Source: Malacoraja senta (lineage: Eukaryota). Taken from it: a stretch of 64,000 nucleotides of DNA. Where the stretch lies: positions 4,278,001-4,342,000 of the forward strand of contig CM075991.1 of assembly GCA_038087875.1 (NCBI GenBank), written 5' to 3'. Below, in pieces: positions 1 through 64,000 of this stretch. Within the stretch, counting starts at the first letter, position 1, and each line of letters starts with the position of its first letter. The notes below the pieces were generated by a model, which saw nothing but the letters and a program-made list of their open reading frames with translations, ran no database searches and was not told the DNA's origin. The position numbers and the translations under genes are program-made.

Positions 1-130
1 GTAGTGATGTATTGTACTTAAATCTATGAAACCACTGTTGTATAACATCAGTACCTCCACCAATGTAAAGCACTTTGGCCAACGAGAGTTGTTTTTAAAT
101 GTGCTATAGAAATAAAAGTGACTTGACTTG
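1..130 (+). mobile_element. L2-like LINE/SINE 3' end
   Basis: tgtaaagcactttgg...aaatgtgctatagaaataaa followed by (gactt)n. Confidence 0.5.
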
Positions 131-802
131 CATTATCCTACACACTAGGGACAATTTACAATTTTATCGAAGCCCAATGAACCTACAAACCTGCACGTCT
201 TTGGAATGTGGGAGGAAACTGGAGCACCCGGAGAAAACCCACGCAGTCACAGGAGAAAATACAAACTCCATACAGACAGCACCCGTAGTCAGAATCGAAC
301 CCGGGTCTCTGGCGTAGTGAGGCAGCAACTCCGCTCCTGCGCCACTATGACCTTCTATATTACTAAATGTACTATTAAGTTTAAACCTCCTCTGAAGGTT
401 CAACGTGACCAACAGTAAAACATTAAGTTGCCCAGATAGATGATGAGTATATAGATGATAGAACAGTACGGACAGGAACAAGCCCTTCGGCCCACGATAT
501 CTGTGCCGAACAGAATGCCCACAACTCCCTTGTGCCTGCACGTACTCCATTTCCCTGCATATTCATGTGCCTCTCTAAAAGCCTCTTAATGAGGTGCCTG
601 GAAGTCCTGACCATCTCGCAAATTCTATAACCCTGTTATTAATGATCCGCTCGGTAAATTGCTGGTGCAAGGCAAACAAACATCAATTACTTTACCTTCC
701 GGATGCCTGTTCAGACACCATCATTTGTCTCCTCGATCGACCATTTAAAGGGCCAGAGACAGCCCCCTACAAACTTACAGGAAGCAGCATAGTGCCAATG
801 TA

Positions 803-1098
803 GTTTTAGTTTGGTTTAGTTTAATTTAGAGATACAGCGCGGAGCCCTTCGGCCCACTGAGTCCGTGCTGACCAACGATCACCCTGCACTATCCTACACA
901 CTAGGGACAATTTACAATTTGTTCCGAAGCCAATTAACCTACAAGCCTGTACGTCTTTGGAATGCGAGAGGAAACCGGACAGAGCGCCCGGAGAAACCCA
1001 CGCAGGTCACATGGAGAATGTACAAACTCTGTGCAGACAGCACCCGTAGTCAGGATCGAACCTGGCACTCTAGTGCTCTATGGGCAGCCACTCTACCG
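803..1098 (-). mobile_element. HE1-type tRNA-derived V-SINE
   Basis: tRNA-like head (TGGCGCAGCGGTAGAG...GGTTCGATCC), V-domain-like core and CR1-like tail ending in (ctaaa)n. Confidence 0.8.
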
Positions 1099-2524
1099 CT
1101 GCGCCACCATGCCGCCCTTAAATCAACCAAGTCAGAGAAAGACTGAAGGAAACAGAGTCCGAAGCAAGATGCAGAAACTGCCCAGAGGTGTGACAGCAGG
1201 AGCACAGACTTAATTCTGATCCACAGGAGTGTTCCTCTCCTCTCCTGGACGCATGGGGGGGGAAATGGGCCTCTTCAAAAGAAAAGAGACCTCCCAAGTC
1301 AGGGAAATTTGAGGGGTGGCACAGTGGCCCAGCGGTAGAGTTGCTTCCTTACAGCGCCAGTGACCCGGGTGCTCCTGCACTCCAAAGACGTGCAGGATTG
1401 TAGATTAATTGGCTTTGGTAATATTGTAAATGTTCCTAGTGTGTAGGATAGTGCTAAGGTACGGGATGATCGCTGGTCGCTGGGCCGAAGGGTCTGTTTC
1501 CACGCTGGATCTCAAAAAGTCAAAATCCCTAAAGTCTAAAGTCTCATCCCGTACCTTACATCCAAATTTGATGGAGACTTTTGTCTCCAGGACCATTTCA
1601 GCAATTGGTTTCCTATCTCCCAGTGGGAGAGGATGATGTGGAGGGAGATACCTTTTATCGGATACATGAGTTGAGTGGCTATTTGGCTTTGGAAAATTCT
1701 AAATTGGCCCTGGTGTGTATAGGATAGCTAGTGCCCAGTGATCGCTGGTCGGCGCGGACTCCAAGCTGCAGCTTTAAAATCACTATTCTTATTAGTGCGC
1801 TGCAAGGGCAACTTGAATTTCACTGCACCAATTGGTGTATGTGGCAATAAATGAACCTTTGAATCTTTGAAAACTAAGCATCTGCAGTTCCTTATTCCTA
1901 CATTCTGCATTGCCTATGAGAGCAGCAATCCATGCATGAATAAATAACGTCCACACCTCTCCACCCTTCTCTGCCGAGATTATCGCGGCCTGCTTTTATA
2001 CATTACTGCACCAGCTTTCAGCATAAAGTATGCATTTGCTGCCCTGCTGCCGTTGGGCTGCAGTATCACGCCATCACTCAGGGCCGTGTCCCTCATTTAA
2101 AGCTGATGCTTTCAACGCTCAAGAGGGAAGAGCAATAAATTTAGCTGTTTCTTGAAAGCCTGCCGAACAGTGGCGGTCTCCTGTCACTATCCCGGATATG
2201 AATGGGATTCTTTGAGGTTTAATAATTAGCCCTAATATTTTATAGCGACTAAATGGGATCAGTCCTGCAAACTAGATATGCAGCTGCTCAATTAAAGAGG
2301 GGATTTGTTTTATCTTTAGTGCACAAGGTAATTAAACAGCTCCTGTCTAGATTAAATGGTGTGGGCGTAGGTTGGAATATTTAACAGTGCGAGAAATGCC
2401 TGTGATTGCCAAGGACACAGAGTACAGCACAAACCCAGTGTCGGTGAAACCGATCAAATCAACACAGCACCACCACTAGGATTAACTGAGGCACATTATG
2501 GTAAACCCGCTCTTGGAATGTAAT

Positions 2525-2527
<3 letters not shown>

Positions 2528-2603
<76 letters not shown>

Positions 2604-2616
2604 GTGTGTGTGTGTG

Positions 2617-2712
<96 letters not shown>
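2528..2712. repeat. (TG)n microsatellite
   Basis: Seen directly. Confidence 0.98.
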
Positions 2713-2714
<2 letters not shown>

Positions 2715-3539
2715 CTTTAGACTTTACTTTACTTTCGACTTTCGAGATAAGGCCCTTCGGCCCACTGAGTCCATGCTGAGCAGCAATCACCCAGTACTGT
2801 AGCACATACCAAGATACAAGATACAAGATACATTTATTGTCACATGTGCCAGTTGGCACAGTGAAATGTGATCACCATACAGCCATACAATAAAAATAAA
2901 GAACACAACACACGATAGAATTCAACAGAAAAGCATCCCCACACAGCAGAATCAAAGTTTCCCACTGTGAGGGAAGGCACCAAAGTCAGTCTCTTCCTGG
3001 GACAATTTACAATTTTTACCAAAGCCAATTAACCTATCAACTCGTACAGCAATTACCACACAGGCTAGCACCAACTAGAATACACACTAGGGACAACTTA
3101 CAATTTTACCGATGACAATTTACCTACAAACCTGTACGTCTTTGGAGTGTGGGAGGAACCAGAGCACCCGGAGAAAACCCACGCGGTCATGGGGAGAACA
3201 TGCAAACTCCATACAGACAGCATCCGTAGTCGAGGTCGAACCCGGATCTCTGGTGCTGTACCGCAGCAACTCTACCGCCGCGCCCCCACCGTGCCGCCCC
3301 CCCACCGAGATGGTGAGACAAGTTGGGAAGGAGAGAAATGAAAAGGGGGAAAGGGAGTGAAGCGGAGTGGAAAAGAGGCAAACGGAGAGAAAAAGACCAC
3401 AGATACGGGTCAAAGATCAAATCGCTCAAGGCTCAAAGTGCTGGAGTAACTCGACGGGTCTGGCAGCATCTCTGGAGAACAATTGAAACTTAACTGGACT
3501 TTATCTTGCACTAAACATTGTGCCCTTTATCCTGTACAC

Positions 3540-4027
3540 GGCCTCAGCGGCCCAGCCGCTGAGAGGACTCTCCCGACGCCGGGGCAACAGCACCCGGTGA
3601 GAACGGCCAGGAACATCGGGCCTCCGTAGAGGCAATAGCGGGAGGCCTCAATAGGCCTGACATTGGGAGAACTGGGGATGGGGACTGGACATTGTGCCGT
3701 CCCCCACAGTGGTAACCATTGTGGGGGGATGATTTTTGTATGTAGTGTCTATTTTAGTCTGTGTCCAAGATGGCGGTCGGAAGGGAGAGTGGACGCTGGC
3801 GCGGTTTAGCTGCCGCTGCTCTCTCTTCACATTGTGTTTCTGATTTTTTTTTGTTGTTTTTTTGTGTCTTTGGATCGAATTCTGTCTTTAATTTGTGTAT
3901 TGGTGATGTCTTTATAACTTATTTTACTCCGATTATATGTTTCTTACTTGTTAAACTCTGTAAGGTGTCCTTGAGACTTTGGTATAAGGCGCCCATAAAT
4001 AAAATTTATTATTATTATTATTATTAT
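3540..4027 (+). mobile_element. Unclassified GC-rich retroposon with AATAAA and a (TAT)n tail, inserted in another repeat
   Basis: The host repeat is split, with tacac duplicated at 3535-3539 and 4028-4032; tail ttattattatt. Confidence 0.6.
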
Positions 4028-4211
4028 TACACTGTGGATGGCTTGATTGTAGCCATGTATTCGCTGACTGGATAGCATGCAACAGAAATGTTTCCACCAT
4101 ACCTCGGTACACGCAAGAATAATAACTATAAACTAAACACAGTGACTTGCACTAAATGCTATTCCCTTATCATGTATCTATACACTGTAAATGTATAGAT
4201 GGTAATCATGT

Positions 4212-4397
4212 GTTAAGAAGGAACTGCAGATGCTGCAAAATCGAAGGTAGACAAAAGTGCTGGAGAAACTCAGCGGGTGCAGCAGCATCTATGGAGCGAA
4301 GGAAAGAGGCAACGTTTCGGGCCGAAACCCTTGGTATTTCCTTCGCTCCATAGATGCTGCTGCAACCGCTGAGTTTCTCCAGCACTTTTGTCTACCT
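4212..4397. mobile_element. Palindromic Penelope-derived short insert
   Basis: Two inverted arms; 16-bp direct repeat tagatggtaatcatgt at 4196-4211 and 4398-4413. Confidence 0.75.
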
Positions 4398-4707
4398 TAG
4401 ATGGTAATCATGTTTTGTCTTCCTACTGACTGTAGCATGCAGCGAAAGCTTTCACTGCACAACAAACTAAACTAAACTAAACTAACAGTACCCTCTGTGT
4501 AAATTAGTTGCCCCACGCATCTCCTTTAAAATTAGACAACTCACCCATCTTAAAAGATATTTGAAACAGGTACATGAATAGGAAAGATTGATATGGGCTA
4601 ATCATGGGCAGGTGGGACTAGTGTAGATGGGGCATCTTGGCTGGTATGGGCATGTTGGGCTGATGGACCTGTTCCTGTGCTGTATTACGCTGTGACTCTA
4701 AGATTCT

Positions 4708-5030
4708 CTAGAAACATAGAAAAATAGGTGCAGGAGTAGGCCATTCGGCTCCTCGAGGCAGCACCGCCATTCAATATGATCATGGTGGATCATCTAAAAT
4801 CAGTACCCGTTTCGGCTTTTTTCCCCCATCTCCCTTGATTACTTTAGCCCTAAGAGCTAGATCTAACTCCCTCTTGAAAAAATCCAGCGAATTGGCCTCC
4901 ACTGCTTTCTGCGGCAGAGAAATCCACAGATTCACAACTCTCTGGGTGAAAAAGCTTTTCCTTATCTGAGTCATAAATGGCCTACCCCTTATTCTTAAAC
5001 TGTGAGCCCTGGTTCTTGGACTCCCCCAAT
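4708..5030 (-). mobile_element. CR1-clade LINE 3' end
   Basis: FFTQRVVNLWISLPQKAVEA...; (ctatgttt)n tail. Confidence 0.85.
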
Positions 5031-6384
5031 GTCATGAAAATTATGAGTTGTAGAATATAGGGAATATAGTAGGAATGTTGAGGGAGTAAAATAGGGTTGG
5101 TGTTTCACTAATGTAAAAGGAAGCTTAACTGTTAGGGCACATTTGGTGGGATGAATGGTCTGTTTTCCTGCTGTAAGACTTCATGACATATAAACATCAA
5201 GAGTCATAAACCTACACTCCCACAAGATTAACAAAATGCTGGAGAAACCCAGTGGTTCGAGTGATGGGGGAAGGAAATGTTGATGTTTTGTGATCCATGC
5301 GAGGCCAATGATCGGTGGAAATGATCAAGAGCACAAGAACAATGTGACAAATGTCCTTTCAGACCTTTCAGTCTGAAGAAGGGCCCCAACCCGAATCATC
5401 AACTACCCATTTTCCCCAGAGTTGCTGCCTCTATGTTACTCCAGCACTTTATGTCTATCTTTGGTCTAAACCTGCATCTGCAGTTCATTTGTATTATACC
5501 CGATCTCCTTTGTTGGTTGTTTCAAATATGATTTGGAGGATAGAAATTGTTACTTTGCTTTGAAATAGTCTGTTCTTAAAAGTATCTTTAATGACTAATG
5601 CTGGTTATGCTGGACAGATGCTGGTTTATACCAAAGATAGACACAGAGTGGTGGAGTAACTCAGGCAGCATCAACTGGAGAAAATGGATATGTGACGCTT
5701 TGGGTCGGGACCCTTCGTCAGACAGAAAAAGTCTGAAGAGAGGTCCCAACCTGAGTTGTTAAGGTTAGTAATAAGAAGGAACTGCAGATGCAGGTTTATA
5801 CCAAAGATCGGCACAACGTGCTGGAGTAACTCAGTGGGTCAGACGTCATCACTGGAGAAAATGGATAGGTGACATTTCAGGTCAGGATCCTTCTTCAGAC
5901 TTCTTCAGAGTCTGAAGAAGGGTCCCGATCCAAACATCACCTGTCCATTTTCTCCAGAGATGCTGCCTGACCCGCTGAATTACTCCAGCACTTTGTACCT
6001 ATCTTTATTGAGGTTAGTGTTGTGTGGTGTTCAAGATGGTTGCTGAGAAGAAGCTATTCTTGAATCTGGTGGTTGTGGTTTTCAGCCTCCCATACCTTCT
6101 TCCCGATGATAGGAGTGAAATGAGAACTGGCCAGGGTGGTGTAGGTCTTTGATGATATTGGCTGCATTTTTTTTTTTGAGGCAACGCCTCCTACAGATCC
6201 CTTCAAAGATGGCCTTAGTTTAAAACAACATCTTGTCCAAAAATCAACACCTCCAACATTGCGTCCCTCAATGACCAGCGGCCTGTAATTGTGTATCCGC
6301 ACAGGGATTTGAACTCACATTGAGTGAGAGACATATGTATGGAGCCACACGTGACACATTGAGTGGATAAACCACGTATGCCCA

Positions 6385-6727
6385 GGAGATAGACACAAAA
6401 TGCTGAAGTAACTCAGCGGGACAGGCAGCATCTCTGGAGAGAAGGAATGGGTGACGTTTCGGGTCAAGATCCTTCTTCAGACTAGTCAGGGAACAAGGAA
6501 AATGACAGATATGGTGACGGAGAGAGATATAGAACAAATGAATGAAAGATATACAAAAAAGTAACAATGAAAAACTAAACATTGTTAGCTGTTTGCTGGA
6601 TGAGAACGAGAAGCTGGTGCGACTTGGATGGGGGAGGGATGGAGAGCGAGGGAATGCAGGGGTTACTTGAAGTTAGAAAAATCAAAACTCATACCACTGG
6701 GTGGTAAACTGCACAAACAAAAATATG
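6385..6727 (-). mobile_element. Penelope-like element 3' fragment: ORF C-terminus, pyrimidine-rich 3'UTR and hammerhead-like motif
   Basis: The minus strand reads FCLCSLPPSGMSFDFSNFK* (Penelope-like ORF end), then a UTR, then CTGAAGAAGGATCTTGACCCGAAACGTC (6480-6453). Flanked by tatgccc(a/t)ggaga at 6377-6389 and 6724-6736. Confidence 0.75.
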
Positions 6728-9700
6728 CCCTGGAGACATATGTTCCACATACATGCACATGCTTCTCAGCTTAAAATCTACCTGAAAAACTCAGTTACAA
6801 ATAAATATGTGATTAGACGTGAAATTCGTATCTGTTCGTACTGGCTTTTCATTTTTTTCAAATTTCAAATTATTATCTTTATTACTCACGATAAAACTGG
6901 GCTCATCAAATCTAGCCAGCTTGGTATAAAACCATCACCTGTAGTTCCTTGGTATTAAATCTATACAGGTGTTGCTATTCCCAATTTCCGAAGAAAAATA
7001 CCAAATTATCCAATTTCACCTATCCATTTTCTCCAGAGATGTTGCCAGTCCCGCTGACCTACTCAAGCATTTTGTGTCTTATCTTTGGTATAAACCAGCA
7101 TCTGCAATTCATATTTGTTATTTTAATTAGTTTAGAGATACAGGCCCTTTGGCCCTCTTTGGCTCAGTCTGAAGAAGAGTCTTGACAGGAAACACTGGAC
7201 TACTTACAATCTTTATCGAAGCCAATTGACCTACAAAATTGCACGTCTTTGGAATTTGGGAGGAAACCGGAGCACCCGGAGAAAACCCACGCGGTCACAG
7301 GGAGAACGTCTAAACTTCGTACAGAGAAGCACCAGTAGTCAGGATCGAACTGGCGCTGCAAGGCAGAAACTCTACCTCAGCGCCATCTGTTTATGTTATA
7401 TTTTATTACTATTGTCAATGTATTTCTCTGTAGCCTACACCATCTCTCACATGCTCCTGAAGAACTTTTCCCAAATTTCTTTACACCCACTTATACTGAG
7501 AATTTATTACTAATGGGAACCCGACAAGGTCATTCAGCACAGACAGCAGCGGAGATCGGGACCGAACACCCCGGGTCGCTAGAAATGCGAGTCGGTCGCT
7601 TTCAGGGGCAGAGCGCGGGTGGAAGCTAAGATAGAAAGAATGGGGGAATAAAGATGAAAAGACATTTTGTTTCAATGTTTAAAACCAGATTCGTTTTCTG
7701 CCGTTTGCTGCAGAGCAGTGGGCGGGGTTACCCGAGCACACAACTTCGCCAATCCAAAGCCTGGTCTTTCAAACACACACACACACACACACAAAAGCTA
7801 CGCAGAAAGCACTTTGAATTCCCAGCGGAGAGCCTGCGGCTTTTGCTGCGTCAGTCCAAACCTTCCCCGCCCCCAACAACAGAGAAACCACGGCCATTCC
7901 GCTGCTTGGACATTAAGGGCAGAGTCCAGCGGGGACAATCCTCAAACAAGGGAGGGGATATCGCCCCAGGGGGTCACAAGAGGGGCGTGGGTGCTTGGTT
8001 TAAGCACAGTTGAGAACACTGCCAAAATATGTCACAAGGTCATGTCAATGGTGATAGGAGCAGAATTAAGCCATTCGGCCCATCAAGTCTACTGGGCATG
8101 TTTCCTGGGCATATTTCCCAGTGATTTGCTTCAAGTAACCCCTGCAATCCCTCTCCACCCCCCCCCCTCCCCCACACCCAGCCACTCAATCACGGCTGAT
8201 CTATCTATCCCTCCTGCCTTCTCCTCATAACCCCTGACACCCGTACAAATCAAGAATCTATCTATCTCTGCCTTAAAATATCCATTGATTTGGCCTCCAT
8301 AGCCTTCTGGAGCAAAGAATTCCATAGATTCACCACCCTCTGACTAAAGAAATTCCTCCTCATCTCCTTCCTTTGTTTATTCTATGACACTAATAAGTGT
8401 AGGAGCAGAATGAGGCCATTCGCCCCATCAGGTCCCACCATTCAATCATGCCTGATCAATGCATCCATATTAATGGATGCTGAGAATGTCAGAATTATTT
8501 GCACTGTTCTGGTTTTGTATGTATATTTGTTAATTATAGAGTTATAGTGTGATACAGTGTGGAAAAAGGCACTTCGGCCCAACTTGCCCACACCAGGCAA
8601 CATGTCCCAGCTACACTAGTCCCACCTGCCCGCGTTTGGTCCATATCCCTCCAAACCTGTCCTATCCATGTAGCTGTCTAACTGTTTCTTAAACGTTGGA
8701 TAGTCCCTGCCTCAACTACCTCCCCTGGCAGCTTGTGCCATACACCCACCAGCCTTTATGTGACAAAGTTACCCTTCAGATTCCTATTAAATCCTCTCTA
8801 TAGCTCAGACCCTCTAGTCCTGGCAACATCCCCGTAAAATTCTGAATAAATTTTGGAAACTATCATGCCTGTGGTGAAATGCAAACGAGAGAAGATAAAG
8901 GATTCAACTCCGCAGTGGATTTAGACTTTTGTTCAAATAAAGAAATTGGCATGCGCGAAGCAGTCCATTTGGCCCATCGGGTCAGTGTCGACTATCGACT
9001 TACATAAACCCATTTTATTCTCCACATTTTCTCTTCAACTGCTCCCCCTGATTTCTACCATGGGAAATAGAAAATAGGAGTAGGCCATTCGGCCCTTCAA
9101 GCCAGCACCGCCGTTCAATATGATCATGGCTGATCATCCAAAATCAGTACCCTGTTCCCGCTTTCTCCCCATATCCCTTGATTCCGTTTGCCCTGAGAGC
9201 TATACAATATCGAACTCTTCTGTACATCTACACTAGGCAATTAACCCACCAATCTGCACGTCTTTGGGATGCGGGGGGGGGGGGAACCCCACAGGAAGAA
9301 CGTGCAAACTCCACCCAGACAGTAGCTGAAGTCAAAATTGAACCCGGGTTGCTGGAGTTGTTCGGCAGCAATTCTACCAGGGACTACCTGGGAAATGATA
9401 TTCTAAATTGTGTTCAGTTTGCCACTCTGCTCACATAGGTTGCATAAAACAACTTCATGGAAGGGTCTCGACCCGAAACATCAACCATTCCTTCTCTCCA
9501 GAGAATGTGCCTGTCCCGCTGAGTTACTCCAGCATTTTGTGTCTATCTTCGATTTAAACCGGCATCTGCAGTTCCTTCCTGCACAGTATGATTCAGGGCA
9601 AGGATTTGTTTCGGAGCATGTTCAGCCTGGTATGGTAACGAGTCCATGGATGAGTATCCGGGTATAAGTGGAACCCGGTATCGCTTCCGCAGCTGCAAGG

Positions 9701-11318
9701 ACTTGCATTCACAAAGTAACTCAACCGGTCATGGAGGCTACCACCCCCACAATTCCCAGCGGCGGAGAAATCCCCCTATCTGTTAACTAGGGAGGGCGAG
9801 GCACAGAATCAACTATGCAGCAGAATATGTAGGAAGGACCCTGTAGAACAGATGATGGTTTAGACCGAAGATAGACACAAATAGCTGGAGTAACAGCGGG
9901 TCTGGCAGCATCTCTGGAGAAAGAGGTCAGAGAACATCTCTGGAGAAAAGGAATATGTAACGTTTCGGGTCGAAACCCTTCTTCAGAAACGTCCCCCATT
10001 CCATATCTATAGAAATGCTGTCTGAATTACGCCAGCTTTTTGTGTCTACCCACTGCACTAGACACATTAAGCGCACCTTTCTAATTTACCCACTCGACAA
10101 CCGTTCCCTTCGGTCGATGGTAGTCGGGAAATTGAGTCTGATAGAAGATTAAGTCACTATTCATTTTAAAATTAAGCAAAAAACATGTGCAAAGGACGGT
10201 TTCACCGGCAGGTGGAGACGTCTCCGCTGCTCACATGCAGTGTCAAGAGGCAATGGTGTTTAATTATTATGTGGACAGGGGCCGGAGCAATTACATTCTC
10301 TCGCCTGTTGCGGCTTTACAGCAATCTTAAACGCAACTACACAACAAATAAATACACAAAATGTGCAGATGCCGGTATAAACCGAAAATAGAATCACTAA
10401 AATAAATATACAAGTACTAAGCAGGTACTTTCGCAACGTTTAAGTAACACTTCAGTCATGTACGTGGATAGGGTCGGTTTAGATGGATGTGGGCCAAACG
10501 CAGGCAGGTGGGACTAGTGTAGATGGGACATGATGGTCGATGTGGATAAGTTGGGCCGATGGGCATGTTTCCACGCTCTATGACTCTGTAACAAGTAAAA
10601 CACAAAGTGCTGGAGGAACTCAGCGGGTCAGGCAGCATCCGTGGCGGGAATGAAACTGATAGAGCAGCGGGCCGAGGGGTGAATGGAACCGGGCAAACTC
10701 AGAAACGACAGCGCTGACATCGTCTGCCTTTCATTTCCCAGAGTCTGGTGACTCCGATTGTAAACTCTTGCTGATACCCGAGAAGTCAGGTGGCTTCCGA
10801 GTCAAGAACAAGATATTGTTTACAGAGATAGAGGGTGGAGAGGGGAGGGGAGGGAGGGAGAGGGGGGAGAGAGGGGTGAAGATTATGGAGGGGGAGGGGA
10901 TGGGTGGATTGGAAGTGGGAAGGGGTGGGGAAGGGGGAATTCAGCGAGAGACAGGAGAGCAGGTGTTAGATGAAAAGTCAATCGAGAAAAGCCGACAGGG
11001 AATCGCCCTTTAAATTGCAGGTGCTGGAAATCTGCAATTAAAAATAAAAGGAAACGTTTTAGATGCTTCTAAATGCTCCCAGCATTTTATGTTTTAAAAT
11101 GAAATGCGCTCCTGCGTATTTCTGCAAGGGAAAAACACCTAAAGCAGCCCCCCCCCCCCCACACACACAATTACATGAGGCTCTGGAACGTAAATCATGG
11201 TTCTGCAGAACCTTGGATTCATTAAAGAGAAATACAATCCAATTCATTGTGCAGATTTTGGGGAGATTTTAAACTCCCGAACGTTGCACTGTCTATGCGA
11301 AGATGGCACAGGAAAACC

Positions 11319-11360
11319 GTGTGTGTATGTGTTAGTGTTGTGTATAAGAGTGTTTGTGTG

Positions 11361-11448
<88 letters not shown>

Positions 11449-11776
11449 TATATGTGTGTCAAAGTGAGTGTGTCAGAATGTGTGTATGTATGTGAGAAAC
11501 TGTCAGAGTGTGTGTCAGAGTGTGTGGGTGGGAGGGGGGTGTATGGTGTGTGTGTGTATGTTTATGGTGTGTGTGTGTGTGTGTGTGTGTGTGCATCAGA
11601 GTATGTGTGTGTCTGGTGTGTGTATGCGCGTGTCAAAGTGTGTGTGTGTCAGAATGTGTGTATGTAGGTGAGAAACTGTGTCAGAGTGTGTGTGTCAGTG
11701 TGTGTGTCAGGGTGTGAGTGTGTGTGACAGGGTGTGAGTGTGCGTCAGTGTGTGTGTGGGGGTGTTTATCGTGTGT

Positions 11777-11813
<37 letters not shown>

Positions 11814-11814
11814 T

Positions 11815-11853
<39 letters not shown>

Positions 11854-11876
11854 TGTGTGTGTGTGTGTGTGAGTGT

Positions 11877-11916
<40 letters not shown>

Positions 11917-11938
11917 ATATATATATATATATATATAC
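11319..11938. repeat. Compound degenerate (TG)n/(TA)n microsatellite
   Basis: Seen directly. Confidence 0.97.
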
Positions 11939-13458
11939 ATCACCTCTTATTGGGAAGGCGCTGCACCAAAAAAAAGGTGTGCAGTCAATCGTGTGTGGAA
12001 GGGGGAGAGATTGGGGAACTGGAGGGGGGGGGTTAGAATGTCTGATTAGCAGATCCAGATGCCCATTAAACCTGCTTCAACGCCACAAGGAAGGCTGTTT
12101 CAACGCTGCACCTCACACACTCACCACTACACACTTCGAACCACCAGGAAGAAGTTAAAAACGGAGCAATAAATGAAAGCATGGGAAATTGATTTATCAC
12201 CCCGTTCAGCACAGATAGTTAGATTTATAAGTCTCTGGTCACCAGCTACATTTGGCGATAGCCCCGGGCCTGGAACCTGCCGAGGCCTCTCTTCAAGGCT
12301 CTCACTATTCACTGGGGAAACAAGAACCACCCAATGTTCACACTCCCGCATTTATGAGGAATACCGTTGCCACAGCCAAATAAATGCCTCAGCAGGTCGT
12401 GAGGTTGGGATCATGGGGTGCGCTGAGGGAGGGTAGCTCTACACATCGGCAGCCTGGTGCCCAGTACCCCGCTCTCAGCATATGGACAGCGATCTGGGTT
12501 CAATAACCTTTGCTCAATTCATCTGAACTCTGCTCAGCACCGAGCAGTCATCAGAAGCAGCAGGGGAGATATCCTGTCAGACCACAGACAGGCAGGGAGA
12601 TATACAATAGACAATAGGTGCAGGAGTAGGCCATTTGGCCCTTCGAGCTAGCACCGCCATTCAGATATACCCATCAGAGCCCAGACATCGAGACAGACAC
12701 CCCTATATCAGCCCACAGACAGACAGGTGTCTATCAGATCACAGACCACTGTCCGGTGCCCCATTAAACACAGACGGGTACCTCTGTCAGACCACGGGAC
12801 CAGCAAGTCGAATCGAGTTATTGCACAATCAGGTTAAGGTGCAGGTACAATGAAAATCTAGCATGTAGCAGCTTCACAGGCACGGAGGCTCAGACTAACA
12901 CACAAAAACCAAATTATATATTTGAAGGGCACTTAAAGAGCATTGGGGATGGCATTGCCAGCATTGAGTTCTAGTTTAGTTTATTGTCACATGTGCAGTT
13001 AAACAGCTTTTGCTGCGTGCTAGCCAGTCATTTGTACTGGCTAGCACGCAGTCGTGGGTGTACACGGGGTAAAGAAGGGGGCTGAGAGCGCATCCTTGTG
13101 GAGCCAGTGTTGAGGATCATCGTGGAGGGTGATTTGTCCCCCTATCCGTGTGTCGAGGGTGCACGGTGGAGTGGACGGAGTGTGCCACCACAAAGACCAC
13201 CCCCCTCCCTACAGTTACAAGCCGATCTGCTCCCACCAGTCACAATCTCGACGGGACTCTCGTCGACCTGCTCAGAACCAAAGGGAGGGGATGTGGGGTG
13301 GGGGGGGGGGGTCAGTCCCGATCCCCAGTGGCCAGGCGAGAAGAGGGTCCAGTAGAAATGAAGGCTGTGTGGCCTATCTTACATACTACATAGAGCGCAG
13401 AAACAGGCCCTTCGGCCCATAATGTCTGTGCCGAACATGATGCCAATGTAAACTAATC

Positions 13459-13780
13459 AATGGCGACGCAGTGGCGCAGCGGTAGAGTTGCAGCCTTGCA
13501 GCGCCAGAGACCCGGGTTCGATCCTGACTACAGGTGCTGTCTGTATGTAGTTTATACGTATACATGCTCCTCGTGAACGAGTGGGTTTTCTCAGGGTGCT
13601 CCGGTTTCCTCCCAAACTACAAAGACGCAAAGGTTTGTAGGTTAATTGGCTCCGGTAAAATTGTAAAAGTGTCCCTAGTGTGTAGGATAGTGGTAGTGTC
13701 ACACCGATCTCTGGTCGGCGTGGACTCAGTGGGCTGGGGGGGGGGGGGGGCTGTTCACCACGTTGGATGTCTAAAGTAAA
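13459..13780 (+). mobile_element. HE1-type V-SINE
   Basis: gtggcgcagcggtagagttgc...gggttcgatcc A/B boxes and gggtgctccggtttcctccc core. Confidence 0.8.
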
Positions 13781-15467
13781 CGAAAGTAACCTCCTCTGCC
13801 TGCACATCATCCATATCTTTTCATTCCCTGCATATCCATGTGCTTATCTGAAAGCCTCTTAAAAACCACTGTTGTGTCTGCTTCCATCACCACCCCTGGA
13901 AGTGTGTTCCAGGCACCCACCACTGTGTCAGTAAACTTGCCCCAACTGTCTCCTTTGAATTTTACCCCTCGCATCTCAAAGATTTGTCCCCCACCATTAA
14001 ACTTTTCCACCCCGTGAAATAGGTTCTAACTGTCCAGCCTATTCTATGCCGCTCATAATTGTATATACTTCTCTCGTGCCTCCAAAGCTCCAGAGAAAAC
14101 AATCCGAGTTTGTTCAACCTCTCTCTATATGTAATACCGTCAAATTTAGATAGACACCAAATGCTGGAGTAACGCAGAAGGCAGCATCTCTGGAGAAAAG
14201 GAATCGGCGACATTTCGGGTCGAAACCCTTCTTCAGTCCCGAGACGCCACCTATTCCTTTTCTCCAGAGATGCTGCCTGGCCCGCTGAGTTACTCCAGCA
14301 TTTTGTGCCTGTCCTCGGTGTAAACCAGCATCTGCACTTCCTTCCTGCACTCTCTAATCTACACAGCATTCTGGTAAACCTCTTCTGTCCCTGCCTCCAC
14401 ATCCTTCATGCAATGGGGCGACCAGATCTGCACACAAACACTCCAAATGCGGCCTAACCAAAGCTCTATAAAAGTGCAACCCTCAATGCTCAGACCGGTG
14501 AAGGCAAGCGTATCATACCATTCTCCAACAAGCTATTTCTGTTGCCACTTATGGTGTGGACCCCAATGTCTGCCACAGAAGGTAGTTGAGGCCAGTTCAT
14601 TGGCTATATTTAAGAGGGAGTTAGATGTGGCCCTTGCGGCTAAAGGGATCAGGGGGTATGGAGAGAAAGCAGGTACAGGATACTGAGTTGGATGATCAGC
14701 CATGATCAGATTGAATGGCGGTGCAGGCTCGAAGGGCCGAATGGCCTACTCCTGCACCTATTTCCTATGTTTCTATCCCCATGTACATCAATGCTATTTA
14801 GGGTCCTATAACTAACTTTATGCGTTGCCCTTACATTTGACCTTATTTATGCTAAACGCAGCATTTTAATAATGTACAAATTGTGTAAATGGGATTTGCG
14901 CAGCATTCTTAGCTCAATCCTCAGATTACGATAAATTAGGAGTAGTCTTGTAATTGAACCTGCGGGGATTGTCTGAGTTAATGCCGCTTCTCCCAGCACC
15001 GCGCAGACAGTTGTAATTAAGAGGGGGTGGCTGGTATTTTGAAGATGTTGGCGAGAATTATTTCATGGGGGTCGCAGCATTTCTGATTCCTTACACGGGG
15101 CTGGGTTTGCAAGCTGTTCGTTAATGAGACAGACTGCCCGATTCGCTCCATAGAGGCAACTGCAGTGTGATCCGCACTGCAGATGCTGCAAGTGTCCTTT
15201 AGGGACAGAATGCACAGGCTATAGCACCAGGCACCTTGCCAAGAAAAAATACTTTTAGGCAAGTTGAAGACTAACTCATTTTCTCGCTCTCTAACCATTG
15301 CAGGAAGCAACTAACTCGTGACTCGACCCGCTTCGGAATACACAGTCTGCCGCTTACCTTGCACGATATTCAGATAAGAATCCCACACTCATTTCCACAC
15401 CTTGCAGCTGGCCAGACAGGATTCCCCGCCTCCCCCTGCCTACTGCGACCCAGCGAAGCAATACATA

Positions 15468-15676
15468 CAAGATAGACACAGAATGCTGGAGTAACACAGC
15501 GGGACAGGCAGCATCTCTGGGTGGAAGGAATGGGTGACGTTTCGAGTCGAGACCCTTCTTCAGTCCCGAAACGTCACCCATTCCTTCTCTCCAGAGATGC
15601 TGCCTGTCCCGCTGAGTTACTCCAGCATTTTGTGTCCATCTTCGGTTTAAACCGGCATCTGCAGTTCCTTCCTACA
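15468..15676. mobile_element. Palindromic Penelope-derived short insert
   Basis: Inverted arms around ccttcttcagtcccgaaacgtc; flanks cgaagcaata(c/a)ata at 15454-15467 and 15677-15690. Confidence 0.75.
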
Positions 15677-18600
15677 CGAAGCAATAAATAGCTATGAGAG
15701 CTGGGAAAATATTTTTCACACAAACTTGTCTCGAAAACTACCGGACTGTCTGGGGTTACCCGCCGGTCTCATTTTGTGTAATTGAGACGGGAGGGGGGAG
15801 GGGGGAGGGGGGAGGGGGGAGGGGGGAGGTGGGGGCGGGCTTGCATTCAAAATTTAAACCCGAATGGTTTTCTTCTGGAAATATCTATAATATATTTCTG
15901 CAGATATTCTGCAACTATCTATAATATCTATCACGTCCAATAAGGCAGTTCAACATCTGGTGCCCCACAGAGATCAGATGCCTTTGAACAGAACATTCGG
16001 TTGAGAAATCTGCAATCTCTTGAATGTACTCTACTAGGTTAAAGATTGGGTCGGAGAATGGCGCAGCTGGTGGAGCTGCTGCCTCACAGCCCGGAGACCC
16101 GGGTTCGATCCTAACCTCGGGTGCTGTCTTGTGTGGTGTTTGCACGTTCTCCCTGTGGCCGCGTGTCTGAGAAAGATGGGATATCATAGAACTAGTTTAA
16201 ACGGGTGATCGAAGGTATCTTTCAAGCAATCAGATGTACAAAGTGTGAAGAAAGGTCCCGACCCGAAATATCACCCAGCCTGTATCATCCAGCTGCCTGT
16301 CCCGTTGAGTTACTGTAGACAAAAATGCTGGAGAAACTCAGCGAAGGAAATAGGCAACGTTTCGGGCCGAAACCCTTCTTCAGACAGAGTTACTCCAGCA
16401 CTTTTGCATCACCTGCAGTTCCTTCCTACCACTCGGTTCAAGTCACATTGGCGGGGGACGGGGTTCAAAATTAAAATGAGAAATAGATTTGGACGGTGAA
16501 AGTAATTAATTGCACACATTTTGTGTCAATTCGGCCAGGCACTATATCGGGCCGAGTGTGCCCGAGTGGCTACCGCCTTTAATGATCCTTGTGGTAGCTG
16601 CAGTGAACGCATGGACACGCCCCCAGTCATTTCCCAGCGCGGCCTCGGCCAAGCGAATTACTGTGAAACCACCGCCTCCCACAAGCCCTCTGCAGTGGGC
16701 GATCTATATCTCTCTTCCGCACACTCATGCACATAATTTGCAACAAATCCCGTTCTCCGAGACACCTGCAGCTTGTACCAGCAACGAGCGAGGATCAATG
16801 CTTGAAGAGACCGTCTCCAAATGTCTGACTCTCACCAAAGCGTTCAGTATGACTGGCAACGAAGAGGTAGAAGAGGCAAGGAACTGCAGATGCTGTATTT
16901 ATTTTTTTAAACACAAAGTGCTGGAGTAACTCAGCGAGTCAGGCAGTCATAAAGCCATAAGTGATAGGGGCAGAATTAGGCCATTCAGCCCATCAAGTCC
17001 ACTCAAGTCTATAGTATTTCTGGAGAACATGGATAGGTGATGTTTTGGGTCGGGGTCCTTCTTCAGACTGACAATTGTTTCCTGGTCAAAGGGGCAAGGA
17101 CATTTGACTTATTTGTACACCAATTCATAAGCTCATAGGAACATAAATAGGCCATTCGGCCCATGCAGTCTACTCCGCCATTCAATCATGGCTGAACAAT
17201 CCCTCACAGCAATCACAATCCGTCCTGCCTTCTCCCCGTAGCCCCTGAGACCAATATAAGAATCAGTCAATCTCCGTTTTAAAAATACCCAATGACATGG
17301 CCTCCACGGCAGTCGGTGGCATTGAATTCCACAGATACACCACCTCGTTTCTGAAGGCAGGTCCTTTTATTCTGAAGCTGAATTTGCTTTTATGATTTAA
17401 ATTTCTTGAAAAGGAAAGAATTCTTCACGGCCAATTAAATACTCAAAGCTAAGATTATTAAAATCTGATAAAAATCAAAACCTTTCCACAACGGGGTTCC
17501 TAACACTCCAAGTGTTTTACAACCAATGAAGTATTGCTAATGCAGAAATGCATTGGTGCAAAGCGGGCTGCCACAGTGACAGGGAAGAATGCTGGAAGTG
17601 AGGAGAGGCAGGACAAAGCCTCAGAATTAAAGGACGTTCTTTTAGGAAGGAGGTGAGGAGGAATTTATTTCGTCAGACGGTGGCGAATCTGTGGAATTCT
17701 TTGCCATAGAAGGCTGTGGAGGCAAAGTCTGTGGATATATTTAAGGCAGAAATAGATAAATTCTTGATTTGGACGGGTGTCAGAGGTTATGGGGAGAAGG
17801 CAGGAGAATGGGTTTAGGAGGGAGAGATATATCAGCCATGATTTAATGGCGGAGTAGACTTGATGGGCTGAATGGCCTAATTCTACTGCTATCACATGAT
17901 TTTATGAAAGCATGGTAGGTACTAGGTGAACACAGGTGAGGGGTGCGGTGGGAGGTTTGATCGGCAGAGGGTAAAATGGTACTTTATGGTACTTTATTTG
18001 CCACAGGTACAGTGAATTTCATTTTTGTAGGCAATTCAGTACAAGCATCCCTACACATAAGCACTTAGATACATCTTAGATAAACATCTCAGTTACAGCA
18101 CAAGTGCTTAGCAGTCGTACATTGAGACAGTATACAGAGTTGCCAGTTTTGGTGTCATTTTCAAGCCGCAAAGGCTAAAGGTTGGACAAAGGCCGTGCGA
18201 CAAAATAATTGAAAAGCTGCAAAGTGTGAAGCCGGAGGAACGAATGTAGGTGATTGTTTTTGTGTGGGATGTTCTATGATAGGTGATGGGCAAAAAATAT
18301 GAAAGGGTGTATGGGGAAATATCCTTCAGAATGTTTGCACAGTTTTGAGCACAGTTGAGCTTGTAATTCCTCCCCAGGTAAAAATGTCTGGCAACATCTC
18401 TGACAATGCAGCATTCCCTTGGCAGTAATCATCTTCCAGACTCAGTGCCAAGAGTGTTATCCACTAAGGCACAACAGACATGATGATTAGTAGGAATCAG
18501 TCTGCAAAAGGAATCCAGCTACACATTGTACCTTGGGACCACTCAGCATAAGGGCCAGCCTTCCAAACGCATGTCCCCCTTGCCTGCCACCTCTTCTGTG

Positions 18601-18819
18601 AAGATGTGGATGTAAACGGAGACACTAAATAATATTTTGGCCATTTTCTTGCTCACGTATTCCAGCAGAAAGAACAAATAATGTAAAAAATCCTACCAGT
18701 GTGGCTGAGGATTTGAGCTAAATAAATGACAAAACGATGAATGAATCAGCTGCGAAGATGAAACTGACTGACTTGGCATCAAGGGATATCTCCCTTACTC
18801 GTTACGGCAGACACAACAA

Positions 18820-19133
18820 GGGTGGCATGGTGGCGCAGCGGTAGAGTTGCTGCCTTACAGTGCTTGCAGCGCCCGAGACCCGGGTTCTGTCCCGAGTACA
18901 GGTGCTGTCTGTATGGAGTTTGTACATTCTCCCCGTGACCACATGGGTTTTCTCTGAGATCTTCCTCCCACACACCAAAGACGTACAGGTTTGTAGATTA
19001 ATTGGCTGGTATAAGTGTGTAAATTGTCCCTAATGCGTGTAGGATAGTGTTAATGTGTGAGGGTCACTGGTCGTTGCAGACCCCGTGTCCCGAAGGGACC
19101 AGTCTCCGCGCTGTATCACTAAACTAAACTAAA
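18820..19133 (+). mobile_element. HE1-type V-SINE
   Basis: Full head, core and tail ending in ctaaactaaactaa. Confidence 0.8.
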
Positions 19134-22100
19134 ATGGTTGACTCTAACCCAACTTCAATCCATAATCAATTTGCTGTAGACAATGTAACAATGTAGCAGC
19201 CATGATCACATTGAATGGCGGTGCTGGCTCGAAGGGCCAAATGGCCTCCTCCTGCACCTATTGTCTATTGTAACACACGCTGTCCTCTCCTTCAAGAGTA
19301 ATAATATGCCAAGGTCTAGATTACTGGGATTCATGAGATGTGGTGGTCTCTACATGGTGAACAACATCCCTTTTTGTGTTGGCTTTTCCCGCTCCAAGTC
19401 ATCCAGCACGATAAATCGGGATCATCGGGGAGATGCACAGAGTCTCTTGCTGAGAGCAGCGGAATCAAGAACCAGAGGATATGGGTTTAAGGTGAGGGGA
19501 GAAAGATTTAATAGGAACCTGAGGGGTAAACACACAGAAGGTGGTGGGTGTATGGAGCAAGCTGTCGGAGGAGGTAGTTGAGACAGGTAGTATCGCAGTG
19601 TTTAAGAAACATTTGGACAGTCACATAGATAGGACAGGTTTAGAGGGATATGGGCCAAATGCAGGCAGGTGAGACTAGTGTAGATGGGACACGTTGGTTG
19701 GTGTGGGCAAGTTGGGCCGAAGGCCCTATTTCTACATTGTTTGACTCTATTACTGTGACCATCTAAGTATAAAGATAAGAGAAAATGACCTTGGCCTTAA
19801 CAATCAAACTTCTGATCCAAGTCTAAATACCACTGCAATATTGAAGGTTATTAATAAATAATCAGCACTCCAGGCAAGATCGGAGAGATAAAATTAAAGA
19901 CAGCCATTCATTAATTCTTGATCACAGTGAACAGAACTGAGCAAATATATTGTTGAAATGAACTGAAAATGAAGCAGCTCCTTTGCTGTTCTTGCAGGAC
20001 ATAATTTATTCAGTATGTCCTTAATAGTAGTTAAAATTGAACCATTCCTAACTTCACGGAACCAGATTAATGTGCTGGAGAATGGACACTAACCAGTTTT
20101 TAGTTTTAGATATACAGCGTGGCACTGGGGACAATTTACAGAAGCCAATTAACCTCGAAACCTGCACGTCATTGGAATGTGGGAGGAAACCGGAGCACCC
20201 AGAGAAAACCCAGGATGAATGTATAAACTCTGTACAGACAGCACCCAAGTTCAGGATTGAGCACGGGTCTCTTCATCTGTGAAGCACCAATTCTATCGCT
20301 GCGCCACTGTGCCACCCTCATTTAAGAAACATTTAGACAGGTACATAGATGGGACAGGTTTAGAGGGATATGGGCCAAATGCAGGCAGGTGGAACTAATG
20401 TAGATGGGACATGTTGAACGGTGTGGGCAGGTTGGGCTGAAGGACATGTTTCCACGCTGTATGACGCTATGACTCCATAACTCTGTGACTCCTAACTTAA
20501 TGCGTCTTTAATTTATCAATAGCTTCCGCATGCTTGTACTGAAAGCTTGTACTGAAAGCTGTTCTCATGGCACAGAAATGGGACCTTTCGCCCACCGTAA
20601 CCATTCTGCTTTTATTGTTCATCTATATTAATCCCATTTGCCGACATTAGGTCCATATCCTTTTAGCCTTGCCTATTTGTCTCTCTTTAAATGCCTCTTA
20701 AACATAATGGTTGTAATTCTCCTGTCAGCATGTTCCAGATTTCAACCTCTCTGTGTGTAAAGGAACTTTCTCCTCAGATCCCTTCCTCTCACCTAAACCT
20801 ATGCTCTCTAGTTGTTGATACCCCTAAGATGGGAAAAAGGATCTGACTATCTACCTTATTTACACCTCCCATAATTTACTGTGCCTCCAGCAGAAATATT
20901 CCTCCCTGAGATCGGTCTCTTTCACTACAGCAAAACAAGCCCAGCCCATCCAATCCCTTCCTGTAAATTTCTCCATCCAGCCAACATCCCGGTGACCATG
21001 TAGAAACAAGGAACTGCAGATGCTAGATACGAAGGAAAGACACAAGACCCACTGGAGTAGCTCTGCGGGTCAGGCAGCATCCCTGGAGAACATGGATAGG
21101 TGACGTTTTGAGTCGGGACCCTTCTTAAGACTGATTGCAGGGGGGGGTGGGGATAAAGAAAGTCACAAGGGTCACTCTACTGCACTGTTCTAGCTCTCTC
21201 CCCTCTCCCCTGCAACCAGTCTGAAGAAGGGGCTTGACTCGAAAAGTCACCTATCCATGTTCTCCAGTGATGCTGCATGACGCGCTGAGTTACTCCAGCA
21301 TTTTGTGTCTGATCCCAGTGACCAGACCTGTCATATGATATTTGCTGACTTTCCCTTTGTGTACAACATACCACAGACAGAAAGCACTGTAAGATGTCTG
21401 GGCGACTTGCATTCACTTGAAAGTGCCTTTGGGCAGCTGTAAAGCACCTTGATGACCTTGTGGACATGGAATCTATCCATAGATTCAAGTTATTTTAGTC
21501 TTTTGAATGTATCACCTCAAAGGTGGTTGGACTGAGATGTTACAGCAAGTGCCAGTGAGGAAGGGCTCCTACATGTAATAAACCTTTAGATCGACTGCCC
21601 TGTCCACCATCGGCTCTGACCTCCCCACCATCGAAGAGATCTATCTCAATCGCTGCCTCAAAAAGGCTGCCAGCATCATCAAGGACCCACACCATCCTGG
21701 CCACACACTCATCTCTCCGTTGCCATCGGGAAGAAGGTACAGGAGCTTGAAATCTGGAACATCCAGGTTCAGGAACAGCTACTTCCCCACAGCTGTCAGG
21801 CTATTAAACTCGCCATCAAACAAACTCTGAACAATAACAGCCTATTGCACTTCATCTGTTTATTTATTGTGTATATATATGGTCTATGGTATATAGACAC
21901 ACTGAATATTTATTTCCTGTTCCGTATTATGTTTGCATATTCTGTTGTGCTGCAGCAAGCAAGAATTTCATAGTCCTATCTGGGACACATGACATTAAAA
22001 CTCTATTGACTCTTGACTCTTGATGAGTAACTAGGGTTTTTCGAAAGCCTGGGATGTCTCAGGAACCCCTTTCCCAGCTGTTTTGATCACCATTCTCAAT

Positions 22101-22426
22101 GTTCCATTTCAGTGGCCTGGTGTTAAAATCAGCGATTTGTACATTAAAGGCATTAAATCAGTGCAAGCTTTTATGGTTGGCAATATGGGCCAGAGAGAAT
22201 TGCAGAGCATCTTAGGCCTAGGTCGTACGCTTCAGAGACCTGGAAGTTGTAAAATGGCACCGGTTTGAGCAATCAGTTGGCGATCTCAATGTTTATTACA
22301 TGTAGGGGCCCCTCCTCACTGACACCTGCGACTCTCTGTATGCTGATCGTATTCCTGTGTGGTCATGTTTTGACAGGCAGAAAGCAGAACATGCATTTCT
22401 GTACACATGACTGGCTGTAAAGAAAG

Positions 22427-22745
22427 GGGTGGCACGCTGGTGCAATGGTAGAGTTGCAGCCTTACAGCACCAGAGATGTGGGTTCGATCCTGATGACGGG
22501 TACTGTCCGCATGGAGTTTGTGCGTTCATTCCCCCTGTGACCGTGTGGGTTTTCTCCAGGAGCTCCAGTTTCCTCACACATTCCAAGGACATACAGGTTT
22601 GTAAGTTAATTTGCTTCGGTAAAAATGGGTAAATTGTCCCTAGTGTGTTGGGTAGTGCTAGAGTATGGGATGATTGCTGGTCGGCGTGGACTTGGTGGGC
22701 CGAAGAGCTCTGTACTGTATCTGTAAACTCAACTAAACCAAACCA
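22427..22745 (+). mobile_element. HE1-type V-SINE
   Basis: Same consensus as the other copies. Confidence 0.8.
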
Positions 22746-25461
22746 AACTAATGAAACCAAGTATAGATCTCTACACGGTGCAATGAAGTGCGGTAGGGGT
22801 TTGGGATGGTGGAGGGAGGACGTGGAAGGAGAATTGAGAGATTGTATAATTGTACCTTGGTGAGAAAATAATAGATAAAGCAACAGTACAACGTTCTCCT
22901 TGGAAAATTAACGGCCTTCGTTCTCGGAATTGCATTGTGGAATCCCTGGAGCTGAATAGGCGAAGTGGGATCTAATCCTTATTGTAAGCGGATCAAACTC
23001 CCATTCAAGCAATGCAGCTGCAATATCAGTAAGTAACTACAAATGACAGAGGGCAGTGTAACTGTTAGATGAAATTCAATCAGCTCTCTCTCCTCAGTGT
23101 GCTGAGTGAGGCACTTACATCACCGGGATATGGATCTGGACAAAGACCGGCCTCTCACTCACATAATCTCTGCCTTAGAGCAGTACATCGCATGCTCTCG
23201 TTCATTTGTGTCGATGGAAGTAACTGGCTTCGGTGGCTGGCTGGTCCCTCTGTACACCAAGAAATAACACATAAAACAGCATAAACCATTCCCAGCTTAT
23301 GTGTTAATTTTGTCCCATTCATTAAAAAAAATTTATACAGGTAAAGGGATGGGACAGGTTTTGAGGGATGTGGGCCAAATGCAGGCAGATTGGACTGGAT
23401 GGGACATGTTGGCTGGCGTGGGAAAGTTGGGGGCGAAGGACCTGTTTCCACACTGTAAGACTCTATGACACTATTCCACCTGCAGCGTATTCTTCCCTCT
23501 GGCCACATTTCACTCCTCTTTTCTCCTTACCTGACACACTTTTCTCTCCTTTTTTCCTCTTCTCACTTTCTCCACCCTTCTACCAACCAATCCACCCCCT
23601 CACCTATATGCACCCATCCCTTGCCTGCCTTTGTCCCACTCCCTATCTTTTGTTTAGTTTAGAGATACAGCGGTTAAATAGGCCCTTCGGCCCACCAATA
23701 CCTCTTTTAGATCTTTCTTCCCCCGACTACGATCAGTCTGAAGAAGGGTCCTGACACGAAACATCACCTATCCATGTTTTCCAGAGATGCTGCCTGACCC
23801 ACTGAGTTACTCCAGCATTCAGTCTTTCACGCATTCATTCATTTGCTCGCCACCATTTCAGAAATATTGCTCCTTCACAAAACACAAAGTGCTGGAAGAT
23901 CTCAGCAGGTCAGGCAGCATCTGGGGTGGGAATGGACAAATGAAGTTTGGGTTTTGGTCCCTTCCTCAATGCCTTCATATTGCCAGGTCCATTGAGTCCC
24001 TCCAGCACTTTGTGTTTTACTCAAGATCCCAGCATCTGCAGTCTTTTGCATCTTCATACATCATCCCTCACATTCTCTGCTACTGAACCCTAACTTGCCT
24101 TCTGTCTTTCCCACTATTGACAAAGTGTCTCGGACCTGAAACTTAACACTGTATCCCTTTCCACAGATGCTGTCTGACATGTTGAGTGTTTCTGTTTCTT
24201 ATCAGATTTCCAGCAGTTTTTGTTTTGTTATTTTAACAACTCTCCTAGATTTGGCCTGGTCCAAATTGTTCCAGATGGTTTTACAACCTGTTTTGCTGGA
24301 TGTTAATGCATCGTAAGGAAATGCAGGTTTAAGAATTAGGAGCAGTAGGAGTCTGTGCATTGATCCATGGAAAGATCACAGTTGATTTCAAACTTCAGCC
24401 CCATTTTACTGCCTGGTCCTTATATCGCTCGGTTCCCTGTCTTTCCAGCCACCTCAGCGCTTATGCACCCAGCACTGAGTGAGATAGTTAAACGAGATCC
24501 ACTTTGAGGTGTACAAAATCATGAGAGGAATAGATTGGGTGATCAGGATTCCCTTGCACAGAGTGTGGGAATCAAGAACTAGAGGGCATAGGTTTAAGGT
24601 GAAGGGGGAATTTTTTTATCGGAATCCGAGGGGTAACATTTTCACACAAAGGGTGGTGGGTGTATGGAACCAGCAGCCAGAGGAGGTAGTTGAGGCTGGG
24701 ACTATCGCAACGTTTTAGAAGCAATTAGACAGGTACGTGGTTTGGGCAGGTTTAGAGGGAAATGGGCCAAACGCAGGCAAGTGGGACGTGTAGATTAGAC
24801 ATATTGGTCGGTATGGGCAAGTTGGGCCGAAGGGCCTATTTGCACGCTGTATGACTATGACTAAGTGGGGTTGAAATTTGTCCTTCGCGGTTTGCTGTTG
24901 TGTCCAATAGAATCGAATTTCCTGACTAGGTGGCGCAGCGGCACAGCGGGCAGAACCGCAGCCTCATCGCGCCTGAGTCCCGGGTTCGATCCTGACCTCG
25001 GGTGCTGGAGTTCGCCACAGAGGTTTCGCTTTCATCTCACAAGCGGGTTGGCAGGTTAAGTGATCGCCTTAAATTGCCCAGTGTGTAGTTCACATATAGA
25101 TTACATGTTACACATATGAAGTGTGCTGCTGCAAGTAAGTAAATGGCATTGTTTCGTTTCGGCCCATCATCATATGATAATAATAAAACACTCTTGAGAA
25201 CGTGAGAGTGAAATGGGCGTTGGATGGTCTTTGTCCATGCTGTATAACTCTCCCTAAAAAACCCAGAATAGAAGGGTCTCGACTCGAAAAGTCACCCATT
25301 CGTTCTCTCCAGAGATGCTGCCTGTCCCGCTGAGTTACTCCAGCATTCTGTGTCTATCTGTAGAAATCTTTACATACCGTCTATAACAGACATCAATCTG
25401 AAGTTTAATGTCATCATATGTCAAGCATCACACTGCGGAATTATGGACAAACACCAGACCA

Positions 25462-25965
25462 GAAACAAGGAACTGCGGATGTGTAGGAAGGAACTGTAGG
25501 TGCTGGTTTATACTGAAGATAGACACAACATGCTGGAGTAACTCGTGTTAAAGAAGGAACTGCAGATGCTGGAAAATCGAAGGTACACAAAAAAATGCTG
25601 GAGAAACTCAGCGGGTGCAGCAGCATCTATGGAGCGAAGGAAATAGGTAACGTTCTTCAGACTGAAGAAGGGTTTCGGCCCGAAACGTTACCTATTTCCT
25701 TCGCTCCATAGATGCTGCTGCACCCGCTGAGTTTCTCCAGCATTTTTTTGTGTACCATGCTGGAGTAACTCAGCGGGTCTGGTATTCAGTCTATAGGAGT
25801 GTCTCGACCCGAAACGTCGCCTGTTCCTTATCTCCAGAGACGCTGCTGAAAGAACTGCAGATGCTTGTTAATAGACAGAAAGTACTGGAGCAACTCAGGG
25901 GGTTAGGCGCTATCTCCGGGGAACATGGATAGGTGACGTTTCGGAATCGAGATCCTTCTTCAGAT
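25462..25965. mobile_element. Three nested Penelope-derived short elements
   Basis: Innermost 25545-25755, flanked by catgctggagtaactc at 25529-25544 and 25756-25771; outer duplication gaactgc(g/a)gatg. Confidence 0.7.
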
Positions 25966-26573
25966 ACTTTAGAGAAATAACACAACTACACTTAAAGACC
26001 CCGGCTGAACGTATAGAGTGGGATTCAGTCAATTGTCTGTAGTTTTCGTGTCGTCTGAAGAAGTGTCTCGACTCGAAATGTCACCCATTCCTTCTATCCA
26101 GAGATGTTGCCTGTCCCGCTGAGTTACTCCAGCATTTGGTGTCTATCTTCTGGCCTTTCGATCGCTTGATCCTCTTCGCAGTACAAGACTGGGTCAGGCA
26201 ATATGTCCAGTACAATTACAGACAGGAAAAAACCTGGGATAGAAGACCTCAGTCGTAACCTCTGTCCAGCGGTGCCACGTGCATTTTCGGTTTACATTTC
26301 TGAATCTCCACATCTTTATTAAAATAATAATTTGTCTTAAGTAGATCAGCCTCTGCAAAATTACACCATTGATTCTCCCTAAAATCTCCAGTCAAAGCCG
26401 CCCCGAATCTCTCAACCCACTAATTACCCACCATGTTTCTCGGGCAGGCTTTTTTTCTCCTGTTTTATTCACGGAGCTTTGGACAATTTGGCCATTTTAA
26501 TACAACGCGGCTGGGTCGGGGGCGTACGGTTGGCACACGCCGAGATGCGTTGAATTGGGAAGGGCATGGGGTT

Positions 26574-26668
26574 AGTCTGAAGAAGGGTTTCGGCCCGAAA
26601 CGTTACCCATTTCCTTCGCTCCATAGATGCTGCTGCACCCGCTGAGTTTCTCCAGCATTTTTGTGTAC
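26574..26668 (+). mobile_element. Single-arm Penelope-derived insert beginning at the hammerhead core, about 1.2 kb upstream of NEFL
   Basis: CTGAAGAAGGGTTTCGGCCCGAAACGTT at 26577-26604; direct repeat catggggttagtctg at 26565-26579 and 26669-26683. Confidence 0.75.
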
Positions 26669-27736
26669 CATGGGGTTAGTCTGGCTGTGCAGAGTCGCCC
26701 AAACCCTCTCCGCCAGGCTGCAATGTCAAAGATGCAGCAGTTTTCGACATGGCGAGATTTGCCATCGCCTTTCAGGTCTGGGTAACAATTGCAACAAAAC
26801 TGGGTCCGCTTCCCCCCCCCCCCCCCCCTCCCCTCCCTCCCCTCCCTCCCCTCCCTCCCCTTCAAACAATGACTTGTCCACAACGGGTGTCGGCCGCCAG
26901 ACTCCCTCGTACATTAAATCCGACAATTACCCCCTCTACACATCTGCATTCATATCACCGGGACATTCTGCCCGATTATTTTTTTTAAACAGCTTATAAT
27001 GCTCAAATTGTATTCTCGACATCAACACGCTTTGAAGTGAGAGTCCAACAACTCATGTTATAATCAAAATAAAAATATTTGCTCTTTAATCCACTGTAAG
27101 CTTAACTCCAGCTCTCCTTGATCTGGATGTCACTGACACGATTTTATCATTATCTATCCGAACTAATCTCCTTTATGCTGCAAACACCTTAATTGGGTCG
27201 CTTGTGTTATCTTACACATAGAACACGTCGTGGATTCGAACCGGTTCCCGGGGACGTAGAGCATTGTGTAGTGGGAGGACAAAGGAATGCGGGGAGGGAG
27301 GAATGGGGTGGGGTGGGGGTTAGGGTTAAGGAAGGCTCCCGTGCTCACTGAATCTCCCGGCTATTGCGCCGCTGGGTGGGGAGGGGGGATTTAAAATATC
27401 TAACAGGGAGGAGGGGGGGGCAGGCAAGGGTTAAGTCACAGGATACGGGGACGGGGCTGGTTTTATGCAGGGGAACATAATATGGGGTGCGGTGGAGAGG
27501 GGTTTCAAGACTGGAGCTTGTTCCAGAGCAGTGGGGGCAGACATTGGGGCAGCAACCCAGAAACGAGTTGCCGCAGAAGGCACCATTTTGAGTGGAATAT
27601 CCGGGCTGTATCAAATTTCTACCGAGACTGGAATTGCATTGATTCGGACACCAGTTTTGTTTGCTCGGCGCGATTGGAGCCCGTCAGCTTTCTGTTAGTG
27701 GGCGTGTGCAGTATCGATCTGACTGGTGAAAGAGGC

Positions 27737-27765
27737 TGCGTCAGTGCTGTGACTGGGTATAAATA
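27737..27765 (+). promoter_or_regulatory. NEFL core promoter: CRE-like TGCGTCA (27737-27743) and TATA box TATAAATA (27758-27765)
   Basis: Motifs read directly, 36-64 nt upstream of the ATG, at the edge of a CpG-rich region. Confidence 0.8.
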
Positions 27766-27800
27766 GGCGGCTGCGGACCAAGCCCAGCACATTCGGCACC

Positions 27801-28844
27801 ATGAGCACTTCCAGCTACGACTCCTTCCTCCACGGTCACAGGAGGCGCTATGGCGACAGCTCCATCCCTAGGACCTACGGAACTGCCCAGCATTTCAGGA
27901 GCGGCTATGGCAGCAGCGCGAAGCCCTCCTACACAACCTACTCGGCGCCTTCCTTCGCCGTGAGGAAAGCCCACAGCATCTCGTCCTCTCTCATGTCCTC
28001 AATGGACAACTACGACCTGAGCCAGGCCACCGTGGTGAGCAGCGAGTTCAGGGCGCTGAGAACCCAGGAGAAAGCCCAGCTGCAGGACCTGAACGACCGC
28101 TTCGCCAGCTTCATCGAGAAGGTGCACGAGTTGGAACAGCAGAACAAGGTGCTGGAGACCGAGCTGGGGCTGCTGCGCCAGAAACACGGAGGACCATCCC
28201 GCCTCAAGGGCATCTACGAGCAGGAGCTGAGGGACCTGCGGCTGGCGTTGGACGATGCTAAACACGAGAGGCAGGCGGCGCAGAGCGAGCGGGACCACCT
28301 GGAGGACACCCTGAAGAACCTCCAGAGCCGCTACGAGGAAGAGGTGTTGAACCGGGAGGATGCCGAGGGCAGGCTGATGGAGGCCAGGAAGGGCTCCGAC
28401 GATGCGGCGCTGGCCAGGGCCGAGGTGGAGAAGAAGATTGACAGCTTGATGGACGAGATCGCCTTCCTGAAGAAGCTCCACGAGGAAGAGATCGCCGAGC
28501 TCCAGGCCCAGATCCAGTACGCGCAGGTGACCGTGGAGGTGGACATGGCCAAGCCCGACCTCTCCTCCGCCCTGCGGGAGATCCGCGGCCAGTACGAGAA
28601 GGTGGCCGCCAAGAACATGCAGTCGGCCGAAGACTGGTACAAGAGCCGCTTCGCCGTGCTCAGCGACACCGTGTCCAAGGACCACGACGCCACCAAGCAA
28701 GCCAAGGACGAGGTGGTGGAATATCGGCGCATGGTCAAAGCCAAGACCCTGGAGATCGACGGCGTGAGGGGGATGAACGAGGCGCTGGAAAGGCAGCTGC
28801 AGGAACTGGATGAGAAACAAGGCGGGGAGATCAGCGCATTACAG
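27801..28844 (+). CDS. NEFL: NEFL coding exon 1 (head and most of the rod, 348 codons)
   Basis: ATG in GGCACCATGA context; ends EISALQ then donor gtaagg at 28845. Confidence 0.97.
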
Positions 28845-31588
28845 GTAAGGACTTGGAGCGGGGAGAGGGGAGGGGGCTGGAGAGAAGGATAAGGGTTGAA
28901 GGTCAACGGGGAGAGGGGATAGAGGGAGGGACGAAAAAATGGTGTTGGAAACAGAAGGAGAGACCCAGAAGTGAGAGAGGGGTGGTTTGGAGTAAGGGGG
29001 GCAAACTCGCTCACAGAAGCACACAATGGAAGGAGGAGGTGGGACATGGTAAAGTGACCGGGGAGAAGCGGGAGGAGAAGTTTGGGCTGGGGAGGATGAG
29101 CCTTGCCACTTGACCATCTCCATTCTCTGCACTTAGGATGCCATCAGCCAACTGGAGAATGAGCTCCGAAACACCAAGAACGAGATGGGCCGCTACCTGA
29201 AGGAGTACCAGGATCTCCTGAACGTCAAAATGGCCCTGGACATCGAGATCGCAGCCTACAGGTAAACGAGGGGGGTGCCCCCAGGGACGCAATTTGTTCC
29301 CAGAGGCAAGGGGACTCCAATAGCTCTCGCTGCCCTGGGAACTCGGGCACCGGGATGGGAGGGGAGTATCTCAGACTAGGGGTCCCGGGAGATAAGTCAA
29401 GCCAATTGGTGGGTGTTTCGAAATTTGGCTCACCAGTCAGCGTTAACCTGGCTCGGGGCTCTTCCTCGGCGATATCCAGGACCACTTTCCATAGACTCTC
29501 AATAGACTCTTGAGGGCCGCCACCTCGCTTCGCCCCCTCCCCCATCTCCCCCCCCCCTTCAACCAACCAGGAACCCGCATTGCACCATTTGTGTGCGGCC
29601 ATTCACTACTGGGCGTGGCGCATGCACCGCACTGGCCTCTTGCTGTTCTCTCCAGGGAAGGGCAATGAACAAGCTGCTGTTTGGTCATTAACGTTGGAGA
29701 CCCGCAGCCTTCAGTCGCTGGAAGATTTGCAAGGAAGAAATAAAAGCTGAGACGCGTGCATTGGCGTTGGCCTCTGATGCTAGGGATCGCCCCCTTTGCT
29801 CTCTCCCCTACCCCCTCTCTCCCCCCCTCCCCCCCTATCCCGGATCATGGCCGACCCTCTCCCGAGCAGAGAATTCCCAGCACAGCTCCCAGCCGGTTGA
29901 TTTTTTTTCTGCTGTGCCAGTGTGCAATATTATCTACAGTGTACGGATAAGGCCACGCCACAGCCGGGCGAGGCACTGTTCCCTCCAAGCGCGGGTTTTA
30001 GACAGTTGCCAAAACAAACATGAGGAAGGGGAATAGGATCAAATCGGTGGTTATTGTGAGCGCGGTGGAAGGGGACTTAATATATCATCACAATGAAACA
30101 AAGAAGGTATACATTGGGAGGGGAGAGTGTGTGGGAGATCAGGAGACAGAGCGGGGCCATTTCCACTGACCCACTGCTTAAGGGGCAGCCGGTTCTTGCT
30201 GATGGGCCATTGAGGGGGGGGGGCGGGACATTTTGGGAATGTTTGAAGCAACCCCTCCAAATTTCTGTGCCGCGATCCAGGAAACTGCTGGAGGGAGAGG
30301 AGACGCGGATCAACTATTCCAACGTGGGCGGCATGATCAGCGGCTATGCCCACACACAGAGTGCCGCCATGTTCAGCCGGCCCAACTACTCCATGCAGAG
30401 CAGCTCCTACATGCTGTCCAGCAGACCCACCATCTTCAGTGCCTATTCCAGCAGCCAGGCTGAGGAGGAGGTCATGCAGCAAGTCCAGGCATACTCGGCT
30501 CAGATGGAGCCTCCAGCAGACGAGGTTGATGAAGGAGAAGGTAAGAGTCTTGACCGGTGGAACCTCAAGGGCAGAAGTGTCCCAGTGCCAACAATTGGAT
30601 GGCAGTTCGTGTTCATAAGTTGTAGCAGCAGAATTATTCACTTTGGCTCATCACGTCTAACCCACCACTCAATTATGGCTGATTTATCCTTCCCTCTCAA
30701 CCCCATTCTCCTGCCTTTTCCCAATTACCTCTGACACCCTTTCTAATCAAGAACCCATCAATCTCCACCTTAAAAATATCCATTGACTTCAGTGGTAATG
30801 AATCATCCTCTCCACATCCACTCTATCCAGGACTTTCACTAATCGGTATGTTTCAATGACATCCCCCCCCCCCCCTCATCCTTCTAAACTCCAGGAAGTA
30901 CAGGCCCAGTGCCGTCAAACGCTCATCATATGTTAACCCAAATATCTCTGGGATCATTCTTGTAAACCTCTTCTGAACCCTCTCGAAAGCCAGCACATCC
31001 TTCCTCAGATATGGGGCCCCATGTTCGGTATGACCAGTGCCTTATAAAGCCTCAGCATTACATCCCTGTTTTTGTATTCTAGCCCTCTCGAAATACTGTA
31101 AATGCTATCAGTAAATGTTGGCAGCACTCCCTTGACATTGGGTGGTGGGTTCAAGTCCCACTCCCCATTACAGCAGAGCCCATGTCTGCTCGGAGTTTCA
31201 GTGCCGAGGGTGTGATCCACTTGGAGAGATGAGGCTCTTGAGTAAGAGAGATCCTCTGCCCTCTCAGCTGGAAAAATCCCTCCACACTCTTCCAGTAATA
31301 GTTCTCCCTCCCGTTTACCACTCAATCTGCTGCAAAGGGAACAGATCGCTGGCCGGCCACTAACACTGATCTCTGGTTTTCGAAGGTGAGGATGAGGAAG
31401 GAGAAGAGGACGTTGGAGAGGAAAACGGAGAAGAGAAGGAGGAGGAAGATGGAGAGGAGGAAGATGAGGCCCAAGGAGAGGGCGAAGAGAAGGATGAGGA
31501 AGGAGAGAGTGAAGAGCAGGAAGAAAGCAAGGAGAATGGAGCTGTGACTAATGGTAAGAGTGCAGCGAAGGTGGAAGAAAAGAAGTAG
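27801..31588 (+). CDS. NEFL: Neurofilament light polypeptide (NF-L), complete 4-exon gene: join(27801..28844,29137..29261,30281..30540,31386..31588), 543 aa
   Basis: Type IV intermediate filament head, rod and tail: [33 protein letters not shown] at the rod start, [29 protein letters not shown] at the rod end, then a Glu-rich tail. All introns are GT-AG. Exon lengths 1044+125+260+203 = 1632 nt splice in frame to a TAG at 31586-31588. Confidence 0.97.
29137..29261 (+). CDS. NEFL: NEFL exon 2 (125 nt, [42 protein letters not shown])
   Basis: Acceptor cattctctgcacttag, donor gtaaac; encodes the coil 2B terminal motif. Confidence 0.97.
30281..30540 (+). CDS. NEFL: NEFL exon 3 (KLLEGEETR and tail subdomain A)
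   Basis: Acceptor cgcgatccag, donor gtaaga at 30541; phase continues from exon 2. Confidence 0.95.
31386..31588 (+). CDS. NEFL: NEFL exon 4 coding part (acidic tail [13 protein letters not shown]...KVEEKK*)
   Basis: Branch point CACTAAC at 31358-31364, acceptor ggttttcgaag, purine-rich Glu codons, in-frame TAG. Confidence 0.92.
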
Positions 31589-31968
31589 GAGCTGAATGAA
31601 GACAGAATATAACGTGTTGAGTTGTAAAATGGGAACTAATCCCAGCCATCCGACCCAATGAGCCAAAGATGCAACGCAAAATGTTCTAGTGAAAGTTTAT
31701 GCTTTATGTATTAAGATTGACTCAGCTCACAATGTAAGAAAATAACGAAATGCTTGTGCAGATTGTAAACTTAATGATGTGTAAGCATGGTTAATGAGGA
31801 ATGCGAGCCATGCACTGAATTTAACTGACCCACGGGTCAGAAATACTGAAGCAATATTGTATTGTCATTATACAAAGCAAGGAAAAATGTACAATTATTT
31901 AGAAAAGTAACACAGGACAATATGACATGTTTGCAAAAGATTGAGTCACAATGGATGATGCAACCAAC

Positions 31969-32137
31969 AATAAACACAGCTCTCAACAAAATGAGAAAGG
32001 TCTGATCTGTTGTACTATCTCAGATACATATTCATTATAGAGAACTATGTACTAATGATGCCCTCACTGACTGAACCCATTTAAGGCACTCACGCAGAAC
32101 CATTTCATAAACTAAAGGTTGAATGATCAAAAATAAA
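31969..32137 (+). terminator. Candidate NEFL polyadenylation signals AATAAA (31969-31974 and 32132-32137)
   Basis: First AATAAA hexamers downstream of the stop codon, in AT-rich unique 3'UTR-like sequence. Confidence 0.6.
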
Positions 32138-32630
32138 ATGGGTGGCAAGAACACAACACTAGTGACTGAGCAGAGAACTTGATAACTATGGAATCTGGTT
32201 AAGTTAATAGATTAGCAGTTGAGAAACCCAGATTACTGTTATAAAGATATATTCAAATCCAACCAAGACACTGGAGGAATTGGCGTTCAGTTAATGAATT
32301 AATTCGGGATTTTAAATGTTAGTGTTAGACACCACTGGTTTGCACAGATGGTTTGATGATGTCGTTTAGATACGAATACCTGCCATCTTCACCCGAAGGA
32401 TAGGGAGGGTTTAGAGGGATGTGGATCAACCGTGGACAAATGGGACTAGATTAATGTGCTGTTTAACGCTACAATTTGGCCCCTTGAAGTTGCTGAGGAA
32501 GCCACGCAATTCAAGGACAATGAGGGATAGGGAATAAATGCTGGTGTTTCCAGGGACATCCACATCTAACAGATGGGTAACATGGGATAGATGATCCACA
32601 AGAGGGAAAGACAACAACATATTAGTTACA

Positions 32631-32826
32631 GGTAGACAAAAATGCTGGAAAACTCAGCGGGTGAGGCAGCATCTATGGAGCGAAGGAAATAGGCAACTTT
32701 TCGGGTCGAAACCCTTCTTCTGACCCGAAACGTTGCCTATTTCCTTTGCTCCATAGATGCTGCCTCACCCACTGAGTTTCTCCAGCATTTTTGTCTACCT
32801 TCGATTTTCCAGCATCTGCAGTTCCT
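32631..32826. mobile_element. Palindromic Penelope-derived short insert
   Basis: Near-perfect inverted arms; tattagttaca at 32620-32630 and 32827-32837. Confidence 0.75.
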
Positions 32827-32877
32827 TATTAGTTACACATCAGCAAGCTGGGGGAAGAGTTTCACTAATCCAAGGAT

Positions 32878-33297
32878 ATAGATACATAGATACATAGAAA
32901 ATAGGTGCAGGAGTAGGCCATTCGGCCCTTTGAGCCTGCACCGCCATTCAATATGATCATGGCTGATCATCCAACTCAGTATCCCGTACCTGCCTTCTCT
33001 CCATACCCCCTGATCCCTTTAGCCACAAGGGCCACATCTAACTCCCTCTTAAATATAGTCAATGAACTGGCCTCAACTACCCTCTGTGGCAGAGAGTTCC
33101 AGAGATTCACCACTCTCTGTGTGAAAAAGTTTTTCCTCATCTCGGTCTTAAAGGATTTCCCCCTTATCCTTAAGCTGTGACCCCTTGTCCTGGACTTCCC
33201 CAACATCGGGAACAATCTTCCTGCATCTAGCCTGTCCAACCCCATAAGAATTTTGTACGTTTCTATAAGATCCCCTCTCAATCTCCTAAATTCTAGC
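32878..33297 (-). mobile_element. CR1-clade LINE (HER1-like) 3' end, young copy
   Basis: Open ORF2 C-terminus LEFRRLRGDLIETYKIL...FFTQRVVNLWNSLP...GYGEKAG, a 3' UTR hairpin and a (ctatgtat)n tail. Confidence 0.9.
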
Positions 33298-33467
33298 ACA
33301 AAAGCAAATGCATTCGGCTGACTCAGAGGCAGGGGATTTAGAGAGGAAAAGACAGTTCAATTTGAAGCAGTCTACTTCATCTGGGCCTGCTGCTTTTGTC
33401 TTAATTATCTCATTTACAAAATATGTTTAATATAGTATAAAATATCTTTGACATAACATATCCCAAG

Positions 33468-33770
33468 GGGCAGCACAGTGGCACAGCAGTAGAGTTGCTT
33501 CCTTATGGGGCCAGAGATCAGGGTCCGATCCTGACTGTGGGTGCTGGCTGTAGGAAGATTTACGTTCTCCTTGTGACCGCGTGGGTTTTCTCCGGGTGCT
33601 CTGGTCTCCTTACACACTCCAAAGACGTACAGGTTTGGCGGGTAATTGGCTTTGGCAAGATTGTAAATTGTCCCTCGTGGGAGGATAGTGCTAGTCTATG
33701 GGGTGATCGCTGGTCGGCATGGACTTGGTGGACTGAAGGGCCTGTTTCCGCGCTGTATCTCTAAAGTCTA
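33468..33770 (+). mobile_element. HE1-type V-SINE
   Basis: Same consensus. Confidence 0.8.
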
Positions 33771-34479
33771 CAGTGAAGTCCAAATACCACCTACTTCAGA
33801 TGGGAGACATTGAAGATAATTTGACCCCAATACCTTTGAGAAGGTTTTAGGCGTTGCTGCGTCTTCAAAGGAGGAGCAGTTTGGAGAGGTCATTCAAGAG
33901 ACTAAAACCAATATTAGCAAACCATTGCCTCTACCCTCAAACAAATTATTGTAGGTGCCAATTTTTTTCCTTCTATTTTTCTTGATCAAAGACTAAATCT
34001 TAGTATTTATATAAAAATGTTCTTGATCAAAGACTAAATCTTAGTATTTATATAAAATTTATATAAAGTTTTTATATAAACTTAATATGAAGAAATGCCA
34101 GAAGTAGCACAAACAGCTGATCATTTCAGTCATCTTGTAATTAAAGTGACTCCAAAGCATTAATTCCAACTAATTCTGGAAACTCGTGTAACAAGGGCCA
34201 GGCAAAAAACTCCTGGGAAATTATCAATCAACCTCTTACATTACTTCTCCCACAGAGTGAAAGCAGCTTTGCTGACCTCATTTTCATCTTTGGTAGCCAA
34301 TCTCCAGCCAGTGAAGGGTAATAGCCCTCAGGGAATGGACAAGTGCATTATCAAGTAGGTTCTTTCATGAATAATGAAACACAACACTCTGTACTCCTGT
34401 CTGTCACCAGTGTAAATAATTTGTCCACATTCAATAGAAATATTTGAAAAACGAAGAGCAAGTACAGGGCTTGAGACCT

Positions 34480-34775
34480 TTCGACTTTAGAGATACAGCG
34501 TGGAAACATGCCCTTCTGCCCACCGAATCCATGCCGACCCCGTACACTAACACTATCCTACACATTAGAGACAATTTACAATTTTACGGAAACCAATTAA
34601 CCTACAAACCTGTATGTCTTTGGAGTGTGGGAGGAAACCAGAGCACCCGGACAAAACCCACGCGGTCATCGAGAGAACGTACAAACTCCGGCACAGACAG
34701 CACCCGAGGTCAGGATCAAATCCGGGTCTCTGGTACTCTGAGGCAGCAACTTTACCGCTGCACCACCTTGCCGCC
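34480..34775 (-). mobile_element. HE1-type V-SINE
   Basis: Same consensus, reverse orientation. Confidence 0.8.
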
Positions 34776-37489
34776 CACCAACCTTTCCACCATGCTGCAC
34801 AAACGTAATTGGTCATCTACCTTATATTCTCTATTACTCTTCTGTCTCTATATTTCTCAACGCCTTTTGTGTCTATCTCTTTCTAAAATCTATTAATTGA
34901 TTTGATCTCTGGAACTGACTGTGGTGGCAAATTTCATCATCTGAAATTTCCAATCTTCCAGACATTCTCCATTTTCTGAATAAAGAAATATATCCATTTC
35001 ATCCCAAAACATCCTGTCCCATATGTGATCACTTGCTCCTGTCAGGGGAAACACTTCCTGCTGCAGAAGATCTGGATCTGTGAGAATTTTGTAGGGTTCA
35101 ATTAGTCATTCACTCTTACTTCTAAACTCTAGTGAAAAGCATCCTAATCTGTCTGCATGGAATAGACTGGCCAACCCAGTCTGAGAACCTTTGCTGAACT
35201 TCCACTGGAGCAAGTCTAGCCTTCCTGAAAGAGGGAGATCTAATGAGGTAGATGAGGCTGGGACTATCCCAACGTTTAAGAAACAGTTGGACAGGTACAT
35301 CGATAGGACATGTTTGGAGGGATTTGGGCCAAACGCGGGCAGGTGGGACTAGTGTAGCTGGGACATATTAGCTGGTGTGGGTAAATTGGGCCGCATGGCC
35401 AGTTTCCACACTGTATCACTCTATGAATCTATGAAATAACACTCGACAAACCAGAATAAACAGTGATTACCTACACCACCCCCACACCATAGCTGCAGTG
35501 TGGAAACTATAAAATACATTGCAGTTAGTCCCCAAAGGCTCGTGAATAGCATCTACCAAAGCCATGATTTCTGCTCTCAAGGATAAAAGCAGAGGGGCCA
35601 CAGGAGCACCACTTACATGTGCTGTATCTCGCAACATCGTGACATGGAAAATGCTAATGGGTTGAAATCCTACCAGTACGATCGGCAAAAGGGTTGCAGC
35701 GGTCGTAGAGGGTGGTTTACCACCACTTTCTCAAGAGTCATTAACAATGGGAAATAAATTTCACCCTGCCTGCGATGCACTCATCCTGCAAATTAACTTT
35801 AAAAATACCGGCAGCACCGGCATCAATATCTGTCAGCTGAACGAAAACATTGTGTCTGGTGTCCGCTCGACGACATTTGTGCGTCAGTTTCTGCCAGTGA
35901 GCTTGGCACACAAGATTTAAAGGGAGGGGGGTGGGAGGATACACTTGATTGTTGTCACCCCCACCCCCCCCCCCACCACCACCACCCCACCCCCCCCCCC
36001 CGCCCCACCCCACCGAACCACCTGTGGGGGGAATTGGTTACCAAGTGGGACATAAGCGGCACAGTCGCGCAGCGGTAGAGTTGCTGCCTCACAGGCCAAT
36101 ATTCACAAGATATGACATAATCCTCAAAGCATTCATAATGCTCAACAATGTTAACATTGCTGTCAACCATTACTAATCTTTACTCTTTATTTGTTTTTGG
36201 GTCAGTTGCCCTTGAGAAGAGCCATTGAAGAGTTAGAAGAGCCATCTCATGAAACTGCTGCAATCCCAGTGGCGGTATTTTGGAAGGGAAGTAGAAGGGA
36301 CCACCAACCAACATGTCCCATCTACACCAGTTCCATTGCCTGCATTTGGCCCATATCCCTCTAAACCTTTCCTATTCATGTACTTGTCTAATTGCTTCTT
36401 AAATGTTGCGATAGTCCCTGCCTCAACCTCCTCCTCTGGCAGCTTGTCCTATACACCCACCACCCTCTGTGTGAAAAAGTCACCCCTCAGGTTCCTATAA
36501 AATATTTTCCCCTTCACTTTAAACTATGCCCTCTGGTCCTCAATTCCCGTACTCTGGGCAAGAGACTGTGTGCGTCTAGCCGATCTATTCCGCTCATGAC
36601 TTTATACGCCTCTGTAAGATCACCCCTCATCTTCCAGCGCTCCAAGGAATAGTCCTAGCCTGCTCAACCTCTCCCTATAGCTCAGACCCTCGAGTCCTGG
36701 TAAAATCCTTATAAATCTTCTCAGAACCTTTTCTGACTTGACAACATTGGACAACTGGACTTCTATCAATAAATTCATGGACAGATGTACAGTATGTAGA
36801 TAGTTTGGTGAGGACCAAGCCACATCAGCTTATACCTCATATTGGTTCAATCTCCATTTCCCGCACAACCAGTCTGGTATTATTGCTCTTGAGGTCTCAG
36901 CCAGCTCAGACTGGTGGACATTGCAGTCTCTCAGCCAGAGTACATCTTATATCCTCCATCCATACAACACAGTTGCTGGGCTTCTGTATGACTTGTCCAA
37001 CTTGCAATACAAGTTACGTTCAACATCCGGTACTGACCTCAAGTCAGCAAGATAAACTTAATTCATTCCTTCTTATGTTGCAGATTGGCTAATGACTGAC
37101 TGACATTTTTGTCATGAATATTATGCACAGTTCACAGCATAAGTGATAAGTATTTAACTCAAACAGCATGATTTTTTTCAACCTCATGCAATCTGCTCCA
37201 CCGCAGTAGTTGCCTGTCTTGTTGCACATTCATCACCTGTGGGTAACTTCTGTGGTGAATCTCCATCTGTGGCCTTTGTATCTCAGCCTCTTCAACCATC
37301 TGCTCCACACTGGGTAGATGGAACCTCTCCATCTGCTCTCATTTCTGGTACGTTAGTGGCACCAGGGGCTAAATAGAATACACAGCAGAGAAAGCGACAG
37401 TCTTCGCCCAACAAGCCCACAGCCACGATTATCCTGCACTGGAATCTCCTGCCATCCTAAATCCGCTGGTGTTACCACCAATGGAGGAA

Positions 37490-38445
37490 ATATGGGTCAC
37501 AATGAGTTAGAACACAGGAGGGAAATTGATGGTCTGATTGAATGGTGCCTGAAGAACAATCTTGCTCTCAGCATTAGCAAGACTCGAGTCAAGATTATTG
37601 ACTTCAGGAAGGTGAGGCCAGGGATCCATGAATTGGTCGTGACAGTGGCTGAGAGCAAAGATCATAGAGCAGAGCAAGATGGTCCACTCAGCAAAAAAGC
37701 CGTAGTAGGTCATGGGTAATTTTTAGCGCCATCTTCGGAACCGGCTTCATGATTAGTATCTTTGTCTGCAAGTGCGTGATCTGTGGCAGAGAGAGTCAAC
37801 AGCTTCAATTTCCTGGGCGTGCATATCTCTGAAAATCTGGCCTGGGCCCAACATATTGATGCAAACACAAAGAAAGCTCATCAACACCCTCTCAAGGTTG
37901 AGGGGGTTTGGTATGTCACCGAATACTCCATTGATCTTCTACAGGTGTGCAATAGAGAGCACTCTGAAGATAGACACAAAATGCTGGAGTAACTCTGTGG
38001 GCATCTGTGGAGAGAAGGAATGGATCCATTCGTAAAGGAATGTCCAGGCCCATTCCTTCTTTCTAGTGATGCTGCCTGTCCCACTGAGTTACACCAGCGT
38101 TTTATGTCTATCTTCGGTTTAAACCAACATCTGCAGTTCCTTCCTACACATAGAGAGCACACTGACTGGCTATACCACAGCTTGGTTCGGTAACCCGAAT
38201 GCCCAGGAATGAAGGGATGCTGCAGAAGGTGGTATACACTGACCTCCCCACCACAGATGGAAGCTGCAGGAGGTCTTGGCTCCTGCAGGCAGGTAATATC
38301 ATCAAGGATTCACACCAGGCTCAGGCTCCCATCTCAGTACTCCCATCAGGAGGAAAGTACAGGAGCCTGAAAACCGTGACCTCCAGGTTCAGTATCAGCT
38401 TCTTCTCAACAACCATCAGGCTCTTGAACACTGCACAATGCTAAC
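37490..38445 (+). mobile_element. Rex1/Babar-clade LINE fragment (RT C-terminal region) with a nested Penelope-derived insert at 37963-38149
   Basis: WCLKNNLALSISKT..IIDFRK; ERVNSFNFLGVHISENLAW; LPSGGKYRSLKTVTSRFSISFF. Confidence 0.8.
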
Positions 38446-39953
38446 CACCATCTCAGTAATTATGTTCTATGATGGGGAAACAAGGAATTGCAGATGCTGG
38501 TTAATACACAAATGGACACAAAGTGCTAGAGTGCAGGTCAGGCAGCATCTCAGGGGGATATGGATAGGTGACATTTCGGGTTGAATCCCTTCTTCATGTT
38601 CTCCAGAGATGCTGCCTAACCAGCTGAGTTACTCCGGCACTTTGTGTCCTGTTATGTTCTGCAATGGACTTTATTTTGGTTGCACTATGGACAATATGTA
38701 TTGTATTAGTTTGCTCTGGTTACCCAGCATTAGTGATTATTAACATTGTGTTATTAGTTATTGTATCTTTATTTTAATGTGAATAGTGAAAGTTCTTGGA
38801 TAGAGTGGATATGAAAAGGATGTTTGCACTAGTGGGAGAGTCTAGGACTGGAGGTCACAGCCTCAGAATTAAAGTACGTTCCTTTAGGAAGGAGATGAGG
38901 AGGAATTTCTTTAGTTGGAGGGTGGTGAATCAATGGAATTCTTTGCCACGCCCAAGTCAATGGATATTTTTTAGGCAGAGATAGATAAATTCTTAGCTAC
39001 ACAAAAATGCTGGAGAAACTCAGCGGGTGCAGCAGCATCTATGGAGCGAAGGAAATAGGCAACTTTTCGGGCCGAAACCCTTCTTCAGATAAATTCTTGA
39101 TTAGTACGGGTGTCAGGGGTATGGGGAGAAGGCAGGAGAATGGAGTTAGGAGAGATAGATCAGCCATAATTGAATGGCAGAGTAGACTTGATGGGCCGAA
39201 TGGCCTAATTCTGCTCCTATCACTTATGACCTTATGACCTTATAAGTGCTTAATGGACCTATAAAGCTGCAGGAAGTACGAATTTCATTGTTCCATTGCC
39301 GGTAATACGACAATTAAACACTCTAGACTATTGTCTCTTTACCTCACCTTTACTCACCCAGTATCCCTGAAGTCATCTATACTACTTGTCTCGACCATTT
39401 TCTATGAAGGCACGTTTTACATTCTTCCCATTTGCTGGGGAAAAATGTTTCTCATAAATTACATGTTTGAATTATTCACAACAGCTTAATATTTCCCAGC
39501 GCTGGCCACCACACTAAATCATACATTTATTACCTTTCTCTATATCTGGCCAGAATTATTAACATTTTAAAATCTCAGTCAGTACTTCTGCAGTTTGGAA
39601 GTTTTCATGGCTAGTCTGAAGAAGGATCCCGACCCGAAACGTCATCTATCCATTTTCGCCAGAGATGCTGCCTGACCCACTGTTACTCCAGAATTTTGTG
39701 TCCAAGTGCTTTCCTTGTTTAATGTCAATACTCTGAACTCCTGCACACCTTTCCCATTCAGGATCACATGGAATCAATGTTTTATTTTATAACAGTCAGC
39801 CAGCAATGTTAAAATTTCCATTCCATTCTTTATTGGTAGTTGACAAGTCTAATAATTAATCTTATTGAAAACACTTTTATTCACTTGGTATTAATCTGTC
39901 AGAAAGTGAATGAAAGGACATTAAGATGAGTAACCATTAATTACTGAAACACA

Positions 39954-40139
39954 GGGAGACAAAAGTGCTGGAGAAACTCAGCGGGTGCGGCAGCATCTAT
40001 GGAGTGAAGGAAAAAGGCAATGTTTCGGCCCGAAACATTGCCTTTTTCCTTCGCTCCATAGATGCTGCCGCACCTGCTGAGTTTCTCCAGCACTTTTGTC
40101 TACCTTCGATTTTCCAGCATCTGCAGTTCCTTCTTGAAC
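39954..40139. mobile_element. Palindromic Penelope-derived short insert
   Basis: Inverted arms; aattactgaaacaca at 39939-39953 and 40140-40154. Confidence 0.75.
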
Positions 40140-40202
40140 AATTACTGAAACACAAACTTGTTCAGTAACAATTGCAGCTCATGTTCACAGGATTTAACAG
40201 TG

Positions 40203-40670
40203 AGATTCATTTGCACTTCTTCTAATCTTATGTATTGCAGTTGCTGTTCATGATATGATCTCCTCTACATTGGAGGAACCAATTGCAAATTGTGATTGTG
40301 TAGGAAGGAACTGCAGATGCTGTTTTACACTGAAGATAGACACAAAATGCTGGAGTAACTCAGCGGGTTAGGCAGCATCTCTGGGGATTGCATTGCAGAG
40401 CAGTTGGTGTTCATTATATAATCTTCTCTACATTGGAGGAACCAAATGTAAATGGTGATTGCTGAACAGAGCACCTCTGGTCATTGCACAGGGATGACCT
40501 TGAGCTTTCAGATGCCTTTTGCTTGAATTCTCCATTCCAGTCCTCTCTGCTTTGTTCCAGTGACACCAAGGTAATCCTGAGCAACAGGACCTCATCTTCC
40601 ATCTTCAGCAGTGCTGAACTACTATCTACCTCTTTGATGTCCCTCAATGATGACTTTGCTGGCTTTACCT
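40203..40670 (+). mobile_element. Degenerate Penelope-like GIY-YIG endonuclease coding remnants (two partial copies, one interrupted by a short insert at about 40299-40385)
   Basis: RFICTSSNLMYCSCCS*YDLLYIGGT from 40203; a second LYIGGTK, then EHLWSLHRDDLELSDAFCLNSP and EQQDLIFHL, with stops and frameshifts. Confidence 0.7.
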
Positions 40671-40687
40671 TGCACTAAACATTATTC

Positions 40688-40887
40688 NNNNNNNNNNNNN
40701 NNNNNNNNNNNNNNNNNNNNNNNNNNNNNNNNNNNNNNNNNNNNNNNNNNNNNNNNNNNNNNNNNNNNNNNNNNNNNNNNNNNNNNNNNNNNNNNNNNNN
40801 NNNNNNNNNNNNNNNNNNNNNNNNNNNNNNNNNNNNNNNNNNNNNNNNNNNNNNNNNNNNNNNNNNNNNNNNNNNNNNNNNNNNNNN
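40688..40887. other. Assembly gap (200 N, probably a fixed-size placeholder)
   Basis: Exactly 200 N. Confidence 0.99.
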
Positions 40888-41101
40888 AGTCAATTCAACC
40901 GAGAATTAACTCGAGAGGCGGTAGTGTGGTGGGGTGGGGGTGGGGGGAGGTGTGGTGGGGGATGGTGGGGGGTTAGAATCTAAGGATAAGCACATCCAAG
41001 GGCGGATGGCCAGTCGCTGCCTGGACAAAGGGGGTAGATAGATATCCGCAGGGTGCGCAACAGGTTGCCCGCTGTGTTCGCCCCCTCGCCCGGCTCGCTA
41101 C

Positions 41102-42155
41102 CTGATAGTTGCCCACGTCAGAGTTGTGGCGGTCCTCGATGTCAGTGAGCTGCCTCTCCAGGGAATCCTTGGTGCTCCTCGCCGACTCCAGCTCGATGGC
41201 TCTTGGACTGCAGTTGGCGCCGGTACTCGCCCATCTCATCGCGGGACACGCGGATGGCGTCCTTGTTCATCTCGGCCGCCTCGTTGAGCTTGACGTAGCG
41301 GCACTTGAACCACTCCTCGGCCTGCTGCATGTTCCTGGTCGAGTGGCACTCGAGCTGCGAGCGGATGTCCCTCAGTGCCGAGGTGATGTCGGTCTTGAGG
41401 AAGTCCTTCTTCTCCACCGTCACCTGGGACCCCTGGATCTGGGCGAAGAGGTCGCCCACCTCCTCCTCGTGGTTGCCCCGCAGGAAGGCCACCTCGTCCT
41501 GCAGGGACTGAGCCTTCTTCTCCATCTCCACCCTCATCATCGACGAGTCGGCCGTCTCCTTCTTCAGCCCGCGGATGGTGGCCTCCGTGTCGTCCCGCAG
41601 GCGCGCCTCCTCGTCGAAGCGGTCCTTGAGGCGGTGCAGATCATCATCCAAGTGCCCCGAGTCCAACTGGATCTGGGCTTTCTCTTGGTTCACCTGCTCG
41701 ACCAGCGACCTCATTTCGCGGATCTCCTGGTCGTACACATCGCCGAGCTGCGAGTGCGACACTTGCTTCTGGCGGTGAGCTTGGATCTCGGCTTCCAGCT
41801 CCTTGTTCTGCTGTTCCAGGTAGTGCACCTTATCGATGTAGCCGGCGAACCTGTCGTTGAGTCCCTGCAGGAGCTCTTTCTCATTGCTGCGGATGGCTTT
41901 GTAATCTCCGTTCAGGGCGCTGCCCTGGCTGTAGTCGAGGCTGTCGGAGGAGCTGTAAGCCCGGGGAGCGTGGACGCTGGCGATGCGGCGGTAGGAGGAA
42001 GACGAGGTGGTGACCGCCGGGGTCGGGCTAACCCGGGACCAGGACTGAGATCGGAAACCGCTGGAGGGCGAGGCGCTGACGCGGCTGCCCAGGCTCCTGG
42101 TCTCCACTCTCCGGTAGGAGGGCGGGTTGCCGACCGTCTCCAGGATGTAGCTCAT
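41102..42155 (-). CDS. NEFM: Neurofilament medium polypeptide (NF-M), exon 1 only, with an apparent +1 frameshift at 41198/41199; downstream exons not in the visible sequence
   Basis: [17 protein letters not shown]...[13 protein letters not shown] head; [38 protein letters not shown]. It continues in a second frame as [32 protein letters not shown], followed by donor CAG|gtagcg at 41101. Confidence 0.95.
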
Positions 42156-42215
42156 CTTGAGAAGTGGCTGCGAGTGGAGCTGTTCACAATGAGGACTCGG
42201 TGTGGCCGCGCCTGC

Positions 42216-42224
42216 TTTTATATA
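42216..42224 (-). promoter_or_regulatory. NEFM TATA box (TATATAAAA)
   Basis: Lies about 60 nt upstream of the NEFM ATG within a CpG-rich region. Confidence 0.8.
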
Positions 42225-43905
42225 CCCCGGCGATAATCGCTAAGCAGGCAAGAAAGGGCTGCTCATTGATCTGCCGGGGATCAGAGAGGGGAGGGCTCCT
42301 CTCTCGCTCCCTCCTCCCACCAGGACGCTCCACGTGTGTTGGGCGGCAGCCAAGAAAGAACGGCCGCTTTCCGCCCGGCCCGGCGTTAAAATCTCACATA
42401 AACCCCAATTAATAAGGGTGTGAAATTAATTTAAAATACATTCCCACTGGGCTGGACCGACCTCCCGCAGTAGGAGACGGGGCTGTCGATATTTTATCTC
42501 GTTTAAGGTAAGCAAGTGCAACATCAATGAAAATCCCATCTCATTAACGCCCTGCGACAGGTTGAATCTTGTAAACAGCCCCATAAATATAACCGGGGGT
42601 GGGGAGGCGAACCGCGCAAAATGAACTTCATATTACACTCTTTATAACATTTCATGTGTTTACGGGGTGATGGACTCAATTCTATTCTCCGCGTCGCCCG
42701 GCAACTGATATTTAAGAACAAAAATTGCAGGTCCCGTCTCGGAATAACTGGCGTAAAAATGCTATGCAGTTACAATGAAAATCCCGTTGGAAGTTCAGAT
42801 GGGACCCGTGTCCGCAATTGGATGTCGGACAGTTCGTTCGTTGAAGGTTAAATTGAACAGATTTGTCACTGGGCGAATTGGGGGTCCGGGAATCGAACCC
42901 AAAACGAACTGGATTTGTGGGGAGCGAAGGGCGGGGTCAGTGGGGTGAGTTTTTACTGAATTGCGTAATAGGTGTGTGGGAAAATATACCCCAGATAGGG
43001 ATTGTCTAAAACTATCTCCTCCTCCCCTCCATCTCAACCCCCCCCCCCCCCCCGCCCCCAAACTCCCCAATAGCGAGAACTTCAAACAATAGTTGCAGGA
43101 CCGTAATCGGTCCTTCTTCGCATCTCCAGAAAGCGCATGGTCCCGGGAGTGGGGGGTGGGAGAGGGGCGAGGATTGGGAGTTTGGGCGGCGAACCTGTGC
43201 CTGTGAGTGTGTATGTCTGCGCCGAGGACCAGCGTCCGCTGACGCACAGCGGGAGGTGGACAAAATGGCCTTGATGCATCAACAGCAAGGTGGGGCACTC
43301 TTCTAATCTCATCTGGCTTCAGTGTCTCCGTCCCGTCCCCCGCCCCCTCACCATCGTCTCTTCCCCACTCCCTGCCTCCCAAGGTCTGTGCTTTGATCTG
43401 ACAGGGTCCATGCTGAACCGCGACATTATCTTTAATCACATTCAAGTACTCGGATAAAGTACTGAAGGGGACACACAGGCCGATTGGAAGCCCTCTCCGT
43501 CTTTCCCAGCAGACCTGCGATTCCTCGCCCCTCCCCGACCCCCCTCCCCCTTCGCCCATCCCCCTCCCCCTTCGCCCGTGCTTGTGAGACGGCGATAAAT
43601 CGCCACGGATCGTTATTGCCTTTTCTTCTGCTGTCGCCTTCGAGTTGGTTCATTGCAAATCTCAGGGTGTGGCGATGGGGGGGGGGGGGGGGGAGGGGGA
43701 TCAATATCTGTTGCAATGCAGGGGAGAAGGAAGGTGATAAAACGCCTCAATGCAAACGCACACGCACACACACACACACTGCAGTCAAAATCATTCGCCT
43801 TTAACCTGGGGCTCAGTGGGACGGCGAGGCAGAAAACATCCCCATTACCCGTCAACAAGGAGCCCGATGCGGCTCACCTGCCCACCCCCCCCCCCCCGGG
43901 CTGGC

Positions 43906-43915
43906 TGTGTGTGTG

Positions 43916-43947
<32 letters not shown>

Positions 43948-44227
43948 TGTGTCTCTCTCTCTCTCTGAGTCTCTTTGTCTTTCTCCCCCTCTCTCCCTCT
44001 CTGTATCTCTCTCTGTCTCTCTCTGTCTCTCTGTGTCTCTGTCTCTCTATCTCTCTCTGTCCCTCTCTGTCTCTCTCTGTCTCTCTCTGTCTCTCTCTCA
44101 CTGTCTCTCTCTCTGTCTCTCTCTCTCTCTCTGTGTCTCTGTGTGTGTGTGTGTCTCTCTCTCTCTCTCTCTGTCTGTCTCTCTCTGTCTCTCTCTCTCT
44201 GTCTGTCTCTCTCCATCTCTCTCTCTG

Positions 44228-44280
<53 letters not shown>

Positions 44281-44292
44281 CCCCCCCCCCCC
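43906..44292. repeat. (TC)n/(TCTG)n polypyrimidine microsatellite
   Basis: Seen directly. Confidence 0.98.
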
Positions 44293-45214
44293 CGTGCCCC
44301 CCACGCAGAACATGAGAGCTGGTCCACTTAGGGTGGGGGAGATTGGTGCAACACGCGGGCGCAATGGGTCAGTGCTATGGGAACTCGATTCCCGGGATAT
44401 GGGCGTTCTAACGGGAGAGAGCACTGAGCTGGCAAGTGTGAGGTGACCTTGTGAAGCGTGTACGGGACTGGTCTGAGATGGGCCTGGAGGGGTAGATGGG
44501 CAGAACATTGTCCTTGCGGCTGACAGCGCTGGGGTCAAGTGGCATGTCCCGGGAATTTAGGATTGATTTTAGGAAGAATTCCATTATGGAGAGGCGAACA
44601 TGAATAGTTGTGATTCCTTAACTCAGACGGTCGGGGATCCTTGAGACATCAGTCTTATTGTAAGTCACGGGACACGCGGCCGATTCCTACTTTTATATCT
44701 TCCCCGGGATAATAAGTGATGATAAGAACTCCGGTTGTTTGTGTGGCATCACAAGGTGCTCACTGTTTAAACATGGCATGGTAGCGAGCCGGGATCTGAC
44801 TGTCAGATATGTGGGGGAAATACTCCTCAAAAGGTATCGAAGTGCGCTTGAATGAATCTTAACAGCAGCGAAAAGCACGTTTTCCCTCTTTTTATAAACT
44901 TTTGAAGAAGCACTTTTCTTTGCAGACCCCTTAATCAAATCCAATTTCCAGTCGGAGATATAAAGACGCTCTAATCCCACTTTGAAAGCAGAAAATGCTC
45001 GCACTTTAAGCCAGGGTCGGATGCAAACGTTGCCTGAGTTTGAGGTTTGCACTGGTTTTGTGGGAAGTGGAATTCCGCACCGTGGCATATGCCAGCGACA
45101 GGGAACAGTCCAGACCCACCATCCCATCCCCCTCAGAGTCACCTTCTCTCCACCCCCCCCCCCCCCCCGCCCCTCCTTCCAGCTTCCCATCCACGGTTGT
45201 AAGGAAATACAACG

Positions 45215-45838
45215 CAGGGCTGCAGGGGCGTGTGGTGCAAAGATACACGGCGCAGGGCTGCAGGGAAGAATGGTGCAAGGTGATATGGTGCAGAGCTGCG
45301 GGGAGATATGTTGCAGGGGTGTATGGTGCAGGAGTATTTGGTGCAGGGGTGCAGGAATGCATTGGTGCAGGGATATAGGATGCAGGTGTGCAGGAATATA
45401 TGGTGCAAGGACATAGGATACAGGAGTGCAGGGATATATGGTGCAGAACTGCAGGGATGTATGGAGCAGGAAATATAGACACAAAATGCTGGAGTAACTC
45501 AGCGGGACAGGCAGCATCTCTGGAGAGAAGGAATGGGTGACGTTTCTGGTCAAGACCCTTCTTCAGACTGCGTGTCTGAAGTCCAAAGCTCTTTAATGCC
45601 CTTTGGTGCAGGGAGTTGTGGTGCACGATGCAGTGATGCAGGGGGTTTACAGTGCAGGGATAAATAATGCAGGAGTGCAGGGAGGTATGGTGCAGGGGTG
45701 CAGAGCTGTATGCCACACAGATGCACCGCAGTATGGTGCAGTGATTCAGGGATGTGGTGATGAATGGTGCAGTGCTGCAAGGGTGTATGCCACAGGGCTG
45801 CAGAGCTGCACGGTGCAAGGATGCAGGGAAATACAGGG
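45215..45838. repeat. Degenerate GGTGCAGG/TGCAG minisatellite, interrupted by a Penelope-derived insert at about 45472-45580
   Basis: Dozens of tgcag-cored units of about 8-20 nt. Confidence 0.85.
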
Positions 45839-46564
45839 ACCCTTCTGCCATGGAACAAAATCTCTACTATCCATCCTCTCTTCACATACACCTGACTCCA
45901 TCTATACTCCACACACTCATTTCACCACTGCCATCGGGAAGAAGATACAGGAGCCTGAAAACTGTAACGTCCAGGTTCAGGAACAGCTTCTTCCCTACAG
46001 CCATCAGGCTATTAAACACTGGTCAAAAGCTAATGCGTTTGCTTAACCATGTCAATCTATATCTTTAATGGCCATTGTGTGATTTTTGGATCCATTTCTC
46101 TTCTGGAGATAGGATGGACAATATATTCCCAGGATCTTCCACAAACTTTCAATGGGATCATTGATTTCAGTGGTTGTTTGAGGGATTAACATTATCCCAG
46201 GACATCTACTAGAATCCATCCTATGATTCTTTGAATAGTTCCGTGAGATTTTTAAATTCCCATCTGCAGCAGGCAGGGACCTGAGAAGCTTTTACAGATA
46301 CAGCGTGAAAGTGAGCGCTTTTGGCCCACTATGTTTGCGCCAACCAGCGATCAGCCCCTACACTAGCTAGCACTATCAGGGACAATTTACAGAAGCCAAT
46401 TAACCTTCAAACATGCACGTCTTTGGAGTGTGTGAAGAAACCGGAGCACCCGGACAAAACCGTCACAGGGAGGACGTCCAAACTCTGTACAGACAGCACC
46501 CGTAGTGAGGATCGAACCTGGCTCTCTGGTGCTGTGAGGCAGCGCCTCTGTGCCACTATGCTGC

Positions 46565-46860
46565 CGCTGAAAGACAGTACTTCTGACATTGTGGACTTTT
46601 TTCCAGCAATGTACTGGGTTTATCAGCAGAAGTGTCCCTTGAGTGAGGCATTAGCTGTCGCCCCGTCTGCGCTCCCAGACTGGTGTAAGAAATCCGATTC
46701 TTCTATTTCAAAGAAGGGCAGAGGAGTTCATCCCTCTGTAAAATCTCGCTGACTAGTTAACTAAAGGTGATTGTCTGATATTATCACATTACCACCTGTG
46801 GGAGCTTATTGTGTACAAACTAGCGGCTACAATTCACACTGAACTGTGTTTCTACATTTC
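46565..46860 (+). mobile_element. Old Deu-SINE (SacSINE1/AmnSINE1-like) fragment. Similar fragments at about 6205-6325, 31124-31370, 46085-46285 and 50720-51040
   Basis: ccccgtctgc...aagaagggcagaggagttc...attatcacatt...gtgggagcttattgtgtacaaact resembles the Deu-domain/tail consensus as recalled; strongly diverged. Confidence 0.55.
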
Positions 46861-47635
46861 CTCACGACATAGACGGAGGCCGTTCAGCCCATCGAGTCTG
46901 TGTTCACTCACAAAGCAAATGTTTTCTTCCACTAATTTCCCCTGTCTCCTTCCATTCCCATCAACTCGGCTCAGCATCGGGTGGTGCTGCTGCCTCGCAG
47001 CGCCAGTGGCCCAGGCTCGATCTAGACCTCAGCTGCTGTCTGTGTGGAGTTTGCAAGTTCTCCCTGTGTCCACATGGGTTTCTTCCTGGTGCTCCGGTTT
47101 CCTCTCACATCCCAAAGACATGCGGGTTTGTAAGATGATTAACCACTGTTCATTTCTGCTACTCTGTAGATAGTGGATGCAAAGTGGGATAACATAGAAC
47201 TAGCGTGAATGGTCGACATGGACTTGGTGGGCCGAAGGACCTGTATCCATGCCGCATCTTTCAATCAGTCAATTAAACTCCCCATCCCCGATTCCACCGC
47301 TCACCTGCACACTACTGGCAATTTAGAATGTCAAGTTAACCTACCAACCTGTAATAAAATTGAACTGCAGATTCTGGTTTGTACCAAGGATAGACACAAA
47401 ATGCTGGAGTTACTCAGCGGGCCAGGCAGAATCTGTGGAGAAAACACCTCGTGGGGAAGTGGGAAGAAACAAGTTGACCCGATGAAAACCCAAGTGGTCG
47501 CAGGAAGAACGTGCAGACTCCACGGAAACAGCACCGGAGGTTAGGATGGGGCCGGGGTCACCGGCGCGGTGAGGCAGCGGCTCCACTAGGTGCGCCACTT
47601 GTTGTTGTTATGCAGGAAACAACATGGCCAACTAC

Positions 47636-47901
47636 TTTTTTTTCTACAGTATCATATTCCGTTCCATTTTCACCTTGCTGGTTTGTCGTGTTGTGGAAAC
47701 ACGACAAACCAGACTGTGAGTCCATTATACTGCCCTGTGGTCAGGTTCAAAAACATCATGAAGCTCCGGTTTCAGATCCCACCCCTGAGAGAAGAATGAT
47801 GGCAGCGAGTCTTCGCTGGCAGGTCTGCCTTTGCATACTAATGCCTGTTTGACAACCAGCAAGGTGAAAATGGAACGGAATATGATACTGTAGAAAAAAA
47901 A
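47636..47901. repeat. Perfect 48-bp inverted repeat (47636-47683 / 47854-47901) with a 170-bp spacer
   Basis: ttttttttctacagtatcatattccgttccattttcaccttgctggtt and its exact reverse complement. Confidence 0.95.
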
Positions 47902-48546
47902 TAGTCAGCAAGCTCGCAGTCCCAACACGGCACAACTGCTCAAAGGGGAATATTGTCATCAAACCAAGACACCATCCTGAAGCACACGACTTTAATATCA
48001 ACAAGTTAAACCACGTTCATAATTAACTATAATGCTGATTTGAATAACAGGAATAGATGTCACTTGTGGTAATTTCTTGAAGCAGAAGTCATACATAAAT
48101 CGATTTGAATTAATAGAATATGCAGGTTTGATTCAAAATGAATTGAATGTCTTTCTAAAGGGGAGGAAGATGTTGACATTAGTGAATTATTGTAACTGTA
48201 GAATTGCATTAACTGCTCTCTATCACACCCGTATGTTCAGTTTGCAGATGCCCTGGTAGATTATGTGGAGGTTTGTTCATTTGAGAGTAAACTATTCAAA
48301 AGATTAAAATACTAACATCCCAAAAGAATTTGCATTTAACATTCTTTTTTATGAGCTGTAAGATCTTAAGAGCAAACATGTTGCATTTTGATCAATTGTA
48401 ACTATCTGTTTAAGAAGGAACTGCAGATGCTGGAAAATCGAAGGTAGACAAAAGTGCTGGAGAAACTCAGCGGGTGCAGCAGCATCTATGGAGCGAAGGA
48501 AATAGGCAACGTTTCGGGCCGAAACACTTCTTCAGACTATCTATTT

Positions 48547-48870
48547 GGGCAGCATGGTGGCACAGCGGGTAGAACTGCTGCCTTACAGCACCAGGGACCA
48601 GGGTTCGATCCTGACTACGGGTGCTGTCTGTACGGTGTTTGTATGTTCTCTCTGTGACCGCATGGGTTTCCCTCTGGTGCTCCGGTTTCCCTCCACATCC
48701 TGAAGACGTGCGGGTTTGTAGGTGAACTGGCCACTGTAACGTGCGCCTAGTGTGTAGGGATTGGATGGGAACGTGGGGAAAACATAGAACTAGTGTGAAC
48801 AGGTGTTCGGTAGTTGGTGTGGATTCGGTGGGCTGAAGAACCTGTTTCCATGCTGTATCTCCAAATCAAG
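48547..48870 (+). mobile_element. HE1-type V-SINE
   Basis: Same consensus. Confidence 0.8.
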
Positions 48871-50071
48871 CTAAAATCTTACAGCGCAGACATGGGTTCC
48901 TGTTGGCTCAACTCATGCATCTCATTGTGTCCACACTAATCTCATTTGCCTGCATTAGACCACTGTCCCACCACTCCTTTCCTATCCAAATACCTGTCTC
49001 AACACCAGTTGAACATTGTAATTGTACTTGCCTCCACCCTCTGCTCGGGCAGCTTGATCCAGATATTCACCACCCTTTGCGGGAAAATCCTAAACCCTCA
49101 CATCTCCTCTAAATTGCCCCCCACCCCCTCTTAAACCTGTGTCCTCTAGTTCCAGATTTCTCTCCCCTGGGAAAGAGAGCTCGACCATTTCTTCTATCTA
49201 TTCCTCTCTTAATTTTATAAACCTCTATTAGGTGAATGGTATTGAATTGATTACTTTATTGTCACATGTGACATGTCACAATGAAATTTGTTGCTTGCAT
49301 ACCCAAGGTATACAAATAGTTGCCACTAAAGGGTGCTTGCAAAGTTACAAAGTACCCACACGGCAGGTCCCCCTTTGTTCTCCCCCTCCCCCTCCTCATG
49401 GCGGTTCCCCCACGCCGGGTCCTCCTTTGTTCCTTCCCACGGCAGCGGTGTCCTCACTTCCGCGTGTCTGTCCTCTTCCGTCGGACGGCGCCATCATTGA
49501 CCGCCGCACCGGCCTCTCCTGTATCGCCGCTGGGTGCTCCGTCAACTCAGGGCCGTTGCCCGTGGGCTTAGCCGACTAGCTCCGGCCCGCGAGGCTGTGA
49601 CCCGCGAGACCCCTCACTCTCATAGGTTCCCGTGAGAATAAACCAGGCCTATCTAATCTCTCCTCATAATTACATCCCTCCATTACAGACAGCATCTTGG
49701 TGAATCTCTTCTGCACCTTCTGTGGTGCTACCACATACGTCCCGTAGTGTAACAACAGTCTGCAAGATTACTGACATCTCCATCAATGTGTGCCTGAAGG
49801 TTGGAGTCATAGAATCATACAGTATGGAAACAGGTCCTTCAGCCCAACTTACTCATGCTGACCAAGATACATCTTCACCAGACCTATCTACCCCCATATC
49901 CCTCTGAACCTTTCCCATCCATTTTGCTGTCCAATTGCCCTTTGTTGCTCTAATACCATGCCCACTATCTCCTCTGGCAGTTCGTTCCATATACTCACCA
50001 CCCTCCGTGTGAAAAAGTTGTCCCTCAGGTTCCTATTAAATCTTTCCCCTCTCACCTTACACCTATGTCTT

Positions 50072-50440
50072 TGGTTTAGTTTTAGATTTAGAGATACAGC
50101 GGGGAGACTGGCACTTCGGCCCACTCAGTCCGTGCCGACCAGCGATCCCCGGACATTAACACTATCCTGCACACTAGGGACAATATACAATCTTTACAGA
50201 AGCCAAATAACCAACAAACCTGGATGTCTTTGGTGGGTGGGAGGAAACCAGAGCACATTGTGAATACCCACACCATCACGGGGAGAGCGTGCAAACTCCG
50301 TATAGAGAGCACCCAGTGAATACCCGCACCATCACGGGGAGAGTGTGCAAACTCCGTACAGAGAGCACCCGTAGTCAGTATTGAACCTGGGTCTCTGGTA
50401 TTGTAAGGCAGCAACTCTAGCGCTGCACCACCGTGCCGCT
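50072..50440 (-). mobile_element. HE1-type V-SINE with an internal tandem duplication of about 56 bp (about 50260-50370)
   Basis: gtgaataccc.caccatcacggggagag.gtgcaaactccgta.agagagcaccc occurs twice. Confidence 0.8.
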
Positions 50441-51981
50441 CCCTAAATGGGGTTCATAATTCCCCTACACTGGGTACAAGCATATTCACCCCATCATGAT
50501 CTTATACACCTCTGTAAGGTCACCCCTCATCCTCCTGTGCTTCAAGGAATTAAGTCCTAAGCTTGCTGGCGTCAGATGAACAAAGAGACTAAATAATTCA
50601 TTAACCCCTTCATATAGTTCCTCTGAGCTGGAAAAAAACCGGCTGATGAACCAATTGGTGACTCAGCATCTAGAAGGAAAGGCCCTTCCATTTATTTAGC
50701 ACCTGGCTTTCATGACTCTTGAATGTCCCGAAGCACTTTGCTGCCAATTACCTCGAAAGCACAGTTACTAATGCAGGAAATGTGGCAGGCAATTTACACA
50801 CCGTGAGGTCCCCTGAGATATTGATTACTGATATTAATCTGTTGTCAGAGGATAGACAACAGAACACCAAAGAAAATCACCTCCCTCCCCTCCCCTCCAC
50901 TTCTCTTCAGTGGGATCCTCAAGGTCCACTGGAGAAGGGCAAGCAAGGCTTTGGTTCAATCTGGTCTGCAACAGAGCAGGCTCAATAATGCAGCATTCAC
51001 TCAGTGGTGCTCTGGGCAGTCACGCTGGATTGAGCAGTGGGGTGTCAGGCCTGTTGCCATGCTCTATTGCTAAACTAAATTATGCTACAACACAAAGTGC
51101 TGGAGTTACTCAGAGGGCCAGGCAGCATCAGAAGAAAGGTCTCGTCCCAAAACGTCACCTATTCCTTTTCTCCAGAGATGCTGTCTGGCCCGCTTATTTA
51201 CTCCAGCTTTTTGTGTCTAGCATCTGTGGAGGGAATGGACAGGCGATGTTTCGGGTCAGGACTACTCGTCATTCCCCTCCACAGATGTACCTGGTCACAG
51301 GAGCGCAGCTGAAACCTTGAAAAACGCAGAAAAGTTTGCTCAGTAATTAGGCTATGGTTGACTGGTTCGAGTTCTCCACTGGGAACAATATCCTGTATCT
51401 ATTACAGGGATGTTTTTGTCAATTAGCTAACATTACTGTGCGTGTGGATGAGTACCCACATGGCCCTGTCAGGAGTGCTGCACATTACAGGGCAGTATAA
51501 TTGGCTCTGGTTTCTCCCCAGGCAACTTGTGTAGATGTGACGGTTAAACTGAACTGTTGCTGAGAGAGAGTGCATGAAACAAACAAAACTGATGCTGTTT
51601 TGCTACTGTTACCAAATGCTGAACGAGATAGAGCAGCTGTGTGGGAGGGCACAAGGACATTGAAACCATCAGAGCATAAGGCAAAGGAGCAGCAATTGGC
51701 CATTTGGCATATTGAGTCTACCCTGCAGTTTGATCATGGCTCATCCCTTCCATTGACTCCATCTACACTTCATACTGCCTCAGCAAGGCCACCAGCATAG
51801 ACAAGGACGAGTCTCAACCTCGACACACCCTCTCTTCTCCTCTCCCATTAGGCAAGAGGCACAGAAGTGTGAAAACACACACCTCCAGATTAGCTGTCAA
51901 AACTGCCCCAAGAGTTGGTAAGTTGAACTGCTTGGTAACACTGCAGTAAGATTGCGGTTGGCCATTCATGTTGATCGTTGA

Positions 51982-52290
51982 TGGCACGGTGGCACAGCGG
52001 TAGAGTTGCTGCCTTACAGCGCCAGAGACCTTGGTTCAATCCTGACTATGGATGCTGCCCGTACGGAGTTCGTACGTTCTCCCCGTGACCACGTGGGATT
52101 TTCACGGGTGCTCCGGTTTCCTCCCACACCCCAAAGACATACAGGTTCGTAGGTTAATTGGCTTCGGTAAAGATTGTAAATTGTCCCTGGCATGTAGGAT
52201 AGTGCTAGTGTATGGGGATCGCTGGTCGTCACAGACTCGGTGGGCTGAAGGGCCTGATTCCATGCTGTACCTCCAAACTAAACTAAACTA
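51982..52290 (+). mobile_element. HE1-type V-SINE, near consensus
   Basis: Full head, core and tail. Confidence 0.85.
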
Positions 52291-54519
52291 GAGTTTAGAG
52301 TTCAGAATTAATGGGTTTTTATTCATTTCAGTCAAAACCTTTATTGATCCATTCTCTGCAAGGTCTGACCTTGTAGCAAACAGGGCTGTATTCACAAGCC
52401 GTGATCAAATAAACTTAGATGGCAAGGAATTCCTGGCTCACGCATCCTTTGACACCGGCAACAGAATGCATTTGATGAATGACTTCATCAAACCAATGGT
52501 GAATGAAACTCAGACCCCTGGTGGAGATTGTGGTCTCCATGAGAGGGCTGCTGCCAAAGGTTTCTTCACATTCCAGAGGGATCTAAGGTAAATGCACTGA
52601 ATAAGCCGGGAAAAAATAATAGGCTCTTGGAGAGGTTTCAGATCATTAAGGAGGTCTGACATGGATTTGCAAAGACAAATGCCGTTGACTTGGTTAATTG
52701 ATTTTTTTGGATATAATCACAGGCAAGGATTTGTGAAGGGGATGTCGTGGGTGGCATCCATATGAATGTTTTTGACTATGTCCAGCCGCAAAGAAACTTG
52801 AGTCTTGTGACTGCGGGCCTAGATGAAAACAGGCCCTGTGGTTTGAAATCAGTGAATCGAGGTATAGAAACATAGAAAATTAGGTGCAGGAGTAGGCCAT
52901 TCAGCCCTTCGAGCCAGCACCGCCATCCAATATGATCATGGCTGATCATCTAAAATCAGTGCCCCGTTCCTGCTTTTTCCCCATATTCCTCAATTCCTTC
53001 AGCCCTAAGAGCTAAATCTAACTCTCTCTTGAAAACATCCAGTGAATTGGCCTCCATTGCCTTGTGTGGCAGAAAATTCCACAGATTCACAACTCTCTGG
53101 GTGAAAAAAAGAGTTCCTCATCTCAGTCCTAACAGTGTATAACATTATGAGAGATACGGTAGACAGTCAGTCATAATATTTTCCCAGCTAAGAATGTCAA
53201 AGATTAGAGGACATAATTTTAAGGCGAGAGGGGAATGTTTAAAGAAGATATGCGGGGCAAGTTTTTTACACAGAGGGTGGTGGGTGTGGAATGTACTGCC
53301 AGGGGTGGGGGTGGAGAGAGATATGATCGCAGCATTTAGGAGGCTTTTAATTCGGCGCATGGATATGCTGGGATTGGAGGGATATGGATCAGGTTAAGGT
53401 GGATGAGATTAGTTTATCTTGGCGTCATGTTCAGCACAGACATTGTGGGACAAAGGGCCTCTTTCTATGTGGTGCATTTCCAGGTTAAAATAATGCCTAG
53501 AAATTGAGATCATTTAGCATGATCTGATTTATAGGCTGTTCAAAGAAGCCTATAAAGCACTGAATCTGCCGAGGCTGATCACCTGACTCAGGAGCTGTGT
53601 TGGTGGATTGGAGAGCTGCCAATGTCGTACATCATTTCACACTAAAACACATAATTACTGCAAAGTTTAACTCCAGTGGTGAATAAAGTATTGGAATCCA
53701 TTTTTAACGGCAGCATAAACAAATTGGAAAGCTGCACATTAACACTGCAGGCAGTCAGAGTGGATTTGTTATGGGATGATTGATTCCAACTAATATAACT
53801 GAAAGTTCTGCAGAAGCGAGAAAGAGGATCAATAAGGGCAGCCTGTATGATGTAATCTACATAGGGTTTTTGAAAAAGTTCATGACCTGATATTTCAGGG
53901 CAGAACGTACAAACTCCATACAGACAGCACCCGTGGTCAGGATCGAACCCAGGTCTCTGGCGCTGGAAGGCAGCAAACCTACCGCTTTCCACTGACTGGA
54001 TAGCAGGCAACAAAAGTTTTTCACTGTACCTCAGTACACTTGACAATTGTAACTCATCCGAGGTCAGGATCAAACTTGGCGATGTAAGGCAACAGCTCTA
54101 CCGCTGCACCATCAGAATCAGAATCAGAACCAATTTATTGGCCAAGTATGTACACCTACAAGCGATTTGACTTGGTGCCTTGCTCGCACATGGCAAAAAC
54201 ACTATACTAAGCACACAATAAAAACAATTATAAATTAAAAATGTAAAAATAAAGTGCAAGAGTGAAAAGTGGCAGCGTGGCTATATATTGTGCATGCAGA
54301 TATCTAAAGTGCACTTGGAGAATTCATAAGTGTTTGGCTTACAGACCAGAATGTAGTGGGGTAGTGCAGCTGTTGAGTAGAGAATTTGGATGTGAACGTG
54401 CTTCCCTTGCCATTTATTCCCTTTGTAAATACAGAACTTATTACTAAATCTATTTCCGCTGCCCTTAGAGGGATCATTATACATTATCTCCAACGTATTT
54501 CCCCGAGAGCATTTTCCTA

Positions 54520-54742
54520 ATTGTTTTAAACCTGTGCCTTCAGGTTTTCCTTTATCATCGTAACTTTTTTGCGTATATTTCATTCATTGTTCTTTATCTC
54601 TCTACATCACCGTCTATATCTCTCGTTTCCCTTATCCCTAACCACTCTGAAGAAGGGTCTTAACCCGAAACGTCACCCATTCCTTCTCTCCAGAGATGCT
54701 GCCTGTCCCGCTGAGTTACTCCAGCTTTTTGTGTCTACCTTC
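54520..54742 (+). mobile_element. Penelope-like pLTR/3'UTR fragment with hammerhead-like motif at 54647-54674
   Basis: Same UTR as 6385-6727, followed by CTGAAGAAGGGTCTTAACCCGAAACGTC and the family tail. Confidence 0.7.
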
Positions 54743-54761
54743 AGGTTGTGAGATCTTTGAT

Positions 54762-55127
54762 CATAGAAACATAGAAACATAGAAAATAGATGCAGGAGGA
54801 GGCCATTCGGCCCTTTGAGCCAGCACCGCCATTCATTGTGATCATGGCTGATCGTCCCCTATCAATAACCCGTGCCTGCCTTCTCCCCATATCCCTTGAC
54901 TCCACTAGCCCCTAGAGCTCTATCTAACTCTCTCTTAAATCCATCCAGTGATTTGGCCTCCACTGCCCTCTGTGGCAGGGAATTCCATAAATTCACAACT
55001 CTCTGGGTGAAAACGTTTTTTTCTCACCTCAGTCTTAAATGACCTCCCCTTTATTCTAAGACTGTGGCCCCTGGTTCTGGACTCACCCAACATTGGGAAC
55101 ATTTTTTCTGCATCTAGCTTGTCCAGT
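54762..55127 (-). mobile_element. CR1-clade LINE 3' end. Further fragments at about 8035-8370, 8535-8830, 13790-14130, 14566-14776, 17615-17900, 19420-19760, 24505-24863, 30612-31090 (NEFL intron 3), 36305-36745, 38795-39243, 52864-53470 and 59685-60208
   Basis: MFPMLGESRTRGHSLRIKG motif and the shared 3' UTR/tail. Confidence 0.85.
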
Positions 55128-56424
55128 GGGAATTCAGTGGGAATAGTCTCCGTATTCACCCATTCCAAATCCTTCCGGGTTTTCAACAGCTACATCTAAT
55201 CCGCACCTCAATTCCCCGACTTGAAACCCACTGACGATGGAACGATAAAATATTTACTTCATTAAAAAAAATGCAGCCTAAGATAACGTAACATAACTCA
55301 TTCTTCCGAGAAGGCTCCAAACAATAAACGAGAGACCAACTATTGTTACCTGCTTATAATGATAACAATTAGACGATGAATTAAACGATTGTTTAAAATG
55401 AATATTCTACTCTGAGCTCACTTTGAATGGTATAAAAGTATATTGGCTCTGCTAGTCTTATACCTATTGTTACATTATCTCCCTCGAGAATTCATCCAAC
55501 TTCCCGTTAAATGCTTCCCTGCTATTCACCTCAACCATTCCCTCTGGAATCTGTATCCATATCACGCACACACATATTCCACATCCGTACTGTCCTTGGA
55601 TAAAGAAGTAGCTCTTGCATCCCATATTAAATTTGTTAGTGATATTCGTAAATATTTATGAATCATTATTAAACATTTATTGCCCTCAGTGTTGGTCTTG
55701 ACTGCAGGAGGAGGCAGAGTCTCTACATTTATCCTTTCAAACCCATCATGATCTACAAAGCCTAAATGGAGTCACCTTCAGTTTTACTTTCCCAGTGGAA
55801 AATAAGTCTATTCAATTTTAACTTTTAGGGTTAAAGCTCTAGGTGCTGTATCATTCAAGTACTGTAATTTGTCTTTAGTGCATCCTTTTCATTATGTAAA
55901 GACCCTTTAAATTAATTCCACTGTCACCCAACCTAGATTCAATAAACATATTGCATTAATTGCCAGTGATTTCATATTTTAATGATTTGGATACTGATGC
56001 TGCAATCCTGTAAATTGCTCCCAGTGTGCAGAATGCGAAAGTGGGATAACATAGAACTAGTGCACGGGTGATGGTGGCTATTATAACACATTTTTCCAAC
56101 TGGGTTGTGGCTTCCTTAGTCTCTCCGCACCTCGCCAGCATCCATCTTGTACCCGCAGTTCTGCTTTACTGGCACTTTGTAACAAGAGTTTAGACAACTT
56201 GGATCCAGGACACTACTTTTAACAACCTGATTTTATTGCTCATCACTGCAATCCCACGAACAATGATGTCTCATTTAATTGCTTTGTTGCAAATAGATCC
56301 AGGGGGTTATCGTGGTTTTGGCAAAGAGGAATTAAAAAAAAAATTGATCACTGTGTTCACTTTATCGAAACGTGTATGACATGTCAAATACAAGGATTAA
56401 AATCCCCGACAACTGTTGGTAGAC

Positions 56425-56990
56425 CACATACACGCAAGCATGCACGCACACACACACACTTACATATATGTATACACGCATGCACATACACTTATACACA
56501 CACACATACATGCACGCACGCACATATGCATATACATGCACATGCATGCACATATACACACACACTCACACACATATACTCACACACATAACCATGCACA
56601 CGTGCACGCACACATGTACACATGCACACACGTGCATGCACACATGCATAAACATACACATGCATGCACATGTACACATACACTCACACACATACACTCA
56701 CAAACATTCGCACGTACACATGCATGCACACATGTACACACGCACGCGCACACACACATGCACATACATACACATACATGCACATGCACATGCACACATA
56801 CACACACCCACACACCCACACACACCCACATGCACACTCACAGATACACTCACACACATACGCATGCGCGTACACACATACACATGTATGCACGCACACA
56901 CATGCACGTACAAACACACACACACATAGACAGATATAAAAACGTATGGATGTTTTTATACCTGTCTATGTGTGTGTGTGTGTGTGTGTT
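56425..56990. repeat. Degenerate (CA)/(CATG)/(CACG) alternating purine-pyrimidine tract
   Basis: Seen directly. Confidence 0.95.
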
Positions 56991-57451
56991 TGTGCATTAA
57001 TGCATGCACTGAAAGATACACTCATCACTTCTGCTCACACACGGCCCTCTCGCATGCATGGACACACTCATAATTCAGGAATCTTCGTGCATAACTTTCA
57101 CAAAATGGCCAACCAATCCCAAAGCAAAACACTAGAGGTGCAGGAAACCTGAAGCAAAAAACAACCTCCTCAGTATATTCAAACCACATCCAAAATGCAA
57201 AGTGCTGGAGCAACTCAGAGGGCCAGGCAGCATCTGTGCAGCGAATGGACAGACGAGGTTTCGGGTCGGGACCCTTCCTCAGACTGAATCAAATCTTCCA
57301 AATCGGAGCCTTTCATCGGGTTTTATCACTCTCTCGGATACCCCTTTAGCCTCCTCTAATGCAAGGAAAACAGATCCAACCTATAAATTAGATACTTCAT
57401 CCCATGCAACATCCTGATGTATCTCATGTTCCAGTTCACAAGCATCTCTAG

Positions 57452-58097
57452 GCTTAGTTTAGTTTAGTTTATTATTGTACAGTGAAAAGCTTTTTTGTTG
57501 CGTGTTATCCAGTCAAAGAAAAACTATCCATGATTGCAGTCAAGCCGTCCACAGTGTACAGATACAGGATAAAGGGAATAACGTTTAGTGCAAGATAAAG
57601 TCCATTAAAGGCAGCATAAAGATAGTTCAAATGTCTCCAATGAAGTAGATGGGAGGTCAGAACTGCTCTCTAATTAGTGAAAGGACAGTTCAGTTGTCTA
57701 ATTACAGCTGGGAAGAAACTGTCCCTGAATCTGGAGGTGTGCGTTTTCACACTTCTGTACCTCTGGCCTGATGGGAGAGGGGAGAAGAGGGAGTGACCAT
57801 GGTGAGACTGGTCCTTGATTATACTGGTGGCCTTGCGTGAAGTGTAGATGGAGTCAATGGAGGGAAATTGGTCTGCTTGATAGTCTGGGTTATGCCCACA
57901 ACTCCCTACAAGTTCCTGAGGTCTTGGCTGCATCCAGATAAAATGCTTGCTAAGGCACATCTGTAGAAGTCAGTGAGAGTTGTTGGGGACATGCCAAACT
58001 TCCTAAGCCTTCTAAGGAAGTAGAGGCATTGGTGTGCTTTGTTGGTCATTGCTTCGATATGGCTAGTCCGGGACAATTGCTGGTGATATTTATTCTT
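57452..58097 (-). mobile_element. Rex1/Babar-clade LINE 3' fragment. Others at about 6015-6205, 13050-13370, 21590-22020, 45905-46020 and 62140-62450
   Basis: HHGHSLFSPLPSGQRYRSVKTHTSRFRDSFFPAVIRQLN; (aaact)n tail. Confidence 0.8.
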
Positions 58098-58546
58098 GTC
58101 TTCTGAAGTTCACCATCTACTCCCCCTTCTCATCTTGACTCTTAACTTACAATCTCTAATTAACCTTTGGGAATTATCAATCAATTTCAATCCTCCAACA
58201 CCAACAAGAACATTCTCGTAAGGGGCAAAGAACATTCTTGTTATTTTCAACCTCCACTTTTTTGGGCAGACTTTGCTGAAAAATCTAAATGGGTCAGGCG
58301 GCATATGTGGAGGGAGGAACAGAATTAACATTTAGTTTGGCAGACTCTTCATCTCGACTTTCCACAGATGCTGCCTGACCTGCTGAGTGTTTCCAGCATT
58401 TCCTGGTTTAGTCCTCCAATCCTCTAGGTGGCAGCACTGTACACAGTATGTTGGGAGTGCAAGGCTGATCTTGAAATTAAGATATTTCTTTTTTTTTCTT
58501 TCATGAAAGATTTAATCTTGGTAATGCACATAAATTGGTTTAGCAG

Positions 58547-59140
58547 TGGGCGGCACAGTTGCGCAGCACATAGAGCTGTTGCCTCACCGCACCACAGACC
58601 TGGGTTTGATCCTGACCTTGGATGCTGTCTGTGTGGAGTTTGCCCGTTCTCCTTGTTCAGAAGTCATGGGACCAGAATCAGGCCATTCGACCCACCGAGT
58701 CTACTCCGCCATTCAATCGTGGCTGATCTATCTTTCCCTCTCAACTCCATTCTCCTGCCTTGTCCCCATAACCCCTGACACCATGACTAATCAAGTGTCA
58801 ACCTCCACTTTAAAAATACCCAATGACTTAGCCTCTACAGACGTCTGTGGCAATGAATGAATTCCACAGATTCACCACCCTCTGACTAAAGAAATTATTC
58901 TTCATCTCCTTTCTAAAGGTATGTCCTTTAATTCCGAGTTTTTTTATTCCGCGACCATGTGGGTTTCCTCCGGGTGCTCCGGTTTCCTCCCACATGCCAC
59001 AGGCATGCGGGTTTGTGGTCTAAAGGGCATCCGTAAAATCGCCACTAATGTGTAGGGAAAAAAGAGAAAGTAGGATATCACCGAACCGGTGTGAACTGGT
59101 GGTCAGCATGGACTCGGTGGGCTGAAGGGCCTGTTGCCGA
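58547..59140 (+). mobile_element. HE1-type V-SINE interrupted by a CR1 3'-end fragment (about 58660-58935)
   Basis: The SINE core is split at gttctcc|...|gaccatgtggg by a reverse-oriented CR1 tail. Confidence 0.7.
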
Positions 59141-60240
59141 TCAATGATCAATGATTAAGCTCTGATCATTGCTGTGTGCAGACTTCTGCTAACGGATACA
59201 GTGTCTACTTTGTGAAGGTGTTTGAGGCTGTGAAGAAATAGCTGCAGAGGTCTCTCTGATGCTCTTTAAAATGACAACATTTGCAAGCACGCCTTTGTTC
59301 CCGAGTGTTAAAGCAACTGGTAAATGAATCACAAAGTGTGCAGGCAAAGTGTCCCTCTGCGATTTCTCACTAGCCCAGTCAGATGTTTCTTCCAATATAT
59401 GTTTGTCGCGCATTCAGCCAAGAATTTCATTTGCACAACTCTAAAAACAAAACGTGCTGTGGTGTTAAAAATTGGCTTTGTGCAGACTGCTGCAACTTTG
59501 TGCCTTTGCTGAGTGCCATTGACTCCTGGCTTTTCCATGGGATTTTACTTTAGTCTGGCATTTCCATCCACCAAACTGCTTTTACGTTTGCGTTTTCTCT
59601 GGAAGCCGTAACATTTAAAGGGGCAGCACCGGAGATGAGGTGTCCAACCTGATCTCTGTGATTGGCCCCTTTAAATACCATGCCTCACAGAGAAGGTTTA
59701 CAAGGACATTGCCAGGGCTCGAGGGTCTGAGCTGCAGGGAGATGTTGAGCAGGCGGGGACTCCATTCCCTGGGGCGCAGCAGGATGATGATTGATCTTAG
59801 AGAGGTGTATAAAATCATGAGAGGAATAGATCGGGTAGACACACAGAGTCTCGGCCCAGAGTAAAGGAATCGAGAACCAGAGGGCAAAGCTTTAAGGTGA
59901 AGGGGGAAAATGTCATAGATAGAGTCATAGAATCATACAGCGTAGAAACAGGCCTTTTGGCCCACTCTGACCAACATGCCCCATCTACACTAGTCCCACC
60001 TGCCTGCATGTGGCCTATATCCCTCTCAACCTATTCTATCCTTGTACCTGTCCAAATGTTTTTTAAACATTGTGATAATACCTACCACAACTACCTCTTC
60101 TGGTACCTTGTTCCATATTCCTACCACACTTTGTGTAAAAACGTTGCCCCTCAGTTTCCTATTAAATCTTTCCCCCCTCACCTTAAACCTATGTCCTCTG
60201 GTTCTTGATTTAATGCATGCTTGTCCTCAGTAAATACCTT

Positions 60241-60565
60241 GGACAGCGCAGTGGAGCAGCAGCAGAGTTGCTGCCCTACAGCGCCAGAGACCCGTGTTGG
60301 ATCCTGACTACGGGTGCTCTCTTTATGGAGTTTGCAAGTTCTCCCTGAGTCCGCGTGGATTTTCTCCGGGTGCTCCAGTTTCCTCCAACATTCCAAAGAG
60401 GCGCAGGTTTGTAGGTTAATTGGCTTCTGTAAATTGTCCCAAGTATGTTGGATAAAAATTAGTGTAAGGGTGAACGATGGTCGGCATGGATGCAGTGGGC
60501 CGAAGGGCCTTTTTCCACACTGTATACACTGTATTCCTAAGCTAAACTATTCTAAACTAGACTAA
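60241..60565 (+). mobile_element. HE1-type V-SINE
   Basis: Same consensus. Confidence 0.8.
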
Positions 60566-61401
60566 CCTAAATTAGTGAACCAATTGTGGGGTGGATTAAA
60601 ATGGGTAATGATGGATTTATTTTAAATCAATTGCTTTATTGTTGGCATGAAACCAGTGGGCTATGGGATGTTTTTACACCCTGTATCTCTCTATGACTTT
60701 ATAACCGTATATCCATCCCATTGCTTCATAATTACAAACATTGACATGAGGTTTAGGATTATTATTGATAAGTGTACCGATGTACAGTGAAAAGCTTTGT
60801 ATTGCATGCTATCTAATCAGATCAGATGATACAATACATCAACACAATCAAGTCAAACTCAAGTATAACAGGGAGAGCGAAGGGAACAATGTGGAGTACA
60901 GTTCTCAGCATTGTTGTGCAATTATTCCATTGACAAAGTCCAATGTCTGCAAAGGGGTGGAGTACCCTAGCTTGGGCGTACCCTTACCATGGGCGGCACG
61001 GCAGCACCAGAGACCCGGGTTCGATCCTGACTGCGGGTGCTTGTCTGTAGGGAGTTTGTACGTTCTCCTCGTGACCTGCCTGGGTTTTCTCCGAGATCTT
61101 CGGTTTCTTCCCACACTCCAAAGTCGTACAGGTTTGTAGATGAATTGGCTTGGTATAAATGTATAAAATTGTCCCTAGTGTGTGTAGGGTAGTGTTAATG
61201 TGTCTGGTCGGCGTGGACTTGGTGGGCCGAAGGGCTTGTTTCCGTGCTGTATCTCTAAACTAAACTTATGGAAAAATGGTCTGTGTTACATTTTTATTGT
61301 GTATGGTGTGTTCTTTTTTCATTGTACCGCTGCTGGCAAATTCATTTCACTGCACTTTATGTGCAAGTGACGAATAAAACTTGACTTGACTTGACATATA
61401 G

Positions 61402-62139
<738 letters not shown>

Positions 62140-62965
62140 TTAGATAAAAAAACAACAACATTAGTGCAAAGACAAAAGCAATGCCCCCAGGTCTATGTGG
62201 TTTGGAACTTATTTGGAGGTTGCAGTGTTTAATAGTCTGATGGGTGTAGGGAGGAATCTGCTTCCGAACCTGGACGTTACAGTTTTCAGGTTCCTGTACC
62301 TTTTTCCCCATGACAGGGGTGAAATGAGAGCGTGGTCAGAGTGGTGTGAGTCTCTGATGATGCTGGCTGCCTTTTAGAGGCAGCGACTCCTGTAAATCCC
62401 TGCAAGGGTGGGGAGGTCAGTACCCGTGATGGATCGGGCAGTGTTTTGATCTCACTATCCATTCTGAAGGCCGGTTTATTTTTCTGGAGCCGTAGCAATG
62501 TTGGATGTTTTGCAAAGGACGCAAATTTCCAACCTTATGAATTATGAGGTTTATTCCGTGGCCTTGGGAATGAAGGCCTCTGAGAAGGTGATTCATTATG
62601 TGTTCATCTTTATGCAGACTGGTACTTCTCCTTGATCCTCACCACATGCCCAACATCCAACCTGACTCTTAAACAGTGAGATACAATTACTTCAACATCA
62701 GCTTCTGGCAGAAGGGAAGAATTTAATGTAAATAAACCGTGCCAAGCATAATGATCTGACCAAAGTGACGTCTGGTCAGAGATGCCCTGTCAGCAAGTTG
62801 CTCAGAATAACAGGAGAAGGCCACTCAGCCCTTCAAGCCTGAACCAGCATTCAATACCAAAATGGCTGACCTTCCATCTGAGCCTCAACTCCTCTGTGCC
62901 CATTCCCGATGGTTCTCCATTCTACAATCTTTCCGAAAGTTATCGACCTCCAACTTAAACACTGC

Positions 62966-63280
62966 TTTAGACTTCAGACTTTAGAGATACAGCACTGAAA
63001 CAGGCCCTTCGGCCCATCGAGTCCACTCTGACCAGTGATCACCTCGTGCGTCAGCACTATCCCACGCACTAGGGACAAATCACAATTTTTACCGAAGCCA
63101 ATTAACCTACAAACCTGCACATCTTTGGAGTGCAGGAGGAAAACCGGAGCATCCAGAGGAAACCCACGTGGTCACAGGGAGAAGGTACAAACTCCGTGCA
63201 AACAGCACCCGTGTTGAGGATGGAACTTGGCTCTCTCTGGCGCTGTAAGGCTGCAAACTACCGCTGCGCCACTGTGCCGT
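62966..63280 (-). mobile_element. HE1-type V-SINE. Further copies or fragments at about 134-348, 1314-1540, 2716-3300, 7195-7385, 16058-16170, 20097-20320, 24928-25090, 46293-46567, 46985-47600, 53900-53990 and 60991-61265
   Basis: Same consensus. Confidence 0.8.
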
Positions 63281-63824
63281 CCTTAAATGACCAAATGACT
63301 TCCGATGACCTAACCTTCAAGGCCAAATGGGAAGAGGATTACAGATATGTAAAACCCTCAGCCAAAAGAAAATACCATACACCTCAATTTTAAATGACCA
63401 GCGTCCAGCCCTTTATCTTGTAACAAAGTAAGATGTGAATCATCGGCTAATCTAATCAGCATTCGACAAAGCAGCGATTTCATGACCTTTATCTCCCCCC
63501 TCCTTCCCCTAAATTTATACCAGTTTTATTTCTTTCAAAAGTAAACTTTGTTCATTAAAAATATATGCAAGAAATACAAAACAGATCATGGCTTTTAGAC
63601 ATTCATGGTGTCACCCAGTCAATAATTCACTGTATAGTGTGGCTAGGTCAAGACATTCGTAGAGTTAAGTGAATAAATTCTACGTACAAAGGGCCAGTGC
63701 AACTCTTGTAACCTTTGTGAACATTATAGACAATAGGTGCAGGAGTAGGCCATTCGGCCCTTCAAGATTATTGACCAAAGGGCCTAACCCTGTGACTTGA
63801 GACTTTAGACTTTCGAGGTACAAC

Positions 63825-64000
63825 TGATGTTGGTGCGGGGGGGGGGGTGGGAAAAAGAAGGAAGAGGCAGAGACAGTAGGCTTTGTGGGAGAACTGGGAA
63901 GGGGAGGGGAAGGAGGGAGAATGCAAGGGCTATCTAAAATTAGACTCGTTTCCCCCCCCCCCCACATCAGTCTGAAGAAGGGTCTTGACCGGAAATGGCC
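63825..64000. mobile_element. Penelope-like inverted junction: minus-strand ORF end/UTR joined to a plus-strand hammerhead start; runs off the window
   Basis: The minus strand has tctaattttagatag (SNFR*) plus UTR; the plus strand has cagtCTGAAGAagggtcttgacc. Confidence 0.55.

What the first reader, a model, noticed from the sequence alone, without database searches (positions are those of the whole stretch)
6385..6727. Abundant short repeat family carries a minimal hammerhead-ribozyme core and is physically linked to a Penelope-like ORF end
Seen: about 30 copies in 64 kb share CTGAAGA-A-[GGGTC/loop/GACCC stem]-GAAAC-GTH. Examples are 6480-6453 (-), 15563-15536 (-), 25662-25689, 26577-26604, 39616-39643 and 54647-54674. 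In this copy the motif is contiguous with a pyrimidine-rich UTR and the ORF end ...PSGMSFDFSNFK*. Established: CUGANGA...GAAA...UH is the hammerhead core. Penelope-like elements carry minimal type I hammerheads in their pLTRs, with a vestigial palindromic helix III (here ACGT) that is completed by dimerisation. Inference: this is a highly amplified, mostly non-autonomous, ribozyme-bearing Penelope derivative in a batoid genome. Caveat: helix I is weak here (about 2-4 bp, cagt vs acc), so many copies may be catalytically dead.
Basis: partly seen in the sequence, partly recalled or inferred. Interest (0 to 1): 0.75.

Follow-up and report, generated by a model that had tools for sequence, protein, structure and literature searches.

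The report
Penelope retrotransposon stubs with minimal hammerhead
This 334-base insertion is a truncated end of what is very likely a Penelope-like jumping gene, one of 58 related pieces filling about 8% of this window; it carries the minimal hammerhead ribozyme motif already known from such elements, but most copies, this one included, are damaged and are predicted not to cut themselves.

Summary
The core CTGAAGAA-stem-GAAAC occurs 13 times exactly (0.05 expected), 32 times with mismatches; 58 pieces cover 8.5% of the window. The copy spans 6390-6723 (-) between a 13-bp target-site duplication: 19 codons resembling a Neptune-type GIY-YIG end, a pyrimidine-rich UTR, the minimal type I hammerhead and 63 bases downstream. 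In three related runs the majority letter at one codon gives the conserved Asn (G-M-N). The family shows the published Penelope hallmarks: 5' truncation, head-to-head inversions (12 pairs), a 35-40-base tail on one arm only (10 of 12; none on both) and 9-16-bp duplications (8 of 12). Core positions carry no shared variants (0 of 11, against 21 of 56 downstream). Against activity: 7 of 33 cores are intact, this copy has a broken stem II, helix I is 2 bp, there is no compensatory covariation, and the monomer is predicted to fold into a hairpin that hides the core. No full-length master was found. The copies look like dead-on-arrival stubs, not a separate non-autonomous family. New member of a known kind; its density and regular insertion anatomy are the only unusual points.

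The parts
6724..6736 (.). Target-site duplication, copy at the element's 5' end (13 bp)
   Evidence: 12 of 13 identical to 6377-6389; score 10, reached by 1 of 146 random site pairs
6663..6723 (-). Last ~19 codons and stop of an ORF resembling the C-terminus of a Penelope GIY-YIG domain (F-x-L-x4-P-x-G-M-S-F-D-F-S-N-F-K*)
   Evidence: pattern occurs once in the window, here; 0.045 per shuffled window; pattern chosen after seeing the sequence; spacing compared by eye with Neptune-1_Ac in Craig 2021 Fig. S2; majority letters in 3 runs give Asn at 6689-6687 and Ile at 6686-6684, with synonymous differences at 6681 and 6678
6484..6662 (-). Pyrimidine-rich 3' UTR / pseudo-LTR body; its last ~95 bases are shared with copy 54547-54737
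6453..6483 (-). Minimal type I hammerhead motif: helix I 5' strand 6482-6481, CUGAAGA 6480-6474, extra A 6473, stem II 6472-6461 (mismatch at 6470), GAAA 6460-6457, C-G 6456-6455, UC 6454-6453; predicted cut between 6453 and 6452
   Evidence: architecture as in Cervera 2014; cleavage untested
6390..6452 (-). Downstream pseudo-LTR segment ending at the short (tail-less) 3' end; its first ~22 bases are predicted to pair with and hide the core
6377..6389 (.). Target-site duplication, copy at the element's 3' end
4196..4413 (.). Example head-to-head pair, tail on left arm only, 16-bp perfect duplication, junction in palindromic stem II
15454..15690 (.). Head-to-head pair, tail on right arm only, 14-bp duplication (1 mismatch)
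25529..25771 (.). Young head-to-head pair (arms 73/73 identical), tail on left arm, 16-bp duplication, inserted into an older copy
39939..40154 (.). Head-to-head pair, tail on right arm only, 15-bp perfect duplication
54537..54747 (+). Second long solo copy (part of UTR + intact core), 10-bp duplication
26565..26683 (+). Short solo copy with intact core and UUCG loop; 15-bp duplication overlapping the element's 5' edge (microhomology)

Best explanation
The repeat is very likely the 3' pseudo-LTR of an endonuclease-bearing Penelope-like retrotransposon (probably Neptune type), scattered as 5'-truncated, likely dead-on-arrival stubs whose hammerhead core would have been selected only in the source elements. 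Shown: copies end at one of two fixed 3' points about 38 bases apart, have variable 5' ends, often sit head-to-head with a tail on one arm only, and are flanked by 9-16-bp duplications. Inferred mechanism: a dimeric RT/GIY-YIG protein nicks both target strands about 10-16 bases apart. Each 3' end primes reverse transcription inside the RNA, one at the tail end and one at the inner start. Both cDNAs stop early, mostly at the hammerhead, and join through short self-complementary stretches: the imperfect palindrome TCAG-T-CTGA at the core's 5' edge, or stem II. Solo copies would arise when one cDNA joins the target overhang directly. The hammerhead is predicted to be off by default (2-bp helix I, no helix III, a competing hairpin) and would cut after GUC/GUU only as a dimer or with the element's protein, as reported for other Penelope hammerheads. 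Odds: Penelope identity about 0.93; two-ended priming about 0.55; a cleavage-competent ribozyme in source elements about 0.5.
For: Two 3' end classes; 19 of 50 copies that reach the 3' region have the tail; the tail is also the main loose end at 6387 in 3 of 4 runs laid. Of 12 adjacent head-to-head pairs, 10 have exactly one tail by motif scan, an 11th a degraded tail by eye, 1 none, 0 both (P about 0.01-0.02 if arms were independent). Duplication score >=9 in 8 of 12 pairs and 4 of 18 solo copies, against 3 of 146 random site pairs. Inverted pLTR, one-sided tail, 8-10-bp duplications and junction palindromes are published Penelope hallmarks (PMC3846280 passages; PMC8557442 passages). Both-strand nicking and extension, two internal RT starts, a predicted dimer and a protein-assisted hammerhead are shown in vitro for the anole element (PMC11167929). 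ORF end matches the spacing of Neptune-1_Ac FRLRTEHPQGLN, and 86-96% of depth in three runs has the letter giving Asn. Core columns with a variant shared by >=3 of 24 copies: 0 of 11, against 21 of 56 downstream (p=0.010) and 7 of 16 other columns of the same motif (p=0.013). 8 of 12 pairs have an arm ending within -3..+1 of C3; 4 of the 6 opposite-strand joints listed in the runs end at 6480-6483 (which shows 15 of 175 joints).
Against: No RT or GIY-YIG domain was recovered. The 35-aa frame had no Pfam hit, three unrelated repetitive phmmer hits, no word-index hit and no Atlas hit, so the ORF link rests on 19 codons. No duplication was found for 14 of 18 solo copies or for 4 of 12 pairs (one borderline, score 8). 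The partner arm is the best match in only 3 of 12 pairs and second in 2; ranks 4-49 of 57 in the rest, so a shared template is supported only for young pairs. No two-sided compensatory change in 6 of 6 pairs over 26 copies. Predicted stem II probability is under 0.1 in 10 of 11 copies and helix I is 0.00 in 11 of 11. Copies were picked by likeness to the core, which inflates core conservation. 5' ends do not gather at the predicted cut site.
Confidence: 0.8

Rival explanations
1. Same element, but the inversions come from fold-back or self-priming (for example on an antisense transcript, as proposed by Arkhipova 2013) followed by endonuclease resolution that leaves the tail on one side, not from two independent priming events.
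For: Junctions lie in palindromes; three young pairs have arms that match each other best; proposed in PMC3846280.
Against: In vitro the anole protein extends both strands from two internal starts. Direct duplications abut both 3' ends, as two primed nicks would give. Either arm can be the longer one.
Confidence: 0.25
2. The hammerhead is vestigial even in source elements; the letters are kept for another job, such as a 3' splice site (pyrimidine tract + YAG just before the core), a protein-binding site or a cDNA joining point.
For: 2-bp helix I, no covariation, occluding hairpin. Hammerhead mutants do not impair insertion in vitro. 8 of 9 predicted Xenopus dimers did not cleave. In D. virilis the intron ends at helix I.
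Against: Variation follows hammerhead rules: shared changes fall on loop II, H17 (C/U), 11.4 (U-A to U-G) and 1.1 (A/G), none on the 11 core columns, including G12-A15 and U16.1, far from any splice site. Culex and D. virilis motifs also have a 2-bp helix I. No joint with splice-site ends is among the 15 of 175 joints shown.
Confidence: 0.3
3. A dedicated short non-autonomous element (SINE-like or retrozyme monomer) of about 100-135 bases that starts at the core and is copied from its own short masters.
For: Most copies begin within a few bases of C3. Depth in run X1 falls about 50-fold between 6470-6484 and 6485-6499. Retrozyme monomers derived from pLTRs are reported in one chondrichthyan (bioRxiv 2026.07.22.740005).
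Against: No head-to-tail array of the unit in the window. 5' junctions differ from copy to copy. Long copies continue into UTR and ORF within their own duplications. No 5' transduction in 21 tested copies. Part of the depth drop reflects subfamilies with different upstream sequence.
Confidence: 0.12
4. A palindromic DNA-transposon MITE with long terminal inverted repeats.
For: Head-to-head pairs look like inverted-repeat elements.
Against: Asymmetric ends (tail on one side), a different centre in most pairs, duplications of variable length and sequence, solo 5'-truncated copies, and a link to an ORF end.
Confidence: 0.02

Closest known systems
Minimal type I hammerheads in pLTRs of metazoan Penelope-like elements (Cervera and de la Pena 2014, PMC4209133)
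   Same: CUGANGAH, extra base before stem II, G10.1-C11.1, GAAA-C-G-U-H without loop III, U/pyrimidine-rich upstream, mostly single scattered copies, some in close opposite-strand pairs. The Acropora Neptune motif has the same 4-bp stem II and tetraloop.
   Different: Helix I is only 2 bp (as in Culex and D. virilis; most listed have 3-5). No chondrichthyan is named among the 56 motifs of Fig. S3. Density here is about one core per 2 kb, against about 4,000 and 9,000 motifs per genome for coelacanth and Xenopus (different counting rules).
Neptune-clade EN+ Penelope-like elements (Craig et al. 2021, PMC8557442)
   Same: ORF ends in an x-L-x4-P-x-G-[LM]-N-like segment followed by a UTR and hammerhead; inverted 5'-truncated copies; 30-40-bp one-sided tail.
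   Different: RT, linker zinc finger and GIY-YIG core were not recovered, so clade placement rests on 19 codons. Some Naiad ends share the spacing, but there the nuclease is N-terminal and canonical hammerheads are absent.
Poseidon element of Anolis carolinensis, PAc (Frangieh et al. 2024, PMC11167929)
   Same: Two internal 3' ends downstream of the hammerhead, defining a tail; hammerhead not active alone.
   Different: PAc's ORF starts at stem II; no start conserved across subfamilies was seen here by reading the frames. The paper saw no strand difference in start sites, whereas these genomic pairs use one start each.
Non-LTR retrozymes (Li, Clavereau and Pollet 2026, bioRxiv 10.64898/2026.07.22.740005)
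   Same: Non-coding, pLTR-derived, type I hammerhead; reported in one chondrichthyan.
   Different: Defined by head-to-tail tandem units; here copies are solo or head-to-head.

Membership tests
EN+ Penelope-like elements | Single ORF with telomerase-like RT and GIY-YIG endonuclease | tested here: inconclusive
   Only a 19-codon end is present; it matches the end-of-nuclease spacing by eye and by pattern, with majority Asn in related runs; database searches gave no homologue; no genome held
EN+ Penelope-like elements | pLTR with hammerhead downstream of the ORF stop | tested here: met
   Core begins 183 bases after the stop within one insertion bounded by a 13-bp duplication
EN+ Penelope-like elements | 5' truncation with adjacent inverted copy | tested here: met
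   12 adjacent head-to-head pairs; opposite-strand joints in 3 runs
EN+ Penelope-like elements | Optional 30-40-bp tail, usually at one end only | tested here: met
   19 of 50 copies; 10 of 12 pairs one tail, 0 both
EN+ Penelope-like elements | Short target-site duplication | tested here: met
   9-16 bp in 12 of 31 units, against 3 of 146 random
EN+ Penelope-like elements | Partial tandem (pLTR-ORF-pLTR) arrangement | not testable with these tools
   No full-length copy in the window; genome not held
Neptune clade | CX2-5CxxC zinc-finger linker and RT phylogeny | not testable with these tools
   Region absent from the window
Minimal type I hammerhead | Core C3-A9, G12-A15.1, U16.1-H17 | tested here: met
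   Intact in this copy; 0 of 11 core columns carry a shared non-CpG variant in 24 copies
Minimal type I hammerhead | Stem II with G10.1-C11.1 | tested here: inconclusive
   84% of cells paired over 26 copies but no two-sided change; 3 of 4 pairs in this copy; the majority letter in related runs restores the pair
Minimal type I hammerhead | Palindromic 15.2-16.2 allowing a dimeric helix III | tested here: met
   A-C-G-U in the majority; C 68% and G 75% of 28 copies; the position is a CpG
Minimal type I hammerhead | Helix I closing the junction | tested here: inconclusive
   2 contiguous pairs in most copies, predicted probability 0.00
Minimal type I hammerhead | Self-cleavage after NUH (dimer or protein-assisted) | not testable with these tools
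   Needs an in vitro assay
Rfam hammerhead families | Score above gathering threshold | tested here: not met
   0 hits in the window; no hammerhead among E<=10 hits on an intact copy
Non-LTR retrozymes | Two or more head-to-tail units each with a hammerhead | tested here: not met
   No such array in the window; the nearest same-strand cores (129 and 177 bases apart) are nested insertions
DNA-transposon MITE | Symmetric terminal inverted repeats, fixed ends and fixed duplication length | tested here: not met

The most novel reading that the evidence does not exclude
This may be the most abundant ribozyme-motif family in a vertebrate (about one core per 2 kb here; of the order of 10^5-10^6 copies per genome if the window is typical), and a genome-scale fossil record of two-ended Penelope integration: one dimer, two nicks 10-16 bases apart, each subunit taking a different internal start, with the hammerhead's own palindromes serving as the stop-and-join point while a conserved hairpin keeps the ribozyme off.
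Probability: 0.3. Interest if true: 0.55.

Novelty: new member of a known kind. Interest (0 to 1): 0.3.

Why it matters
Hammerheads in Penelope pLTRs, their dependence on dimers or protein, the one-sided tail and the inverted arrangement are all published, and Penelope-like expansion in a shark is reported (whale shark preprint passages). So this extends a known system to an apparently uncharacterised family. Its use is practical: many short, complete insertions with both ends and the duplication readable would allow a statistical test of how Penelope elements integrate, whose later steps are still unvalidated, and of what the hammerhead is for.

Tried and rejected
Whole genome: none held. Rfam: nothing at gathering threshold; two chance hits at E<=10. 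Search for a master element by motif: 0 matches in viral, prokaryotic genome and metagenome contigs, two patterns each. ORF end: Pfam 0; phmmer's 3 hits are tandem-repeat pseudo-proteins, rejected; word-index search none; Atlas none. The frame across the core found 2 short unannotated proteins that are translations of the same repeat, with no RT. Recalled RT and GIY-YIG motif patterns found nothing in the six frames. Covariation test negative. 5' transduction: none in 21 copies; the high scores were other copies of the repeat or not at the 3' end. The idea that the tail-less arm is always longer was rejected: 4 pairs yes, 3 no, the rest tied or unscorable. Splicing at the YAG before the core: no splice-type joint among 15 of 175 shown, left open. 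Expression: no RNA holder listed; X15 and X16 are only guessed to be RNA; X21 laid 0 reads. Earlier findings: none by sequence or place; 358 hold the words 'Penelope hammerhead', and none of the 8 shown concerns this family. Luense et al. 2016 is not held. Dfam and Repbase could not be searched.

Full report
Observation. The motif is real. CTGAAGAA-N8-20-GAAAC occurs 13 times in the window against 0.05 expected; a 25-base pattern with up to five substitutions gives 32 matches and none in 20 shuffles. BLAST with seven seed copies resolves 58 pieces, 26 on + and 32 on -, which with tails and UTRs cover 8.5% of the window. The window is vertebrate-like DNA with two intermediate-filament genes (Pfam Filament; the neurofilament names are my recall). 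The batoid label was not tested. The stretch is held, at 21-52% of sampled words, by 17 listed runs under eight coded organism labels.

Anatomy of the copy. The insertion runs 6723 to 6390 on the minus strand between 13-bp duplicates with one mismatch. It begins inside a reading frame...FCLCSLPPSGMSFDFSNFK*. The spacing F-x-L-x4-P-x-G-[LM]-[NS] matches by eye the end of the Neptune-1_Ac nuclease in Craig et al. Fig. S2, where the final Asn is marked conserved. The pattern occurs once in the six frames, here, against 0.045 per shuffled window; I chose it after seeing the sequence. In three runs laid on the stretch, 86-96% of depth carries letters that turn Ser-Phe into Asn-Ile, and two further differences are synonymous. 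Database searches did not confirm the homology. After the stop come about 180 pyrimidine-rich bases, the core (6480-6453) and 63 more bases.

Anatomy of the family. Copies end at one of two 3' points; 19 of 50 that reach this region carry a further 35-40-base tail. The tail is also the main loose end at 6387 in X1, X15 and X16. Twelve adjacent head-to-head pairs were found; I left out two looser candidates near 25490-25848 and 25871-26151. Ten of the 12 have a tail on exactly one arm by motif scan, one more has a degraded tail by eye, one has none, none has two (P about 0.01-0.02 under independence). Eight of the 12 pairs and 4 of 18 solo copies have duplications of 9-16 bp scoring >=9, against 3 of 146 random site pairs. 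Eight of the 12 pairs have an arm ending within -3..+1 of C3, where the sequence TCAG-T-CTGA is an imperfect palindrome; two join inside palindromic stem II. These are the published Penelope hallmarks (PMC3846280; PMC8557442) and do not fit a MITE.

The hammerhead. The motif fits the minimal type I consensus of Cervera and de la Pena, closest in shape to the Acropora Neptune motif. Over 24 aligned copies no core column has a non-CpG variant shared by three copies (0 of 11), against 21 of 56 downstream and 7 of 16 other motif columns. Copies were chosen by likeness to the motif, so the within-motif comparison is the fairer one. Shared changes are mostly those a hammerhead tolerates. Against activity: 7 of 33 cores are intact and only 2 of these keep a 2-bp helix I; this copy has a stem II mismatch at 6470, which the majority letter in related runs does not share; there is no two-sided covariation; and the predicted ground state pairs the core with the sequence after the cut site, with stem II probability under 0.1 in 10 of 11 copies and 1-11 kcal/mol needed to free the core. 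Rfam has no hit. Minimal hammerheads are known to be inactive as monomers and weak as dimers, and the anole one cuts only with its protein.

How it likely works. Shown in vitro for the anole element: both strands nicked and extended, two internal RT starts that define the tail, a predicted dimer, and insertion that does not need the ribozyme. Inferred here: nicks 10-16 bases apart prime two cDNAs, one from each start; both stop early, mostly at the hammerhead, and join by microhomology, giving a head-to-head stub with one tail between direct duplications. Support for a shared template is partial: the partner arm is the best match in 3 of 12 pairs and second in 2. Fold-back on an antisense template remains a rival. 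A separate short non-autonomous element is less likely: no tandem arrays, no 5' transduction in 21 copies, and long copies run into UTR and ORF. Yet the sharp fall in depth just upstream of the core is not fully explained.

Comparison and novelty. It works like, and very likely is, an EN+ Penelope-like pLTR; RT and nuclease core could not be tested. It fails the tandem criterion for retrozymes within this window. Penelope-like expansion is reported in whale shark, and hammerhead-bearing retrozymes in one chondrichthyan. Ten paper searches showed no description of this family's hammerhead, but Dfam and Repbase were not searchable, Luense et al. 2016 was not held, and the supplements of the 2026 preprint, which should name its chondrichthyan families, were not seen; any of these may already hold it.

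Papers seen: PMC4209133 main text parts 1-2 of 4, supplement 2 parts 1-2 of 3 and a term search; PMC11167929 parts 1-2 of 4 and the text of supplement 1; bioRxiv 2026.07.22.740005 parts 1-3 of 5 and a term search; PMC8557442 passages, supplement parts 54-55 of 59 and term searches; PMC3846280, PMC6765202, PMC5753468, PMC10468316 and 10.1101/443036 passages only. Earlier findings of the scan did not bear on the reading.

Verdict. Observation confirmed; interpretation right on Penelope origin and hammerhead form, less so on a distinct non-autonomous derivative; catalysis untested and doubtful for nearly all copies. New member of a known kind, interest 0.3.

Noticed in passing
window 7237-7300 (-) and 17 other places: A second abundant repeat, 18 BLAST hits in the window; resembles the V-SINE/HE1 central domain of elasmobranchs (label recalled, from no call).
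   Followed up: partly
window 27753-28892 (+), 30081-30734 (+), 41142-42239 (-): Two convergent intermediate-filament genes (Pfam Filament and Filament_head), likely the neurofilament light and medium pair (recalled). No Penelope piece was found between 27800 and 32600.
   Followed up: partly
window 6484-6500 (-), 21135, 21215, 23732, 63967: Pyrimidine tract + YAG one base before the core, like a 3' splice site; many published motifs also have AG shortly before the core. Splicing would change helix I. A second acceptor-like site lies in the tail of one subfamily.
   Followed up: partly
window 14238 and 15565: Two pairs of different subfamilies share the same junction letters (CTTCAG-T-CCCGA), suggesting a recurrent joining-and-deletion route.
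   Followed up: partly
window 5898, 6480, 25963, 39616: The same stem II change (GGGT to GGAT) occurs in four copies of more than one subfamily; unexplained.
   Followed up: no
window 25490-25970, 5633-6006, 16242-16420, 51090-51262: Copies nested in or abutting older copies; about what 8% coverage would give by chance, not tested formally.
   Followed up: partly
window 8129-8180 (+): A second fragment like the ORF-stop/UTR-start region, without a downstream hammerhead.
   Followed up: no
window 31005-31547 (-): Frame ending in a stretch like a CR1 LINE RT fragment (label recalled).
   Followed up: no
window 40688-40887: Assembly gap of 200 N.
   Followed up: no
window 40268-40285 and about 40428-40445: Perfect 18-bp direct repeat around a tailed solo copy but offset from its ends by 14 and 40 bases.
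   Followed up: no
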